Shown: positions 1 to 64,000 of the stretch, piece after piece
How the letters are laid out: every line of letters begins with the position of its first letter
Position numbering within the stretch: the stretch's first letter is position 1
DNA from: Candidatus Magasanikiibacteriota bacterium
GTDB lineage: Bacteria > Patescibacteriota > Patescibacteriia > Magasanikbacterales > GWA2-37-8
Assembly: GCA_026396515.1 (NCBI GenBank)
Contig: JAPLWQ010000003.1
Span: 26,204 to 90,203 of the forward strand
Direction of reading: 5' to 3'
DNA length: 64,000 bases
Translations under genes and position numbers: made by a program
The notes under the pieces: generated by a model
What the model saw: the letters and a program-made list of their open reading frames with translations, nothing else
Databases searched by the model: none
What the model was told of the DNA's origin: nothing

Positions 1-16
1 ACAGGTTGATGAATAT

Positions 17-3000
17 TTGCGGTTGATTCAGGATAAAAAGCTTAATGAGTTGGCGGGCCAGATGCAATCCCTGGATCGTTTATCTCAGGAAATGCGCCTG
101 ATCGGAGATGCTGACATTGCGACACAGGGCTTCCAAGACAGAATAGGTGAATGGAAGGCGCAAATGCGCGGGGTGTCGGAAAGTTTTAATCGGATCAAGG
201 AAGAAGTTAAAAAGGCGCTTGAGGAAGCGCCGGTTATACCTGAAGCGAAAGATACGGGAAAGAAAAATGAAGTGCTGGAAATATCCAAAGGAGATCTGCA
301 AAGCATAGTTGATTATTACTCGCAGGACTTGCTATCCGACAGACAGGAAGCTATTGGAGACGCTGATCTGGGCGTGCTGTCGCGGATTCTTAGCGGTGAA
401 AAATTATCAAGCGAAGAAAGAGAGCAGAAGGCGGTAAAAGATGTCTTGTTTAAACTTAGGCAGCATTTTCAAGTTGCCGAGTTATTATGGGACAGATCAG
501 ATAAAAAAAAGATATGGGGGCCGCGGCATGAGAAGCTAAAAAAATTGGAGCACATATTTTCGACGCGAGCTGAAAAAGTAAAAATTGTTGAGTTGCCGGA
601 GCCATCTGCGACAAGAGAGCCTTCACTTCCTGATGTTGTGCCAGAAAAAGACAGGGCAGAGAAGGGCGAATTAAAAACGATGCGCCCGCTAAAGACGGGT
701 GATGTTTTGGTAGAAAAAAACGGCAAAATTACCCATGAAGTAATGGAAGTGTACAACGCTGATGTGGGCGGGAAAAATTTTAAACAATATAAGGTGTTAA
801 CCAGAGCCAATAGTAAAGCCGCTGAGCAGGTGCTGTCAGAAAAAGATTTAGCCGGACTTAAAATAATACGGACTCCACGGCGGAAGGCGGATGCAGAACC
901 GTCGGCGAAATTGATCGTTGAACCGGTAGATGATAAAGCGGAAGCGGCCGGGGAGATGGAAATTAAAGTGGGGCAAAAGCTTAGGGTAAAAAGAACTTCA
1001 GGTGAAATGGAAGATGGGTGGGAGGTAGTTGTTATAACCGGCAATACAGCCAATGTCAGGAAAAAACTCGAAGGTACTAAGAAGGAAAAATTTATAATAA
1101 AAACAAATATCCCATTTGAATCACTTAGGGAGTGGAATGCGTCTGATGAAAAAATAAAAACGAAGAAGGACAAAAAAGGAAAGGAGAAGGCCGAGGGCGA
1201 AGAAAGTGAAGAAGGCGAAAAGAAGGAAAACAAAGAAGAGGTGGAAACAAATGAGAATATAAAGAAGGAGTTTGCTGAAAAGGCGGAGCTCATGATTGCT
1301 GAATATACTAAAAAAATTGAGTTAGTAAAGGATAAATATCCAAAGTTTTATGCCGAGTTTTTTCCGAATGTGAAGCGAATGGAAGAAACTTTGGTAAAAG
1401 AACTTCAGGAAGTTGAAGCTAAGATGCAGGGTGCGACCGGAGGAAAGAAAAAATCTTCCGGTAACAAGATGAGTATTAAAGGTTTTCTGTCGGAATCCGA
1501 GGGAATATTTGAATATCAAAAATTTGTAATGGAGACAGCGCTTCAGTGGCTTTTAACTGATCCGGAAGCTACACGCTGGATTGTAAAAGAAAGAGCGAGG
1601 GTGGCTCCGGAAGAACCGGTAACGCCGGGCGTTGAGCCGGCTGAGGTGCAACTGCCCACGGAATCTTTGCCGATGGCCGTAGAATCACCCGCGGCGCCCG
1701 CAGAAGAACCGGTAAAAAAATCGTGGTGGCAAAGGGCTAAAGAAAAAATTGGTTTTGTGGCCAACAAAGAAACCGGCAAAGTGGCGGCTGATGTGGCGTA
1801 TAAAACAGTGACTTCTGTATTCGGCGTGAAAACCGCCACTGACTTGGTTGGCGCGTTAGCGGGTGTATTTAAAAGTGAACTAGGTTTTGGCGACATTCAC
1901 AAGCATCGCGTTAGCGCCAGTGAGATGAAGGGAGAAAAAGCACTGATGAAAGAGTACCTGAAAGATGTTTTTGAGGGAGGAGAAAAAATTGAGGAAAAAA
2001 TGAATGCCTTGCGTGCGAATATTGAAAGTGCGACGCATATCGCAAAAAAAGACAGAGAGGCGCTGTTAAATAATTTGCAGCGTATTGCTTCAGAATATAC
2101 TTCGGCCACTGAAGAGGCCGCGAAAGAACGGGATAAAAAAGTGGAGTCGCTCCTTAAGATTTACATGAAAAACAAAGTTTCCGGCATGACTTTGGCTAAG
2201 GACTTGTTAAATACCGCGCTAACCGCCACTGGAATGTCCATGGTTCGCGGTGCGGTCTACGCGTCTATGTCTGTCGGTGAGCGCTTGTTGAAATCGGAAA
2301 GAGAATTTGAAATGAAAAAAGCCGGGCGCACCGGTGAAGAAGAGAAAGCGGCTGAATCAAAAGCCGGGTTTGTCTTAAAAGATTTGACAGTCAACGCGGC
2401 TGTGGAAACAGCCCGCAGTTTGGTGTTCATGGGCGCGAAAAAAGAAACCAAAGGGGCGGGCAGAGTTATTGATTTTATGCGGGCCGCAGGTACTGTAGCC
2501 CGAGGTTTTGGTATATATGGCTTGGCGCTCACCGACTCAATGTCGCCGGCTGAAACGCTTGAGGCGTTTATGAGCAAGGTTGGGGAGCAAGGAATAACCT
2601 GCACCATAAAAGATGATTTTATTGTAAATGCTGAACGGGCAATCCAGTTATACGCGCATCCGATTGACACGATTTCAAGCCGTTTTGGAGATAAGGCGCC
2701 AGCGGGTGAACACGCGGCCCTACCGTCCGAGACAGCAGGGCATGGAATGTCTCCGGAAATGGCTATTTTGCAAAAATATCATTTGGAATCAGTTGAAATG
2801 GATCCTGACCAATTGAATCAGGCGGTGATTAAACTTGGACAGCTTGAAAAATCCGGTGTTAGTTTAATGGCCTTGCAACAGTTGGCTGAAGGCGGCATTA
2901 CGCCGGAAGAAATGTCAGCTATGGATAATGTTTTGGCTCTGGCAAACGGACGACCGGAAGTAATGGCGGAATTTTCTCAGGCCATCATGGCCGGCCATTC

Positions 3001-4447
3001 GCCGCAGGAAATATTTGAATCAACGCAAGTCCATAAAGGAGATGGCCTTGAGAGAGTATTACAAAGACAATTAAAAATGAATCCGGAGGCTCTCGGCTTC
3101 AAAGGTGATCTGAATGACCAGCAAGCGATTCAGCGCTGGGCCGGCCACGAGGCAAGCGTGATCGCCCAAAAGCAGGGCTTGGCAGACAAATATTTTGTGT
3201 TTCATGAAGATCGTCCGCAATTTCTTGTGTTGCACAAAGATGGCAGTGTTGACGTGGGAGGCAGATTGTATCAGGAGATTCCCAAACCGCCTGCGGAATT
3301 GGCCGGGGAAACAACTGTTGAAACCGGAGACAAGGTTAATCCTGTGCAGGAGCTGATAGACGCGAAAACGGGACAGCCGGTTTATATGACCGACGCTGAA
3401 CGGTCGGAATATGACAGGTTGGTGCGCAATGAGGATTATGACAATGCCATGGCATACATGTTGCATGCCAAGGAGCATGGGCCGGTCTATGAATTGTCTG
3501 ATGGCCGTGAAATTCACCGTTCTGGTGTGACGGAATGGGTTGGCGGGAAGCCGGAGATAGTGGTTACCGGAGATGTTAGGATCGGGTTTACGGAGGATGA
3601 GACGGGGTTAAGGTCGAATACATTGAATGTAACTGAAAATACAAACCGGCTATATGAAAACTTTAGTGTTAATCTGGCGCATAATGGTATGGTACAGGAA
3701 GGTTTTACCCCGGCTTATGTTGATGAAGGTTGGGGTACAAGAGCGGATGAATGGGTTATGAAAAACGAATTGATCCGAGCGACACAATTTTATGAAGCGC
3801 TTAATCAGACCAGCGATCCCGCCGAACGCCAGGCTCTTTTAGATAGCTTACATAGATCGATTCTTGACGCCAGCGCTTCTGCCGGAGTACACCCGGACCA
3901 GATGTTTAATAAAGAATTTTTGGATAAGGTTCATTATGGCGAAGAGGCGCCTGTTAGGGGTTCAGACGCGTCAATCACGGAAACAGGGGAATCGCGCAGG
4001 GCCGCAACTTATGAAGAAATAGTTCGAAGAGCGCAAGAAGAAGTGGCGAGCACAGAGGAAACAGCGCCAAGCGGCCGTACAACCGCCGATGTTGAACAGT
4101 CGTCCGATGAAATGTTTGATGATTTAGACCGCACCACTACCGGTTTTAATAGATTTTTTGACAAGGGTGCTAATTTTCACGAGCGGATGACAGTTTTACG
4201 TGAAACGCTTAAGCCGGGTGAGCGCACATATTTCAATAATGTCGAATATCTTTATGATGGCGGTAAAGTTCATTACAAAATGGGCAGTATTGTCGGAATT
4301 TTGGATACTCCGCAGGAAGCCAACGCACTGGCTGATATGGATTATTTGTACAGGATGAAATCGATGGAAATGCAGAATAGCGACAGCGAGGCGGCTAAGG
4401 ATTTTACGCGGGCGATGGATGTATTGAGAGGCGGTTCGGACAGTTGA
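17..4447 (+). CDS. Giant K/E-rich hypothetical protein, 5'-partial (at least 1476 aa); highly charged N-terminal region, no recognised catalytic motif
   Basis: Uninterrupted ORF from the window edge to TGA at 4445-4447. Host-like codon usage. Low-complexity KKDKKGKEKAEGEESEEGEKKENKEE segment. Confidence 0.6.
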   Translation: MRLIQDKKLNELAGQMQSLDRLSQEMRLIGDADIATQGFQDRIGEWKAQMRGVSESFNRIKEEVKKALEEAPVIPEAKDTGKKNEVLEISKGDLQSIVDYYSQDLLSDRQEAIGDADLGVLSRILSGEKLSSEEREQKAVKDVLFKLRQHFQVAELLWDRSDKKKIWGPRHEKLKKLEHIFSTRAEKVKIVELPEPSATREPSLPDVVPEKDRAEKGELKTMRPLKTGDVLVEKNGKITHEVMEVYNADVGGKNFKQYKVLTRANSKAAEQVLSEKDLAGLKIIRTPRRKADAEPSAKLIVEPVDDKAEAAGEMEIKVGQKLRVKRTSGEMEDGWEVVVITGNTANVRKKLEGTKKEKFIIKTNIPFESLREWNASDEKIKTKKDKKGKEKAEGEESEEGEKKENKEEVETNENIKKEFAEKAELMIAEYTKKIELVKDKYPKFYAEFFPNVKRMEETLVKELQEVEAKMQGATGGKKKSSGNKMSIKGFLSESEGIFEYQKFVMETALQWLLTDPEATRWIVKERARVAPEEPVTPGVEPAEVQLPTESLPMAVESPAAPAEEPVKKSWWQRAKEKIGFVANKETGKVAADVAYKTVTSVFGVKTATDLVGALAGVFKSELGFGDIHKHRVSASEMKGEKALMKEYLKDVFEGGEKIEEKMNALRANIESATHIAKKDREALLNNLQRIASEYTSATEEAAKERDKKVESLLKIYMKNKVSGMTLAKDLLNTALTATGMSMVRGAVYASMSVGERLLKSEREFEMKKAGRTGEEEKAAESKAGFVLKDLTVNAAVETARSLVFMGAKKETKGAGRVIDFMRAAGTVARGFGIYGLALTDSMSPAETLEAFMSKVGEQGITCTIKDDFIVNAERAIQLYAHPIDTISSRFGDKAPAGEHAALPSETAGHGMSPEMAILQKYHLESVEMDPDQLNQAVIKLGQLEKSGVSLMALQQLAEGGITPEEMSAMDNVLALANGRPEVMAEFSQAIMAGHSPQEIFESTQVHKGDGLERVLQRQLKMNPEALGFKGDLNDQQAIQRWAGHEASVIAQKQGLADKYFVFHEDRPQFLVLHKDGSVDVGGRLYQEIPKPPAELAGETTVETGDKVNPVQELIDAKTGQPVYMTDAERSEYDRLVRNEDYDNAMAYMLHAKEHGPVYELSDGREIHRSGVTEWVGGKPEIVVTGDVRIGFTEDETGLRSNTLNVTENTNRLYENFSVNLAHNGMVQEGFTPAYVDEGWGTRADEWVMKNELIRATQFYEALNQTSDPAERQALLDSLHRSILDASASAGVHPDQMFNKEFLDKVHYGEEAPVRGSDASITETGESRRAATYEEIVRRAQEEVASTEETAPSGRTTADVEQSSDEMFDDLDRTTTGFNRFFDKGANFHERMTVLRETLKPGERTYFNNVEYLYDGGKVHYKMGSIVGILDTPQEANALADMDYLYRMKSMEMQNSDSEAAKDFTRAMDVLRGGSDS

Positions 4448-4527
4448 AATTCCTAGCGTGCGGAAGACGGTTGTAACATTTTACCGGCGTTAAGCATTAT
4501 ATTAATATATTCACTAATTAATCGCAT

Positions 4528-6588
4528 ATGCTTCAAAGAGAAGTCGGGACGAAAATCGGTTTCGCCATTTTAGCTGTGATTTTTGTTATTTGCGGCGGAA
4601 TTCTCGTTTTTGCCGCCACGCGCGGCGATCTTAAAGTAGTGCTGGAAAATTCCATTATTGGAAAAAAAATCGGCGCGGAAAAATTATCAGGCGTTGTAGC
4701 TGAAGTTAAGAAGTTCGCTTCAGCCGATGAATTTAAGAAATATCTTGCTGAGCACGCGCAACAATCCAATAATTACGGTTTTGGCATAGGCGGCGGTGAA
4801 ATGCGCACGATGGTGGCGCAAGATAGCGCCATGGGACTGGCTCAACCGGTAGGTATTGGTATGGCGGAGAAAGGTTCAGAAACGGCGACGGCGCCATCGG
4901 CCGGACGAGTTTCTGAAACCAATGTGCAGGTGGCCGGCATTGATGAGCCGGATATCGTAAAAACCGACGGCAAAGAAATTTATTTTTCACGGTTCGGCGG
5001 ATATTATCCGTATATGCGCGCCGTGCCGATGAATGGCGCAGCGGAAAAAATGATTGCCCCGCCATACTACAACCAGGGAGAAACAAAGTTGATCGCCGCT
5101 TTTCCGCCTGAATCAATGAAGGAAGATTCAAAGCTGGATAAGAGTGGCGACCTGTTGCTCGACGGCAATATTATGATGGTTTTCGCGAGTGACAATAAAA
5201 TATATGCTTATGATGTGAAGGACAAGGCCAACCCAAAAGAATTGTGGACCGCTAAACTTGGCGACCGCGAAAATTTAGTTGGCGCCCGCTTGATGAACAG
5301 TAAAATATATCTGACAACACAAAGCGGAGTTGATTACGGTAAGCCGTGCCCGATAGTGCCTTTAACCGTCGGCAAAGATGAGGTGAGCATCTCTTGTACT
5401 GATATTTATTATCCAACTTCAGCATCCGGCGCCGATGTTACCTATGATTTCGTAGTGATGGACACTTTGACCGGTGCGGTGGAGAAAAAAACGGCTTTTG
5501 TCGGTTCATCCGGACAAACCGTTTTTTATATGTCTGAAAATGCCATCTATTTGACCTTCCAAACGGAAGTTGATTCGGTAAAAGTAGCTTATGATTTCTT
5601 TTCCGAAAATAAGGATCTGGTGCCGGATTGGGTAATAGAACGCCTGAATAAAGTGAAAGGGTATGACTTAAGCATGAACGCGAAACAGACGGAATTGCAA
5701 TCCATATTACAGCAATATACCAACTCGTTGAATAATGACGACATGCTTAAAATGCAAAATGAAATGTCCAACCGGATGGACAAATTTTATCTGAATCATC
5801 GGCGTGATTTGGATATTACCGGCATAGTAAAAATTTCTTTGAACGACTTTAAAGCGATTGCCGGAGCGGTGCCGGGCCACCCTCTTAATCAATTCTCGCT
5901 TGATGAATACGACAAACATTTGCGCGTCGCCATGACTGTGGGTGATCGCTGGTGGGGAATGGGCGGATTCGGCGGTACGGGTAAAACAGTAAGCGATGTA
6001 TATGTGCTCGATAATGATTTGAATATCGTCGGGTCGGTTAAAGATCTTGGTGAAACCGAGCGTATATATTCCGTGCGCTTTTTAGCAGACCGCGGATATG
6101 TGGTTACTTTCAGGGAAACTGATCCGTTTTACGTATTAGATCTGGCAAATCCGAAAAATCCTTTATTGAGAGGCGAGCTAAAAATTCCGGGGTTTTCTTC
6201 CTACCTGCATCCGCTTGGGGCTCATAAAGTTTTGGGTATTGGCCGTGAAGACGGAAAGGTAAAGCTGTCAATTTTTGACGCCACTTCTCCGGAAAATCCG
6301 AAAGAGCTCTCAAAATATATCCTGAGTGAATACTGGTCCGAGGCCATTAATAACCACCATGCCTTTCTCTTGGATGAAAAACATAAAGTATTTTTCATTC
6401 CCGGCGGACAGGGCGGGTATGTGTTCGGGTATGACAAAGATGAGTTGACGCTTAAAAAAGCTGTTAGCGAATCACAGGTGCAAAGAGCGATATATCTGGA
6501 CGACTACATGTATCTGATTGGCAATGACAAGATTACGGTTTTGGACGAAAAGAGCTGGGAAAAAGTCAAAGAATTTGAGCTGAAGTAA
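4528..6588 (+). CDS. Membrane-anchored secreted beta-propeller domain protein (PF09826-like)
   Basis: N-terminal hydrophobic helix (IGFAILAVIFVICGGILVFAA). Segment NVQVAGIDEPDIVKTDGKEIYFS resembles the start of the bacterial/archaeal Beta_propel family. 686 aa. Confidence 0.55.
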   Translation: MLQREVGTKIGFAILAVIFVICGGILVFAATRGDLKVVLENSIIGKKIGAEKLSGVVAEVKKFASADEFKKYLAEHAQQSNNYGFGIGGGEMRTMVAQDSAMGLAQPVGIGMAEKGSETATAPSAGRVSETNVQVAGIDEPDIVKTDGKEIYFSRFGGYYPYMRAVPMNGAAEKMIAPPYYNQGETKLIAAFPPESMKEDSKLDKSGDLLLDGNIMMVFASDNKIYAYDVKDKANPKELWTAKLGDRENLVGARLMNSKIYLTTQSGVDYGKPCPIVPLTVGKDEVSISCTDIYYPTSASGADVTYDFVVMDTLTGAVEKKTAFVGSSGQTVFYMSENAIYLTFQTEVDSVKVAYDFFSENKDLVPDWVIERLNKVKGYDLSMNAKQTELQSILQQYTNSLNNDDMLKMQNEMSNRMDKFYLNHRRDLDITGIVKISLNDFKAIAGAVPGHPLNQFSLDEYDKHLRVAMTVGDRWWGMGGFGGTGKTVSDVYVLDNDLNIVGSVKDLGETERIYSVRFLADRGYVVTFRETDPFYVLDLANPKNPLLRGELKIPGFSSYLHPLGAHKVLGIGREDGKVKLSIFDATSPENPKELSKYILSEYWSEAINNHHAFLLDEKHKVFFIPGGQGGYVFGYDKDELTLKKAVSESQVQRAIYLDDYMYLIGNDKITVLDEKSWEKVKEFELK

Positions 6589-6617
6589 GCGTTGGTGTAA
6601 AAGAATGCTATAATATA

Positions 6618-6650
6618 AAGGAGCGCTCGCAGGCGTTCCTTTATCAGTTC
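6618..6650 (+). terminator. Hairpin (aaggagcgc/gcgttcctt) downstream of the beta-propeller gene
   Basis: Imperfect 9-bp inverted repeat seen in sequence; weak T-tract. Confidence 0.3.
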
Positions 6651-6679
6651 AAGATCCTGATAGAGGTGCTTGACAAAAT

Positions 6680-6712
6680 TTCAATAATTATATAGTATAT
6701 CGGCACTTATGT
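6680..6712 (+). promoter_or_regulatory. Sigma-70-like promoter (TTGACA, about 16-17 nt, TATAGT) for the zinc-ribbon ORF and rplY
   Basis: tgcTTGACAaaatttcaataattaTATAGTat immediately upstream of the ATG at 6709. Confidence 0.45.
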
Positions 6713-7047
6713 TTCCGGCAAAAAATGGTCGGCTATCCTGGCAGGAGGCCTTAAAATTCATCAATAAATGCCCGGTTTGCGGCGTTGAATACGTACCAGA
6801 GAAGGCAAGATTGTTCGCTCAAAACGAAAAAGCCAATCTGGTGCACATCTCGTGCAAATCATGCCACGGTAATTTTATCGCCATGGTTTTGGTCATGCAA
6901 GGCGGAATCAGTACTATTGGCATGGTGAGCGACCTGAATTTTGAAGATGCCAAGCGTTTACACGTTCTGCCGCCGGTTAATATCGACGAGCTAATTGAAG
7001 GAAGAAAGTATATCAATAACAATGATTTAATATTAAAGATTGTGTGA
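6709..7047 (+). CDS. Small Cys4 zinc-ribbon protein, hypothetical
   Basis: CPVCGVEY ... CKSCHG motifs; 112 aa; precedes rplY. Confidence 0.45.
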   Translation: MFPAKNGRLSWQEALKFINKCPVCGVEYVPEKARLFAQNEKANLVHISCKSCHGNFIAMVLVMQGGISTIGMVSDLNFEDAKRLHVLPPVNIDELIEGRKYINNNDLILKIV

Positions 7048-7048
7048 T

Positions 7049-7735
7049 ATGTATAAATTGTCTGCTACAAAACGGGAAATAAAAGGTGAAAAAGTCAGAC
7101 GAGAAGGACTTTTGCCCGCTGTTATTTACGGAGCCGGTGGAGAGACCGTATCGCTTACGCTTGCCTATTCCGAATTTGTAAAATTATATGATGAAGCCGG
7201 CGAGTCAAGTTTGATTGATTTGGCTGTGGAAAATAAAGATGCCGGCAAGGTGTTGATTCATGAAGTGCAATTTGATCCGGTGAAGGGTCAGCCGATACAT
7301 GTGGATTTACGCCGAATTGATATGAGTAAACCGATTACCGCGAACGTGGCATTGGTTTTTGTCGGTGAAGCCCCGGCCATTAAAGAGTTGGGCGGCACGT
7401 TAGTTAAAAATTTCGAGGAAGTGGAAGTGGAATGCTTGCCGAAAGATTTGGTAAATCATATTGATGTTGACTTGTCCGTGCTGGCCACATTTGATCTCTC
7501 AATCAAAGTGTCTGACTTGAAGATACCGTCAGGAATGACGATTATTGAACCGTCGACAGATGTTGTGGTGGTAAAAGCCCAGCCGGCCCTGACTGAAGAA
7601 CAGATTAAAGCAATGGAAGAAGAATCAAGCGCTGCTGTTGATGTTACCAAAATTGAATCGGCTGTTTCCAAGAAGGAAAAGGAAGGGGAAGAGGGGGAAG
7701 CTGCCGCTGCTCCGGCTGTTGAAGAAAAAAAATAA
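7049..7735 (+). CDS. rplY: 50S ribosomal protein L25 / general stress protein Ctc
   Basis: MYKLSATKREIKGEKVRREGLLPAVIYG...HVDLRRI matches the L25/Ctc N-domain. Long C-terminal charged tail typical of the Ctc form. Start could be the ATG at 7040 or 7049. Confidence 0.85.
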   Translation: MYKLSATKREIKGEKVRREGLLPAVIYGAGGETVSLTLAYSEFVKLYDEAGESSLIDLAVENKDAGKVLIHEVQFDPVKGQPIHVDLRRIDMSKPITANVALVFVGEAPAIKELGGTLVKNFEEVEVECLPKDLVNHIDVDLSVLATFDLSIKVSDLKIPSGMTIIEPSTDVVVVKAQPALTEEQIKAMEEESSAAVDVTKIESAVSKKEKEGEEGEAAAAPAVEEKK

Positions 7736-7749
7736 TATAAGCCAAAAAA

Positions 7750-7781
7750 CACGGGAATGTTGCTTTCCGTGTTTTTGTTTT
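7750..7781 (+). terminator. Rho-independent terminator after rplY
   Basis: cacgggaa-tgttgc-tttccgtg hairpin followed by tttttgtttt. Confidence 0.6.
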
Positions 7782-7802
7782 ATATGATATGATTATACAC
7801 AT

Positions 7803-8849
7803 ATGAAAAATCGCGATTTAATCCTGATGATTGCCGCCATTATCCTGTTTGCGGCGGTTATTTGTTTTGTTGTTTATATTATTTTTTTCAATGACCGCGG
7901 AGACAGCGGAAATTTTTCCGGCCAGGCCACATCAACCGCGAAAGAAAGCCCCTATAAAAGCCGTCTGACCGGACTGTCCGTGGAAAAAGAGGAATACGTA
8001 TCGCCTAAAATTATCGGTATAATGATTGATAATAATCCGGAGGCATATCCGCAATCCGGCCTAAACGAGGCTGCAGTTGTCTATGAGGCGCCGGTAGAAG
8101 GCGGTATCAGCCGTTTTTTGGCAATCTATCCTGAATATGCCAATGTGGAAAAGGTAGGACCGGTGCGCAGCGCTCGTCCCTATTATATTGATTGGATTCA
8201 AGAGTATGGCACCGCGTTATATATGCATTGCGGCGGGTCGCAAGAAGGATTAACCGAAATAAAAGTGAGGGGAATTTTCGACGCTAATGAATTTTTCCGC
8301 GGTTCATATTATTGGCGTGAAAATTTACGAAGCGCGCCATACAACCTTTATACAAGCAGTGAAAAATGGCAGAAATATTTTATTGACTACGGCGAAGCGC
8401 AAGAATATCCTGACTGGCAAATGTGGAATTTTGGAGAAATTTCAACAGCAACCGATACGGAAAATATTTCCTCTTTCGACATTGAATATATCAAAAGATT
8501 TGCTGTCGGTTGGCAATATATTTCTGCGTCAGGAACGTATCAGAGAAAATTAAATGGCGAGACATTTTTAGATGATAAAAATGTTCCTATTTCCGCCTCA
8601 AATATTATAGTGCAATTTGCTTCAGTTAGGGTGATCGATGAAATTGGCCGAAGAAAAATCACCTCCGTTGGTGAAGGTGAAGCCAGATTATTTCGCGATG
8701 GTTTGATGTTTAGGGGTGTTTGGAAAAAGGAAACCGAGTCGGGCAGAACAAGATTTTATACCAGAGAAGGCAAAGAAATGGTATTAACTCCCGGGCGCAC
8801 TTGGATAATGGTCGTGCCGGAAAAATCCGTGCTTAACGTTTCAAATTAA
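7803..8849 (+). CDS. DUF3048 (YerB-like) secreted/membrane-anchored protein
   Basis: N-terminal TM helix. IGIMIDNNPEAYPQSGLNEAAVVYEAPVEGGISRFLAIY resembles the DUF3048 N-domain. Confidence 0.5.
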   Translation: MKNRDLILMIAAIILFAAVICFVVYIIFFNDRGDSGNFSGQATSTAKESPYKSRLTGLSVEKEEYVSPKIIGIMIDNNPEAYPQSGLNEAAVVYEAPVEGGISRFLAIYPEYANVEKVGPVRSARPYYIDWIQEYGTALYMHCGGSQEGLTEIKVRGIFDANEFFRGSYYWRENLRSAPYNLYTSSEKWQKYFIDYGEAQEYPDWQMWNFGEISTATDTENISSFDIEYIKRFAVGWQYISASGTYQRKLNGETFLDDKNVPISASNIIVQFASVRVIDEIGRRKITSVGEGEARLFRDGLMFRGVWKKETESGRTRFYTREGKEMVLTPGRTWIMVVPEKSVLNVSN

Positions 8850-9703
8850 TTATTGACTTCGATATTAATTATACGGTCGCGTCCGGCCAAGTCCTTTTTT
8901 ATTTCAACGCTGGCTTGCGGAAAATATCCTTTTGCCAAGTCTGAAAAAGCAGTTGACTGGCGCGGGTCTATCTCGCAGAGTAATATCAATTTAACGTCAT
9001 TATTCGGTAAAGCAGCTATTTGCGTAAATAATTTTTCATAAAGCGTTAAGCCGTTTTTGGTGTCGGCGACCAGGGCGGTCTTTGGCTCGTGTTGGATACT
9101 CGGCTCACCGGCAAATTGTTCATTTGTAAGGTAGGGGAGATTAGCGGTGATGATAATTGATTCTATACCTTCGGTAATGTTTTTCCAACGCCTGATTAAT
9201 GGCGATAATAATGAGCCGCGCAGAAATTTTATATTTACGTCGCGAAGTTTGGAATTCTTTTTAGCGACGCGTAAAGCAGCGCGGGAAATGTCTATGGCGA
9301 ATGTTTCAGTGCCTTCACGTTTTAGTGTTTTTATAGCCGCAATCGGAACGCAACCGGAGCCTGCGCCGATATCAATCAATATAATAGTTCGACTTTTCTC
9401 TATTTTTTTTATAGTTTCTTCAACCAATAATTCTGTTTCCGGTCTGGGAATCAGAACATGCCGGTTAACAATAAAATTGAGACCAAAAAATTCTTTCTGT
9501 CCGGTTATATAGGCCAATGGCAGCCCTTCGCGTAATTGGCGTATTGCTTTTGATATTTTACAATATTGCCAAAATGTCAGTTTGTATTCAGGGTGAGCAA
9601 GTACAAATGCGCGATCTCGTCCGGTGGCGCATCCGATAATTATTTCAATTTCAGCGATTCTATCCGGCGGACTGGATTTTTTAATGTCGTCAATTCTTTT
9701 CAT
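8846..9703 (-). CDS. prmC: Release-factor glutamine N5-methyltransferase PrmC/HemK
   Basis: IDIGAGSGCV SAM motif. Catalytic tetrapeptide reads NLPY rather than the canonical NPPY. In the prfA operon. Confidence 0.8.
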   Translation of the reverse strand: MKRIDDIKKSSPPDRIAEIEIIIGCATGRDRAFVLAHPEYKLTFWQYCKISKAIRQLREGLPLAYITGQKEFFGLNFIVNRHVLIPRPETELLVEETIKKIEKSRTIILIDIGAGSGCVPIAAIKTLKREGTETFAIDISRAALRVAKKNSKLRDVNIKFLRGSLLSPLIRRWKNITEGIESIIITANLPYLTNEQFAGEPSIQHEPKTALVADTKNGLTLYEKLFTQIAALPNNDVKLILLCEIDPRQSTAFSDLAKGYFPQASVEIKKDLAGRDRIINIEVNN

Positions 9704-11204
9704 AAAAATACAAATTGTAGTATCCGCTTAGCCGCGCTCTCTCCGGGCCGTCAGTTTTTTTCCAGCCATTATCTTCCAGTGTTGTAGTAAGCCGGTTCAT
9801 ATAATTATACTCACCCTGCAAAAGAATAATTTTTTCAAAATTATCTAGGTTATGCTCTGCATACCAATCGTCAATTTTTTCTTTACTCAGTTGGATGAAT
9901 AGATAGTTCTTCTTTACCACCATGTCATCCCAACCCATATTTTCATAAAGCAACAGCGGCAGCGCCGGTGCGGAAATATTATTCGGCAAATAACGGTCAA
10001 TTTGTGATTTTAAAATATAATTATTGTATACAAGAGCAGTTTTATCTTTGGCGTGGTTCACATAAAATAATTCTATGTTTTTCCAGTCGGTGAGCGGTAA
10101 AGTAATCCATAACCGGTATAGGCCGATTGAGCAAACCACGGCGATAATCATCAGTGACGAAACTAATTTTTTGAAGGCGATTGATAGTGATTCGGCGAGC
10201 GCCAATACAACGAGCGGCAGGGCGCTTAGAAAAAATTTGATATGCCAGACATCGCAAGCGAATGAGAGCGCGATTGGCGTAAGCGCAATGATAAGCAGGA
10301 AAATAAAACGGTTGTCTTTTGCCTGAATTTTTTTAATAGTTGCGCCGGAAAGTAATATCACCGACGCGCCAACAAGTATTATGCCGGCATAAATCGGATA
10401 TTGACCGGCGATAATATTTATTAGTGGATTGACTGCACTTGTAAAAGAGTGAGCCATATTCAAAAACCACGCGCTGCCGAGGTCGTTACCGGATTTAACC
10501 GCAAGCGACGCCAATATCCAGATTAAACCGATTATACCCGGCAAAAGATTTAATTTTATCCAATCTATTGCCGCCGTTTTTCCTTTTAATATGATGAGCG
10601 AGACAAATTGTCCGGCCAGTAAAAAAACAGAGCTTAAATGAGCAAAAATAAGAAACAGGTTTGCAACAGCGTGGCAGCGCCGATTATGACGGTTATTGTC
10701 GATAAAATAGGTACGGAAAAAAAACCAGACCGAGCAAATAGCCAATAGCATAAAGATCGCATAAATTCTTGCCGTAGCCGACCAAAAGATATGGTATGGA
10801 TGAATTGCCAAATATAACGCCGCAATGTAGGCGGTTTTTTTACTGAATATTTCTTCTCCAAACTTATAAATAACATATACGGTAGCAACGCCGGCAATAA
10901 CGCTCGGCAGGCGGGCAAAAAATTCAATTGCCGGAAAGAAGTAAAGCCAAATTTTTAATACCAAGAGATGAAGCGGGGGATTCGTTTCCCAAAGCCAATA
11001 AACAAGGCCTTGGGGCCAGGATTTTTGGCTGTAAATAAAATTAAACATTTCATCGTCCCAAAAATCGCCGTATTTAAATACGGCGATAAGGCGAAGCAAG
11101 GCGGCCAGGGTGAGTATTGAGAGAAGGGGAATGTGAGGTTTTATTTTTTGCCACATAGAATCAGTATTACTGATTCCTATATTCCGCTTCGCGCAAGGCG
11201 ACAA
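9690..11204 (-). CDS. Multi-pass membrane glycosyltransferase of the PMT/ArnT (GT-C) family
   Basis: About 12 predicted TM helices. [11 protein letters not shown] (DE motif in the first external loop). Overlaps both prfA and prmC. The start may be the internal Met at 11156. Confidence 0.55.
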
Positions 11205-12231
11205 TTAAGGGTTCCAAGTTTCCCTCAAGAACAACCTTAATATTATTCCAATTTTGATTGATGCGGTGGTCGGTGATCCGGTCCTGCGGAAAATTGTAAG
11301 TGCGGATTTTTTCGCTCCTATCGCCTGATCCTATTTGCGATTTTCGCTGGTCGGACAGTTCTTTTTCCCGCTTTTGGCGTTCCACTTCAAAAATTCTGGA
11401 ACGAAGAACGCGCATTGCCTTGTCTTTATTTGCCGCTTGAGATCGTTCATCCTGACATTGCACCATGGTGCCCGTGGGTACATGCACGATGCGCACTGCC
11501 GAATAAGTGGTGTTTACGCTTTGTCCGCCATGACCGCCGGCGCAGAAAGTATCAATGCGCAAATCTTTCGGCTCAATTTTCATTTCAGCTTCTTCAATTT
11601 CCGGTAACACCGCCACAGTCACGGTGGAAGTGTGAATGCGTCCGGATTTTTCCGTTTCCGGCACGCGCTGAACCCGGTGTACGCCCATTTCATATTTAAG
11701 ATCGCGATAGACCCCGCCGGATGATGGGTTGCCCTTTATAGAAAATAATACCTCTTTAAATCCGCCTATACCGATCATGCTGGTGTCGATTAGCGCGGTT
11801 TTCCATTTATGAGCTTCAGCATATTTTATATACATCCTGTACAGTTCTGCGGCAAAAAGAGCGGATTCGTCTCCGCCGGCAGCAGCCCTTATTTCTACGA
11901 TTACATCTTTTTTATCCATTGGGTCTGTTGGTCTGGTTATCTCATCCAGCTCAGTGTTCATCGCGGCAATCCGTGATTTCAATTCGTCAATCTCGGTAAA
12001 TGCCAGGCCTCTTAGCTCCTCATCAGTTTCCTTGGCGATTATAAGTTCGGCCTCGGCCAAGTTTTTTTCCAGACCCTGTAAAATATAAATTTTTTCGGCT
12101 GTTGCTTTCATCTCTGAGTATTCTTGAGACGCCTTTTTAAATTTTTCCTGGTTCTCAAGCACCGCCTTGTTTTGCAAGCCGTTTTCCAATTCCTCAAATT
12201 TATTGATTATGTCCTGGTACTTCTGCATCAT
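11167..12231 (-). CDS. prfA: Peptide chain release factor 1
   Basis: GGQ motif ([12 protein letters not shown]). RF1-type recognition region [17 protein letters not shown], with PET in place of PAT. Translated by hand from ccg gaa acg at about 11660-11668. Confidence 0.9.
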
Positions 12232-12234
12232 AGA

Positions 12235-13683
12235 TTACTTCATTTTTAAAAAATCTCTGATTTCATTGCGCGCCCGCCTGGTGACCGCGATTTTAAGCCA
12301 TGATTTTTTTGCCGTTGATTTTTCACTTTTAAAAACTTCCACAACGTCGTTTGATTTTAGCGGGTGAGTTATTGGCTCTATCTTGCCATTAACCTTCGCT
12401 TTTAGAAAATAATTCCCCAATTGGGCGTGAATGGCATAGGCAAAGTCAATCGGCGTGGCGTCTTCCGGCAAATCAATAACGTCGCCCTTGGGAGTGACAG
12501 CAAAAATTCTGTTGCGAAATAAGTCTATTTTAACCGTGCGAATCGTCTGCGGAACGGAAAAATTATTTTTTAATTCTTTTTGAATTTCCGCCAGCTCCTT
12601 CAGCCAGGCAGTACGGCGCCTGATATTTTCCGTGATGTTTTTTTCTTTTTCTTTATAAACCCAGTGAGCGGCGATACCGAACTCGGCTTCCTCGTGCATT
12701 TCCGGCGTGCGGACTTGAAATTCCACTACTTTTCGCTCGCAAAATACATTGGTGTGCAAAGAGCGGTAGCCGTTTGGTTTTGGCTGGGAAATATAATCTT
12801 TGAAACGGCCGGGCAGCGGCTTCCAATAGCGGTGAATAAGCCCGAGCATGGCGTAGCAGTCGCTTATTGTCGGCACAATTATTCTGCAGGCCGCGATATC
12901 GTAGACGCTTTTAGCATCGCGGTTTCGTGTTTTATATTTTTCATGCAAGCTGTATAAGCTTTTTATCCGGTTATCAATATTTAATATTTTTATCCCCGCG
13001 CTTTTAGCGCTTTCGCGCATCGCGCTCTCAATTGTTTTCATGCATTTGCCGTCGTCCTTATAATAGTTGGCCACCACCTCGGAAATTTTTTCATATTCCT
13101 TCGGTTCAAGATAAAAAAATGATAAGTCCTCCAGGTCGCGTTTAATTTTATCCATGCCTAAGCGGTTGGCGATAGCGGCATAAATATGCATACTCTCCAT
13201 TGCCAGGCGCTGTTGTTTTTCCGGCGGTAGATAACTGAGTGTTTTTAAATTATCAATGCGATCGGCAAATTTTATGAAAATTATCTGTACGTCTTCGGCC
13301 ATAGCCATAAACATCCTGCGCAAATTTTCCGCATATCGTTCTTTGCCCCAATATTTTAAACTGTCCAATCGATTCTCGCCGACAATTAGACGGGCAATTT
13401 TTTGGCCAAATTTTTGTCTGATATCGTCTTCGGAATAAACCGAATATTCCAAAATATCATGAAGCAATCCGGCTATAACAATATCCGGAGACAATTTCCA
13501 CTCCGCGAGAAGTGTCGCCACGTCGGCCGCGTGCTCAATTTGTTTGTTTCCGGAAGCCCGGCGGCGGTCGCCGTAGGCTGTTTCAGCAAATTCGTATGCT
13601 CTTTTTATGTCGGTCAAATCTTCAGACGGGCAGTTCTTTTTAAGAGTACGAAGAATGTTTTGCAGATCGTTTGTTTGTGGCAT
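12235..13683 (-). CDS. rel: Short bifunctional (p)ppGpp synthetase/hydrolase Rel (HD, synthetase and TGS domains; no ACT/RIS)
   Basis: HD motif (LLHDILEY). Synthetase motifs (DIAACRIIV, GYRSLHTNV). TGS (KVNGKIEPITHPLKSNDVVEV). 482 aa. Confidence 0.8.
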   Translation of the reverse strand: MPQTNDLQNILRTLKKNCPSEDLTDIKRAYEFAETAYGDRRRASGNKQIEHAADVATLLAEWKLSPDIVIAGLLHDILEYSVYSEDDIRQKFGQKIARLIVGENRLDSLKYWGKERYAENLRRMFMAMAEDVQIIFIKFADRIDNLKTLSYLPPEKQQRLAMESMHIYAAIANRLGMDKIKRDLEDLSFFYLEPKEYEKISEVVANYYKDDGKCMKTIESAMRESAKSAGIKILNIDNRIKSLYSLHEKYKTRNRDAKSVYDIAACRIIVPTISDCYAMLGLIHRYWKPLPGRFKDYISQPKPNGYRSLHTNVFCERKVVEFQVRTPEMHEEAEFGIAAHWVYKEKEKNITENIRRRTAWLKELAEIQKELKNNFSVPQTIRTVKIDLFRNRIFAVTPKGDVIDLPEDATPIDFAYAIHAQLGNYFLKAKVNGKIEPITHPLKSNDVVEVFKSEKSTAKKSWLKIAVTRRARNEIRDFLKMK

Positions 13684-13684
13684 A

Positions 13685-13731
13685 TAAAAGAAAAAGCCCT
13701 GCTGTCAGTATACAACTGCTGACAGCAGGGC
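13685..13731 (-). terminator. Strong rho-independent terminator for the foreign gene (minus strand)
   Basis: Perfect 13-bp stem gccctgctgtcag / ctgacagcagggc. On the minus strand it is followed by tttttcttttat. Confidence 0.75.
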
Positions 13732-13746
13732 GCAAGGAGAGAACGG

Positions 13747-15003
13747 TTATGTCTGGTCGCGTTCGATCTTCCGATAAGTTTGTTCTTTGATGTGTGTTTC
13801 CATCTCTTTTCGGATATCCAAATCGCTCCAGTCAATGCCGTATATTTCCGGCGGAAATAGATGATAGAACAGACCGGGACGTTCAGGATCTGTGAACCAG
13901 CGCAAGTTGTAGAGGTCGTGATTTTCAGGGCCGGTTGAATATTCAATGCTGTACAGATTTCTTGCCGGCATGTGCTGAACTTCGCGCCGGCAACCGTCCA
14001 GGTAGAGGTACTGGCTCTTGATGCAGAGCTTTTTATGAGAATGCCTGTTTTTAATAGGTACTCTTTTCACCGCGCCGTCGCTTTGGATAAGGGATGCGCG
14101 GGAAGTAAGATACGCTACGCCGTTATTTAACATCGCTTTTTCCAAATAGGCGAAGCGTATACCGTACATATCAGGAACACTCTCAAACAGTTCTGCTTGC
14201 GGCTCGCGGAATCTCCTGGCAAATGCCGATAGGTAGTCCTTCTGCCTTGCCTGCATGATCGCCTGGATTTTTCCTTTAAAAAGCGCATCCATTGTCAGCA
14301 GGTAAACAGTTTGGACAAGGCGTTTAAGATGGGGTCCGCGGGGCTCGGGACTTCCTTCAAGCGAGATGCCGCTGCACCGGTATTCGTTGCGTCTATCAAG
14401 AAAGATAAATACCTTCTTCGGTTCAAGAACCGCTTTAGGATTAAGCCATGCAACAAAGTCGGTGACTCGTCTTTCGCCCTCAGCGACAGGTAGCTTGTGA
14501 TTCCACCTATTGTTTAATTGCGTGGTCAGGAAGAAGTAATCACCGCTAAGCTCAAGCGCGCGCATTGCTTCAAAGGTTCTCCGATCGATCAGTGCATCTT
14601 CGTCCTTCACTTTATCACCGGGCATAAGTTTAAGCAGTTCGATCGGATCACTCGGTAGTTCGCTTGAGTTAAGCGGCTGAAGCTGTTCTCTGAGCCAGTA
14701 GGGCATGAGCCTCTCCATGAGAGAGACAATGTCTTCTCTGGAAGAATCTGTCTCAGACGCGAAGGTGTTTGCCACCCTCTCAAGGTCGGTGCGGAGCTTT
14801 GGCTGAAGAATCGCGCCGATGATGTCGGCGAAACGGTTCCTCGGAGTGGCGAAGCGTTCATTTTCCGCGCTGTCTTCCACAGTCATGATGCTGTTGTTGA
14901 GCAGCATCCACTTGTTAGACTCGCGCGCAAAATGATTCTTTTTTGACCTCAATTTCCGCAGTGACACATCACCGCGGGACAGAGATCCTGTTCGCGATGA
15001 CAT
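13747..15003 (-). CDS. Hypothetical protein of atypical composition (GC3-rich; CTC/CTG/AAG/GAG/ATC codons) with a canonical AAGGAGA RBS; function unknown
   Basis: 418-aa ORF. Codon usage visibly different from flanking AAA/GAA/ATT-rich genes. Own RBS, promoter region and terminator. Confidence 0.6.
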   Translation of the reverse strand: MSSRTGSLSRGDVSLRKLRSKKNHFARESNKWMLLNNSIMTVEDSAENERFATPRNRFADIIGAILQPKLRTDLERVANTFASETDSSREDIVSLMERLMPYWLREQLQPLNSSELPSDPIELLKLMPGDKVKDEDALIDRRTFEAMRALELSGDYFFLTTQLNNRWNHKLPVAEGERRVTDFVAWLNPKAVLEPKKVFIFLDRRNEYRCSGISLEGSPEPRGPHLKRLVQTVYLLTMDALFKGKIQAIMQARQKDYLSAFARRFREPQAELFESVPDMYGIRFAYLEKAMLNNGVAYLTSRASLIQSDGAVKRVPIKNRHSHKKLCIKSQYLYLDGCRREVQHMPARNLYSIEYSTGPENHDLYNLRWFTDPERPGLFYHLFPPEIYGIDWSDLDIRKEMETHIKEQTYRKIERDQT

Positions 15004-15004
15004 G

Positions 15005-15078
15005 TTAATTCTCCTTTGTCAATGAGCGATTATAGATAGTAATTTAAAGTAGCATAAATGCGAGCCTTTGTCAATAAT
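15005..15078 (-). promoter_or_regulatory. Promoter/operator region of the foreign gene with two direct repeats of cctttgtcaat (minus strand: ATTGACAAAGG)
   Basis: Repeats at about 15013-15023 and 15066-15076. Minus strand reads ...tctataatcgctcATTGACAAAGGAGAattaacATG. Confidence 0.35.
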
Positions 15079-15108
15079 ATAAAACAGGCCAAATTTGGCC
15101 TGTTTTTA
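15079..15108 (-). terminator. Bidirectional hairpin terminator downstream of rpmE
   Basis: caggccaaatttggcctg perfect palindrome flanked by T/A tracts. Confidence 0.7.
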
Positions 15109-15112
15109 TTGA

Positions 15113-15397
15113 TTATTCGCTCTTTTTTTCCTTCTTTTTGGCTGCCGAAGTGGCCTTTTTTACCTTTTTGCCTTTTCTGGCTGCTGAAGCCACAGTTTGC
15201 TTGCCGGCTCTCTCCTGGAATTTTTCGACACGGCGGGCTGTGTCAACGAATTTTTGTTTGCCGGTATAGAAGGGGTGGCACTTGCTGCACAGCTCTACGC
15301 GTATTTCCTTCAATATTGAGCCGGTTTTAAAGGTGTTTCCGCAGGCGCAGGTGACCGCGCAATCATTGTGAAACTCGGGATGGATATCTTTTTTCAT
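15113..15397 (-). CDS. rpmE: 50S ribosomal protein L31 with a Lys-rich C-terminal extension
   Basis: [10 protein letters not shown]...CxC...[10 protein letters not shown] signature of L31. Confidence 0.9.
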
Positions 15398-15424
15398 ACT
15401 TTGTTCAGTTTTTTAGCGAAATAT

Positions 15425-15475
15425 TGACTTTTTGGTCAAAATATGCTATATTTAGTTGTTAAAAAGTGCTATAAT
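15425..15475 (+). promoter_or_regulatory. Promoter region: TTGACT-16-TATATT, plus a downstream extended -10 (TGcTATAAT)
   Basis: aTTGACTttttggtcaaaatatgcTATATT and agTGcTATAATcat about 30 nt before the ATG at 15508. The -35 lies in a ttgac...gtcaa inverted repeat. Confidence 0.45.
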
Positions 15476-15507
15476 CATAGCATAAAAAATATTATTGTCA
15501 ACCCCAT

Positions 15508-16677
15508 ATGTTTAAAGAAGGATTAGCTAAACTATTTGGTGGAAAACCAAAAGAATCAACAGGAAAGGAAAACGTCGGACCGATAATGGTTGAAGGCGCT
15601 GAAGTTTTGTTCGAAAAACCTTCTGTCGAGGAAGAGACTACGCGCAAAATTGACGCAGAAAAAAAGGAAAATCCTTTCAGTTTTGAGACTGCCGAAGTTT
15701 CAGTCGAAAAAACCAAAGGAAAAGGGGAAGACAGAACGATTGTTTTTAATGACGGGAAGAAATCCATTTATGCTGTTTTAGATGGTATGGGAGGCCAAGA
15801 GGGCGGAGGCGGTGATGTGGCTGCGCAGATTGTGAAGGAATCCTTTTTGAGGGATGTTTCTAAAATAGATAAATTCCCGGAAGATGAAAGCGAATTACGC
15901 TCCATGCTTAATGAGATTGTCCAGAAAGCAAACAAGGAGTTGCAGAACAGTCCGACATCTGCTATTTATGAAAAAATGGGCACTACGCTTACTGCCGTAA
16001 TTTGTCATGATAAGAAAGCGACAATTGTCAGCGTTGGTGACAGCAAAGCTTATCGCATGCGCGAAGGGAAATTGGAACAGATTTCTGATGAAGATTCCGT
16101 AATTTATGTACTAAAAAAGAACGGCTACGATATTAATATGGGTATCCTGTCTACTGTGATGCCGGACGGCTCAAGACATGAGATAACTTTAAATGAGGCG
16201 ATGAGAAGTGCGAAGCATACGGCGTCGGAATTTGCCACTGAAGAAAGTAAGATGGCGAGTGAAAAAATCGTAAAACAATTATTAACAGGGTTCGGCGAAA
16301 TGTCGTTAAAAAGTTTGCGTAACGTGAATACCGGTGGAATTGCCGCCGGAGAAAAAAATCCGCCGTATATTCATGTGCGCACTTATGATGTTCAAGACGG
16401 TGACGAATATTTTGTTACGAGTGATGGTTTAACCGATAATTGTCTGGACCAAAATATTGAACAGGGTTTGAATAAGCTTGAGGGCAAATCTTCGGATGTA
16501 AAAGCTCAGGAGCTGGCGAAATTCGGTAAAAAAATGCAGGATAGAACCGTTCATCCGGACGCCAATAAGCCGGATGATATTTCCATTGTATATTTCAAAG
16601 CGCAGGAAAAAAATAAGAGCAAAATAGCGGAAGACATTGAAGAATTGAACATTGAAGATATCCAGGAAGTCGGTTGA
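15508..16677 (+). CDS. PP2C-family (PPM) Ser/Thr protein phosphatase
   Basis: YAVLDGMGG, GTTLTAV, VGDSKAY, SDGLTD and DDISIVY motifs. Confidence 0.8.
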   Translation: MFKEGLAKLFGGKPKESTGKENVGPIMVEGAEVLFEKPSVEEETTRKIDAEKKENPFSFETAEVSVEKTKGKGEDRTIVFNDGKKSIYAVLDGMGGQEGGGGDVAAQIVKESFLRDVSKIDKFPEDESELRSMLNEIVQKANKELQNSPTSAIYEKMGTTLTAVICHDKKATIVSVGDSKAYRMREGKLEQISDEDSVIYVLKKNGYDINMGILSTVMPDGSRHEITLNEAMRSAKHTASEFATEESKMASEKIVKQLLTGFGEMSLKSLRNVNTGGIAAGEKNPPYIHVRTYDVQDGDEYFVTSDGLTDNCLDQNIEQGLNKLEGKSSDVKAQELAKFGKKMQDRTVHPDANKPDDISIVYFKAQEKNKSKIAEDIEELNIEDIQEVG

Positions 16678-16686
16678 TAGAGACTC

Positions 16687-16715
16687 TTGACGAAATTCAA
16701 AAAACAGGTTATACT
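16687..16715 (+). promoter_or_regulatory. Sigma-70 promoter TTGACG-17-TATACT for rpsB-tsf, followed by a structured leader of about 100 nt
   Basis: Consensus-like spacing counted in the sequence. The leader contains repeated tcgggg motifs. Confidence 0.55.
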
Positions 16716-16825
16716 CGCGATAACCTGTTTATATTTAACGGGGTTAATTATCTCTCACCAACTCACTTTTTTCCTCTTCGGGGCCATTCCTCGGGGTCGG
16801 GTTGGGAGGTTAAAGGAAAAACACT

Positions 16826-17605
16826 ATGTCAAAGTTACCAACTTTGCTGGAGTTGCTGAAAGCCGGAATCCATTTCGGCCATCAGAAATCCCGCTGGCAC
16901 CCCAAGATGAAGCCATATATTTATGGCGCTCGCGGGGGAATCCATATTATTGATCTGGATAAAACTCTCGAAATGCTCGAGACGGCTCTGGATTATGCGA
17001 AAAACCTCGCCGCAGAAGGCAAGGTTATTTTATTTGTCGGCACCAAGCGCCAGACCCGCGATCTGATTAAAGCCGCGGCCGAGGCCTGTGGTATGCCATA
17101 TTTGGTGGAACGCTGGATTGGCGGGTTGCTCACCAACTTTGATGAAATGAAACGACGTCTGCGAAAATATCAGAATATGCATGAGCAGGTGAAGACCGGA
17201 GAGGTGGAAAAATACACTAAAAAGGAACAGATTAAATTTAAGAAAGATTTGGAAAAAATGGACAGATACTTGGTGGGTTTAACCAATCTGGAAAAAATGC
17301 CGGATGCGATATATATCGCCGATATGCGAACGGAAAAAACCGCGTTAGCGGAAACATCCCGCAAGCATGTTCCGGTTATCGGCATCTGCGATACCAATGT
17401 GGATCCGGAGGACGCCGACTATCCGATCCCGGCCAATGACGATGCGGTGAATTCAATTAAGATTATGGCCGATCTTTTGGCCGAAGCAATAAATGAAGGC
17501 AAGAAGGAATTTGAGAAGAAAAAAGCCGAAGCGCCGAAAGACGAAAAAAAGCCGGAAGTCGTGAGGGCACAACAGCGGGTCATCCGCAAGGAAGGCTCTG
17601 ACTAA
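16826..17605 (+). CDS. rpsB: 30S ribosomal protein S2
   Basis: LLKAGIHFGHQKSRWHPKMKPYIYGARGGIHIIDL... Confidence 0.95.
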   Translation: MSKLPTLLELLKAGIHFGHQKSRWHPKMKPYIYGARGGIHIIDLDKTLEMLETALDYAKNLAAEGKVILFVGTKRQTRDLIKAAAEACGMPYLVERWIGGLLTNFDEMKRRLRKYQNMHEQVKTGEVEKYTKKEQIKFKKDLEKMDRYLVGLTNLEKMPDAIYIADMRTEKTALAETSRKHVPVIGICDTNVDPEDADYPIPANDDAVNSIKIMADLLAEAINEGKKEFEKKKAEAPKDEKKPEVVRAQQRVIRKEGSD

Positions 17606-17662
17606 AAAAATTTTTGAAGGGGGGTGCTGGAATATTATTTCAGCAACACTATAAATAAATAT

Positions 17663-18517
17663 ATGACAACTCAAGATATCACAAAATTGCGCGAGATGAC
17701 CGGTGCCGGAATGATGGATTGTAAAAAGGCACTGGATGAATCGGCGGGGGATATGGAAAAGGCGGTTGAGATTCTGCGGAAAAAAGGCATTATCAAAGCT
17801 GCAAAAAGAGGCGATAAGATTGCGGCCGAGGGTTTGACCGCGGTCAAAATAGAGGGAAATGTCGCTGCGATTGTTGAGGTGAACGCAGAAACAGATTTTG
17901 TGGCAGAAAGTGATGCTTTTCAGGATCTGGTTAATTTAATTGTAGGCACGGCTATTGCAGAAAAACCGGCAACGGTTGAAGAAGCTATGGCCAAACCGGG
18001 CCTTCAGGATAAATTCAATGAAGCTGTAGCCAAAATTGGTGAAAAGCTCAATTTACGACGCCTTCAGGTGATTACCGCAGAGGCCGGAGAAACAATCGGC
18101 AGCTATCTTCATTTGGGCGGAAAAATCTCCGTGTTGGTGAAAATGATCGGAGGCAATGATGGTTTGGCAAAAGATATTGCTATGCATATTGCCGGCGCCA
18201 GTCCGAAATATTTGAACCGCGAGTCAGTTGATGCGGCAGAGATAAATAAAGAAATTGAAATCGCCTCTGAACAATTGCGCGCGCAGGGCAAGCCGGAAAA
18301 TATTATTGAAAATATTGTTAAAGGCAAAATGGATAAATTTTATAGCGAGGTTTGCCTTTTGGAACAACCGTTTGTCAAAGACGAAGAAAAAACCGTCGGT
18401 AAATTGGCCGAAGAATCAGGCGCCACGATAAAAGGGTTTTGGCGCTATGAGTTGGGTGAGGGGATAGAAAAGAAACAATGCGATTTTGCCGCTGAAGTGG
18501 CAGAACAATTGAAATAA
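17663..18517 (+). CDS. tsf: Elongation factor Ts
   Basis: ITKLREMTGAGMMDCKKAL N-terminal UBA-like motif. An alternative GTG start at 17624 is preceded by GAAGGGGGG. Confidence 0.9.
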   Translation: MTTQDITKLREMTGAGMMDCKKALDESAGDMEKAVEILRKKGIIKAAKRGDKIAAEGLTAVKIEGNVAAIVEVNAETDFVAESDAFQDLVNLIVGTAIAEKPATVEEAMAKPGLQDKFNEAVAKIGEKLNLRRLQVITAEAGETIGSYLHLGGKISVLVKMIGGNDGLAKDIAMHIAGASPKYLNRESVDAAEINKEIEIASEQLRAQGKPENIIENIVKGKMDKFYSEVCLLEQPFVKDEEKTVGKLAEESGATIKGFWRYELGEGIEKKQCDFAAEVAEQLK

Positions 18518-18529
18518 TCAATGCGATAA

Positions 18530-18558
18530 AAACCCCGCTGAAAAAGCGGGGTTTTTTG
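18530..18558 (+). terminator. Rho-independent terminator after tsf
   Basis: ccccgctgaaaaagcgggg followed by tttttt. Confidence 0.8.
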
Positions 18559-18594
18559 TACACAGGGGGTTAAAGAAAGCAGGGGTTCTTGTTT

Positions 18595-18605
18595 TGTGGT
18601 ATAAT
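18595..18605 (+). promoter_or_regulatory. Extended -10 promoter (TGgTATAAT) for the giant surface-protein gene
   Basis: tgtggtataat located 45 nt upstream of the ATG at 18651. Confidence 0.45.
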
Positions 18606-18650
18606 ACCGTTGATGAAAAACTCATCAAATTTATTGTATTATTATATTAT

Positions 18651-21600
18651 ATGAAGCAAAAATTAAAGCTTCTGGTTTTGGCGTTTTCAGTTGTGGGTTT
18701 TATAGTGGCGGGCATTTTTTCTTCAATTGATAGAACTCGCGCGGCGGGTTATGGCCCGGGAAATTTGATCATAAATGAGTTCACTGCTTCCGGCACAACG
18801 TGGATTGAACTTATGAATACCACGGCCAGCGATATTGATTTGAGTGCTTCAACTTGGGAATTTGTCTTCTCACCGCATGGTGCCCCGGGTCCAAGTACCA
18901 CTACTTTATCCGGTCTAGTGCCGGCCAACGGTATGCTTACAATTTCAGCCTCATTACTTGGTGGTCCGGTCCTAACAGATTTATTAATATATTGGAATGG
19001 TTCAAACATTTATCATGTAAGCTACGGTCCGGGGGGCGATGTGGCGGCGCCTAGCGTCGGGGAATCAGCTATCTTGATAAGCACTTCAACATGGAGTACG
19101 ACTTCATCCATCAGCAAGGGCTGGTTCAATGAAACAACCAGTACTTTAAATTGTAGTACTCCGCCTGCACCAGGCCCGGGCGTTACTCCACCCTCTCTTG
19201 ATGCCATTGTTTCTTGTTTGCCGAGCGGCGTAACGACCAACATGAACAACACCGGTTCCATTTCCGATCCGACCCGAGCGAGTAATCTTTGGTTTGAAAA
19301 AACGGGAAGCGGAAAAATTAATTATAGTTCGGCCTTGAATTTAACTGACCAGAATACCCGGACTCTGCTTCAAAATCTCGGGACCAAAATGGAGCTTGAA
19401 GATGGCAGAGTTCGTCTTGACGCGAGTACAGCTTTGATAATGAAAAACGCCGGAGCGACGCTGTATTTTTATGGTTTGAACGATCTCGGCTATAACAATA
19501 TCGGCACCGGTTCCATCCTGGTTAAAGATGACGCGGGCGCGGTTATCCCGACTTCTTCAGTTGATTATCCTGATATGACAGGCGCTTCTTGGAGTAGTAC
19601 CAATTCCGGTACGCTGCAATTTGATGCTGAACATTTTTCCGAATATGATGTGAATCCGGTTATCACGGAAATTACGCCGGTCGCGAGCCCGTCATATACG
19701 GCCACACCAACCTATGTTTTTTCGGCCAATGTTACTGGCACGGTGATTTATGGCGGCGACTGCGTTATGGCCGCGGCTTCCACGACCAACGGTAACAATT
19801 CCGTGGTTTTTGGTCCGCTTTCCGATGGCACTCACAGTAATTGCACGGTGAAAGTAATTGACGGCGCCGGCGCATCCACCACCTTGGCGGTTACTTCATT
19901 TGCGACCATTACAAACCCTCCATCAACACCCGTCGGTCTTTCCGCGGCTCCTGTATCCGCGAGCGAGATTGATCTGACTTGGACTGCAACTACCGGCACA
20001 AATTATTATAATATTTATAGAGGTACGGTAAGCACCTCTCTCTCGGTTGTGGCTTCCACCACCAACAACTATAAGAATAACACCGGTTTGGCCAATAATA
20101 CTTTATTCTACTACAAGGTTTCCGCTGTTAATGGTATCGGCGAGGGAGCTTCGTCTTCGCTGGTTAGTACAACTACCTTGCCTTTGGCAGCCCCCAACGT
20201 CCCGATCGGACTTTCTGCAGTGGGAACTTCCACTAGTATGGTTCAAGTGAGTTGGACCGCCTCCACGGATACACCGGATTATTATAATGTTTATCACGGC
20301 ACTGATGGAGTTGCTTACAGTTTTGTGGCAAGTACCACCGATCCAATTTATTATCACGACAGTTTGGGCGTCAACACCATTCATTATTATAAAGTGTCGG
20401 CCGTCAATAATGCCGGCGAAACTACCTCCACGGCCGACAATGCTTATACCTTTGCCGCTGTTCCATCCGGCTTAACAACCACTGCCTCAACAACGGTTGC
20501 TACTACCTTGCAATGGAGCGCGAATGGCAATCCGGCAGGCACGGTTTATCAGATTTCCGGCACTGGTTTTGCCACAGCCACAACTACGGCCACGTCGACC
20601 GCGATTTCAAGTTTGAACCCCGATACCAGTTATACATTTGATCTGCTCGCAAAAAATGGCGACAATATACTAACTGCGGCAGTGAGCGCATCGGATTGGA
20701 CAAAAGCCGTAAACCCATCTTCGTTCGTTTCCACCGCTTCCTCCACAGTCTCCATTTCCCTGAGCTGGAGCGGAGGCTTGAATCCCGGTACAACCATATA
20801 TCAGCTGTTTGGCATTGGGTTCGCGACGACATCCGTAACAGCGACTTCTGATATTGTTTCCGGATTAAATCCGAACGCTCACTATACTTTTAATGTGCGG
20901 TCGCAAAATCATGATGGTACATATAATGCGCCGCAGAGTGTTTCAGATGACACCACGGTCGCTGTCCCGGGTACACCTACCGCAACCCCAACTTCTTCCA
21001 CGCAAATTATTTTATCTTGGGACCCGAGCAGTAACCCCGGCACCACCGTTTATCAGGTCTACAATGTTACGACCGCGGCTGTAAGCGGTACGACCACTGC
21101 GACGTCATTGACCGTGGGAGGTTTAACCACAAATACCGCGTATGAATTTAAGGTACGCGCTCAGAATTTGAACGATGGGAGTTGGTCCGCCTATTCGGGT
21201 ATCAGCACGGCTGCCACGACTTTTGCTCTGCCAACCGTGACTTCGGGAGATGTATCTTCTGTCGCCTCCACAACAGCAACTTTTAACGGAAACATTACAT
21301 TCATCGGCGGCACAAACGCAACCGAGCGCGGCTTTACATATGGCACGACCACCGGTTATGGGACGACCAGTACTGCGAGCGGCTCATTCGGCACCGGCGC
21401 GTTCACTGCTCCGATATCCGCTCTCTCGGCCGGGACGAATTATCACTATAAGGCCTATACGAAAAATAGTGTTGGCACAAGTTTCGGATCCGATATATTG
21501 TTTACGACCGTGTTCGCCCCCACTGCCGGCAATCCCACCACCACAATCGGCGTGAGTAATACCGCTACTAACACAATTATCGCAGGAACTGATGTGGTTA

Positions 21601-23162
21601 ATCCTGTTATTAATATGTCAAGCGTTACAACAGGAGGCGCGGGTACGGTGCCGGGAGAAATTGATGCCACTGTAGGTACTAGCATTGGTGATATAATAGT
21701 GACTATACCGGACGGCACCACAATATCCGGCGCGTCATGGAACGGGGTTATTCACTTGCCGACCATCAAATCTAACAGCAGCGTATCGGTAACCGCCGAT
21801 TCAGGATATACGGCAACAGTAGATAGTGTGATAGAGATCGGCTTTGACAACACTGCTTTGACATTTGATAGGGGCGTTAGGATATTAATTCCGGGCAAAG
21901 CAAGTAAATATGCCGGATACTACCGCAATTCAACCTTTACGAAGATTACCGCGACTTGTTCGGCCGACAATCAGGCGGCTGGTGATGCTTTACTGGCTGG
22001 CACTGATTGCAGAACCACTTCAGGTAGTGACCTGGTGATCTGGACGAAACACTTTACCAGCTTCCTAACTTATACCCAGCAAGTCCAGCAGAGCGGTGGT
22101 TCTTCCGGCGGTGGTATTAACAACAACAATCAAACGGCACCGACGAACGCGTCCGTCGTAATTAATAGCGGGTCGGCTTCCACAGCATCGGCCAATGTGA
22201 CGTTGGCGCTCTCAGCAAGCGATGCAACTCAAATGGCAATATCTAATACCTCGGACTTTAACGGAATAAGCTGGGAAGATTATGCGGCCAGCAAATCATG
22301 GGTTCTGCCAGCCGGCGCCGGGTTAAAGACAATATATGTAAAGTTCCGCAATGCCGATGGTAATATATCCAATATTGTGTCCGATTCAATAGACCTTACA
22401 GTATCGGCCGGTGGCGCCACCCCTGAAGAAGCGGCGACCGGTGAAATCGGTGTTGCAGAGAGTCCTGATTCCGCGGTGGCCATTAGTAATATCGTTGCGG
22501 CGGAATATCAGCCCGGAAACAGCGTCGGCTTCAGCTATGAATATAAAAATGAGACGGAAAAAACTTTATACGTAAAAATAATGCGTGAACTGGTGAACAG
22601 CAAAGGAAAGGTGATTAAGAAACTGACGGCCTACAGAACGATTAAAGCAGGTTCCGTATTTAAGGCGGATATTAAAGAACTGTTAAGCTCCAACTTGGCA
22701 TCTGGCTTGTACACAATGCGGGTCAAGATATATAACTCGCGCACCAACAAGTTGCTGGCACAGAACAGTTTCAAGATAATGGTTAAAAACAAAAATTTTG
22801 TTTTTTCCTCTCTGCCTGAAGCTAATGCTATTGCTTTTAATACCTCCACGTTTAATAAGATGAAAAAGGTGGTATTATTGCCCGCCACGGTTACCCTGCG
22901 TTATAGCTACACAAATTTAACCGAGACCAAGCAGACCATAAAAATGGTGCGGGAGTTGATTGACCCAAGCGGAAAAACGCTGGCAATGCGGACGGGCAAG
23001 TGGGTGATGGTGCCGGGAGAAAAAGACAGCGTTTCCCTGGTTCAGAGTTTAGCAAAGAAATTGTCCGTCGGAGATTACAAGCTCCGCGTAAGAGCGCTTG
23101 ACTATAAGACCGGAGAAATATTGGCCGAGAACGCCGTTGACTTCAAGATTGAGCTGAGATAA
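18651..23162 (+). CDS. Giant (1503 aa) cell-surface protein: signal/anchor helix, lamin-tail domain, about 8 fibronectin type III repeats, two C-terminal ~100-aa repeats
   Basis: MKQKLKLLVLAFSVVGFIVAG. LIINEF...IELMN...IDLS LTD signature. Repeated PxxPxGLxAxxxSxSxIxLxWxA...YxVY units. Internally similar C-terminal repeats (YVKIMRELVNSKGK.. / IKMVRELIDPSGK..). Confidence 0.75.
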   Translation: MKQKLKLLVLAFSVVGFIVAGIFSSIDRTRAAGYGPGNLIINEFTASGTTWIELMNTTASDIDLSASTWEFVFSPHGAPGPSTTTLSGLVPANGMLTISASLLGGPVLTDLLIYWNGSNIYHVSYGPGGDVAAPSVGESAILISTSTWSTTSSISKGWFNETTSTLNCSTPPAPGPGVTPPSLDAIVSCLPSGVTTNMNNTGSISDPTRASNLWFEKTGSGKINYSSALNLTDQNTRTLLQNLGTKMELEDGRVRLDASTALIMKNAGATLYFYGLNDLGYNNIGTGSILVKDDAGAVIPTSSVDYPDMTGASWSSTNSGTLQFDAEHFSEYDVNPVITEITPVASPSYTATPTYVFSANVTGTVIYGGDCVMAAASTTNGNNSVVFGPLSDGTHSNCTVKVIDGAGASTTLAVTSFATITNPPSTPVGLSAAPVSASEIDLTWTATTGTNYYNIYRGTVSTSLSVVASTTNNYKNNTGLANNTLFYYKVSAVNGIGEGASSSLVSTTTLPLAAPNVPIGLSAVGTSTSMVQVSWTASTDTPDYYNVYHGTDGVAYSFVASTTDPIYYHDSLGVNTIHYYKVSAVNNAGETTSTADNAYTFAAVPSGLTTTASTTVATTLQWSANGNPAGTVYQISGTGFATATTTATSTAISSLNPDTSYTFDLLAKNGDNILTAAVSASDWTKAVNPSSFVSTASSTVSISLSWSGGLNPGTTIYQLFGIGFATTSVTATSDIVSGLNPNAHYTFNVRSQNHDGTYNAPQSVSDDTTVAVPGTPTATPTSSTQIILSWDPSSNPGTTVYQVYNVTTAAVSGTTTATSLTVGGLTTNTAYEFKVRAQNLNDGSWSAYSGISTAATTFALPTVTSGDVSSVASTTATFNGNITFIGGTNATERGFTYGTTTGYGTTSTASGSFGTGAFTAPISALSAGTNYHYKAYTKNSVGTSFGSDILFTTVFAPTAGNPTTTIGVSNTATNTIIAGTDVVNPVINMSSVTTGGAGTVPGEIDATVGTSIGDIIVTIPDGTTISGASWNGVIHLPTIKSNSSVSVTADSGYTATVDSVIEIGFDNTALTFDRGVRILIPGKASKYAGYYRNSTFTKITATCSADNQAAGDALLAGTDCRTTSGSDLVIWTKHFTSFLTYTQQVQQSGGSSGGGINNNNQTAPTNASVVINSGSASTASANVTLALSASDATQMAISNTSDFNGISWEDYAASKSWVLPAGAGLKTIYVKFRNADGNISNIVSDSIDLTVSAGGATPEEAATGEIGVAESPDSAVAISNIVAAEYQPGNSVGFSYEYKNETEKTLYVKIMRELVNSKGKVIKKLTAYRTIKAGSVFKADIKELLSSNLASGLYTMRVKIYNSRTNKLLAQNSFKIMVKNKNFVFSSLPEANAIAFNTSTFNKMKKVVLLPATVTLRYSYTNLTETKQTIKMVRELIDPSGKTLAMRTGKWVMVPGEKDSVSLVQSLAKKLSVGDYKLRVRALDYKTGEILAENAVDFKIELR

Positions 23163-23177
23163 TACCGTATAAAACAG

Positions 23178-23211
23178 AGCCCCGATGCAAATGTCGGGGT
23201 TCTTGTTTTTT
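23178..23211 (+). terminator. Rho-independent terminator after the surface-protein gene
   Basis: ccccga-tgcaaatg-tcgggg hairpin followed by ttcttgtttttt. Confidence 0.7.
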
Positions 23212-23240
23212 AAACGATAATCAGATAGAATTTTAACATT

Positions 23241-24437
23241 ATGATAAATCTCAAAATTAACAAAAATCGAGTTGGTCCCATTCTTGGTCGTCATCCTTGG
23301 GTGTTTCAGGGCGCGATAAAACAAACGCCGGAAGGACTGACGAGCGGTATGACCGTGGCGCTTTTTGATGAGACCGGCCGTTTTTTGGCGCAGGGGTATT
23401 TCAATTCATATTCGCAGATGGCCGTGCGTCTTTGGAGCTGGGATGAAGAAGAGAAAATTGATTTGGATTTTTTTATCCGTCGAGTGCGTTCGGCTTATGA
23501 ACTGCGAAAAAAATATGTTGAATCTAAGCAGACTGATTCGTATCGCCTTATAAACAGTGAAAATGATTTGTTGCCCGGGCTAATTGTCGATAAATATGGT
23601 GATTATTTGTGTGCTCAGTTTCATAATCGAGGAATTGAGTTTTGGAAACTGATGGTTATTGATGCCTTGGAAAAAGTGCTGGAGCCAAAAGGAATTTACG
23701 AGCGGTCTGATGTCGGCGGGCGAAAAGACGAGGAAGCGGGCGCAAAGACAGGTGTTATTTCCGGCGATGTCCCGGATAGGATTAAAATCACGGAAAACGG
23801 TTTTAAATTTTGGGTGGATGTTGCGCGCGGGCAAAAAACCGGTTTCTTTTTGGATCAACGCGACAAACGCGCAGCGCTTCAAAAATATGTTGATGGTAAA
23901 AATGTTTTGAATTGTTTCAGCTACACCGGCGGGTTCAGCGTTTACGCGCTCTCTGCCGGGGCGAAAAAAGTGGTGAGTGTGGACTCTGCAGAAGAAGCCT
24001 TGGAACTGGCAGAGGAAAATATTAAGCTTAATGGTTTGAATCCAAAAAAATGCGAATTTATCTGTGCGGATGTAAAAGATTATTTGAGCGGATTAGGACA
24101 AAAAGATCCCGATATCCGCGAAGATTTTGAGGTAATAATTTTGGATCCGCCGGCTTTTGTTAAAGACCGCCGGAAGATAGCCGAAGGTTTGCAGGGCTAT
24201 CGCAAAATAAATGAAATGGCTTTTCGCCTTTTGTCGTCTGAGGGCATCCTCGTCACAGCTTCCTGTTCAATGCACGTATCGCTTCAGGATTTCCGCTATG
24301 CGGTTTCTGAAGCCGCCGCCCGGGCGCGTAAAAATGTGCAGATTTTAGAGACATTCACCCATGGTATTGATCATCCAGAACTTGTCTCGTTTGGAGAGGG
24401 AGAATACCTCAAATGCCTATTTGCGCGGGTTATTTAA
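23241..24437 (+). CDS. Class I SAM-dependent rRNA (m5C) methyltransferase, RlmI-like (PUA + MTase)
   Basis: N-terminal PUA-like region (RHPWVFQGAI). Motifs VLNCFSYTGGFS and ILDPPAFV. Confidence 0.7.
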   Translation: MINLKINKNRVGPILGRHPWVFQGAIKQTPEGLTSGMTVALFDETGRFLAQGYFNSYSQMAVRLWSWDEEEKIDLDFFIRRVRSAYELRKKYVESKQTDSYRLINSENDLLPGLIVDKYGDYLCAQFHNRGIEFWKLMVIDALEKVLEPKGIYERSDVGGRKDEEAGAKTGVISGDVPDRIKITENGFKFWVDVARGQKTGFFLDQRDKRAALQKYVDGKNVLNCFSYTGGFSVYALSAGAKKVVSVDSAEEALELAEENIKLNGLNPKKCEFICADVKDYLSGLGQKDPDIREDFEVIILDPPAFVKDRRKIAEGLQGYRKINEMAFRLLSSEGILVTASCSMHVSLQDFRYAVSEAAARARKNVQILETFTHGIDHPELVSFGEGEYLKCLFARVI

Positions 24438-24449
24438 AAAAGGTATAAT
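24421..24449 (+). promoter_or_regulatory. Promoter TTGCGC-17-TATAAT for gap
   Basis: Spacing counted in the sequence. A 12-bp palindrome tgttttaaaaca lies at about 24472-24483 between the promoter and the ATG. Confidence 0.4.
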
Positions 24450-24509
24450 AATCGCGTGGCATGTTGTTTTAAAACATGTAAATTTTTATTAATAATTAAT
24501 ATTTGAAAT

Positions 24510-25508
24510 ATGAATTTAGCAATAAATGGGTTCGGACGCATCGGCAGACAGGCCTTTAAAATTGCCTGCGAACACAAGGGGATTGATGTTGTTGCCATTA
24601 ATGACTTAACCGACCCGAAGACGCTGGCGCATTTATTGAAACATGACACTTCTTACCGTACATGGGACCATGATGTTTCGTTTGATGAGAAAAATATTAT
24701 TGTAGACGGCAAAAAAGTTCCGGTTTCGGCGGAAAAAGATCCGGCCGCGTTGCCGTGGAAAAAATTGTCGGTTGATGTGGTTTTGGAATGCACCGGCCGG
24801 TTTACAAAAAAAGAAGACGCTGAACTTCATATTAAAGCCGGTGCGCGCAAAGTCGTGCTTTCGGCTCCGGGCAAGGGCGGCGATATTCCAACCTATGTAC
24901 GCGGTGTGAACTGTGCTAAGGTCGGCAAGGAAACTGCCGAGATTATCAACAACGCTTCCTGTACCACCAACTGCATTGCGCCGGTGATGGCCGTGCTTGA
25001 AGAAACGTTTGGTATCAAAAAAGCAATGATGACCACCGTACACGGTTATACTGCTGACCAGAATCTGCAGGACGGCCCGCATAAGGATTTGCGCCGGGCA
25101 CGCGCGGCTGCGGAAAATATCGTGCCAACTACCACGGGCGCGGCTAAAGCCGTGGGTGAGGTGATTCCGGCTGTAAAAGGAATTTTTGATGGCTTGGCTA
25201 TCCGCGTACCGGTCCTAACTTGTTCGCTCGCAGATATTACAGCTGTGCTCAATAAGAAAGTAACAAAAGAAGAAGTGAATCAGGCGTTGATTGATGCGTC
25301 CAAAACCGCGCGATTTGAAAATGTTTTGCTTACCACCGAAGAAGAACTTGTTTCCTCTGATTTTGTCGCCAATCCATATTCTTCCATCGTTGATTTGAAA
25401 CTGACCAACGTGGTCGGTGATGATTTGGTTAAAGTGATCGCCTGGTACGACAATGAAATGGGTTACTCATACCGCTTGGTGGAAATTGCCGAGATGTTTG
25501 GAAAATAA
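24510..25508 (+). CDS. gap: Glyceraldehyde-3-phosphate dehydrogenase
   Basis: INGFGRIGR NAD motif; active-site ASCTTNC. Confidence 0.95.
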   Translation: MNLAINGFGRIGRQAFKIACEHKGIDVVAINDLTDPKTLAHLLKHDTSYRTWDHDVSFDEKNIIVDGKKVPVSAEKDPAALPWKKLSVDVVLECTGRFTKKEDAELHIKAGARKVVLSAPGKGGDIPTYVRGVNCAKVGKETAEIINNASCTTNCIAPVMAVLEETFGIKKAMMTTVHGYTADQNLQDGPHKDLRRARAAAENIVPTTTGAAKAVGEVIPAVKGIFDGLAIRVPVLTCSLADITAVLNKKVTKEEVNQALIDASKTARFENVLLTTEEELVSSDFVANPYSSIVDLKLTNVVGDDLVKVIAWYDNEMGYSYRLVEIAEMFGK

Positions 25509-25518
25509 TATTGTTATT

Positions 25519-25806
25519 ATGTCAAATATTATTGAAAAGGAAGTCATCTCTCTGTTGAAGTATTTGAAACAGGAAAAATTGCCGGTTGAAATAGAGCTAC
25601 TCGCTTTGCACGAGGCGACGAGTGCATTGTGGGCAGCGCACCGCGAGAAGAGGGGAGCCGCGCAAATCAAAAATCGGTTGGCGAATTGTTATGTTATGCT
25701 TTTTAATATTGCGAATAAAATGAAAATCCGTGATGTCGATTCGCTTATTTTGCAGCGAATTGAACAAATCAGAAATAATCCGAAAAATAAAAAAAGACGG
25801 AAATAA
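25519..25806 (+). CDS. Small hypothetical alpha-helical protein (weak MazG-like resemblance)
   Basis: 96-aa ORF between gap and aspS; no strong motif. Confidence 0.3.
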   Translation: MSNIIEKEVISLLKYLKQEKLPVEIELLALHEATSALWAAHREKRGAAQIKNRLANCYVMLFNIANKMKIRDVDSLILQRIEQIRNNPKNKKRRK

Positions 25807-25818
25807 ACCAATCAACTA

Positions 25819-27225
25819 ATGAATAAGTTTATGAATCGTATTTACACCGTTGACACCGTCGGAAAGGTGGGGGAGGAAGTGCTGCTCAAGGGCTGGGTGA
25901 ATGCCCGGCGCGATATGGGTAAGATTGCGTTTTTTGATTTGCGCGACCGTGAAGGAATCATCCAAGTGGTCGGCGTACCGGCGGAATTAGATGAAAAATC
26001 TTTGGCCGCCATGCGCGATGCCCGTTTGGAATATTTACTTGAGATCCGTGGCGTCGTTCAAGCGCGCGGTGCCAAACAAGTTAATCCGGTTATGCCTACC
26101 GGCACGGTTGAACTTTTGGCCAAAGAAATTTCCATTATCACCGCGTCCGAACCGATGCCTTTTGCGGTGGATAGTGATACCAAGGTAATTAGTGAAGAAT
26201 TGCGCCTGAAATACCGTTATTTGGATCTGCGTTCCGAGCGGATGTTGAAAAACTTGGTTTTGCGCGATAAGGTTATTTCCTTCATGCGTGACTTCCTACA
26301 TCAGGATGGATTTATTGAAGTGGAAACGCCTTACATTACCAAAGGCACACCCGAGGGCGCGCGTGAATTTTTAATTCCGTCGCGCATTTATCCGGGTCAG
26401 TTTTACGCTTTGCCGCAATCACCGCAACAGTTTAAACAACTGCTGATGGTCGGCGGAATTGAAAAATATTTTCAAATTGCCAGATGTTTCCGCGACGAAG
26501 ACCAGCGTGGCGACCGTCAGCCGGAATTTACACAGCTGGATTTGGAAATGTCATTTGTGGAGCGTGAAGATATTTTGGCTTTGACGGAAAAAATGATGAT
26601 TGACATGGTGAAAAAAGTAACGCCGGGAAAAAGAATCCAGACCGTGCCGTTTCCGCGTTTGAGTTACAAAGAAGTGATGGATAAATACGGCACTGACAAG
26701 CCGGATTTACGCGAAGATAAAGACGATCCCAACCTCCTCGCCTTCGCCTGGATAATTGATTTTCCGTTTTTTGAGAAAACCGATGAGGGCGGCTGGACTT
26801 TCAGCCACAATCCATTCTCACGGCCAAATCCGGAACACATGGAATGGTTGATGAAGAAAAAGAACATCGGCGAGATTCTTACCACGCAATATGACATTGT
26901 ACTTAACGGTTACGAAGCCGGCGGCGGCAGTATCCGCAATCATGAGCCGGAAGCGTTGCATAAAGTATTTGAGGTAATGGGTTTTGACGAGGAGGGGATT
27001 CAGAAGCAATTCGGCCATATGCTTGAGGCCTTCAAATTCGGCGCACCACCGCACGGCGGCATTGCCCCGGGTATTGATCGTATAATAATGATTTTGGCGA
27101 ATGAACCGAACATCCGCGAAGTGATTGCTTTTCCGAAAACCGGTGACGCGCGTGATTTGATGATGGGCGCGCCGAGTGAAATACCGCAGAAAGCGATTGA
27201 TGAAGTTCATATAAAATTGAAATAG
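25819..27225 (+). CDS. aspS: Aspartyl-tRNA synthetase, compact type lacking the GAD insertion
   Basis: QSPQQFKQLLMVGGIEKYFQIARCFRDEDQRGDRQPEFTQLDLEMSF matches the class II AspRS motif 2 region. GGGSIRNH and GIDR motif 3. Confidence 0.9.
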   Translation: MNKFMNRIYTVDTVGKVGEEVLLKGWVNARRDMGKIAFFDLRDREGIIQVVGVPAELDEKSLAAMRDARLEYLLEIRGVVQARGAKQVNPVMPTGTVELLAKEISIITASEPMPFAVDSDTKVISEELRLKYRYLDLRSERMLKNLVLRDKVISFMRDFLHQDGFIEVETPYITKGTPEGAREFLIPSRIYPGQFYALPQSPQQFKQLLMVGGIEKYFQIARCFRDEDQRGDRQPEFTQLDLEMSFVEREDILALTEKMMIDMVKKVTPGKRIQTVPFPRLSYKEVMDKYGTDKPDLREDKDDPNLLAFAWIIDFPFFEKTDEGGWTFSHNPFSRPNPEHMEWLMKKKNIGEILTTQYDIVLNGYEAGGGSIRNHEPEALHKVFEVMGFDEEGIQKQFGHMLEAFKFGAPPHGGIAPGIDRIIMILANEPNIREVIAFPKTGDARDLMMGAPSEIPQKAIDEVHIKLK

Positions 27226-27236
27226 TGCGTATTGGA

Positions 27237-27365
27237 GACCGAATATTATCGGCGCCGTTCACTCGCCCAGCGAGCTCATTCACTACGCAGTTCGCGGCCT
27301 CTTTTTCGCTCTGCGAAAAAACCATGCCCGGCCGCTTCACTGATGTGCGCCGACAATAATCGGTC
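27237..27365 (+). other. 129-bp GC-rich structured element bounded by 19-bp imperfect terminal inverted repeats (candidate MITE or ncRNA)
   Basis: gaccgaatattatcggcgc ... gcgccgacaataatcggtc (17/19 complementary). Three internal TTCACT copies and internal hairpins. Confidence 0.35.
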
Positions 27366-27387
27366 GCCAATTCAACCGTGTGTTACA

Positions 27388-28077
27388 ATGAAAGAGATTA
27401 AACTCGAACAATTTAGCGGACCGCTTGATCTTCTGATTGCGCTTATTGATCAGGAGAAGTTGAATATCAACGACATCGCTCTTTCCAAAGTTACCGGGCA
27501 ATATTTTGATTATCTAAATAAGCTGGAAGAAAGGCGGCCGGAGGAGTTGGCGGATTTTTTGGTCATTGCCACGAAACTCGTGTACATGAAGTCAAAAAAT
27601 CTTCTGCCGCAAATATCGCCTGATGAAGATTATGGACCGTCTTTAGCCGAACAGCTCAAAATGTATAAGCGCTACATTGAAGCCAGCCGCGATGTGAACC
27701 GGATGTGGAACAAGAGTATTCTTGGTTATGGCCGAGTGGAGCCGCCGGTTAAACCTGAAGGTTTTGTTTTACCGTTGAATGCGAAAAACAGCGATCTCAA
27801 AGATTCTTTCATCAGTTTGCTTAAGCGCCTCAAGCCGATTAATCCGCTGCCAAAGGTGAGTATTGACCGGGCGATCAGCGTGAAACAAAAAATTGATTTA
27901 ATTTATAATTTACTGAAGCGGTACAAGAAAATCAGTTTTGCCACGATTTTAGCGGAGGCCGAAAATAAGACAGAAGTCATTGTTTCATTTTTGGCCATTC
28001 TTGAACTTATCAAATTCGGCAACGCCGCTGTTCGCCAAACAAAAACATTTGCCGATTTGGAAATCTCAAAAATTTAA
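27388..28077 (+). CDS. scpA: Segregation and condensation protein A
   Basis: MKEIKLEQFSGPLDLLIALIDQEKLNINDIAL; followed by scpB. Confidence 0.85.
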   Translation: MKEIKLEQFSGPLDLLIALIDQEKLNINDIALSKVTGQYFDYLNKLEERRPEELADFLVIATKLVYMKSKNLLPQISPDEDYGPSLAEQLKMYKRYIEASRDVNRMWNKSILGYGRVEPPVKPEGFVLPLNAKNSDLKDSFISLLKRLKPINPLPKVSIDRAISVKQKIDLIYNLLKRYKKISFATILAEAENKTEVIVSFLAILELIKFGNAAVRQTKTFADLEISKI

Positions 28078-28079
28078 TT

Positions 28080-28640
28080 ATGTCATTAATTTCACAGATA
28101 GAGACAATATTATTCGTCGCCTCAAAACCGTTGTCACTGAAAAAAATTGCTAAATCACTTGATGTCGCCGAGGCCGCGGTAGGGGAGGCGCTTTTGTCTA
28201 TCGCCGGCAAATACAATACCGGCGATTCCGGCGTGATGCTTCTGCAGAATAACGATGAATGGCAGATGATTTCCAACCCTGACAACCGCACGGCGGCGGA
28301 AAAATTTTTAAAAGCGGAAGTTAGCGGCGAGCTTACACGTCCGCAGCTTGAGACCCTTACAGTTATTTCATATTGCGGGCCGATCACCAAGCCTGAACTG
28401 GAACAAATTCGGGGCGTAAATTGCGCTTTGATTATAAGAAATCTTTTAATGAGGGGTTTGGTAAAAGAAAATGAAGATGCGGCAAACCTTTTACCGACCT
28501 TCGAGGTGACCATGGATTATTTGCGCCATCTTGGTTTGAGCACATTGGCTGAACTGCCGGATTATGAAACCTTGCATAATCATGAATATGTGATGAAAAT
28601 TTTGGGTACAAATCCGGAAGAACTGCCGCAGACGCAATAA
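28080..28640 (+). CDS. scpB: Segregation and condensation protein B
   Basis: IETILFVASKPLSLKKIAKSL ... winged-helix pair. Confidence 0.85.
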   Translation: MSLISQIETILFVASKPLSLKKIAKSLDVAEAAVGEALLSIAGKYNTGDSGVMLLQNNDEWQMISNPDNRTAAEKFLKAEVSGELTRPQLETLTVISYCGPITKPELEQIRGVNCALIIRNLLMRGLVKENEDAANLLPTFEVTMDYLRHLGLSTLAELPDYETLHNHEYVMKILGTNPEELPQTQ

Positions 28641-28643
28641 ACT

Positions 28644-29657
28644 ATGACAAAAAAAGTTTTTGATTTTATTTCTTCTTTTGGCCTGATGATACTCGGTGTG
28701 GGCCTTCTTTTCGCCTTCACTGTTTCATTTGCTCCGGCACAAAAACAATGCCAATACCGTTTTCCGAAATCACATCCGCGCGAACAGTTTGGTGGTGATT
28801 TGGAAAGGCAAAATTTGCCCCCCAGCCGACCGACCGTGCCTTTAGCCAAAAATGATTCAAATTTTTCCGCCACGCTCACCGCCTTTTCCGCTTACATTAT
28901 TGACGATAAGACGGATACGGTTTTATTTGAAAAAAATGCCGAAGCTATCCGTCCTTTAGCTTCTATTACCAAAATAATGTCGGCGATAGTACTTCTTGAT
29001 TTGCCGATTAAGTGGAATGCTACCACCACTGTAACTGAGGCGGATTGTGACGACAGCAGTCACATTTTGAATTCAGGAGAAATTTTTAAGTTGCAGGATT
29101 TGTGGGCCGCCGGTCTGATCGGCTCGTCAAACAGCGGCATTAGATCGTTGGTAAGGGTGAGCGGCCTAACCATCGAAGAATTTGTCCAAAAAATGAATAA
29201 TAAAGCAAAAGTACTTAATCTGTTGTCGCTAAAATTCACGGATCCTACCGGCTTGGAAGCGGATAATGTCGGCAGTGCCAAGGACATCGCCGCACTATTA
29301 AAAGAGGCCCTGAAGAATGAAAAAATTTCTAAAACAATGAGTATCGGCGAATATTATATCAAACCACTCAATAAACCAAAGTCACGGCGTGTCTGGAGCA
29401 CGAATTGGCTTTTAACCAAGTGGATACCGAGCGATTTTGACACAAAGAATATTTGCGGTAAGACAGGATACATTGGTGATGCTAAATATAATTTTGCCGT
29501 GAGAATCGCCGATAAGGAGAATAATCCGATTATCGTAGTGGTCCTTGGGTCGGCAACTAATGAATCGCGTTTTAGCGAGGCCAGGGATTTGGCTGACTGG
29601 TCATATAGTAAGTTTCTATGGCCGAACGAAGATGGTTATAACGATTTGGTTGAGTAA
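28644..29657 (+). CDS. Serine-type D-Ala-D-Ala carboxypeptidase (PBP5/6, peptidase S11)
   Basis: SITK (SxxK), SSN (SxN) and KTG motifs; N-terminal TM anchor. Confidence 0.8.
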   Translation: MTKKVFDFISSFGLMILGVGLLFAFTVSFAPAQKQCQYRFPKSHPREQFGGDLERQNLPPSRPTVPLAKNDSNFSATLTAFSAYIIDDKTDTVLFEKNAEAIRPLASITKIMSAIVLLDLPIKWNATTTVTEADCDDSSHILNSGEIFKLQDLWAAGLIGSSNSGIRSLVRVSGLTIEEFVQKMNNKAKVLNLLSLKFTDPTGLEADNVGSAKDIAALLKEALKNEKISKTMSIGEYYIKPLNKPKSRRVWSTNWLLTKWIPSDFDTKNICGKTGYIGDAKYNFAVRIADKENNPIIVVVLGSATNESRFSEARDLADWSYSKFLWPNEDGYNDLVE

Positions 29658-29677
29658 ATATGCAGGCAGTTGTTTTT

Positions 29678-29688
29678 TGTGCTATAAT
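29678..29688 (+). promoter_or_regulatory. Extended -10 promoter (TGtGcTATAAT); pgk ATG only 6 nt downstream, so the mRNA is probably leaderless
   Basis: tgtgctataataatggtATG. Confidence 0.4.
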
Positions 29689-29694
29689 AATGGT

Positions 29695-30900
29695 ATGAAA
29701 ATAAGCACTTTGGCCGAAAAAAAGAACCTGAAAGGCAGGCGCGTATTGGTTCGTGTTGATTTTAATGTACCGCTCAAAAACGGAAAAATAAAAGAAGCGT
29801 ATAAAATTGAAAAAAGTTTGTCGACTGTAGAATTCTTGTGCAAAGCCGGAGCGAAAATTATTTTAATAAGCCATTTAGGACGGCCAACAGGAGTAGACAA
29901 AAAATTAAGCCTGAAACCTGTCGCTGTGGCGCTCGGAAAAATGCTGGAAAAAAAAATAGATTTTTTTGCGGTCAGCGATAAAATTTTAGGCGATAAAAAA
30001 CAACTGGAAAATTTGCAGAAAAAAATCATGGCGCTGAAAAATGGTGATGTTGCGCTTCTGGAAAATATCAGATTTATAAAAGGTGAAGAAAAAAATGACC
30101 CAAAGATTGCCCGCGCCCTCTCTTCTCTCGGCGAGCTGTTTGTCCTGGATGGATTTGCCGTGGCGCATCGCGATGCCGCTTCTGTATCGGGAGTGGCTAA
30201 ATATTTACCTGCTTGCGCCGGATTGTTATTGGAAGAAGAAATAAAAGGTCTGGCTAAGCTCATTGAAAGGCCGAAAAAGCCTTTTGTTGTGGTGCTGGGC
30301 GGTGCAAAAATGGAAACTAAGGTTCCTTTGATAAAGAAATTTATCCCTAAAGCATCGCAGATTTTAATCGGCGGCGGAATATTTAACACCTGTCTCTGGG
30401 CTAAAGGCGTAAAAGTTGGACGCTCGATTGTTGATAAAAATTATAAAAAAATTGCCCTGTCTTTCTGGAAAAATAAAAAAATTATAATGCCCGTGGATTT
30501 GGTGGTTGGAGGTGAGCAAGGCGAGCAGGCAAAGGTTGTCGCTTTAGATTCAAAATTTAAGATTCAAAATTTAAAAAACGGCATCTACGATATAGGCCCA
30601 AAAACCGTGTCGCTTTTTGCAAAATACATCAAGAAAGCCAATACACTGGTGTGGAATGGATCCATGGGAATGTTTGAAGTGCCGCCCTACCATTGGGGCA
30701 GCAACGCGGTAGCGCGCCTGTTTGCCAGCCGGGCAAGGGGAAAGGCATTCGGCGTTACCGGCGGCGGGGAAACCGTGGAAGTGGTGAAAAAATTAAAATT
30801 AATGAATGATATTGATCTGGTTTCCACCGGCGGGGGCGCAATGCTTGAATATTTATCGGGAAATAAACTGCCCGGAATAATGGTGGTATTAAAAAAATAA
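29695..30900 (+). CDS. pgk: Phosphoglycerate kinase
   Basis: RVDFNVPL, ISHLGRP and GGGA motifs. Confidence 0.95.
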   Translation: MKISTLAEKKNLKGRRVLVRVDFNVPLKNGKIKEAYKIEKSLSTVEFLCKAGAKIILISHLGRPTGVDKKLSLKPVAVALGKMLEKKIDFFAVSDKILGDKKQLENLQKKIMALKNGDVALLENIRFIKGEEKNDPKIARALSSLGELFVLDGFAVAHRDAASVSGVAKYLPACAGLLLEEEIKGLAKLIERPKKPFVVVLGGAKMETKVPLIKKFIPKASQILIGGGIFNTCLWAKGVKVGRSIVDKNYKKIALSFWKNKKIIMPVDLVVGGEQGEQAKVVALDSKFKIQNLKNGIYDIGPKTVSLFAKYIKKANTLVWNGSMGMFEVPPYHWGSNAVARLFASRARGKAFGVTGGGETVEVVKKLKLMNDIDLVSTGGGAMLEYLSGNKLPGIMVVLKK

Positions 30901-30960
30901 TTTATTATATATTATTTAAATACCTTTCAAACGGAAGGTGTTTAATAAGGGAGGTAATTT

Positions 30961-31821
30961 ATGCCCATAACAAGCGGCATTAGACGGGATCTGCCGCCGA
31001 AAAACGGCCATGGTTCCTGCGGTTGTGCGTCATCTTGCGCGTCGTGCGGTTGCCACAGTACTTTCGGCAAGAAAATGCTATTTACCCTGCTTGGGGTATT
31101 AATGGTATATGGTATTTTTTATTTTGGCACACTTATCAATAACAACCTGAAGAAGAATCAATTTATTGGCAGGATGGATAAAAGCGAAAGAATGGTCACA
31201 GTGAACGGTTTGGGGAAAGTAACCGGCAACAATAACATTGCTGTCACAACCATCGGTTATTCCAACACCGATAAAGAAGTGTCAAAAGCGCAATTAGATA
31301 ACAAGAAAATAATGGATCAGGTGATGGCCGATTTGAAGAAGCTCGGTATTGAAGATAAAGATCTGCAGACAGATTACACTATTTATCCGGACTATAATTA
31401 TACCCAAGAGCGTGGTCAGGAGCTCAAGGGGTATCGCGTAAATAATTCCGTTACGGTTAAAATTCGCGATTTGTCAAAAATTAATGATATTCTAGGATTG
31501 GCCGGAAAATATGGCGCCACCGAAGTCGGCGGTTTGAGTTTTACCATCGACGATCCGAGCAACCTTAAAGATCAGGCTCGAGGCAAGGCCTTGGATGACG
31601 CCAAGAAAAAAGCCGCAGAATTGGCGGCATCACTCGGCGTAAGATTGGGTGGAGTGGTCAGCTACAATGAATATGACGCTTCAAACGACACATACTATCC
31701 GAAATATAATACGATCAGCGCCGAAGGCGGAGGAATGGGCAGCGGTGCGCCGGAAGCGGTTTCCGGAGGCAGTAAAGATGTCCTTATGAACGTTAATATC
31801 ACCTACGAAATATTGCCGTAA
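30961..31821 (+). CDS. SIMPL/DUF541-domain membrane-anchored protein with a Cys-rich N-terminal tail
   Basis: GGGAGG RBS 7 nt upstream. N-terminus GSCGCASSCASCGCHS, then a TM helix, then a SIMPL-like domain. Confidence 0.5.
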   Translation: MPITSGIRRDLPPKNGHGSCGCASSCASCGCHSTFGKKMLFTLLGVLMVYGIFYFGTLINNNLKKNQFIGRMDKSERMVTVNGLGKVTGNNNIAVTTIGYSNTDKEVSKAQLDNKKIMDQVMADLKKLGIEDKDLQTDYTIYPDYNYTQERGQELKGYRVNNSVTVKIRDLSKINDILGLAGKYGATEVGGLSFTIDDPSNLKDQARGKALDDAKKKAAELAASLGVRLGGVVSYNEYDASNDTYYPKYNTISAEGGGMGSGAPEAVSGGSKDVLMNVNITYEILP

Positions 31822-31838
31822 ATTATCTGAAAATGTTA

Positions 31839-31870
31839 AAAGAGTCCGCCGTTGGCGGGCTCTTTTTTTA
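31839..31870 (+). terminator. Rho-independent terminator after the SIMPL gene
   Basis: agagtccgcc-gttg-ggcgggctct followed by ttttttt. Confidence 0.75.
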
Positions 31871-31882
31871 TTCTGTTCCGCG

Positions 31883-31891
31883 TGCTATAAT
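31883..31891 (+). promoter_or_regulatory. Extended -10 promoter (TGcTATAAT) for eno
   Basis: cgtgctataat 38 nt upstream of the ATG. Confidence 0.45.
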
Positions 31892-31929
31892 ATTTTTATA
31901 AAACAATACGAGTTTTAAGTATTTTTGCT

Positions 31930-33177
31930 ATGAAAATCAAAAAAATTCAAGCCAGAGAGATCCTTGATTCGCGTGGTAATCCCACGGTGGAAACACGCGT
32001 TTCGCTTGCGAGTGGCATGGTAGTGTCGGCAAAAGTTCCCTCCGGCGCTTCTACCGGAGCGCACGAGGCCTGGGAATTGCGCGATGGCGGCAAGCGGTAT
32101 GGAGGAAAAGGCGTGCTGAAGGCGGTGAAAAATGTAAATACAATAATTGCCAAAGCGATAGTTGGAATGGATGTGCGCGATTTAGAAAAAATTGACCAGA
32201 AAATGATTGCTTTGGACGGTACGAAAAATAAGTCAAAGCTTGGTGCTAATGCTATTTTATCGGTTTCTCTCGCCGTGGCCAGAGCCGGCGCTGTTGCCGC
32301 GCGAATTCCACTATATCGCCATCTGCGAAAAGCATATGGCATAAAGGAAAAAGGCTGGCGTTTGCCTATTCCGACTATGAACGTGTTAAACGGCGGAGCG
32401 CACGCGGACAGCGGCCTTTCAATTCAGGAATTCATGATTATTCCAGCCCACAGGCTGCTTCGCGAGAGAGTGAGGATGGGTGCTGAAATATTTCATGCTT
32501 TGGCCGGCCTTCTTAGGAAAAAAGGATACACTACCGCTGTGGGTGATGAGGGCGGTTTCGCCCCCCGTTTGCCGGGAAATGAAGCGGCGCTAAAAATGCT
32601 AATGCAGGCAATTGAACTTGCCGGATATAAAGCCGGTGAAAATATATTTCTCGGCCTTGATGTAGCCGCGTCGGAATTTTTTTCCGATGGCAAGTATTTT
32701 TTTGAAAAAGAAAAGGGCGGCCGGACTTCGGAAAAAATGATTGCCACTTTTGAAAGTTGGATAAAAAAATATCCGTTGGTACTGGTTGAAGACGGGCTTA
32801 GCGAAAATGATTGGGTGGGTTGGAAAGATATGACTGTACGGTTGGGCAAAAAGACAATTTTAGTGGGCGATGATATTTTTGTCACCAATCCCGAAATATT
32901 CTCCCGTGGCATAAAGGAAAAAGTCGGCAATGCCATTCTTATTAAAGTAAATCAGATCGGCACGGTCAGTGAAACCATGAAGGCGATTAAATTAGCCAAG
33001 GCGAACGGTTATAAAACTGTAATATCGCACCGCAGCGGAGAAACCGGCGATACATTTATTGCCGATTTGGCCGTAGCGGTCAACTCCGATTATATTAAAA
33101 CCGGTTCGCTGTCGCGTTCTGAAAGAGTGGAAAAATATAATCGTTTGATGGAAATTGAAATGGAGCTGGGCATCTAA
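31930..33177 (+). CDS. eno: Enolase
   Basis: [16 protein letters not shown]; [12 protein letters not shown]. Confidence 0.95.
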
Positions 33178-33179
33178 AT

Positions 33180-34739
33180 ATGAAAACAAAACCAACAGTA
33201 CTCGCGATCATGGATGGTTGGGGAATAGCGCCGATAGAAAACAAAGGTAATCCGATTACGCCAAAAAATGCGCCTAATTTTTTTTCTTGGCTGAAAAAAT
33301 ACCCGAATACTGAAATTGCCGCCAGCGGAGAATCAGTTGGGCTTTTTAAGGGCGAAGATGGCAATAGTGAAGCCGGACATATGAATTTGGGAGCCGGCCG
33401 GGTGGTACAACAAGACGCCATATATATATCTGATGCGATTGAAGATGGTACATTTTTTAAAAATCCCGCCTTTCATCAGGCCTTGCATCATTTGCACAAA
33501 TATAAGACAGCCGCCCATGTGATGGGTCTGCTATCCAATCATAACAGCGCTCATTCCTGTCCGGAGCATCTTTACGCGCTTTTGGATTTTTTACGGAGTG
33601 AGGGCGTAAAAAAGATATTCTTGCATTTGTTTACCGATGGCCGCGATTCCGGCCAGCACGACGCGCCTAAACATCTAAAAAAATTGCGCGAGCACATGAA
33701 AAATGGCGAAAAGATAGCCACTATTACCGGCCGATTTTACGCCATGGATCGCGGGAAAAACTGGGATCGCCTAAAAGGAGCTTATGAAGCAATTGTTATG
33801 GGTCGAGGTGTGCGTTGTACCGCGCACAGCGCTGAGGAAGCGATTGCCCAGGCATACAATAGCGGTGAAACGGACGAGTACATTTGCCCCACTGTGATCA
33901 TGGATGACGGTCATCCGGTTACTTCAATAAAAGATAATGATGTAATTTTTTTCTTTAATCTGCGCAGTGACCGCGCGCGTGAACTGACTAAAGCGTTTGT
34001 TCAGCCGGATTTTGAGCAAATAAATGACGGCGCTTTCCATCGTGCGTTTGTGCCGAAAAATACGCGCTTTGTTGCTATGACTGATTTTGGACCGGACCTG
34101 CCGCATGTCTTAACCGCCTATCCCAGCCGGGATGTGGTTAACAGTTTGCCGCGGGTTTTGTGTCCCCACCAACAGCTATACATCGCTGAAACAGAAAAAT
34201 TCGCCCATGTGACATATTTTTTCAACGGAGGTTATGGCCGGCATTTTTGCGACGAACGCTGGATAAAAATCGCTTCGGTTGAAGTGAAAAATTATAAAGA
34301 TCGTCCGGAAATGAGCGCTAAATTAATTACTGATGTTTTAACAAAGGCAATTGAAAAAGACGGATATGAATTTGTCTGTGTTAATTTCGCCAATCCGGAC
34401 ATGGTGGCGCATAGCGGCGATATGGAAGCAACCGCTAAAGCAATTCGCACGGTTGATACCGAGATGGCGCGTCTGATAAAAGTTGTGGAAAGACTCGACG
34501 GACAAATGATAATTACTGCTGACCACGGTAATGCCGAAGAGCTGGTTAATCTGAAAACCGGCGAAGTTGATACAGAGCATTCCACCAATCCGGTTCCGTT
34601 TATTGTTGTGGGAAAAAAATATTCAAAAAGTAAATTAAAACTGCGTAAAAACGGCAAGCTCGGCGATGTGGCGCCCACGATCCTAAAAATGATGGATATT
34701 CCAAAACCAAAGGAGATGACAGGTAAAAGTATATTTTAA
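33180..34739 (+). CDS. gpmI: 2,3-bisphosphoglycerate-independent phosphoglycerate mutase, paralog 1
   Basis: ILDGWG, GNSEAGHMNLGAGR, DGRD and ADHGNAEE motifs. Confidence 0.85.
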   Translation: MKTKPTVLAIMDGWGIAPIENKGNPITPKNAPNFFSWLKKYPNTEIAASGESVGLFKGEDGNSEAGHMNLGAGRVVQQDAIYISDAIEDGTFFKNPAFHQALHHLHKYKTAAHVMGLLSNHNSAHSCPEHLYALLDFLRSEGVKKIFLHLFTDGRDSGQHDAPKHLKKLREHMKNGEKIATITGRFYAMDRGKNWDRLKGAYEAIVMGRGVRCTAHSAEEAIAQAYNSGETDEYICPTVIMDDGHPVTSIKDNDVIFFFNLRSDRARELTKAFVQPDFEQINDGAFHRAFVPKNTRFVAMTDFGPDLPHVLTAYPSRDVVNSLPRVLCPHQQLYIAETEKFAHVTYFFNGGYGRHFCDERWIKIASVEVKNYKDRPEMSAKLITDVLTKAIEKDGYEFVCVNFANPDMVAHSGDMEATAKAIRTVDTEMARLIKVVERLDGQMIITADHGNAEELVNLKTGEVDTEHSTNPVPFIVVGKKYSKSKLKLRKNGKLGDVAPTILKMMDIPKPKEMTGKSIF

Positions 34740-34741
34740 TT

Positions 34742-36334
34742 ATGCCTCACAAACATAAACCGGTTGTCTTAATCATCCTCGACGGCTGGGGAATTGCTCC
34801 GGACGGAGAAGGCAACGCCATCGCAAAAGCCAAAACACCCAATCTGGATGATTACAAAAAAAATTATCCGGTGACGACTATTACCGCGAGCGGTACCGAG
34901 GTTGGGTTGTCATTTGGCGAAGTGGGCAATTCCGAAGTCGGCCATTTAAATATTGGCGCCGGCAGGGTGTATTATCAAACACTGCCGCGTATTGACCAGG
35001 AAATATTAAATGGAAATTTTTTTGGCAATCAGGCATTTTTATCGGCTTTTGAACACGTGAAAAAAAACAAGTCAAATCTTCATCTGATGGGGCTCGTTTC
35101 CGCCGGAAAAGTGCATTCCAGCGATGAGCACCTCCATCGGCTGCTTGAGATGGCAAAGAAAAACGGCTGTTCAAAAAATGTTTATGTTCACGCCTTTCTT
35201 GACGGCAGAGATACTTTGTATAATTCAGGCAAATATTTTATCGGGCAGTTAATAAATAAAATGCAGGAGTTAAAAACCGGCAAGCTGGCGACACTGGCCG
35301 GCCGCTATTGGGCGATGGACAGAGATAACCATTGGGACAGGATTGAAAAAGTTTTTCGGGCATTAACAGTAGGCGAAGCCGATCGGATGGCACCCGACCC
35401 GTTGCAGGCGATAGATGGCGCATACGCCAACAAAAACTATGACGAAGAATTTTTACCAACGGTTATTACCGATAAAAACGGAAAGCCCACAATTACCATT
35501 AAAGATAACGACGCCGTGATATTTTTTAATTTTCGTCCGGACCGGGCGCGTGAGATGACCAAAGCGTTCGTTTTGCCGGAGTTTGATAAGTTTCCTCATC
35601 AGGCGCTTAATAATCTGTATTTTGCGACCATGGGTGAGTATGAAAAAGATTTGCCGGTATCGGCTGTGGCTTTTCCGCCGGTTGTAATTATTAATGGTTT
35701 AGCCGAAACCGTCAGCCGGGCCGGTCTGCAACAATTTCATATTGCCGAAACTGAAAAATATGCCCACATTACATTTTTTATAAATGGCACCAGAGAGGAT
35801 CCGTTTCCCGGAGAAGACAGAAAAATTATTCCTTCGCCAAAGGTATCTTCATATGATCAGCAGCCGGAGATGTCGGCTGTTCCGGTGGCAAAAGAAACGG
35901 TCAAGGCCGTGGAAAGCGGAAAGTATGATTTTATTGCCGTAAACTTCGCCAACGCAGATATGGTCGGCCACACCGGCTTGCTTGAGCCCACAATTACGGC
36001 CTGTGAAACAATTGATGAGTGTGTCGGCAGCATCGTTGACCATGTTTTGGCCCATGAGGGCGCGGTTGTCATTACGGCCGATCACGGTAATGCCGAAGAG
36101 GTCGTAAATTTGCAGACAGGGGATATAGACAAAGAACATTCAACAAATCCCGTGCCGCTGTATATTGTCAGCCGGGATTTAATGGGGCAGGCCGGCCCGA
36201 GCGGAGACCCGCCCGAGGGGGACTTGAGTTTATTGCAGCCGGTGGGTATGCTTTCCGATGTTGCTCCGACAATTTTAAAATTAATGGGTTTGGAACAACC
36301 GCCGGAGATGACCGGCTCCAGTTTAATTCAATAG
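34742..36334 (+). CDS. gpmI: 2,3-bisphosphoglycerate-independent phosphoglycerate mutase, paralog 2
   Basis: ILDGWG, GNSEVGHLNIGAGR, DGRD and ADHGNAEE motifs. Divergent from the upstream paralog. Confidence 0.85.
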   Translation: MPHKHKPVVLIILDGWGIAPDGEGNAIAKAKTPNLDDYKKNYPVTTITASGTEVGLSFGEVGNSEVGHLNIGAGRVYYQTLPRIDQEILNGNFFGNQAFLSAFEHVKKNKSNLHLMGLVSAGKVHSSDEHLHRLLEMAKKNGCSKNVYVHAFLDGRDTLYNSGKYFIGQLINKMQELKTGKLATLAGRYWAMDRDNHWDRIEKVFRALTVGEADRMAPDPLQAIDGAYANKNYDEEFLPTVITDKNGKPTITIKDNDAVIFFNFRPDRAREMTKAFVLPEFDKFPHQALNNLYFATMGEYEKDLPVSAVAFPPVVIINGLAETVSRAGLQQFHIAETEKYAHITFFINGTREDPFPGEDRKIIPSPKVSSYDQQPEMSAVPVAKETVKAVESGKYDFIAVNFANADMVGHTGLLEPTITACETIDECVGSIVDHVLAHEGAVVITADHGNAEEVVNLQTGDIDKEHSTNPVPLYIVSRDLMGQAGPSGDPPEGDLSLLQPVGMLSDVAPTILKLMGLEQPPEMTGSSLIQ

Positions 36335-37477
36335 CGCGGCGGTTTCAGACGTCCGCTGTTTTATTTCTGCGATTACCGTTTCCTCGGCCGCCTTAAGAGA
36401 AGATCCGTTTATTTCGATTTCCGCATTGCGTTTGTTTCCGCGCGGAGAAAAAGTTTTCAGTATTTCCATCGCGTCAAAATGTTTTTCCACGGTCAGCCGG
36501 CCGTGGATTTTGTTTTCCTCATTTTCGTCTTCAAACAACACTAAAATTAATGAAGCCTCGGGCGAATTGCCGATTAATTCATTTATCAACTCCTGAATGT
36601 CGTTCATTCCGGCGCCGGAGCGTTTGAAATCATCTCTGGTGAGGAGCGTCCATGCCAGGGCGATACTGCGTTCTGTCTGAAGTCCGGTAAGGGCCTGTCC
36701 CCACAGTTTTAATGTAGCGATGGATTTTGTCCGGTAAAGATGCTTGATAATTTTTTCGCGGTCAGCGCCCAGGTTCATCAGCTGTCCGGCGAGATTAAGC
36801 GTTGCCGGCGTCACATTCGGAGTTTTAAAGCTTCTGGTCCCGGCAATCATGCCGGTGAGTATTGCCGTGGCAGTCGCTTCATTTGTAGAAAATCCTAATT
36901 GTTCAAAAGTGTGATAGACAATTTCCGATGTTGAAGTGGCGGTTAATTCCACTAAATTCAAACTGCCAAAATGTTCGTTTGCCGCTTTGTGGTCAATATT
37001 GACAATTGGTGTGCGGTAAAACAGATCCGTATTATTGAAGAATACGTCGCCCAGTGAATCCAGGTCGGTGGCGCCCAGCACGAAAATTAAATCGTATTTA
37101 AACGTGGTTTGTAAGGTCCTTAAATCGTTTTTTGTGATTGCGCCACTTAGCGGAGTCAGATGTATGGAAAGCCAGTTGTCCTTAATGTCATAGCTCAATG
37201 TCTCAATTTTTGCTTTGGAGACATCAACTTTGATGGTGAATTTATGCAAATGAAATAATTCCGGTTTAATATTGTCCACGCCTTCGAGAAATGAAAGATG
37301 GCCGGACGCGCTAAAACCGCCACAAACTACGTCAGCCTGTTTGCGCCGGGTGGAAAGATATCTTTTGAGTGCCAGTGCGGCAGCCACTGCGTCGTCGTTT
37401 TTTCCCTCCGGTAAAGCGATTAACGGGTGTCCACTCTGGTCAATCAGTTTATTCAATTGTGCCTTGGTGTCAAACAT
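36323..37477 (-). CDS. DHH/DHHA1-family phosphoesterase (NrnA-like nanoRNase / pAp phosphatase)
   Basis: NDDAV (motif I), NIDHK (DHH-like) and GGFSASGH (GGGH-like). Overlaps the end of gpmI-2 by 12 nt. Confidence 0.6.
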   Translation of the reverse strand: MFDTKAQLNKLIDQSGHPLIALPEGKNDDAVAAALALKRYLSTRRKQADVVCGGFSASGHLSFLEGVDNIKPELFHLHKFTIKVDVSKAKIETLSYDIKDNWLSIHLTPLSGAITKNDLRTLQTTFKYDLIFVLGATDLDSLGDVFFNNTDLFYRTPIVNIDHKAANEHFGSLNLVELTATSTSEIVYHTFEQLGFSTNEATATAILTGMIAGTRSFKTPNVTPATLNLAGQLMNLGADREKIIKHLYRTKSIATLKLWGQALTGLQTERSIALAWTLLTRDDFKRSGAGMNDIQELINELIGNSPEASLILVLFEDENEENKIHGRLTVEKHFDAMEILKTFSPRGNKRNAEIEINGSSLKAAEETVIAEIKQRTSETAALLN

Positions 37478-37509
37478 AGAACAGGTGATTATATCTCACC
37501 CAGGGTATC

Positions 37510-37537
37510 TTGTCAATAATGAAATATTGGCTAAATA
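37510..37537 (+). promoter_or_regulatory. Candidate promoter TTGTCA-16-TAAATA for valS with a leader of about 125 nt
   Basis: Seen in sequence; no T-box consensus in the leader. Confidence 0.3.
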
Positions 37538-37664
37538 TAGCGGAATTTTTGCCTGTGTGAACACTATTTTGGCGAAATTTAGCAGAATATCGAGTCTTCC
37601 AGGTTGCTTTTTCCGTCTATTTTCATTAAAATATATGTTAATTGTACATAAAATAGCAGTGAAC

Positions 37665-40316
37665 ATGAAAGAGCTGGAAAAGGCCTACGAGGCGAAGAAA
37701 TACGAAGATGGTATCTACGAAAAATGGGAAGAGTCCGGGTTGTTTAATCCGGATGTTTGCGTTGAAAAAAGCACTGCAAAAAAGGACGCGCCTATTTTTT
37801 CCATGGTTTTGCCCCCGCCGAATGTAACCGGCGTTCTGCATATGGGCCACGCCGCCATGCTTGCCATTGAAGACGCCATGATCCGCTACCACAGAATGAA
37901 GGGCGACAGGACTTTATGGCTGCCGGGCACCGACCATGCCGCCATTGCCACTCAAACCAAGGTGGAAAAGTTGCTTATGGAAAAGGGTGTGAAAGACCCG
38001 CGAGTTGAGCTTGGCCGTGAAAAATTTTTGGAAGAAGTGGATAAATTCGCCAAGGCCTCGCACGATACGATAATCAATCAGTGCAAGAAAATGGGTTCGA
38101 GTCTGGACTGGAGCAGGGAGGCGTTTACGCTGGACGAAAAAAGAAATCTGGCGGTGAGAACCGTTTTCAAAAAAATGTATGACGACGGACTGATAGAGCG
38201 CGGGTACAGAATTGTCAATTGGTGCCCTCGTTGTCACTCGACTTTGGCTGACGATGAAGTGGAATACAAGGAGCAATCGGCGAAGATTTACATCTTTAAA
38301 TATTCGGCGGACTTTCCGTTTGCTATTGCGACCACTCGGCCGGAGACAAAACTTGGCGATACAGCCGTGGCGGTAAACCCTAAAGATAAGCGATACAAAA
38401 AGTTCATTGGTAAAACTTTTAAAGTAAAGAGTTTCGCCGGTGGCGCTGATTTAAATATTGAAGTAATCGGCGACGAAGCCGTGGATATGAATTTTGGAAC
38501 TGGCGCGCTCGGTGTTACTCCGGCGCACAGCCACGTGGATTATGAAATGGCGCAAAAAAATAATTTACCGGTAATAAAAGTTATTGACGAAGACGGAAAC
38601 ATGGCGGCGGACGCCGGTACCGTTTATGCCGGGCTGTCGGTCAAAGATGCCAGAAAAAAAGTCGTGGAGAATTTACGTGTCAGCAATTTATTGGAAAAAG
38701 AAGAAGACGCGCCGAATAATTTGTCAGTTTGTTACCGCTGTGAAACGCCGATCGAACCATTACCGTCCAAGCAGTGGTTTATCAAAGTGAACAAAGAATT
38801 TCAAATGGGGCCGAGTAAAATTATGGGAATAAAAGAAGGGCAGAAAACCACCTTAAAGAAATTGATGCAGGCGGCGGTGCGTGAAGGACAGATAAAAATT
38901 ATTCCCGATCGTTTTGATAAAACATATTTTCACTGGATAGACAATCTGCATGACTGGTGTATCAGCCGTCAGATTTGGTATGGGCACCGCATTCCGGTGT
39001 GGTACAAAGGCGACCAAACTTATGTAGGCTTTGAAGCGCCAAAAGACAGCGGCTGGCAGCAGGATTCCGATACGCTGGACACTTGGTTCAGTTCCGGTCT
39101 TTGGACTTTTTCAACGCTCGGCTGGCCGGATAAGACCGATGACTTCAATAATTATCATCCGACATCTGTACTTGAAACCGGCTATGATATATTGCCGTTC
39201 TGGGTGGCGCGCATGATTCTTATGACCACCTACACGCTCGGCGACATTCCTTTTGAAACGGTTTATCTGCACGGCCTGGTGCGCGACGAACAGGGCAGAA
39301 AGATGAGCAAGTCTTTGGGCAATGTAATTGATCCGCTCGCTATGGTGGAAAAATTCGGCGCGGATGCCACGCGTTTGTCACTAATGCTCGGCAATACTCC
39401 GGGCAATGATTCCAGATTGTCCGAGGAAAAGATCGCCGGTTTCCGTAATTTTACCAACAAGCTCTGGAACATTTGCCGGTATATGATGATGCAGATTGAT
39501 TTTGAAAAAAGCGAACCGGCGAAACCGGTGACCTTGGCTGATTTTTGGATTTTAGAGCGTTTGCATGAGATTGCGTCCGATACCTCAAAACATATTGAAC
39601 AGTTCAATTTTTCTTTTGCCGGTGAGAAGCTTCGCGATTTTACCTGGAATGAGTTGGCCGATTGGTATTTGGAGATTTCCAAAATTGAAGGAAATAAATC
39701 CGGCATTCTGCAATATATTCTGGAAACGATACTTAAGCTCTGGCACCCGTTTATGCCTTTTGTCACGGAAGCGATATGGTCGGAAATACCCGGCAAGAAG
39801 TTACTTATGGCTGAAAAGTGGCCGCAGCTAAAAAAGGAAAAAATTTCAGGCAGGGTCAAGGACTTTGAGATCATAAAAAATATTATTACCAATATACGGT
39901 CTTTGCGGGCAGAATATAAAGTGGAGCCGGCAAAAAAAATTAGTGTCAGCATTGGCGCCGGAAAATTTGCGGGCCTGTTAAAGGATAATGTTGAAATTCT
40001 TCAGGGACTGGCAAGAATTGAAAAAATACAAATAGACAAGTCAATGAAAAAACCGGGTAATTCGGTCGGCTTTTTGGAAAGCGGGGTGGAAGTGTTTATT
40101 GATCTCTCCGGTCTGGTTGATTTTGCCAAAGAAAAAATTCGTCTGCAGAAAGAAATCGGCGAGGTGGAGCCGTATATCGCCGTGTTGAAAAAGAAGCTAT
40201 CAAACAAGGAATTTGTAAAAAATGCGCCAAAAGAAATTGTGGCAAATGAGAATGCAAAACTGGCCGAGGCTGAAGAGATGCTCGCCAAGTTAAATGACCA
40301 ACTAAAATCAATTTAA
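37665..40316 (+). CDS. valS: Valyl-tRNA synthetase
   Basis: PPPNVTGVLHMGHA (HIGH), KMSKSLGN and C-terminal coiled coil. Confidence 0.95.
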   Translation: MKELEKAYEAKKYEDGIYEKWEESGLFNPDVCVEKSTAKKDAPIFSMVLPPPNVTGVLHMGHAAMLAIEDAMIRYHRMKGDRTLWLPGTDHAAIATQTKVEKLLMEKGVKDPRVELGREKFLEEVDKFAKASHDTIINQCKKMGSSLDWSREAFTLDEKRNLAVRTVFKKMYDDGLIERGYRIVNWCPRCHSTLADDEVEYKEQSAKIYIFKYSADFPFAIATTRPETKLGDTAVAVNPKDKRYKKFIGKTFKVKSFAGGADLNIEVIGDEAVDMNFGTGALGVTPAHSHVDYEMAQKNNLPVIKVIDEDGNMAADAGTVYAGLSVKDARKKVVENLRVSNLLEKEEDAPNNLSVCYRCETPIEPLPSKQWFIKVNKEFQMGPSKIMGIKEGQKTTLKKLMQAAVREGQIKIIPDRFDKTYFHWIDNLHDWCISRQIWYGHRIPVWYKGDQTYVGFEAPKDSGWQQDSDTLDTWFSSGLWTFSTLGWPDKTDDFNNYHPTSVLETGYDILPFWVARMILMTTYTLGDIPFETVYLHGLVRDEQGRKMSKSLGNVIDPLAMVEKFGADATRLSLMLGNTPGNDSRLSEEKIAGFRNFTNKLWNICRYMMMQIDFEKSEPAKPVTLADFWILERLHEIASDTSKHIEQFNFSFAGEKLRDFTWNELADWYLEISKIEGNKSGILQYILETILKLWHPFMPFVTEAIWSEIPGKKLLMAEKWPQLKKEKISGRVKDFEIIKNIITNIRSLRAEYKVEPAKKISVSIGAGKFAGLLKDNVEILQGLARIEKIQIDKSMKKPGNSVGFLESGVEVFIDLSGLVDFAKEKIRLQKEIGEVEPYIAVLKKKLSNKEFVKNAPKEIVANENAKLAEAEEMLAKLNDQLKSI

Positions 40317-40317
40317 T

Positions 40318-41298
40318 ATGTCCGAATTCGCCAAAGTAAATCCTGGTGATATATCCCCTAAACAAGAAAAAGAGCCCGAAACAGTATTGTCTCCCAAAGA
40401 TAATGCCCGCCTTATTAATATCCTTAAAAGAGCCAAAGCGGCTGAAGCAGATGAAGACACTATGCTCGCCATCCGGCTGTATGAAGAGTATCTTGAAGAG
40501 TTTGAAAAGATCAAAAGAGACGGACCATCACCTGAAACTCCTTCAGATCCTAACATTATCATTGCTACCAATCCTGAAGGAAAAGAAGTATCTATTAATT
40601 TAGAATCCACCCTTCTTAATTCAAAGTATCTGTACGCCATTAACAATTTGACGAAATTCTCCGATGCCCTTCCCGAAACCATTACTCTATCTGAATCATC
40701 TCTGGCCCGTTGCCGTGAAGCCCTGGAACAGGGTTTTGATAAAGCCATCTTTTTCCCCAACCTGGAAGTACAGCTTGAAAAAGTTGGCATAACCAAATTA
40801 AAACAAGAGCTGGCTGACAAACCCTTGCCTAAGGGTACTTTTCCAGATGAAAAAGATAACTATTCTAGGGAATCTTATCTGCAAAACCCTATTGCTGAAA
40901 ATCATTCTCTCACTGAATCAGCCCAAGCTAAAAGAAAGAATGGCTATCTTCTTTTCTACTCGTCCAATCCAGTACCCAAAGAAACTAAAAACCTCACCTT
41001 CCCTGAAGCCGTACAATACCTTAAAGACAAAAACCTGGATGGTCTCACCTTGCCCGAATATTACATCCTCCAAAGAAAAGAAGCTGAAATTAACGAAGAC
41101 CACTCTTTTGATGCCTACAATGATGACGCGGATCAATCCAATTCGACTTGGCTAATTGACTCTCGCGCGCCCGGGGGCTGCGTGCGCGCGGTCTGGAATC
41201 CGGACGATCGGCGGGTGGTTGTGTACTGGAGCGGTGCCGGGAATCAGTACTCGGATTTGGGGGCGCGCCCCGCGATCGTTGTGCCCTTAGAACTTTAG
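40318..41298 (+). CDS. Hypothetical protein, CpG-depleted body with a CpG-rich palindromic 3' tail; possibly a chimera or pseudogene
   Basis: ATG 1 nt after the valS stop. Pyrimidine-ending codons (CCC/CTC/ACC/ATC) up to about 41140, then about 150 nt of roughly 65 % GC. Confidence 0.4.
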   Translation: MSEFAKVNPGDISPKQEKEPETVLSPKDNARLINILKRAKAAEADEDTMLAIRLYEEYLEEFEKIKRDGPSPETPSDPNIIIATNPEGKEVSINLESTLLNSKYLYAINNLTKFSDALPETITLSESSLARCREALEQGFDKAIFFPNLEVQLEKVGITKLKQELADKPLPKGTFPDEKDNYSRESYLQNPIAENHSLTESAQAKRKNGYLLFYSSNPVPKETKNLTFPEAVQYLKDKNLDGLTLPEYYILQRKEAEINEDHSFDAYNDDADQSNSTWLIDSRAPGGCVRAVWNPDDRRVVVYWSGAGNQYSDLGARPAIVVPLEL

Positions 41299-41408
41299 TC
41301 TTTAAGCTCTAACCTCTCATTTTGTCATTGCGAGGACCCGCCTTTGGCGGGGACGAAGCAATCTTTATTCCTTAATCTTTTCCGAAATTTGTAAACATAA
41401 CGCCATTT

Positions 41409-42590
41409 ATGAAAATAAACACTGACCCCAAAAAAATTGAAGAAGTGCTGTCGCGCGGCGTGGAACAGGTCGTCGACAAAAATCACCTTGCGGAGAAATT
41501 AAAGTCCGGAAAACAATTACGCGTAAAATTAGGCGTTGACCCGACAAGTCCGAATATTCATTTGGGCCGTTCAATTCCGCTTCTTAAACTGCGCGACTTT
41601 CAGGAGTTGGGGCATCAAATCGTGTTAATCGTCGGTGATTTTACCGGAGTGATCGGAGATACTTCAGACAAGGACAGCGAACGGCCGATGCTTACACACG
41701 AACAGGTTAAAGCGAATATGGAAGGATATTTTGAACAGGCGGCCCGGGTAATTGATATCCGCAAGTGCGAAAAATATTACAACAGCGAATGGCTGGGAAA
41801 ACTTAATTATCATGAAATCGGCGAGCAGGCCGACCAATTTTCAGTGGCGGAGTTTATCGCCCGCGAAAATATAAAAAAGCGCTTAGAGGGCGGTACGCGC
41901 GTTTCTCTGCGCGAAGTGCTTTATCCTCTGATGCAGGGTTATGATAGCGTGGCCATGAAAGCCGATGTGGAACTGGGCGGCACGGATCAGTGGTTTAATT
42001 TATTGGCCGGAAGAAAATTGCAGGAACATTACAAGCAGGAGCCGCAGGATATTTTAGTCGGTCCGTTGCTTGAAGGCACTGACGGCCGCAAGATGAGCAG
42101 CAGCTGGGGTAATACCATTAATCTCCTGGCCGAACCAAACGACATGTTTGGAAAAATAATGTCAATTCCGGACGGGTTGATTATTAAATATTTTACTCTG
42201 GCGACCCGCGCGCCGATGGCGGACATCGCGTTGTATGAAAAAGAAATAAAATCAGGCGGTAATCCGCGCGATTATAAAATAAAATTGGCTGAATACTTAA
42301 CAAGCGTGTATCACGGTGATAAAGAAGCCAAGAAAGCGCTGGAATATTTTGTCAGCACGTTCAGTAAAAAGGAGATTCCTGATGAAATGCCGGAAGTGTC
42401 GGCGCGAGATATTGCAAGCGCGCTGGTGGAATCAAAAATTTGCAAAAGCAAATCAGAAGCGCGCCAGGTGATTGACCAGGGCGGAGTGAAAATTAATGAA
42501 ATTAAAGTTGAAGCGGGTGATTATGCCGCCGCTGTTAAGGCCGGCGATATTGTTCAAAAAGGCAGCCGGTGGTTTGTAAGAATAAAATAG
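41409..42590 (+). CDS. tyrS: Tyrosyl-tRNA synthetase
   Basis: PTSPNIHLGR (HIGH), KMSSS, YPLMQGYDSV and C-terminal S4 domain. Confidence 0.9.
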   Translation: MKINTDPKKIEEVLSRGVEQVVDKNHLAEKLKSGKQLRVKLGVDPTSPNIHLGRSIPLLKLRDFQELGHQIVLIVGDFTGVIGDTSDKDSERPMLTHEQVKANMEGYFEQAARVIDIRKCEKYYNSEWLGKLNYHEIGEQADQFSVAEFIARENIKKRLEGGTRVSLREVLYPLMQGYDSVAMKADVELGGTDQWFNLLAGRKLQEHYKQEPQDILVGPLLEGTDGRKMSSSWGNTINLLAEPNDMFGKIMSIPDGLIIKYFTLATRAPMADIALYEKEIKSGGNPRDYKIKLAEYLTSVYHGDKEAKKALEYFVSTFSKKEIPDEMPEVSARDIASALVESKICKSKSEARQVIDQGGVKINEIKVEAGDYAAAVKAGDIVQKGSRWFVRIK

Positions 42591-42597
42591 CAAATTT

Positions 42598-43554
42598 GTG
42601 GACAATAAATTGGTTATCTGTATTTTCCTTTTTTCCGCCATGCTGCTGGGCGGTTTTGGTTGTGAAAAGAAAGAAACGCCGGTAATAGCGAGAAGCGAAA
42701 AAATTCCTCAAAGCGCGGTAAAAATTTCGCCACAAGCCGATTTATCGCCGCCAATATTGCATTCAAAAGAATTTGACATGCCGGTACCTGTGTCCGGGCC
42801 GATTAATACTGCCGGAGCGGAAGATTCGCCGTTCATTACGCCCGATGGCAACACACTATATTTTTTCTTTACGCCTGACCCGAACATTCCGGCTGAAAAA
42901 CAGTTGAATGACGGTGTTACAGGCATTTATGTGTCAGAGAATGTGAATGGCAAGTGGAGCGAACCAAAAAGAGTGATTTTGGAAAGGCCCGGGGAATCCG
43001 CGCTTGACGGTTGTGAGTTCGTGAAAGGCGATGTAATGTGGTTTTGCTCGGCCAGAGAAGGATACACCGGAATAAATTTATTTACTGCTAAAAAGATTAA
43101 TAACGGGTGGGGCGGCGTAAAGTATGCGGGCGATGTGCTGATGAAAGATTATCAGGTCGGTGAGATGCATATTACGGCTGACGGGAATGAAATGTATTTT
43201 CATTCTCCGCAAGCGGGAGGAAAAGGCCAATTAGATATTTGGGTGATGAAAAAAGTTAATGATGAATGGCAGGCGCCTGAAAATGTGACAGCAGTCAATA
43301 CAGCGGAAAATGACGGCTGGCCGTTTATTTCAGAAGACGGCAATGAACTGTGGTTTCTGCGGACATATCGAGGGTCGCCGGCGATTTTCAGATCAAAGAA
43401 AGCGGACGGTGTTTGGCAGAAGCCGGAGCTGATCGTATCGCAGTTTGCCGGCGAGCCGACTTTGGACAGGGCCGGAAATATGTATTTTGTCCATCATTAT
43501 TATAAAAACGGAAAAATGCTGGAGGCCGATATTTATATGGCCAGGAAAAAATAA
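42598..43554 (+). CDS. Lipoprotein with PD40/TolB-like beta-propeller repeats
   Basis: Signal peptide ending LGGFGC; repeated DGN..YF motifs. GTG start. Confidence 0.55.
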   Translation: MDNKLVICIFLFSAMLLGGFGCEKKETPVIARSEKIPQSAVKISPQADLSPPILHSKEFDMPVPVSGPINTAGAEDSPFITPDGNTLYFFFTPDPNIPAEKQLNDGVTGIYVSENVNGKWSEPKRVILERPGESALDGCEFVKGDVMWFCSAREGYTGINLFTAKKINNGWGGVKYAGDVLMKDYQVGEMHITADGNEMYFHSPQAGGKGQLDIWVMKKVNDEWQAPENVTAVNTAENDGWPFISEDGNELWFLRTYRGSPAIFRSKKADGVWQKPELIVSQFAGEPTLDRAGNMYFVHHYYKNGKMLEADIYMARKK

Positions 43555-43558
43555 CAAT

Positions 43559-45229
43559 ATGGATTTCATTAAAGATGAACTTATTAAATTGTTGAAAACT
43601 GCCGGTGTGGCCGGCGAAATTGATTTATCTGCTCCGCCAAAATCGGAAATGGGCGATTTGGCGTATGCCTGTTTTGAGACGGCGAAAAAACAGGGGATAA
43701 ACCCGGCTGAAGCGGCCAAAGTATTGGCGCAAAAAATTACGCCAACTACGCTGGTGGAAAAAATTGAAGCCATCGGGCCGTATGTTAATTTTCATTTAAA
43801 CACCGCGCAGGCGGCAAAATTGATATTGCTTAAAAAAGAAAAAAAACAGAAAACCGGAAAGAAAATAATGGTGGAGTATTCCCAGCCCAATACGCATAAG
43901 GAGTTCCATGTCGGCCATTTGCGCAATGCCTGTATTGGCGCCGCAGTGGTTAAGATGCTTAAAGAAACCGGCAACAAAGTAATCGCCGCCAATTATATCG
44001 GCGATATCGGAGCGCATGTGGCCAAATGCCTCTGGTATGTTAAGAGACATAAAATGAACGACTGGCCGAAAGAAAATTTGGGTAGCTGGATCGGAAAAAT
44101 GTACACCGAAAGCGTGGCGGAACTGGAGAAAAATCCTGACGCGAAAAGCGAAATCGACGGGGTGCAGAGAAAGTTGGAAAGCCGCGACCGCGAGTGGTCT
44201 AAGCTTTGGGAAAAAACCAGGAAGGCGAGTCTGGATGAATTTAAAAGAATATATAAATTGCTCGGAAATGAATTTGACGTCTGGTTTTTTGAAAGCGAGG
44301 AAGAAAATCGCGGCAAAGAGATGGTCCAGGAGCTTTTAAAAAAAGGCATTGCAAAAATAGGGGAGGGAGGAGCCGTAATCGTAGATTTATCGCAATACGG
44401 CTTGGACATATTCTTATTATTAAAATCCGACGGTTCGACCCTGTACGCCACTAAAGATCTGGCGCTGGCGGAGAAAAAGTTTAAGAAATATAAAATTGAT
44501 GAAAGCGTGGTGATTATTGACACCCGCCAGGTTTTCTATTTTAAGCAATTATTTAAAACATTGGAACTTGCCGGCTGGAAGAAAAAGTTTATCTGCCTTG
44601 CCTATGAATTTGTGCGCTTGCCCGAAGGGGCGATGTCCAGCCGCCGCGGAAATGTTGTTTTGTTTGAAGACATATACAATGAAGTTTTCAGCGCCCTGCA
44701 AAGCGAAGTGGCTTCGCGCCATAACGATTGGAAGCCGGCAAAACGGGATGAAACGGCGCGCGCCTTAGCGCTCTCGGCAATAAAGTTCGGCATGCTGAAG
44801 CATCCGATAGACAAGGTGATAGAATTTGAAGTTAAAGAAGCGATGTCGTTCGACGGATATACCGGGCCGTATGTTTTGTATACAATCGCGCGCATTAACA
44901 GCATTATGAAAAAATTCGGAAAAAAAGTGCCGGTTGCTGAAAAATATCTGTCCGGCCTGGTGAAAGGCGAAGAAAAAAATTTGATAATGAAAATCGGCCA
45001 GTTTAATCAGGTTATAAAATCAGCCGCCGACGGATTTGATCCGTCCGCATTGGCGCGTTATTCGTTCGACCTGGCCAAAATTTTTAATGATTTTTACGGC
45101 AAGTGCGGAATTCTGAACGCCGATGATGCCGGTCAAAAAACCGCCCGCCTGATACTTTGCGACCGCGTCAGGGAAACATTGGGGAAAGCCGCGGAATTGC
45201 TGAATATCGGGACAGTGGAGGAGATGTAA
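43559..45229 (+). CDS. argS: Arginyl-tRNA synthetase
   Basis: SQPNTHKEFHVGHLRNACIG HIGH region; C-terminal DALR anticodon-binding region. Confidence 0.9.
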   Translation: MDFIKDELIKLLKTAGVAGEIDLSAPPKSEMGDLAYACFETAKKQGINPAEAAKVLAQKITPTTLVEKIEAIGPYVNFHLNTAQAAKLILLKKEKKQKTGKKIMVEYSQPNTHKEFHVGHLRNACIGAAVVKMLKETGNKVIAANYIGDIGAHVAKCLWYVKRHKMNDWPKENLGSWIGKMYTESVAELEKNPDAKSEIDGVQRKLESRDREWSKLWEKTRKASLDEFKRIYKLLGNEFDVWFFESEEENRGKEMVQELLKKGIAKIGEGGAVIVDLSQYGLDIFLLLKSDGSTLYATKDLALAEKKFKKYKIDESVVIIDTRQVFYFKQLFKTLELAGWKKKFICLAYEFVRLPEGAMSSRRGNVVLFEDIYNEVFSALQSEVASRHNDWKPAKRDETARALALSAIKFGMLKHPIDKVIEFEVKEAMSFDGYTGPYVLYTIARINSIMKKFGKKVPVAEKYLSGLVKGEEKNLIMKIGQFNQVIKSAADGFDPSALARYSFDLAKIFNDFYGKCGILNADDAGQKTARLILCDRVRETLGKAAELLNIGTVEEM

Positions 45230-45327
45230 CTTTTTGCTTATCCACCTGTTTTTACCGATCCGCCACTTCTAATAAATGGCAAAAAGGTGTATCATATTAA
45301 TAACTATAATATTTAAATATACTAAAT

Positions 45328-45804
45328 ATGATTTTTAAAAGACAAAATACTCCGGTTGAAGAAGTTGACGAGGCAGTGGAAGAAGTTTATGAGGACGCGG
45401 GTCATTCGGAAGACAATGTTGATACCGTAGTTGGTCCATCGGTGAATGTGGAGGGTGATTTTGCTTCCGAGGGAAATATAGTGGTTAAAGGCACGGTTAC
45501 GGGAAGCGTGCATACCAGTAAAAATCTTTTGGTTGAACCGGGCGCGAGAATTATTGCCAATGTGAAAGCAGGCAGTGCTACCATTGCCGGCGAAGTGCGC
45601 GGTAATATGAAAATTAAAGACTATCTGGAATTAACCGCTACGGCGCGCGTGGTTGGCGATATTGAAGCAAAAACGATTGCCATGGAAGCCGGTTCTCTGC
45701 TTTGCGGCAAAGTAATGATGCCCGGGCTTGAGGCAAACGAACCGCGGCGCTCCGGCCGTTCCAGAAAGTCAGAAGATTCTTCCATGGAAATGGGTGGAGA
45801 ATAA
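45328..45804 (+). CDS. Bactofilin-family cytoskeletal protein
   Basis: Beta-helical repeats (VVKGTVTGSVHTSKNLLVEPGARIIANVKAGSATIAGEVRGNMKI). Confidence 0.75.
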   Translation: MIFKRQNTPVEEVDEAVEEVYEDAGHSEDNVDTVVGPSVNVEGDFASEGNIVVKGTVTGSVHTSKNLLVEPGARIIANVKAGSATIAGEVRGNMKIKDYLELTATARVVGDIEAKTIAMEAGSLLCGKVMMPGLEANEPRRSGRSRKSEDSSMEMGGE

Positions 45805-45826
45805 AAAGAGGTAAAATATCGTTGTT

Positions 45827-46591
45827 ATGTATGTCTACCTCTACGACAATTATTTAAACAGCAAAAAGTTTCAGTCGATATTAAAGCAAATTGAGATTCG
45901 TTTGGTGGACTATGGAATTGCCGGCAAGATTCTGCGCCTCAACAATTATGTTGACGTGAAACCGATTATCGAAGACGAAATAAAACGCGGCGCTAAAAAT
46001 ATCGTGATTGTGGGAAACGACCGGACCTTCGGTCATGTGCTTTCGCGCGGCGCTACTTGCGACTGCGTTTTTGGTTTCTTGCCGATCGGTCCGGACAATA
46101 CCATTGCCGAAGTGCTCGGCATTCCCGAAGGAGTGGAGTCGTCCGACATACTGGCCCGCCGTCGCAAGCAGAAATTAGATGTGGGCTGGTTTAATAACCG
46201 TTATTTTGTTTCCCAGCTTCATGTTATGCCGGCCAAAGTAAGGGTAATTTACGATGAGCGTTTTCAGGTCTCAACGCCGTTTAAAATGGAAGTAGTGGTA
46301 TGCAATTTTCAGCCGTTTTATTGGAAGCGGCACAAAAAAGACGCCGAAGAGTTTGTGGTTCATCCGCAGGACAGAAAGCTGGAGGCATTCCTTCGGCCGT
46401 TGACAAAGACCGGCTGGTTCGGGTATAAATATGAAGACCCGAGCATATTTCCCTTTGAAGAAATGGAAATAATCGGGGATAGCCCCTTTGTGGTTGAGGC
46501 CGACGGTAAAGCCACGAAAGAGGTAAAGGTAAAAATAAAATTGGCAAAAAATAAGATAGACATGATCGTCGGACGGGATCGAAAATTTTAA
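45827..46591 (+). CDS. DAGK_cat-family lipid-kinase-like protein with a degenerate GGDGT motif (GNDRT)
   Basis: IVIVGNDRTFGHVL ... FLPIGPDNTIAEVLGIP aligns to the GGDGT ... PlGTgNdfAR motifs. Confidence 0.45.
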   Translation: MYVYLYDNYLNSKKFQSILKQIEIRLVDYGIAGKILRLNNYVDVKPIIEDEIKRGAKNIVIVGNDRTFGHVLSRGATCDCVFGFLPIGPDNTIAEVLGIPEGVESSDILARRRKQKLDVGWFNNRYFVSQLHVMPAKVRVIYDERFQVSTPFKMEVVVCNFQPFYWKRHKKDAEEFVVHPQDRKLEAFLRPLTKTGWFGYKYEDPSIFPFEEMEIIGDSPFVVEADGKATKEVKVKIKLAKNKIDMIVGRDRKF

Positions 46592-46691
46592 TTTACGGGC
46601 GGGTGGCCCCGAAGCAGATGCTTCACATCGCTACGGGGCAAGCGAAACTTGATTGGACGGAGTTAAAAATTAAGTTTAAAAAAATAAAATT

Positions 46692-46772
46692 GCGCGGGTG
46701 GCGAAATGGTAGACGCACTACTTTGAGGTGGTAGCGCCGCAAGGCATGGAGGTTCGAATCCTCTCCCGCGCA
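46692..46772 (+). tRNA. tRNA-Leu (anticodon GAG), no encoded CCA
   Basis: Hand-folded: 7-bp acceptor GCGCGGG/CCCGCGC, 3-bp D-stem, anticodon stem CTACT/GGTAG with loop TTGAGGT, 13-nt variable arm, T-loop TTCGAAT. Confidence 0.8.
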
Positions 46773-46810
46773 CAGCGAGCAATTTATTTAATTGCGAGTG
46801 AAAAACATAT

Positions 46811-47056
46811 ATGTTTCACATCATTATCGGTTTGTTGCTTGTGGCGGCCGGTACGGTACTCATCTTTAAAACTGAATGGTTTGTCCAGAATTTCGGCACT
46901 ATCGCCTGGGCTGAGAACAACCTGGGTACCAGCGGCGGCAGCAGGCTGTTTTATAAGCTGATTGGTTTGGTTTTGATTTTTGTCGGCATGCTGGCGGCCA
47001 CGAATTTAATGACCAGTTTTCTAATGGGAACGGTGGGAAAATTGCTAATCAGATAA
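46811..47056 (+). CDS. Small two-TM membrane protein, hypothetical
   Basis: 81 aa; two hydrophobic helices. Confidence 0.4.
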   Translation: MFHIIIGLLLVAAGTVLIFKTEWFVQNFGTIAWAENNLGTSGGSRLFYKLIGLVLIFVGMLAATNLMTSFLMGTVGKLLIR

Positions 47057-47060
47057 TTTT

Positions 47061-47618
47061 ATGCCTACTTCAGGCACAGCATTAATCGATCCGGCAATAG
47101 TATTTAAAAAGATCGGCTTAAGCGCCGGAATGCGCGTGGCCGATTTTGGCTGCGGGCGCACCGGACATTTTGTATTTCCAATGTCGCCGATTATCGGGGA
47201 CAAGGGCGTGATATATGCCGTTGACATAATGAAGGATATTTTGGAAAGCATAAAAAGCCGTTCAAGGTCAGAGGGCTTCAGTAATATTCAGGCGGTTTGG
47301 TCTGATCTTGAAAGTGTCGGCGCTGCGCCGATACCAGAGGGAAGTTTGGATGCGGGTTTTTTTGTCAATGTGATGTTTCTGTTGAAAAATCGTTTGGGAG
47401 CGATAAAGGAATCGTTGAGATTAATCAGAGAAGACGGATATCTAATTGTTATTGATTGGGCGAAAAAAGTCGGCCCGATCGGCCCTACACCAGAGCAAAT
47501 GGTTAACCAGGAAGCGCTCGTTGGTATGGGTTTAAAAGAAAACCTGCAGCTGGTCGGCCGTATGCCGATGGGGGATTATCATTTTTGCGTAATATTTAAA
47601 AAGAAAAAAGAGATATGA
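47061..47618 (+). CDS. Class I SAM-dependent methyltransferase
   Basis: VADFGCGRTG motif I; LIVIDW. Confidence 0.6.
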   Translation: MPTSGTALIDPAIVFKKIGLSAGMRVADFGCGRTGHFVFPMSPIIGDKGVIYAVDIMKDILESIKSRSRSEGFSNIQAVWSDLESVGAAPIPEGSLDAGFFVNVMFLLKNRLGAIKESLRLIREDGYLIVIDWAKKVGPIGPTPEQMVNQEALVGMGLKENLQLVGRMPMGDYHFCVIFKKKKEI

Positions 47619-48013
47619 ATATCATGAACATTCTTGGCTGGTCATATTGGTTTCAGCAGCCATATATAGCGCGAGGGACAACTATGTGGATTTGGGTGAT
47701 TATTTTTTTGGCGGCGATTTTCGGCGGTTTAATTTTGAAATTTGTCCAACAACAATTGTCTGAAAAATATAAAAAGAAAATGGCGAACAGCTTCTCCAAT
47801 GTCGGGCTGACTTCCGGCCTGCTTGGCTTACTCTGGCTTTTTCTCCGCCAGGAGCAGGTGCCGTTTCTGGCCTGGCGTTTCTGGCTGTTGTTTTTAGTGG
47901 CTTATGCCCTCTATGTAGTTATTAAGAATTTAAAGTTTATTATTACCCGTTTACCGGAGATTCGCGCTGAACATGCCGATAAAGCCTTGAAGGAGAAATA
48001 TTTGCCCAAATAG
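47615..48013 (+). CDS. Hypothetical membrane protein (3 TM)
   Basis: Overlapping start/stop with neighbouring genes; hydrophobic helices. Confidence 0.4.
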   Translation: MNIMNILGWSYWFQQPYIARGTTMWIWVIIFLAAIFGGLILKFVQQQLSEKYKKKMANSFSNVGLTSGLLGLLWLFLRQEQVPFLAWRFWLLFLVAYALYVVIKNLKFIITRLPEIRAEHADKALKEKYLPK

Positions 48014-48014
48014 C

Positions 48015-48380
48015 GTGACGCGACACAATAAAAATATTGGTGATTGGGGAGAGGATCTGGCTGTGGGTTTTTTGCGGCGCCGCGGATTTGCAATCATTGA
48101 ACGCAATTTTCATACAACTCAAGGTGAAATTGACATCGTCGCCCAAAAAGGCGGCGATTATTATTTTGTGGAAGTAAAAACACGGCTGAATTTGGCTTTG
48201 GCCACGGATCTGGCGATTCACCCTCTCAAGCAGTACCGCCTGGCCAAAGCGGTAAAAGAATATTGCTATCGCCGGAATATCGGCGGCGTTGGCATAATAT
48301 ATGTAGGCATAATTGTTTTACCGGATAGGGCAAAAAAAACGGTAAAAATCAGATATGTTGTTTTGCGGAATTTATCCTGA
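48015..48380 (+). CDS. YraN-family (UPF0102) endonuclease
   Basis: GDWGEDLAVGFLRRRGFAIIERNF...GEIDIVAQ...YFVEVKTR. GTG start. Confidence 0.75.
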   Translation: MTRHNKNIGDWGEDLAVGFLRRRGFAIIERNFHTTQGEIDIVAQKGGDYYFVEVKTRLNLALATDLAIHPLKQYRLAKAVKEYCYRRNIGGVGIIYVGIIVLPDRAKKTVKIRYVVLRNLS

Positions 48381-48412
48381 AATTTAATGAAATGCGGATT
48401 CTTTTGACACTA

Positions 48413-48441
48413 TTGAATAATAATAAGAAATCCTATATAAT
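48413..48441 (+). promoter_or_regulatory. Promoter TTGAAT-17-TATAAT for ndk
   Basis: Spacing counted in the sequence. Confidence 0.45.
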
Positions 48442-48465
48442 GCCATCAAATAACTAACTAATTAT

Positions 48466-49065
48466 ATGACAAATAAAAATGAAAGAACGTTCGTAATTGT
48501 TAAGCCGGATGGCGTACAAAGATCGCTCGTCGGTGAAATTATCCGCCGGATTGAGCGCGTTGGCCTTAAACTTATTGGAATTAAATTTATTGTGCCGACA
48601 GAGGATCAGTGTTGGGCGCATTATAATAAAGATGATGTTTGGTTTGAAACCAAGGGCGCTAAAATGATTGAAAGTCGTAAGACCAATGGATTGCCGGTTG
48701 ACAAACCGGCCGTGGAATACGGCAAGGACATTGTCCGGGCTCTGGTAAAATTTATGACCTGCGGTCCGGTAGTGGCCATGGTCTGGCAGGGGAATGAATC
48801 AGCGGGAATTGTGAAAAAAATTGTCGGCGGCACTGAACCGCTTACCTCTGATGTTGGTACAATCCGCGGAGATTTGACATTGGATTCGTACGATTTGTCA
48901 GGCATGGATGACCGGGCCGTCAGAAATCTGGTGCATTGTTCTGATAAACCGGAAGAGGCGGAAAGAGAAATCAAAATTTGGTTTAAAGAAGATGAGATAA
49001 TAAAGTACCGTCTGGTCACGGAAGAAATATTGTACGATGTGAACCTTGACGGGATACTTGAATAG
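48466..49065 (+). CDS. ndk: Nucleoside diphosphate kinase (extended, 199 aa; active-site region NLVHCSD)
   Basis: ERTFVIVKPDGVQRSLVGEI, GPVVAMVW, GTIRGDL and EAEREIKIWF. Confidence 0.85.
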   Translation: MTNKNERTFVIVKPDGVQRSLVGEIIRRIERVGLKLIGIKFIVPTEDQCWAHYNKDDVWFETKGAKMIESRKTNGLPVDKPAVEYGKDIVRALVKFMTCGPVVAMVWQGNESAGIVKKIVGGTEPLTSDVGTIRGDLTLDSYDLSGMDDRAVRNLVHCSDKPEEAEREIKIWFKEDEIIKYRLVTEEILYDVNLDGILE

Positions 49066-49071
49066 CAAACA

Positions 49072-49127
49072 GAAAATGCGCCTCAATCCGGGGCGCTTTT
49101 TTAAACGAAAACGACAGCCGGGCGGCT
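49072..49127. terminator. Back-to-back terminators: gcgcc..ggcgc-tttttt for ndk and gacagcc-ggg-cggctgtc for the minus-strand gene
   Basis: Hairpins with flanking T/A tracts, seen in sequence. Confidence 0.55.
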
Positions 49128-49158
49128 GTCTTGGAAATGAGCGGGTAGGTTTTGGTGG

Positions 49159-49698
49159 TTAGAATAGACTGCGGAAATAGATAGCGCTGGTCTCTACCTG
49201 GTTGACTACGCGCGAGCCCTTCACTTGCCAGTCATCATAGATGACGGCGTTGAGTTCGGCGAGTTTTGTCTGACGTTTGGCAATGACCTTTTCGATCCCG
49301 CCGTGACATTCCAGCTCTCCGCCTGGTTTCAGGTCGCACACGGCGGCCACGTCGTTGAATTCCTTTTTTATTGGCGCCAGTTCGTAAGATATCGCCACTT
49401 GGTTGTGGCATATTGAAATTGCGAACACGATTACGAGGAGACGCAGTCCGAAGCGGATTACCTTTGGAAGGTACTTAAAGCGCCCGATGAGAAAGAGCAG
49501 TCCGATGCCGAGAATGATGTAGAGCACTATCGCATAGAACTCCTTCATCAGATCCGGCGGTGTCATGCCAAAGTCTGCTGCCCACCTGCTGGCGGTCATG
49601 TTCACGGTACTGGACAGCGCGACCATCCCAAATAAAGCGTAAATCCATTTGGTCCAGGACCCGTTGACCTGCCTTTCTTCACCTTCACGCTCTATCAT
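49159..49698 (-). CDS. Hypothetical 3-TM membrane protein with a C-terminal soluble domain; atypical GC3-rich composition; AAGGAGG RBS
   Basis: Minus-strand ORF using ctc/ctg/gtc/atc/aag/gag codons. Perfect SD (ccacaAGGAGGaaaa) 7 nt upstream of the ATG. Confidence 0.55.
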   Translation of the reverse strand: MIEREGEERQVNGSWTKWIYALFGMVALSSTVNMTASRWAADFGMTPPDLMKEFYAIVLYIILGIGLLFLIGRFKYLPKVIRFGLRLLVIVFAISICHNQVAISYELAPIKKEFNDVAAVCDLKPGGELECHGGIEKVIAKRQTKLAELNAVIYDDWQVKGSRVVNQVETSAIYFRSLF

Positions 49699-49847
49699 TT
49701 TTCCTCCTTGTGGTTTTTGTATGATAACGCCGAATTATAGCATATAAATGCGATATTGTCAAGGTTGATTGCTCGTATTTCTTATGCACAAACAAACTTT
49801 GCTACAAAGGTCAAAATTTGCTAAAATTAAGGCACAAAACATATCAT

Positions 49848-50834
49848 ATGAATATTATCGATAAAATTAAAGTTGCCGGTTTGACTGGCAGGGGAGGTGC
49901 TGAGTTTCCGACTGCCCAAAAGTGGCAGTCCGTATTAAACGCAAAAAAAGCCAACCCAAAAAAACCGGTCTATGTCGTATGCAACTTAAGCGAGGGCGAG
50001 CCGGGTGTGGACAAAGACATGCATATTGTCGAATATTTTCCCGAAGATGTGATTATTGGCATGCGGGCGGCGATTGAAACGTTTCATGCCGATAAGGCCT
50101 ATATTTTTGTTCAGAGCCATAATTTAAAAAAGGTAAAATCTCGGCTCGGCCCGTTTATCAAGCGGCTGCCCATTGTTTTCTTTCCTGAAGACCGCGGGTA
50201 CCTTGCCGGAGAAGAAACCGCCTTAATTGAAACAATTGAAGGCAATAGAACCGAACCAAGATTAAAACCTCCTTATCCGACCGAAAAAGGATTGTTTGGC
50301 TGTCCGACGCTGGTTAATAATTTAGAAACATTTTATTGTGTTTCCAGAATTTTAAGAGGTGAATATAATAGCACCAGATTTATATCTATCCGCGGAGATG
50401 CGCGGAATCCCGGAGTTTTTGAGATGCCCTGTACGGCCACCATAGAACATATTTTGAAAAAAACAAAGAATGTTCCGCGCTTCGGATATTTTGTCCAAGT
50501 GGGAGGCGGCGCGTCCGGCAACATTCTTTTGCCTGAAGAATTGGAAACAACTATTAAAGGCGCCGGTTCAATAATGATTTACGGAACCAAAAAAACAGAC
50601 GGCCGCAAACTGATGAAGAGATGGGTTGAGTTTTTTTACCGTTCAAACTGCGGAAAGTGCGCTCCCTGCCGCGAAGGAGTGTACCGTCTGCGCGAAGAGC
50701 TTGGAAAAGCGAAGCCAAACTGGTTAATATTGCGGGCAGTGTTGGAAACGATGCGCGATTCAAGTTTTTGCCCGCTGGGTAAAAGCGTTCATGAACCGAT
50801 GATGAGCTTTATGGAAAAAATCGGTGTTAAATAA
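49848..50834 (+). CDS. Compact NuoF-like (51-kDa) flavoprotein / HydB-like subunit (329 aa)
   Basis: GLTGRGGAEFPTAQKW, VVCNLSEGEPGVDKD, AGEETALIETIEGNRTEPRLKPPYP and C-terminal CGKCAPCREG...FCPLG [4Fe-4S]. Confidence 0.7.
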   Translation: MNIIDKIKVAGLTGRGGAEFPTAQKWQSVLNAKKANPKKPVYVVCNLSEGEPGVDKDMHIVEYFPEDVIIGMRAAIETFHADKAYIFVQSHNLKKVKSRLGPFIKRLPIVFFPEDRGYLAGEETALIETIEGNRTEPRLKPPYPTEKGLFGCPTLVNNLETFYCVSRILRGEYNSTRFISIRGDARNPGVFEMPCTATIEHILKKTKNVPRFGYFVQVGGGASGNILLPEELETTIKGAGSIMIYGTKKTDGRKLMKRWVEFFYRSNCGKCAPCREGVYRLREELGKAKPNWLILRAVLETMRDSSFCPLGKSVHEPMMSFMEKIGVK

Positions 50835-50841
50835 TTTTATT

Positions 50842-51360
50842 ATGCCAATGAGTGAACAAGTGGAAGCGGTGCCAAAGGAAAAGACAATTTACGTAGTGGG
50901 AGTATTTTTGTTTTTGCTCGGTGGTGTAATGCTCGCTCCTCTGTTTCCTAATCAATTTATTTCCGGTCCGATTGTAAACGCCATTTTGCTGATCGTTACC
51001 GTCATATTGGGTTTGCGCAGCGGAATACTTATGTCTTTTTTGCCGAGTGTAATGGCATTGGTCGGCGGCCTTTTGCCGGCAATATTTATCCCTTTCATTC
51101 CATTTATCATGGCCGGAAATATTATTTTTGTCACTATATTTCATTACTTGCGCCAGAAAAATTTTTGGCTCGGCGCCGGAGCGGGTAGCGTGGTAAAATT
51201 TATTTTTCTTTATATATCCAGCAAAATAATGTTTGATTATTTTACTGGTCAGACGCTTGCCGGGGCGTTTGCACTGATGATGTCTTGGAATCAACTGTAT
51301 TCTGCGGCAGTCGGCAGTTTGATCGCCTTTTTATTTCTAAAAACAATTAAACGTATTTAG
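50842..51360 (+). CDS. Integral membrane protein (5-6 TM), possibly ECF-type S-component-like, inside the hydrogenase operon
   Basis: Highly hydrophobic 172-aa ORF between the nuoF-like gene and hydA; no catalytic motif. Confidence 0.35.
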   Translation: MPMSEQVEAVPKEKTIYVVGVFLFLLGGVMLAPLFPNQFISGPIVNAILLIVTVILGLRSGILMSFLPSVMALVGGLLPAIFIPFIPFIMAGNIIFVTIFHYLRQKNFWLGAGAGSVVKFIFLYISSKIMFDYFTGQTLAGAFALMMSWNQLYSAAVGSLIAFLFLKTIKRI

Positions 51361-51364
51361 TGTT

Positions 51365-53164
51365 ATGCCGAAAAAATTTCAAATAAAGATTGACGGGAAA
51401 AATATCGACGCCATGGAAGGTGAAACAATTTTGCAGGCGGCTTTGAGGTCTAATATTGATATTCCGCATCTCTGCCAGCACCCCGACCTGTCTGTACGCG
51501 CCAATTGCCGGATGTGTATGGTGAGCGTGAAGGGAATACGCTCGCTTGTCACCGCTTGTTCCACTAATGTGGCGCCGGGAATGGAAATAATTTCGAAATC
51601 GCCGGCAATAAAACGATCGCGCAAATTTAATTTGGAAATGATTTTCGGCGAGCATGTGGAAGATTGCCCTGTTTGCGTTTGGAATTCACGCTGTGATTTG
51701 CTTAAATACCGCAAAGAGCTTAATTCAAAAATGCTACGGTTTGAAGACCGAAAAGTTAGGCGTCCGATCTACGAGTTCGGTCCGATTGTTTTTGATCAGA
51801 CGAAATGTATTGATTGCCGAAATTGTGTGGAAGTTTGCCCTGTGGAATATTTGGAAGTGAGCGGTAAAGGTTCAGAAATTGGCATTGAGCCGTCGGCGAA
51901 TAGAAAGAAGGATTGTATTGCCTGCGGCCAGTGTATAGTACATTGCCCGGCTGGAGCGATAAAATCCGTCGGCGAATATTCGGCGATTGATAAGTTGGAA
52001 AAATTATTTAAACAAAAAGATAAGATTGTAGTAGTGCAGTTCGCCCCCTCGATCAGAGTCTCGATCGGTGAAGAGCTTGGCCTGCCTTATGGCGCCGCTG
52101 CCACCAATCAGCTCTCTGCCGGTTTGCGCGCGCTGGGATTCAATTATGTTTTTGACACTTCTGCTGCTGCTGATTTTACCACTATTGAAGAGGCGTCCGA
52201 AGCGGTCGAGAGAATAAAAAAAGGAGAGAATCTGCCGATATTTACATCCTGTTGTCCTTCCTGGGTGATGTTTATGGAATTTAATCGTCCGGATTATGTG
52301 AAACATTTAAGCACGGCGCGTTCGCCCGAGATTATGCTTGGCGGACTGATTAAAACCTATTGGGCGGAAAAAGAAAAAATTGATCCGAAACAGATAATTT
52401 CCGTTTCAGTAATGCCTTGCACCTCCAAAAAGTTTGAAATTGAAAGGCCGGAATTTAAGATTAATGGCTTGAAGCCGGTGGATATTGTAATAACCACACG
52501 CGAGCTGTCCCGCTGGCTCTTAAATAAAAAAATTGATCTGAAAAAAATAAAGCCGTCCATGGCTGACAATCCGTTTGGCGATCCGTCCGGCGCCGGTGTC
52601 ATCTACGGCGCCTCCGGCGGTGTCATGGAATCGGCTTTGAGAACCGCTTATTGGATCTTAACCGGAGAGAATTTGAAAGACTACAACTTGTTTAAAAATG
52701 TGCGCGGTTTGGACGGAATTAAAAGAGCGGTGATTAAACTGCCGCGTCCGCTTAAAACCGCAAAAGGCGTGCGCACTGAACTTCGGGTAGTTGTGACCAA
52801 TATGATAAAAAACGCGAGGTTAATTCTTGATGAGTTGAAGAAAGATCCTTCGGCCTATGATTTTGTGGAAGTGATGACTTGCCCGGGCGGATGTATTGGC
52901 GGGGGAGGCCAATCAATGCCGGTAGATAATTCCATACGCGAACGTAGGGCTTCCTCCCTTTACGTGATTGATGGTGAGAAAAAAATTCGGTTGGCGCACG
53001 AGAATCCGGCTGTGCTTAAGGCTTATGACGATTATTTCAAGGATGTTAATAAGAAGCACCTGGTTTTCCATACAAAATTTTATCCGAAAAATAGGACTAA
53101 AATAATTACCCGGCGCCGGGTAAAAGCTGATGGGGCCCTACAGAGCGATAAATATAAAAAATAA
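51365..53164 (+). CDS. hydA: [FeFe]-hydrogenase catalytic subunit HydA
   Basis: N-terminal [2Fe-2S] and His-ligated cluster; two CxxCxxCxxxCP ferredoxin motifs. H-cluster motifs TSCCPSW (L1), MPCTSKKFE (L2) and EVMTCPGGCIGGGGQ (L3). Confidence 0.9.
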   Translation: MPKKFQIKIDGKNIDAMEGETILQAALRSNIDIPHLCQHPDLSVRANCRMCMVSVKGIRSLVTACSTNVAPGMEIISKSPAIKRSRKFNLEMIFGEHVEDCPVCVWNSRCDLLKYRKELNSKMLRFEDRKVRRPIYEFGPIVFDQTKCIDCRNCVEVCPVEYLEVSGKGSEIGIEPSANRKKDCIACGQCIVHCPAGAIKSVGEYSAIDKLEKLFKQKDKIVVVQFAPSIRVSIGEELGLPYGAAATNQLSAGLRALGFNYVFDTSAAADFTTIEEASEAVERIKKGENLPIFTSCCPSWVMFMEFNRPDYVKHLSTARSPEIMLGGLIKTYWAEKEKIDPKQIISVSVMPCTSKKFEIERPEFKINGLKPVDIVITTRELSRWLLNKKIDLKKIKPSMADNPFGDPSGAGVIYGASGGVMESALRTAYWILTGENLKDYNLFKNVRGLDGIKRAVIKLPRPLKTAKGVRTELRVVVTNMIKNARLILDELKKDPSAYDFVEVMTCPGGCIGGGGQSMPVDNSIRERRASSLYVIDGEKKIRLAHENPAVLKAYDDYFKDVNKKHLVFHTKFYPKNRTKIITRRRVKADGALQSDKYKK

Positions 53165-53174
53165 TAGATACTTT

Positions 53175-54863
53175 ATGCCCATGGAAAAGAAATCACCAAT
53201 TTATACCATATTGGTCGGCGGCGCAGCCGGAGACGGCGCTAAAGAGGCGGCTATAAATTTCGGCCGGCTGGCGGCTAAACACGGTTATGAATTTTTTTTG
53301 TCAGTGGAATATCCGTCGCTTATCCGGGGCGGGCATAATTATGCGCGTGTAAGCATATCCTCCAAAAAAGTTTTTTGTGATTCAGCCGAGCTCGATGCGG
53401 TGGTGGCTCTTAATGATGAAACAGTTGAAAAACATCGGTCTGAAATAAAAAAAGGCGGAATGATTTTTTTAGACAGTGCTGAGGATGCCGGGAAGAAAGG
53501 GTTGATAAATATTCCGGCGAGCGCCTGGGTTAAAGAAGAAAATTTGCCGCGTCTTTTTAGGGCCAGCGCACTGCTTGGCGCCGTCTGCCGATATTATAAT
53601 TTTGATATTGTTGAGCTGAACAATATTTTTAAAGAAATTTTCGGTGAAAAAGCCGGGCCGAATATCTTGCTGGCCAAAAAGGGCTATGAGTTTTTGCAGA
53701 GTAAAAATGTTCAGCAAGTATTTCTGCCGCGCCGTAAGTGCGCCGGGAAAATGGTGCTTGACGGGAACGAAGCTTTTTCGGAAGGATTAGTTAAAGCAGG
53801 CCTGAAGAATTACTTTGGCTACCCCATGACGCCCTCTTCTTCCATATTGCATTATCTGGCAAAGAAGGCGAAAGAATATAAATTGAAAGTGGTTCAGCCG
53901 GAAAATGAAATTAGCGTTATAAACATGGCACTTGGCGCTTCATATGCCGGCAGTCGGACTGCGATAGCATCCACCGGCGGCGGTTTCGCTCTTATGCTTG
54001 AGGCGATGGCTTTTGCCGGAGTAGCCGAGATTCCAATCGTCGTGGTCGATGCCCAGCGCGCTTCAACCTCAACCGGCGTACCGACACGGACCGGACAGGG
54101 CGATCTTGATTTCGTCCGTCATTTACCGGGAGAGTATCCGAGAATTGTGCTGGCGCCCGGAGATGCCGACGAGGCGTATCTTATAGCCGGCGCAGCCATG
54201 AATCTGGCGTGGAAATTTCAATCGCCGGCCGTTGTGTTGCTTGACAAGCATTTATCCGAAAGTGTTTCCACTGTTGACTTGCAGACAAATAAAGTTAAAA
54301 TTGAAAACCCAAAGATAGCCGGCAACGGTGCCGCTTACCGCCGCTACGCATTTTCGCCGGATGGCGTGTCGGCGCTGGCGTTTCCCGGTGAGAAAGGCAA
54401 AGTAGTAAAAATATCCAGTTATGAGCACGACGAAGATGGATATATTTGTGATGGCGTGGAAAACGCCAAAAAAATGTGCGAAAAGCGTTTTGCCAAGACA
54501 AAAGGCATTGTCGTGGAAAGAAAAAAATATGATTCAATAAAAATTTACGGTGATAAGAAAGCGAAGAATGCCGTAATTTTTTGGGGTTCGGTAAAAGGCC
54601 CGATGCTTGAGGCGATGCGCGCGGTCAAGCGGCCATATAAAGCGGTCCAAATTGTCTGGTTGGAACCGTTTGATACTGATCGTTTTTTGAAAGAAATAAA
54701 AGGTGTAAAAAAATTGGTGATAGCGGAAAATAATTTTACCGGACAGCTGGCTAAGCTAATACGGGAGAAAACCGGTGTAGAAATAAAAAATAAGATATTG
54801 AAATATGATTCTTTGCCTTTTGACGTTCGGGAATTGGCAAAAAAATTAGATAAGATATTTTAA
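53175..54863 (+). CDS. 2-oxoacid:ferredoxin oxidoreductase, fused gamma-alpha subunit
   Basis: N-terminal POR-gamma-like domain (ILVGGAAGDGAKEA...IRGGH), then an alpha domain (GYPMTPSS). Confidence 0.75.
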   Translation: MPMEKKSPIYTILVGGAAGDGAKEAAINFGRLAAKHGYEFFLSVEYPSLIRGGHNYARVSISSKKVFCDSAELDAVVALNDETVEKHRSEIKKGGMIFLDSAEDAGKKGLINIPASAWVKEENLPRLFRASALLGAVCRYYNFDIVELNNIFKEIFGEKAGPNILLAKKGYEFLQSKNVQQVFLPRRKCAGKMVLDGNEAFSEGLVKAGLKNYFGYPMTPSSSILHYLAKKAKEYKLKVVQPENEISVINMALGASYAGSRTAIASTGGGFALMLEAMAFAGVAEIPIVVVDAQRASTSTGVPTRTGQGDLDFVRHLPGEYPRIVLAPGDADEAYLIAGAAMNLAWKFQSPAVVLLDKHLSESVSTVDLQTNKVKIENPKIAGNGAAYRRYAFSPDGVSALAFPGEKGKVVKISSYEHDEDGYICDGVENAKKMCEKRFAKTKGIVVERKKYDSIKIYGDKKAKNAVIFWGSVKGPMLEAMRAVKRPYKAVQIVWLEPFDTDRFLKEIKGVKKLVIAENNFTGQLAKLIREKTGVEIKNKILKYDSLPFDVRELAKKLDKIF

Positions 54864-54867
54864 ATAT

Positions 54868-55638
54868 ATGATTGACTTTTCCACAAAAGCAAAAAATACA
54901 TGGTGTCCCGGTTGCACTAATTTTTCAATTTTAGCCGCTTTTAAAAATGCGCTCAATGATCTGGCGGGGGAGGGTTACTCAAAGGATAATTTTGTCATGG
55001 TTGCCGGCATCGGTTGCCATGGAAAAATACCGGATTATGTGGATATTAACAGTTTTATGTCTTTGCATGGCCGTGATGTTGCTTCGGCCGAGGGCATTAA
55101 AGCTGGTAACCCCAATCTGACAGTGGTTTCTTTTGCCGGAGATGGCGACGCCTATGCCGAAGGCATGGAGCATTTGGTGCATGCGGCTAAGCGTAATGCC
55201 AATATCACTTTGTTCGTGCATAATAATCAGGTTTTTGGTCTAACTACCGGACAGGTGACCCCAACCAGCCCTAAGGGCTATCGCGGCCGTTCTACGCCAT
55301 TTGGCAGCCCTGAGGAGCCGCTTAACCCTCTCGCAGTACTGCTCGCGTCCGGCGCCACCTTTATCGCCCGTGCTTGGGCGTTGGACCCGGATAAGCTGAA
55401 AGAAATAATGAAACGCGCGGTAAAGCATAAGGGGTTTTCCATTGTGGATATAATCCAGCCATGTATCACTTTCAGCGATACCAGGGCGCATTTTAAGGAT
55501 AAAGTTTTTTATCTTGACCAAAATTGGCCGACAAATGATTGGAGCAAGGCGATGCAAAAAATTCGTGAGAATTCCGACAAAGTTCCGCTGGGAGTTATCT
55601 ATGAAATTAATAAACCGGTATTTGAAGAACAGCTATGA
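54868..55638 (+). CDS. 2-oxoacid:ferredoxin oxidoreductase beta subunit (TPP-binding)
   Basis: WCPGCTNF; GDGDAYAEG TPP motif. Confidence 0.8.
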   Translation: MIDFSTKAKNTWCPGCTNFSILAAFKNALNDLAGEGYSKDNFVMVAGIGCHGKIPDYVDINSFMSLHGRDVASAEGIKAGNPNLTVVSFAGDGDAYAEGMEHLVHAAKRNANITLFVHNNQVFGLTTGQVTPTSPKGYRGRSTPFGSPEEPLNPLAVLLASGATFIARAWALDPDKLKEIMKRAVKHKGFSIVDIIQPCITFSDTRAHFKDKVFYLDQNWPTNDWSKAMQKIRENSDKVPLGVIYEINKPVFEEQL

Positions 55639-55779
55639 CCCCGTAGAGAAATTTTGAATGATTATTATTAAATTTTTCAGTAAAAATATGAAAAAGGAAA
55701 TATCGTCTCAACTGACTTTTTTTATGAAACAAAAACATAATAATCGAATAAAAATTTATTCAAAATTCTTCTACGGGGT

Positions 55780-57822
55780 ATGAACTTGAAAACTCTTTTC
55801 AATCCGCGGACAGTGGCCGTAATCGGTGCGGCTGATGATCCGAAGAAGCTCGGATACGCGCTGGTATACAATTTGTTGCAGAACAAAAAAAGAAAAGTTA
55901 TACCGGTCAATCCTTCTTTTAAGAAAGTCCTCGGTCTTCGTTGTTTTTCTTCGCTTTCAAAAGTTAAAGACAAAATTGACCTGGTTATTATTGCGGTAAA
56001 GCCGGAAATAGTGCCCTTGGTTTTAAAAGATTGTGGTGAAAAAAAAATTCCTCACGCCATAATTATTACGGCCGGTTTTAAAGAAATTGGCGGAGCGGGT
56101 GCAGAGCGGGAAAAGGAACTCAAAGCGATAGCCAAAAAATATAAAATTAATATTGTCGGTCCGAATTGTCTGGGCGTATTGGACACGGAGAGCAATTTAA
56201 ATGGCACTTTTGGCAGTGAAACAATGCCGAAAAAAGGACCGGTAGCTTTTATTTCGCAATCGGGCGCGGTTGGTACGGCTATGCTTGATTGGGCAATGAA
56301 AAATAATGTCGGGTTTTCCAAATTTGTTTCCATTGGCAATGAGGCCGGTGCGACAGAAAATGATTTTTTGGAATATCTTGGCAAGGACCGCTGTACTTCG
56401 GCAATTTTAATGTATCTTGAAGGTATAACTGATGGAAAAAGATTCATGCGCCAGGTGAAAAAAATATCCGCAAAAAAACCGGTGGTTATTTTAAAAGCCG
56501 GATTGTCCGAGCGCGGCTTAAAAGCAGTGGCGTCTCATACCGGTTCGCTGGCGCCGTCTCGTGAGATATTTCGTACTGCCTGTCGTCAAAGCGGCGCCAT
56601 TCTGGTTGATTCGCTTGGCGCCATGTTTAACCTGGCGAAATTATTGAATGGTGGTTTGTATAGTGCCCCGAATGAATGGGTAATACTGACAAACGGAGGT
56701 GGTCCGTCGATTGTTACCGCCGACTTAATTGAATCCACTCCAAATTTGAACTTATTCGCGCCTGATGAAGCTTTAAAAAATAAATTGAGTAAAGTATTGC
56801 CGGCCACGGCGGCGCTGAACAATCCGGTGGATATTATCGGTGACGCCTTAAGTGATCGCTATGAAGCTGCGTTAAAAATTCTTACTGCAGATAAGAAGGT
56901 GAAGGGGATAATGGTAATTCTTACGCCTCAAAAAATGACGCGGATTAAGGAAACCGCTGTCATTGTGGCAAAGTACGCTTCAAAAATACCAATTATTCCG
57001 CTTTTTATCGGCGGAGCGGCAGCAACCGAGGCGGAGAAGGTTTTTACTAAGCATAATCTAGTCAACTTTATCGATCCGTACGCTGCGGTTGAAGCAGTGT
57101 CCTCTTTGGCTTCGCCAATAAAAAAGAAAGAAGATGCTGATAATCGGATACCGTCAGAAGACGCAGGGCCGATGATGCGCCAAATGCGTTTTAATGAGTG
57201 TGTGGCCATGTTGTACCAGCAGGGTTTAAAAATATCAGGCGATTTTATTGCAAAAAAAGAAAATTTGCGAAGATTTTCGGAAAAGAACAAATTTCCTTGG
57301 GCCATGAAAGTGATGTCAGAGCAGATTGTGCATAAAACAGATGTGGGCGGTGTAAGAGTTAATATAAATAGCTTGGCTGAGGCGGAAAAGGCTTGGAAAG
57401 AAATTTATACGGCAGTGACAAAAAAAATGCCCGGAGTAAAAATTGAGGGTTTTATTGTACAGCCAATGTCATCAGGCAGGGAAGTTATTATTGGTATGAA
57501 GCGCGACCCGTCATTTGGTCCGGTAATTGTTTTTGGCTTGGGTGGCGTTTTTGTGGAAACGCTTAAGGACGCGTCTATGCGCATTTCACCGATAAATGAT
57601 GCTGATGCAATGGCCATGATTTATGAAATTAAAGCGGCGGCAATTTTACGGGGCGTGCGGGGCGAGCCGTCGGTTGATATATCCGCTTTGGCCAAGATTA
57701 TTGTGGCTGTTTCAAAAATGGCGGAGAAACACAAAAATATTAAGGAAATTGATTTTAACCCGGTGATGGCAAGACCGGACGGAGCCGATATTGTAGATGT
57801 GCGAATTATGGTTGAACGCTGA
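55780..57822 (+). CDS. Acetyl-CoA synthetase (ADP-forming), fused alpha-beta
   Basis: TVAVIGAADDPKKLGYALVYNL CoA-binding N-terminus; succinyl-CoA-synthetase-like flavodoxin and ATP-grasp domains; 680 aa. Confidence 0.8.
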   Translation: MNLKTLFNPRTVAVIGAADDPKKLGYALVYNLLQNKKRKVIPVNPSFKKVLGLRCFSSLSKVKDKIDLVIIAVKPEIVPLVLKDCGEKKIPHAIIITAGFKEIGGAGAEREKELKAIAKKYKINIVGPNCLGVLDTESNLNGTFGSETMPKKGPVAFISQSGAVGTAMLDWAMKNNVGFSKFVSIGNEAGATENDFLEYLGKDRCTSAILMYLEGITDGKRFMRQVKKISAKKPVVILKAGLSERGLKAVASHTGSLAPSREIFRTACRQSGAILVDSLGAMFNLAKLLNGGLYSAPNEWVILTNGGGPSIVTADLIESTPNLNLFAPDEALKNKLSKVLPATAALNNPVDIIGDALSDRYEAALKILTADKKVKGIMVILTPQKMTRIKETAVIVAKYASKIPIIPLFIGGAAATEAEKVFTKHNLVNFIDPYAAVEAVSSLASPIKKKEDADNRIPSEDAGPMMRQMRFNECVAMLYQQGLKISGDFIAKKENLRRFSEKNKFPWAMKVMSEQIVHKTDVGGVRVNINSLAEAEKAWKEIYTAVTKKMPGVKIEGFIVQPMSSGREVIIGMKRDPSFGPVIVFGLGGVFVETLKDASMRISPINDADAMAMIYEIKAAAILRGVRGEPSVDISALAKIIVAVSKMAEKHKNIKEIDFNPVMARPDGADIVDVRIMVER

Positions 57823-57856
57823 TTCTTGCCATTTATTTTCGCTTATGTTAGAATAA

Positions 57857-57881
57857 TTAAGCCCTTTTTGGGCTTAATTTT
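57857..57881 (+). terminator. Rho-independent terminator after the ACD gene
   Basis: ttaagccc-ttttt-gggcttaa followed by tttt. Confidence 0.75.
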
Positions 57882-57895
57882 CATATTCAAATTAC

Positions 57896-60661
57896 ATGTC
57901 ATTTATTACGAAAATTTTTGGTGATCCGAACGCTAAGGTGCTTAAGGGCATTGAACCGATTATTGCCCAAATAAATGCAAAAGAACCGGAAATTCAGAAG
58001 TTGTCAGCACTAGGTTTAAAAAATAAGACGACCGATCTTAAGGAGCGCCTGGCAAAAGGCGAGACACTCGAGGATATTCTTCCCGAGGCTTTTGCTGTCG
58101 TGCGCGAAATGTCCAAGCGCCTGACTGGAATGCGTCATTTTGACGTACAGCTTGTTGGCGGCGTAGTGCTTCATCGCGGGCAGATTGCGGAGATGAGAAC
58201 CGGTGAAGGTAAAACTTTGGTAGCCACATTGCCGATATATTTAAACGCGTTGGCCGGGAAAGGCGTACATTTGGTCACTGTTAATGATTACCTGGCAAAA
58301 CGCGACGCGGTTTGGATGGGTCAAATTTATGACGCGCTTGGCCTTTCAATCGGTATCATTCAACAACTCGGAGTGTCATACAAATATAATTCGCAAGCGC
58401 GTGCCGCAGTGCCTGACGATGATCTAAGTGAAGGAGGCGCGATTGATAAAGAGCGCGACGCCAAGGGTATGTATAAAATTGAATATGATTATCTGGAGCC
58501 GTGTTCACGCGCCGAAGCGTATCAGTGTGATATCACCTATGGCACGAACAACGAATACGGTTTTGATTATCTGAGGGACAACATGGTTCAGTCGCTTGAA
58601 GACATGTCTCAGCGCAAATTGAGTTATGCGATTGTTGATGAAGTTGACTCAATTTTAATTGATGAAGCGCGAACCCCGCTTATTATTTCCGCTCCGGCTG
58701 AAGAAGCGGCGGATATGTATTATAAATTCGCCGAATTGGTAGAAAAGCTGGAAGAAAATGTTGATTACAATATCGATGAAAAAATGCGTGCTTCCACTTT
58801 GACCGAAGCGGGCATACAAAAAATGGAGAAATGGCTGGGAGTGGGCAATATTTACGCCGAAGGCGATGTAAGTATTGTGCATCACGTGGAACAGTCTTTG
58901 CGTGCCATGGCGTTATTTAAACGTGATCGTGATTATGTGGTGGAAGAAGGTGAAGTGATTATTGTTGATGAATTTACCGGGCGCAAAATGCCCGGCCGCC
59001 GGTATAGCGAAGGTTTGCATCAGGCGATTGAGGCTAAAGAGCGTGTTAAAATTCAGCGTGAAAGCCGGACTATGGCCACCGTAACATTTCAGAACTACTT
59101 TCGCATGTACGAGAAGTTGGCCGGTATGACCGGTACGGCCGTGACTGAAGCTGAAGAGTTTGGAAAAATTTATAAATTGGAAGTGGTGGTAATCCCCACG
59201 AACAAAGTAAATCTTCGCAAAGACCATCCTGATAGAATTTACCGGACCGAGGAATTGAAATATTTAGCTATTGCCAATAAATGCAAGGAATTGCAGGCAA
59301 AAGGCCAGCCGGCGCTGATTGGTACTATTTCAGTTGAAAAAAATGAACAGTTATCAATATACTTGGAGCGGGAGGGCGTTAAACATGAAATTTTGAATGC
59401 AAAGAATCATGAACGTGAAGGTGAAATTATTGCTCAAGCCGGCCGTCCCGGCGCGGTAACGCTGGCTACAAATATGGCCGGCCGCGGCGTAGACATTATT
59501 ATGGGCGGAAATCCGCCGGATAAGGAAATGGGCTCGCGCGCGCGTGAAGCCGGCGGTTTGTTTGTGATCGGCTCCGAACGGCATGAATCCCGCCGCATTG
59601 ACAATCAACTGCGTGGCCGCGCCGCCCGCCAGGGTGATTCCGGTGAATCACAATTTTATCTTTCCACCGAGGATGATTTGATGCGTATTTTTGCCGGTGA
59701 TAGAATCCGGGCGGTAATGCAAACACTGCGAGTGCCGGACGATATGCCGATAGAGCAAAAATCAATTACCCGAATTATTGAATCGGCGCAGAGAAAAGTT
59801 GAAGGATTTCATTTTGACATGCGCAAGCACTTAATTGAGTATGACGATGTTTTGAATAAACACCGCGAGGTAGTTTATGGCAAGCGCCGGAAGATACTGG
59901 ATAATTTTGAAAAAGAAAAGAATCACGTGCCGGTTGAGGGTGAACAAACATTGCGGCAGATGATTTTAGAAATGGTGGAGGAGGAAATAGAGGCGGTTGT
60001 ATCATTTCATACCAATGCCGAAGAAATGGATAATTGGAATTTAAAAGAAATCACCGAGACCATGCAGACGGTGTTTCCTCTTTCCGATACGGAAAAAAAG
60101 GAATTGTCCGGATTGGGCGGAGAGGGCAGACAAAAATTGGAGGCGGTTGAAACGCGCACGAGAATTATTGAATATTTAACAGAACTCTCGAAAAAGAGAT
60201 ACGATGAAATGCTGGTTAAGCAGGCGAGCGATCCGGTTCTGCTTTTGGAAATTGAAAAACAGATGCTGCTACGGTCAATTGATAATCTCTGGATTGATCA
60301 CCTTGTAGCGATTGATTATTTGCGCACCGGTATCGGTCTGCGCGGTTACGGTCAGCGTGACCCGCTTGTTGAATACAAAAAAGAAACTTATCACATGTTT
60401 AATGAGCTTCTGTCACTCATTCAGAAAGAAGTTGTATATTCGATTTATAAGATGGGTATCGGTATGAAGTTTGCTCCGAGCATTATGCAAAAAGGTAATT
60501 TAATACTTCAGGGCGCGGCTAAAGAAGCCGGTGACGCCGTCTCCAGTGGTAAGCCGCGCGATAAAGAGGGGAATGATGTGGGGCGAAACGATCCTTGCCC
60601 ATGCGGAGCAAAACACCCGGACGGGCGACCGATTAAGTTCAAGAATTGCCACGGAAAATAA
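57896..60661 (+). CDS. secA: Preprotein translocase ATPase SecA (with C-terminal zinc finger)
   Basis: DEAD-like motor motifs; C-terminal CPCGAKHPDGRPIKFKNCHG. Confidence 0.95.
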   Translation: MSFITKIFGDPNAKVLKGIEPIIAQINAKEPEIQKLSALGLKNKTTDLKERLAKGETLEDILPEAFAVVREMSKRLTGMRHFDVQLVGGVVLHRGQIAEMRTGEGKTLVATLPIYLNALAGKGVHLVTVNDYLAKRDAVWMGQIYDALGLSIGIIQQLGVSYKYNSQARAAVPDDDLSEGGAIDKERDAKGMYKIEYDYLEPCSRAEAYQCDITYGTNNEYGFDYLRDNMVQSLEDMSQRKLSYAIVDEVDSILIDEARTPLIISAPAEEAADMYYKFAELVEKLEENVDYNIDEKMRASTLTEAGIQKMEKWLGVGNIYAEGDVSIVHHVEQSLRAMALFKRDRDYVVEEGEVIIVDEFTGRKMPGRRYSEGLHQAIEAKERVKIQRESRTMATVTFQNYFRMYEKLAGMTGTAVTEAEEFGKIYKLEVVVIPTNKVNLRKDHPDRIYRTEELKYLAIANKCKELQAKGQPALIGTISVEKNEQLSIYLEREGVKHEILNAKNHEREGEIIAQAGRPGAVTLATNMAGRGVDIIMGGNPPDKEMGSRAREAGGLFVIGSERHESRRIDNQLRGRAARQGDSGESQFYLSTEDDLMRIFAGDRIRAVMQTLRVPDDMPIEQKSITRIIESAQRKVEGFHFDMRKHLIEYDDVLNKHREVVYGKRRKILDNFEKEKNHVPVEGEQTLRQMILEMVEEEIEAVVSFHTNAEEMDNWNLKEITETMQTVFPLSDTEKKELSGLGGEGRQKLEAVETRTRIIEYLTELSKKRYDEMLVKQASDPVLLLEIEKQMLLRSIDNLWIDHLVAIDYLRTGIGLRGYGQRDPLVEYKKETYHMFNELLSLIQKEVVYSIYKMGIGMKFAPSIMQKGNLILQGAAKEAGDAVSSGKPRDKEGNDVGRNDPCPCGAKHPDGRPIKFKNCHGK

Positions 60662-60739
60662 GCACAATCTGTCCACTTGCCTTTTTTGCTCATATTTAGT
60701 AATATTTGCGCACAAAACAATCTATTTTATATCTAAAAT

Positions 60740-62827
60740 ATGGCTAAAACAAAGAATGTTGTTAAGACCGCAACCCGCTCACAGATTAAGTGGAGGATGG
60801 TTGGTGTAACCGCCTTGTTTATTGTATGTTTAGTTGTTGTTGTACCCGGATACTGCAATAAGGGGATTAATTGGGTGAATTCAAAAATTAGCCTAGGCAT
60901 CCCGACTCTTCCGGACAAGGGTTTTAATTTGGGTCTTGATCTTCAAGGCGGCGCCCATCTGCAGTATGTTGCAAAAACCGACAGTATCCCGCCTACAGAA
61001 AGAGCAGCGGCCGTAGAGGGTGTGCGAGACGTCATTGAACGCCGTGTCCGAGGCGGATTGGGCGTGGCTGAACCCCTTGTTCAAACCACAAGAGTAGGCG
61101 AGGAGTACCGTGTAATTGTGGAGCTTCCCGGTGTAGCAAATGTTACCGACGCGATCAAAATGATCGGTGAAACTCCGGTATTGGAATTTAAAGAAGAAAA
61201 TAATGAACCTCCGCGCGAGCTTACGGCCGCAGAAACAAAAGAAATGAATGATTTTAACGCCATAGCCGATAAAAAAATTAAAGAGGTTCAAAAGGAAATA
61301 AATAACAAGGCGGATTTTTCCGCCACCGCTCTTAAGTACAGCGAGGACGAAAAAAGCAAGCGTAACGGCGGAAATCTCGGGTTCATTAACAATAGTATTT
61401 ATCCGGAGATTTATGATTGGGCCGCCAAACAAAATAATGGCGATATTTCCAAAGAGATCATTAAAACTTCGGACGGCTTGAACATAGTAAAGAGATTAAA
61501 TGTGAGAGACGGCGAAAAACAAGTAACCGCCTCCCATATATTGATTTGTTATAAAGGTGCCGAACTTTGCGGCGGTACATTAAGCAAGGAAGACGCAAAA
61601 GCTAAAATTGATGCATTAAAACAAACCGTTAACGTTGAAAATTTTGCGGAAATGGCAAAACAAAATTCCACTGAACCAGGAGTGGCAGAGAGCGGTGGAG
61701 ACCTTGGCACTTTCGGGAAAGGTAAGGTAGTGCCTGAATTTGAAAGTGCGGTTTATGATGCGCCGGTTAATCAGATTATCGGTCCGGTGGAAACCAAATT
61801 CGGTTATCATTTGATACTTAAAAGGGGAGAGGAAACGCCGAAAGAATATGAGGTGGCAAGAATATATGTCCGCACAAAAAGTCAGACAGATATTCTGCCT
61901 CCGAACGATCAGTGGAAATTTACCGGTTTAACCGGTAAACAGCTGAAAAAAGCGGAAGTTACACAGGATAGCCGCAATGGCGAAGTGCAGGTTAATCTGC
62001 AGTTCAATGATGACGGCGCCAAATTATTTGCCGATATTACCACAAGAAATGCCGGGAAATTGGTGGCCATATTTTTGGACGGTGAGCCAATCAGCATTCC
62101 GCGCGTCAACGAGCCGATCATTGAAGGCAGTGCGGTAATTTCCGGCAATTTCAAGTGGGATGAAGCAAAATTGCTCGCTCAGCGCCTTAATTCCGGTGCC
62201 TTGCCGGTTCCGGTTGAATTGGTAAGCCAGCAAAAGGTTGACGCCACGCTCGGTTTTGACTCACTTACAATGAGCTTTAAAGCCGGTGTTATCGGCCTTA
62301 TAATTGTTATATTATTCATGATTTTGTACTATCGGCTGCCGGGTGCCGTCTCTTCACTCGCCTTGCTGATTTACACAGTACTTGTTCTGGCAATATTTAA
62401 AATTATCGGTTTCACTTTGACACTTTCCGGTATCGCCGGTTTTATTCTTTCAATCGGCATGGCCGTTGACGCCAATGTTCTTGTGTTTGAGCGCCTTAAA
62501 GAAGAACTGCGCGCCGGCAAGAATTTGAGAAGCGCCATGGAAGAATCGTTTTTGCGCGCATGGACTTCCATACGCGACAGCAATGTGACGACAATGATTT
62601 CCTGCGTCTTTCTGGTTTGGATGGGAACGGGCTTTGTAAAGGGTTTCGCAGTTATCCTACTTCTTGGTGTAATTGCTTCCATGTTTACTGCCATTACTAT
62701 CACCAGAACACTGATGCGGTTTTTCTTCTATTGGTTCGGGGACAATGCTAATTGGATGTTTTTGGGACATAAAAAGATTGAACCGGTACAGGCGGCCGAC
62801 ACCCGGTCAAATAGCATACTTCAATAA
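60740..62827 (+). CDS. secD: Protein-export membrane protein SecD with two parvulin (PpiC-type) PPIase domains in the periplasmic P1 region
   Basis: GLDLQGGAHLQY SecD signature. Second insert SHILICYKG...GGDLGTFGKGKVVPEFESAVY...GPVETKFGYHLILKRGE is a complete parvulin fold. An upstream partial or inactive copy (ADF...NGGNLGFINNSIYPEI...GLNIVK). C-terminal 6-TM SecD core. Confidence 0.85.
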   Translation: MAKTKNVVKTATRSQIKWRMVGVTALFIVCLVVVVPGYCNKGINWVNSKISLGIPTLPDKGFNLGLDLQGGAHLQYVAKTDSIPPTERAAAVEGVRDVIERRVRGGLGVAEPLVQTTRVGEEYRVIVELPGVANVTDAIKMIGETPVLEFKEENNEPPRELTAAETKEMNDFNAIADKKIKEVQKEINNKADFSATALKYSEDEKSKRNGGNLGFINNSIYPEIYDWAAKQNNGDISKEIIKTSDGLNIVKRLNVRDGEKQVTASHILICYKGAELCGGTLSKEDAKAKIDALKQTVNVENFAEMAKQNSTEPGVAESGGDLGTFGKGKVVPEFESAVYDAPVNQIIGPVETKFGYHLILKRGEETPKEYEVARIYVRTKSQTDILPPNDQWKFTGLTGKQLKKAEVTQDSRNGEVQVNLQFNDDGAKLFADITTRNAGKLVAIFLDGEPISIPRVNEPIIEGSAVISGNFKWDEAKLLAQRLNSGALPVPVELVSQQKVDATLGFDSLTMSFKAGVIGLIIVILFMILYYRLPGAVSSLALLIYTVLVLAIFKIIGFTLTLSGIAGFILSIGMAVDANVLVFERLKEELRAGKNLRSAMEESFLRAWTSIRDSNVTTMISCVFLVWMGTGFVKGFAVILLLGVIASMFTAITITRTLMRFFFYWFGDNANWMFLGHKKIEPVQAADTRSNSILQ

Positions 62828-62838
62828 CACAAATCATT

Positions 62839-63750
62839 ATGAATATACCTTTCATTAAGTATTCAAAAATTTGGTTAATTATCAGCATCGCGATAGCGGT
62901 GGTGAGTGTTTGGGCGATTGCCACATGGGGGCTTAAATTTGGTATTGACTTTACCGGTGGATCGCTTATGGAAGCATCTTTTTCAAAGAGTATCCCGACC
63001 GCCGATGAAGTAAAGATGGCACTCGGCACAAATGGAATTGAAAATGCTCTGATTCAAAAAACCAGTGACGGGACGCTGATTATTCGCACGTCATTGCTTT
63101 CAGAGGAAGGGCATCAAAAAGCGCTGAAAACCCTGCAAGATGCTTTTCAAAAAGACGGTAATGTTTTGACTGAGAATCGTTTTGAAATGGTCGGACCATC
63201 CGTTTCAAGTCAGTTGCGCCAGCGTTCCATTTGGGCAATAATTCTTGTTTGTATCGGAATTTTGGCCTACATCGCTTACGCTTTTCGCGTTGTTTCCCGG
63301 CCGGTTGCCAGCTGGAAATTCGGTGCTTTGGCCATACTCGCCATGTTGCACGATGTCCTTCTTGTTATCGGCGTGTTCGCTTTTCTTGGCCATTATTTCG
63401 GAGTGGAAATTGACACCGCTTTTGTGGTGGCCGTGCTAACCATTCTTGGCTTTTCCGTGCATGACACGATCGTTGTCTACGACCGTATCAGAGAAAAATT
63501 GCTGCACAGAACATCCCAGACCCTTGAGGAGATTGTTAACGCCGGTCTGAATCAAACGCTTGGCCGTTCCATTAATACTACTGTAACCGTTTTGATTACG
63601 CTTTTCGCCATGTATTTCTTCGGCGGTGTGAGTATCCACAATTTCGTCTTAGCGCTGATTATAGGCTTTGTTACAGGCGCTTATTCATCAATCTTCATTG
63701 CCTCTCCGCTTTTAGTATACGTGGAGCGCTGGCAGAAAAAGAAGGCATAA
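62839..63750 (+). CDS. secF: Protein-export membrane protein SecF
   Basis: GIDFTGGSLME; 6 TM. Confidence 0.9.
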   Translation: MNIPFIKYSKIWLIISIAIAVVSVWAIATWGLKFGIDFTGGSLMEASFSKSIPTADEVKMALGTNGIENALIQKTSDGTLIIRTSLLSEEGHQKALKTLQDAFQKDGNVLTENRFEMVGPSVSSQLRQRSIWAIILVCIGILAYIAYAFRVVSRPVASWKFGALAILAMLHDVLLVIGVFAFLGHYFGVEIDTAFVVAVLTILGFSVHDTIVVYDRIREKLLHRTSQTLEEIVNAGLNQTLGRSINTTVTVLITLFAMYFFGGVSIHNFVLALIIGFVTGAYSSIFIASPLLVYVERWQKKKA

Positions 63751-63761
63751 TTTTACTTAAG

Positions 63762-63790
63762 AAACCGCCCATTTGGGCGGTTTTTTTGTT
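63762..63790 (+). terminator. Rho-independent terminator after secF
   Basis: ccgccc-attt-gggcgg followed by tttttttg. Confidence 0.8.
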
Positions 63791-63831
63791 TTTAAAGTTG
63801 TGGTATACTAATATTGTTAAAATATTGAACT

Positions 63832-63990
63832 ATGAGCGATAATTCTACTCGTCATTTTGTGGCATTCATCATCACTTTGATTGCCCTGTTGGCTTATCTT
63901 GGCGGATATTTTTCCGCCGGATTCGGTTGGTGGTGGGCCGGTTTTGCCGTCCTGATTGTTTATGGCGGCATTTTCAACGCCTTAAAATAA
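63832..63990 (+). CDS. Small (52 aa) two-TM hypothetical membrane protein, preceded by an extended -10 (TGgTATACT)
   Basis: ORF below the 60-aa track cutoff; hydrophobic (FVAFIITLIALLAYLGGYF...WWWAGFAVLIVYGG). Confidence 0.3.
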   Translation: MSDNSTRHFVAFIITLIALLAYLGGYFSAGFGWWWAGFAVLIVYGGIFNALK

Positions 63991-64000
63991 TATTGTTATG

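Follow-up and report, generated by a model that had tools for sequence, protein, structure and literature searches.

The six-gene operon analysed here is predicted to serve the final part of fermentation in a CPR bacterium, where electrons are disposed of and ATP is gained. On balance, and with moderate confidence, its features favour a two-subunit, NuoE-less, non-bifurcating NADH-dependent hydrogenase, encoded beside a 2-oxoacid:ferredoxin oxidoreductase (OFOR) and an ACD-type acyl-CoA synthetase, with a membrane protein that would act as a small-molecule S component. The trio of HydA, stripped-down NuoF-like protein and S-component-like membrane protein recurs across relatives.

Operon layout and ATP-yielding genes

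The whole stretch of DNA analysed (64 kb, hereafter the window) came from a MAG of Candidatus Magasanikbacteria (CPR/Patescibacteria), a groundwater bacterium with a tiny genome. ORF calling placed six co-oriented genes on the + strand at 49848-57822, separated by gaps of 7, 4, 10, 4 and 141 bp and followed 73 bp further on by secA, bearing out the compact arrangement described in an earlier sequence-only reading. Based on Pfam and NCBIfam, they encoded, in order, a NuoF-like protein, a membrane protein, HydA, OFOR gamma-alpha, OFOR beta and an acyl-CoA synthetase. A second Magasanikbacteria contig possessed the complete block with secA (its NuoF being 58% identical), and both the six-gene block and the NuoF-like/HydA pair are more than chance arrangements. 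Consensus scans alone gave two weak candidates for regulatory sites: a promoter-like site (TTGCTA-17-TAAAAT with TG; 49799..49827, + strand), located in the 149-bp divergent intergenic region (49698 to 49848) directly 5' of the NuoF-like gene, and a terminator-like hairpin 3' of the synthetase gene (57855..57879, + strand), whose 10-bp stem leads into a T-rich tail.

The OFOR alpha subunit (53175..54863, + strand) carried an N-terminal gamma domain, as in the two-subunit type, matched Pfam POR and POR_N, and scored 523.1 bits against TIGR03710 (cutoff 482.75), with Sulfolobus-type OFOR (5b48/5b46) as closest solved relative. Its start is ambiguous (53130, 53175 or 53181). The beta subunit (54868..55638, + strand) scored 281.8 bits against TIGR02177 (cutoff 261.9), matched 5b46_B at 2e-58, and possessed a TPP site and a single [4Fe-4S] motif (CPGC at 13, GIGC at 47, QPC at 197). 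No OFOR delta/ferredoxin subunit was encoded, and no ferredoxin gene was found within the 64-kb window. The last gene (55780..57822, + strand) encoded a 680-aa fused alpha-beta NDP(ADP)-forming acyl-CoA synthetase of the ACD type, with CoA_binding_2, Succ_CoA_lig, Ligase_CoA_2 and ATP-grasp_5 domains and an SHTGS loop at 252. Its solved relatives were ADP-forming acyl-CoA ligases (8wzu) and ACD 4xyl, and its score against TIGR02717 (500.4 bits) fell under the acetate-specific cutoff of 567.15. The fermentative module proposed earlier was upheld: the OFOR would convert pyruvate or another 2-oxoacid into acyl-CoA while reducing ferredoxin, the synthetase would convert acyl-CoA and ADP into the acid and ATP by substrate-level phosphorylation, and the hydrogenase would serve as electron sink.

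The AT-rich 141-bp spacer between the OFOR beta and synthetase genes (55639..55779) may be a structured RNA or a small element that was inserted here. It was bounded by 21-nt inverted repeats (55639-55659 and 55758-55778; 2 mismatches, chance expectation 0.01), and its RNA fold reached -37.2 kcal/mol (z = -6.0). It had no Rfam match, and the homologous spacer in one related metagenome locus (L001) measured only 23 bp.

The compact NuoF-like protein and HydA

The first gene (49848..50834, + strand) encoded a 328-aa HydB-like diaphorase matching PF01512 (Complex1_51K; 1.6e-30) and PF10589 (NADH_4Fe-4S; 1.7e-13), and comprising an FMN/NADH domain and an SLBB region that is trimmed, together with an N3 [4Fe-4S] motif of four Cys. 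The motifs NLSEGEPGVDKD, GYLAGEE, PRLKPPYP, NNLET, CGKCAPCREG and SFCPLG were all present, while a NuoE-like domain, an N-terminal domain and C-terminal ferredoxin domains were missing. Its closest solved relatives were NuoF, HoxF and HydB (E ~1e-40), and the NCBI entry 'hypothetical protein NTW66_02515' (Candidatus Magasanikbacteria) was 100% identical. Deletion mapping by alignment showed that ~38 N-terminal residues and four loops of canonical NuoF were missing. The protein had diverged strongly: it scored 124-167 bits against canonical NuoF proteins and 193.8 bits against the NCBIfam NuoF equivalog model, far under its cutoff of 558.65.

All of the 120 best matches measured 320-375 aa, and those named were Patescibacteria. 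Within the family, the cofactor and cluster residues F20, K25, E49-G50-E51-P52, Y118, G121-E122-E123, N157-N158, E160-T161, C268, C271, C274 and C308 were invariant, and the compact NuoE-less form is a conserved trait of a large Patescibacteria family, not a one-off. Since the longest possible ORF was 338 aa and the divergent upstream gene ended at 49698, there was no room for a missed NuoF N-terminus or an upstream nuoE. A phmmer search of the 64-kb window and 21 related loci (E up to 10) detected no NuoE-like ORF, whereas the same query matched at 56/66 canonical NuoF loci. The compact protein with FMN/NADH motifs and a C-terminal 4Fe-4S cluster, and the missing NuoE/HydC partner, had both been read correctly from the sequence, and the extra Fe-S domains of HydB were missing as well. 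No characterised NuoF-type enzyme devoid of a NuoE-like subunit or domain was found in the literature, which counts against a NuoE-less enzyme.

HydA (51365..53164, + strand; 599 aa) was assigned to the M3-type [FeFe] hydrogenase catalytic subunits by Pfam (Fe_hyd_lg_C, 2.2e-83; Fer2_4; NADH-G_4Fe-4S_3; Fe_hyd_SSU at 523-575), NCBIfam (TIGR02512, 430.9 bits, cutoff 405.95), PDB matches and motifs. The motif scan recovered all three H-cluster motifs previously noted (TSCCPSW at 294, MPCTSKKFE at 350, EVMTCPGGCIGGGGQ at 502), together with Cys signatures of a [2Fe-2S] cluster, a His-ligated [4Fe-4S] cluster and a pair of ferredoxin-type [4Fe-4S] clusters; judged by these motifs, HydA is a complete M3 enzyme. 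It scored 631 bits against NF040763 ('NADH-dependent, group A6') versus 454 bits against the model of the clostridial ferredoxin type, and 456, 440 and 357 bits against T. kivui HydA1, A. woodii HydA and CpI, respectively, and is by score nearer to NADH-linked multimeric HydA than to the ferredoxin-only clostridial CpI. The 90-aa basic C-terminal extension earlier ascribed to HydA was rejected: residues 523-575 form an ordinary small-subunit-like domain (Fe_hyd_SSU), alignments reach residue 576 with T. kivui and A. woodii HydA and 572 with CpI, and only the last ~23 residues, the basic tail RTKIITRRRVKADGALQSDKYKK, are extra.

HydA lay directly 3' of the compact NuoF in 24/24 distinct related contexts (17/17 GTDB loci, four metagenome loci, L001 to L004, and three reached from the membrane-protein side), and the frequent overlap of start and stop codons suggests that translation is coupled. 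In view of this strict adjacency, a solitary, ferredoxin-dependent HydA of the CpI kind, with the NuoF-like protein serving separately, e.g. as an NAD(P)H:acceptor diaphorase or an NADH:ferredoxin link, is very unlikely. CpI and other M3 HydA enzymes show activity as monomers, and the low scores of the NuoF-like protein against canonical NuoF and the equivalog model would suit such a separation, but HydA possessed the NuoG-like N-terminal [2Fe-2S] domain that is the N3 acceptor in complex I and HydABC, and a lone NuoF core would have no other obvious acceptor site.

Neither the window nor the 21 related loci contained a HydE/G-like radical SAM gene, the sole matches being an AmmeMemoRadiSam enzyme and RlmN, and no reports of HydEFG in Patescibacteria were found in the literature. 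In archaea, most genomes with [FeFe] hydrogenases are without maturases, and some of the enzymes are nevertheless active (PMC11216029). A hydrogenase that is inactive or unconventionally matured because the genome has no HydE, HydF and HydG is, even so, highly doubtful, as the search covered ~64 kb of a 394-kb contig. Maturase genes hydEFG are usually unlinked to hydA. Moreover, all catalytic motifs are kept under selection across the large HydA/NuoF-like family, which argues for an active enzyme.

In HydABC, ferredoxin binding and bifurcation are assigned to HydC and the extra Fe-S domains of HydB. Here, HydC was missing, as were two HydB domains, the N-terminal [2Fe-2S] and the C-terminal 2x[4Fe-4S], and a minimal electron-confurcating hydrogenase, co-oxidising NADH and OFOR-reduced ferredoxin to H2 without these parts, appears unlikely. 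By the criteria of Losey et al. 2020 (PMC7311640) for separating bifurcating from non-bifurcating NuoF-like subunits, the protein showed Lys in PGVxK (for Met), Tyr in GYLxGEE (for Phe), no GGPSG and no extra Fe-S domains; in our own control set of 64 canonical loci, bifurcating and non-bifurcating signatures co-varied perfectly, splitting the classes cleanly. Position '232' of that scheme was Val, whereas bifurcating enzymes have A/E there and non-bifurcating ones T/S; save for this position, the residues fit the non-bifurcating pattern. Confurcation would agree with a GGGASG sequence resembling the GGPSG of bifurcating enzymes, with HydA having its closest solved relatives in bifurcating enzymes (HydA1 of T. 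kivui and A. woodii), and with database schemes such as HydDB, which sort group A by NuoF-like neighbour and would give A3 (PMC8421398). The ferredoxin-reducing OFOR in the same operon also points that way, but it adjoins the NuoF-like/HydA pair only in Magasanikbacteria-type loci, whereas the pair itself is universal. The match to the non-bifurcating residues therefore makes 'NADH-linked, non-bifurcating' a sharper description than the earlier 'NAD(P)H/Fd-linked'. As the Asp of the canonical N-A-D-E motif is replaced by Ser, Thr or Ala in the compact family, the protein may handle flavin or nucleotide differently, and use of NADPH is conceivable.

The six-TM membrane protein

The gene between those for the NuoF-like protein and HydA (50842..51360, + strand), expected to encode a 5-6-TM protein, gave an AF2 model with six TM helices (pLDDT 88.8, 36-sequence alignment) and, according to this model, an ECF-transporter S-component fold. 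Its best structural match was RibU (5kbw, 3p5n) at only 10-13% identity, with 24.6 bits against PF12822 (cutoff 30.7) and no NCBIfam match in the profile search. NCBI labels it 'iron hydrogenase'. Co-occurrence with hydA in relatives, put forward earlier as a check, was found: the gene was linked to the NuoF-like/HydA pair across Patescibacteria and one Dehalococcoidales MAG despite varying gene order, and occurred at 0/63 canonical NuoF loci (L022-L084), but about half of the compact-NuoF loci had no copy within 10 kb.

This linkage, the basic tail at the end of HydA and the different, 250-aa membrane protein lying between the two genes in some relatives would be compatible with an anchor for the NuoF-like/HydA pair in a membrane-bound, possibly ion-coupled hydrogenase. 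Such a role is improbable, given that the protein had no redox-cofactor motifs, has the fold of substrate-capture subunits and is missing from so many loci. Likewise, of the 1576 representatives of its family, none of the 150 best was fused to HydA or NuoF (longest 261 aa). Its invariant polar intramembrane residues (Q37, N45, N92, K118, Q150) were shared by clostridial homologues with no hydrogenase neighbour, which points towards a ligand pocket and away from a docking surface. The 'membrane-associated' hydrogenase of the sequence-only reading thus found no direct support; binding or import of a small molecule is a likelier role for the protein than anchoring of the enzyme, and it is probably not an electron-transfer subunit. 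As an S component, its leading candidate ligand would be a cofactor precursor, e.g. riboflavin for FMN. No riboswitch, including the FMN riboswitch, was found upstream of any homologue, and the riboflavin idea is weakened by one Firmicutes contig that carried both a family member and a RibU-type gene.

Predicted electron flow and comparison with known systems

In the favoured NADH-dependent, non-bifurcating enzyme, HydA and the compact NuoF-like protein would form a heterodimer, as conservation and residue signatures indicate. Hydride from NADH would reach the FMN and then the N3-type [4Fe-4S] of the NuoF-like protein, from which electrons would pass through the N1b-like [2Fe-2S] and [4Fe-4S] chain of HydA to the H-cluster, releasing H2. 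The enzyme would re-oxidise glycolytic NADH from GAPDH, whose gene was co-oriented and ≤1.3 kb upstream of the compact NuoF gene in 10/17 relatives (0/66 canonical loci). This reaction would run forward only at low H2 pressure, near H2 consumers or a host, and reduced ferredoxin from the OFOR would probably feed the exposed clusters of HydA independently, as in CpI.

The OFOR resembles the Sulfolobus type (5b46/5b48) in domain architecture and in cluster and TPP motifs, with models above curated cutoffs, and the synthetase shares the domain architecture and catalytic His loop of 4xyl and 8wzu, differing from the acetate-specific ACD model in score (500 versus 567 bits). The membrane protein resembles ECF S components such as RibU in its size (~170 aa) and conserved polar residues inside the membrane; unlike them, it is below the Pfam cutoff, without an FMN riboswitch and genetically tied to a hydrogenase. 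It is probably of the 'hyd6TM' type noted beside group A [FeFe] hydrogenases of ultra-small archaeal symbionts (PMC11216029, 2024), likened here by description as a small multi-helix membrane protein, although the present one is from Patescibacteria.

As in complex I NuoF/Nqo1 (e.g. Aquifex NuoEF, 6q9c), the NuoF-like protein has the FMN/NADH fold, the ligand residues and the four-Cys N3 motif in a C-terminal helical bundle, but it is without the NuoE partner and N-terminal segment, its loops are trimmed, the N-A-D-E Asp is Ser/Thr, and its partner is a hydrogenase instead of NuoG. HydABC (Thermotoga maritima; Thermoanaerobacter kivui, 8a6t; Acetobacterium woodii, 7q4v; HydDB group A3) shares the HydA layout, provides the closest solved relative of HydA (1.6e-135) and pairs it with a NuoF core; in contrast, the present partner measures 328 aa versus ~600 aa for HydB, and HydC, the additional Fe-S domains and the bifurcating signature residues are absent. 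Both characterised enzymes of the non-bifurcating type (PMC7311640) keep a NuoE-like module, as the separate subunit Hyd1C in S. wolfei and fused to the 66-kDa HydB in S. aciditrophicus, whereas the present operon has none, its NuoF core is shortened by the N-terminal segment and four loops, and Val occupies position 232. They nevertheless resemble it in combining an M3 HydA with a NuoF-like flavoprotein devoid of the bifurcating-HydB Fe-S domains, in the Lys and Tyr at the signature positions without GGPSG, and in a predicted role in venting NADH as H2 when H2 pressure is low.

Gene content of the fermentative block

The six co-oriented genes recognised by the sequence-only reading were recovered as plus-strand ORFs at the same positions and received Pfam and NCBIfam assignments. 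They encoded, in order, a compact NuoF-like protein (49848-50834, 328 aa; Complex1_51K and NADH_4Fe-4S in Pfam), a membrane protein (50842-51360, about 172 aa; weak PF12822 match), the [FeFe] hydrogenase HydA (51365-53164, 599 aa), a fused gamma-alpha subunit (about 53175-54863, about 560 aa) and a beta subunit (54868-55638, 256 aa) of a 2-oxoacid:ferredoxin oxidoreductase (OFOR), and an NDP-forming acyl-CoA synthetase with fused alpha and beta parts (55780-57822, 680 aa). The gaps between them measured 7, 4, 10, 4 and 141 bp. Other genes in the window belonged to lower glycolysis or encoded aminoacyl-tRNA synthetases, RF1, SecA/SecDF and ribosomal proteins.

HydA possessed all three H-cluster motifs (L1, L2 and L3), as had been claimed, and N-terminal motifs for a [2Fe-2S], a His-[4Fe-4S] and two [4Fe-4S] clusters. 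It reached 430.9 bits against TIGR02512 (cutoff 405.95) and aligned over its full length with both HydA1 and CpI, the clostridial ferredoxin-type hydrogenase, scoring higher against NADH-linked multimeric HydA than against the ferredoxin-only CpI. These are the sequence features of a group A [FeFe] hydrogenase with M3 architecture, for which catalytic activity is predicted. The 90-aa C-terminal extension previously ascribed to HydA did not hold up: residues 523-575 form the Pfam domain Fe_hyd_SSU, which to our knowledge is carried by all M3 enzymes. Alignments ended at residue 576 against HydA1 of T. kivui and A. woodii and at residue 572 against CpI, and the true surplus is a basic tail of 23 residues. 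This was the one error in a reading whose observations were otherwise largely right and whose interpretation found partial support.

The OFOR genes scored above the cutoffs of their families (gamma-alpha fusion, TIGR03710, 523.1 bits, cutoff 482.75; beta, TIGR02177, 281.8 bits, cutoff 261.9), and TPP, [4Fe-4S] and Cys motifs were located in the beta subunit. Their closest solved relatives are Sulfolobus-type two-subunit enzymes (5b46, 5b48), and by sequence they encode a two-subunit 2-oxoacid:ferredoxin oxidoreductase. The acyl-CoA synthetase had the five-subdomain NDP-forming architecture in Pfam, with the catalytic His loop SHTGS at 252. Its solved relatives were ADP-forming acyl-CoA ligases and ADP-forming acetyl-CoA synthetase (ACD), the best being hydroxy-acid CoA ligases, and it scored 500.4 bits against TIGR02717, the acetate/acetyl-CoA equivalog (cutoff 567.15). 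Fermentation by OFOR, ACD and hydrogenase is well known in CPR. No ferredoxin gene was found in the window, where CxxCxxCxxxCP motifs occurred inside HydA only.

An AT-rich spacer of 141 bp (55639-55779) separated the OFOR beta and ACD genes, with 21-nt inverted repeats at its ends (2 mismatches) and a fold of -37.2 kcal/mol (z = -6.0). It had no Rfam match and no second copy in the window; since its counterpart in the related metagenome contig L001 is only 23 bp long, it has the look of inserted DNA or of a structured element specific to the lineage. Elsewhere, tandem paralogues of 519 and 530 aa followed enolase (33180-34739 and 34742-36334) and, by their N-terminal motifs, look like cofactor-independent phosphoglycerate mutases. 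There were also two very large ORFs (17-4447, 1476 aa; 18594-23162, 1522 aa), the second of which begins with a signal/TM segment, contains long repeats rich in Thr/Ser and looks like a surface protein, as would be typical of episymbiotic CPR.

The compact NuoF-like protein and the nearby absence of NuoE

The NuoF-like protein was 100% identical to the NCBI entry 'hypothetical protein NTW66_02515' of Candidatus Magasanikbacteria (CPR/Patescibacteria), and its best 120 database matches were all 320-375 aa long, the named ones being Patescibacteria. A mis-called start was rejected as the source of its short length: even the longest possible ORF, which is adjacent to a divergent gene, encodes no more than 338 aa, which excludes a fragment produced by mis-calling, and other members of the family have a similar length. 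Only PF01512 and PF10589 were detected, both above their cutoffs; at 193.8 bits against TIGR01959 (cutoff 558.65), the protein falls outside the NuoF (complex I 51-kDa subunit) equivalog. Alignment with canonical NuoF, HydB and HoxF showed that the compact NuoF lacks about 38 N-terminal residues, four internal loops (approximately 16, 11, 11 and 9 residues) and any NuoE-like or ferredoxin-like extension. The FMN- and NADH-contacting residues of Nqo1/NuoF and the four N3 Cys were invariant across the family and located in the window protein. The Asp of the N-A-D-E motif was systematically replaced by Ser, Thr or Ala (Ser in the window protein); apart from this residue, the motifs of a NuoF-type FMN/NADH/N3 module are complete. 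An origin of compact NuoF from the S. wolfei-like type of a Dehalococcoidales MAG locus (L086) was not favoured by bit scores (123, against 141-167 for other classes).

No NuoE-like ORF was found in the window or in 21 related loci (phmmer, E up to 10), whereas the same query, as a positive control, matched 56 of 66 canonical NuoF loci, bearing out the earlier statement that a NuoE/HydC partner gene is lacking. What NuoE and its N1a cluster do in complex-I-type flavoproteins is still a matter of debate, and the NuoF-like/HydA pair, if it works as proposed, would offer a naturally occurring test of NuoF in the absence of NuoE. [quoted passage not shown] 2020, PMC7311640), and the group A3 clusters so far described from DPANN keep one as well (Greening et al. 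2024, PMC11216029; PMC8421398); the NuoE-less state is therefore what distinguishes the compact family. Orphan nuoF, nuoG and nuoA, with nuoE unmentioned, were reported in a study of CPR MAGs (PMC6146748), which hints independently at the same state.

Bifurcating beta subunits are marked by a PGAFM NADH loop, GAFVCGEE near FMN, GGPSG in the SLBB region and extra Fe-S domains, and non-bifurcating ones by a T/S-x-K/S/A NADH loop (Thr/Ser at position 232, Lys/Ser/Ala at 234), a Tyr near FMN, and the lack of both GGPSG and extra Fe-S domains (PMC7311640). In 64 canonical control loci, these signatures co-varied perfectly and cleanly separated the two classes. The compact family had PGVxK (K56 invariant), GYLxGEE (Y118 invariant) and GGGASG and was devoid of extra Fe-S domains; position 232 was mostly Val, otherwise Ile or Met, and Val fits neither class. 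Three of the four features of the family agree with the non-bifurcating pattern. The minimal character of the NAD(P)H/Fd-linked hydrogenase suggested earlier stands, NuoE being absent nearby, and its type can be sharpened by the signatures to a non-bifurcating, NADH-type one. We infer that the pair is a NuoE-less, non-bifurcating NADH-type hydrogenase, with predicted H2 production from NADH. Under schemes in which every group A hydrogenase linked to NuoF is called 'bifurcating A3', a whole Patescibacteria clade would then be mislabelled, and the inferred energetics would change with the label, as H2 release driven by NADH is possible only at very low H2 and hence implies dependence on H2-consuming partners.

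The membrane protein and hydrogenase maturation

The protein encoded between the NuoF-like gene and hydA was modelled with AF2 from a 36-sequence alignment (pLDDT 88.8, six helices), a single-sequence model having been unusable (pLDDT 65). The model has the six-helix fold of ECF-transporter S components. Against PF12822 the protein scored 24.6 bits (cutoff 30.7), and many close homologues had a precomputed PF12822 match. It is named 'iron hydrogenase' at NCBI, like its homologues, and sometimes 'riboflavin transporter' at JGI; the NCBI name appears to reflect the neighbouring genes and not a hydrogenase domain.

Co-occurrence with hydA in relatives, an association that the sequence-only reading had left to be checked, was found in 7 of the 17 compact loci listed from GTDB and in none of 63 canonical NuoF loci, fractions that come from a small sample (at least 17 compact-family loci among 63 canonical ones). 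The gene lies between the NuoF-like gene and hydA in Magasanikbacteria and downstream of hydA elsewhere, and three contigs found from homologues of the membrane protein had the order compact NuoF, HydA, membrane protein. In L086 (3532-7543), NuoE (155 aa), a NuoF of 408 aa with non-bifurcating signatures, HydA and the same S-component-like protein were encoded together, so the link of the membrane protein to this hydrogenase type reaches beyond CPR and to a NuoE-containing version. Clostridial homologues (33-40% identity) had the invariant intramembrane polar residues Q37, N45, N92, K118 and Q150 in common with it; they had no hydrogenase neighbour, and one contig also carried a RibU-type gene. 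Anchoring of the NuoF-like/HydA pair to the membrane by this protein is considered improbable.

This small, uncharacterised, hydrogenase-linked S-component-like family numbers about 1000 representatives at 50% identity (989 of 1.84 billion at E up to 1e-10). The longest of the best 150 members listed had 261 aa, so none of these is a HydA or NuoF fusion. S components of group II are as a rule encoded apart from their ECF module, and no ECF-module gene occurred among the neighbouring genes in the related loci examined. Upstream of the homologues, no Rfam riboswitch reached the gathering score in 11 loci and the window, and the upstream region of the Clostridium oryzae homologue had no Rfam match at E up to 1. 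The membrane protein is best read as an S component with predicted ligand binding; the leading, if weak, candidate for its role is to supply the FMN subunit with flavin. A 'hyd6TM' protein adjoining archaeal group A hydrogenases, listed as uncharacterised (PMC11216029), probably belongs to the same type.

A hydE, hydF or hydG gene was found neither in the window nor within 10 kb in related loci. Screening of ORFs of at least 250 aa for CxxxCxxC (regex, window and 21 loci) gave four matches; the two of radical-SAM size were rejected as HydE/HydG, being an AmmeMemoRadiSam enzyme and RlmN. The literature searched held nothing relevant on HydEFG or HydF in CPR/Patescibacteria. A part for the membrane protein in HydEFG-independent cofactor supply or assembly in ultra-small symbionts (CPR, DPANN), for which linkage would be the basis, appears very improbable; within that reading the protein could import a host-made precursor, and such a route, if true, would explain active [FeFe] hydrogenases in genomes without maturases. 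The family also touches on the question of how active hydrogenases arise in maturase-poor symbionts.

A TM1266-like protein of 88 aa, ACT/NikR-C-like, adjoined HydA in three loci (L006:3740-4006, L016:13554-13820, L017:4561-4827) and in two loci was followed immediately by the S-component-like gene. It matched PF21699, 'iron-only hydrogenase system regulator' (34.5 bits, cutoff 27). In Thermotoga, the TM1266 family accompanies maturase genes; none was found near these three loci.

Conserved core, proposed working and known systems

HydA was encoded directly downstream of the NuoF-like gene in all 24 compact contexts listed (17 GTDB loci, four metagenome loci and three reached via the membrane protein), frequently with overlapping start and stop codons. 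OFOR and ACD adjoined the pair only in Magasanikbacteria-type loci among those listed (the window, L001/L002 and L018). The NuoF-like protein and HydA therefore make up the conserved core, and the six-gene block is a lineage-specific extension of it. A co-oriented GAPDH gene lay at most 1.3 kb upstream of the NuoF-like gene in 10 of the 17 GTDB loci listed (L010-L017, L020, L021; seven within about 300 bp), compared with 0 of 66 canonical NuoF loci. The GAPDH gene of the window (24510-25508) is 24 kb from the pair, inside a block of glycolysis genes.

Compact NuoF/HydA genes also occurred under unexpected labels (L012, CAZKAU010000003.1; L009, L011, L017, L018 and L021): one MAG was labelled Woesearchaeota and several 'uncultured Gammaproteobacteria', and one homologue Methylococcales. 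These labels would be explained either by CPR contigs that were mis-binned or mislabelled or by CPR-DPANN transfer. In Falkowbacteria-type loci, a different, unannotated membrane protein of about 250 aa occupied the NuoF-like/HydA interval (L014:4518-5354, L016:11025-11759, L017:1949-2707, L020:11056-11829, L021:5571-6344; split in L015:11046-11785). It had no Pfam or NCBIfam match, and in L015 and L017 it was present together with the S-component-like protein.

Beyond the observed gene identities, motifs, conserved linkage and nearby absence of NuoE, a working model can be proposed. The NuoF-like protein and HydA would form a heterodimer in which electrons pass from NADH through FMN and N3 to the [2Fe-2S] cluster of HydA, its [4Fe-4S] chain and the H-cluster. 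NADH derived from GAPDH would be re-oxidised without bifurcation, and the tight GAPDH link would give CPR fermentation a simple redox loop. Such re-oxidation would be thermodynamically viable only at low H2; 2.2-40.2 Pa H2 was measured for non-bifurcating NADH-dependent enzymes (PMC7311640). Ferredoxin reduced by OFOR would donate to HydA separately, and ACD would yield ATP. No natural NADH:H+ oxidoreductase of the [FeFe] type would be smaller than a pair working in this way. The conserved NuoE-less minimal diaphorase, the association of this diaphorase with GAPDH and the S-component-like protein linked to the hydrogenase appear to be new, none having been singled out for bacteria in the open literature searched.

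Among known systems, the bifurcating HydABC (group A3) has a HydB of about 600 aa, in which the NuoF core is extended by an N-terminal thioredoxin-like [2Fe-2S] and a C-terminal 2x[4Fe-4S] domain, whereas the window protein has 328 aa and neither extension. HydABC also has HydC, a NuoE-like [2Fe-2S] protein, which has no counterpart in the window or its 21 relatives, and its signature residues (PGAFM, GAFVCGEE and GGPSG) are absent from the compact family. With the Hyd1ABC/HydAB type, the compact family has the beta-subunit domains, the Tyr and the Lys in common, but not Thr/Ser at position 232 or the NuoE-like module.
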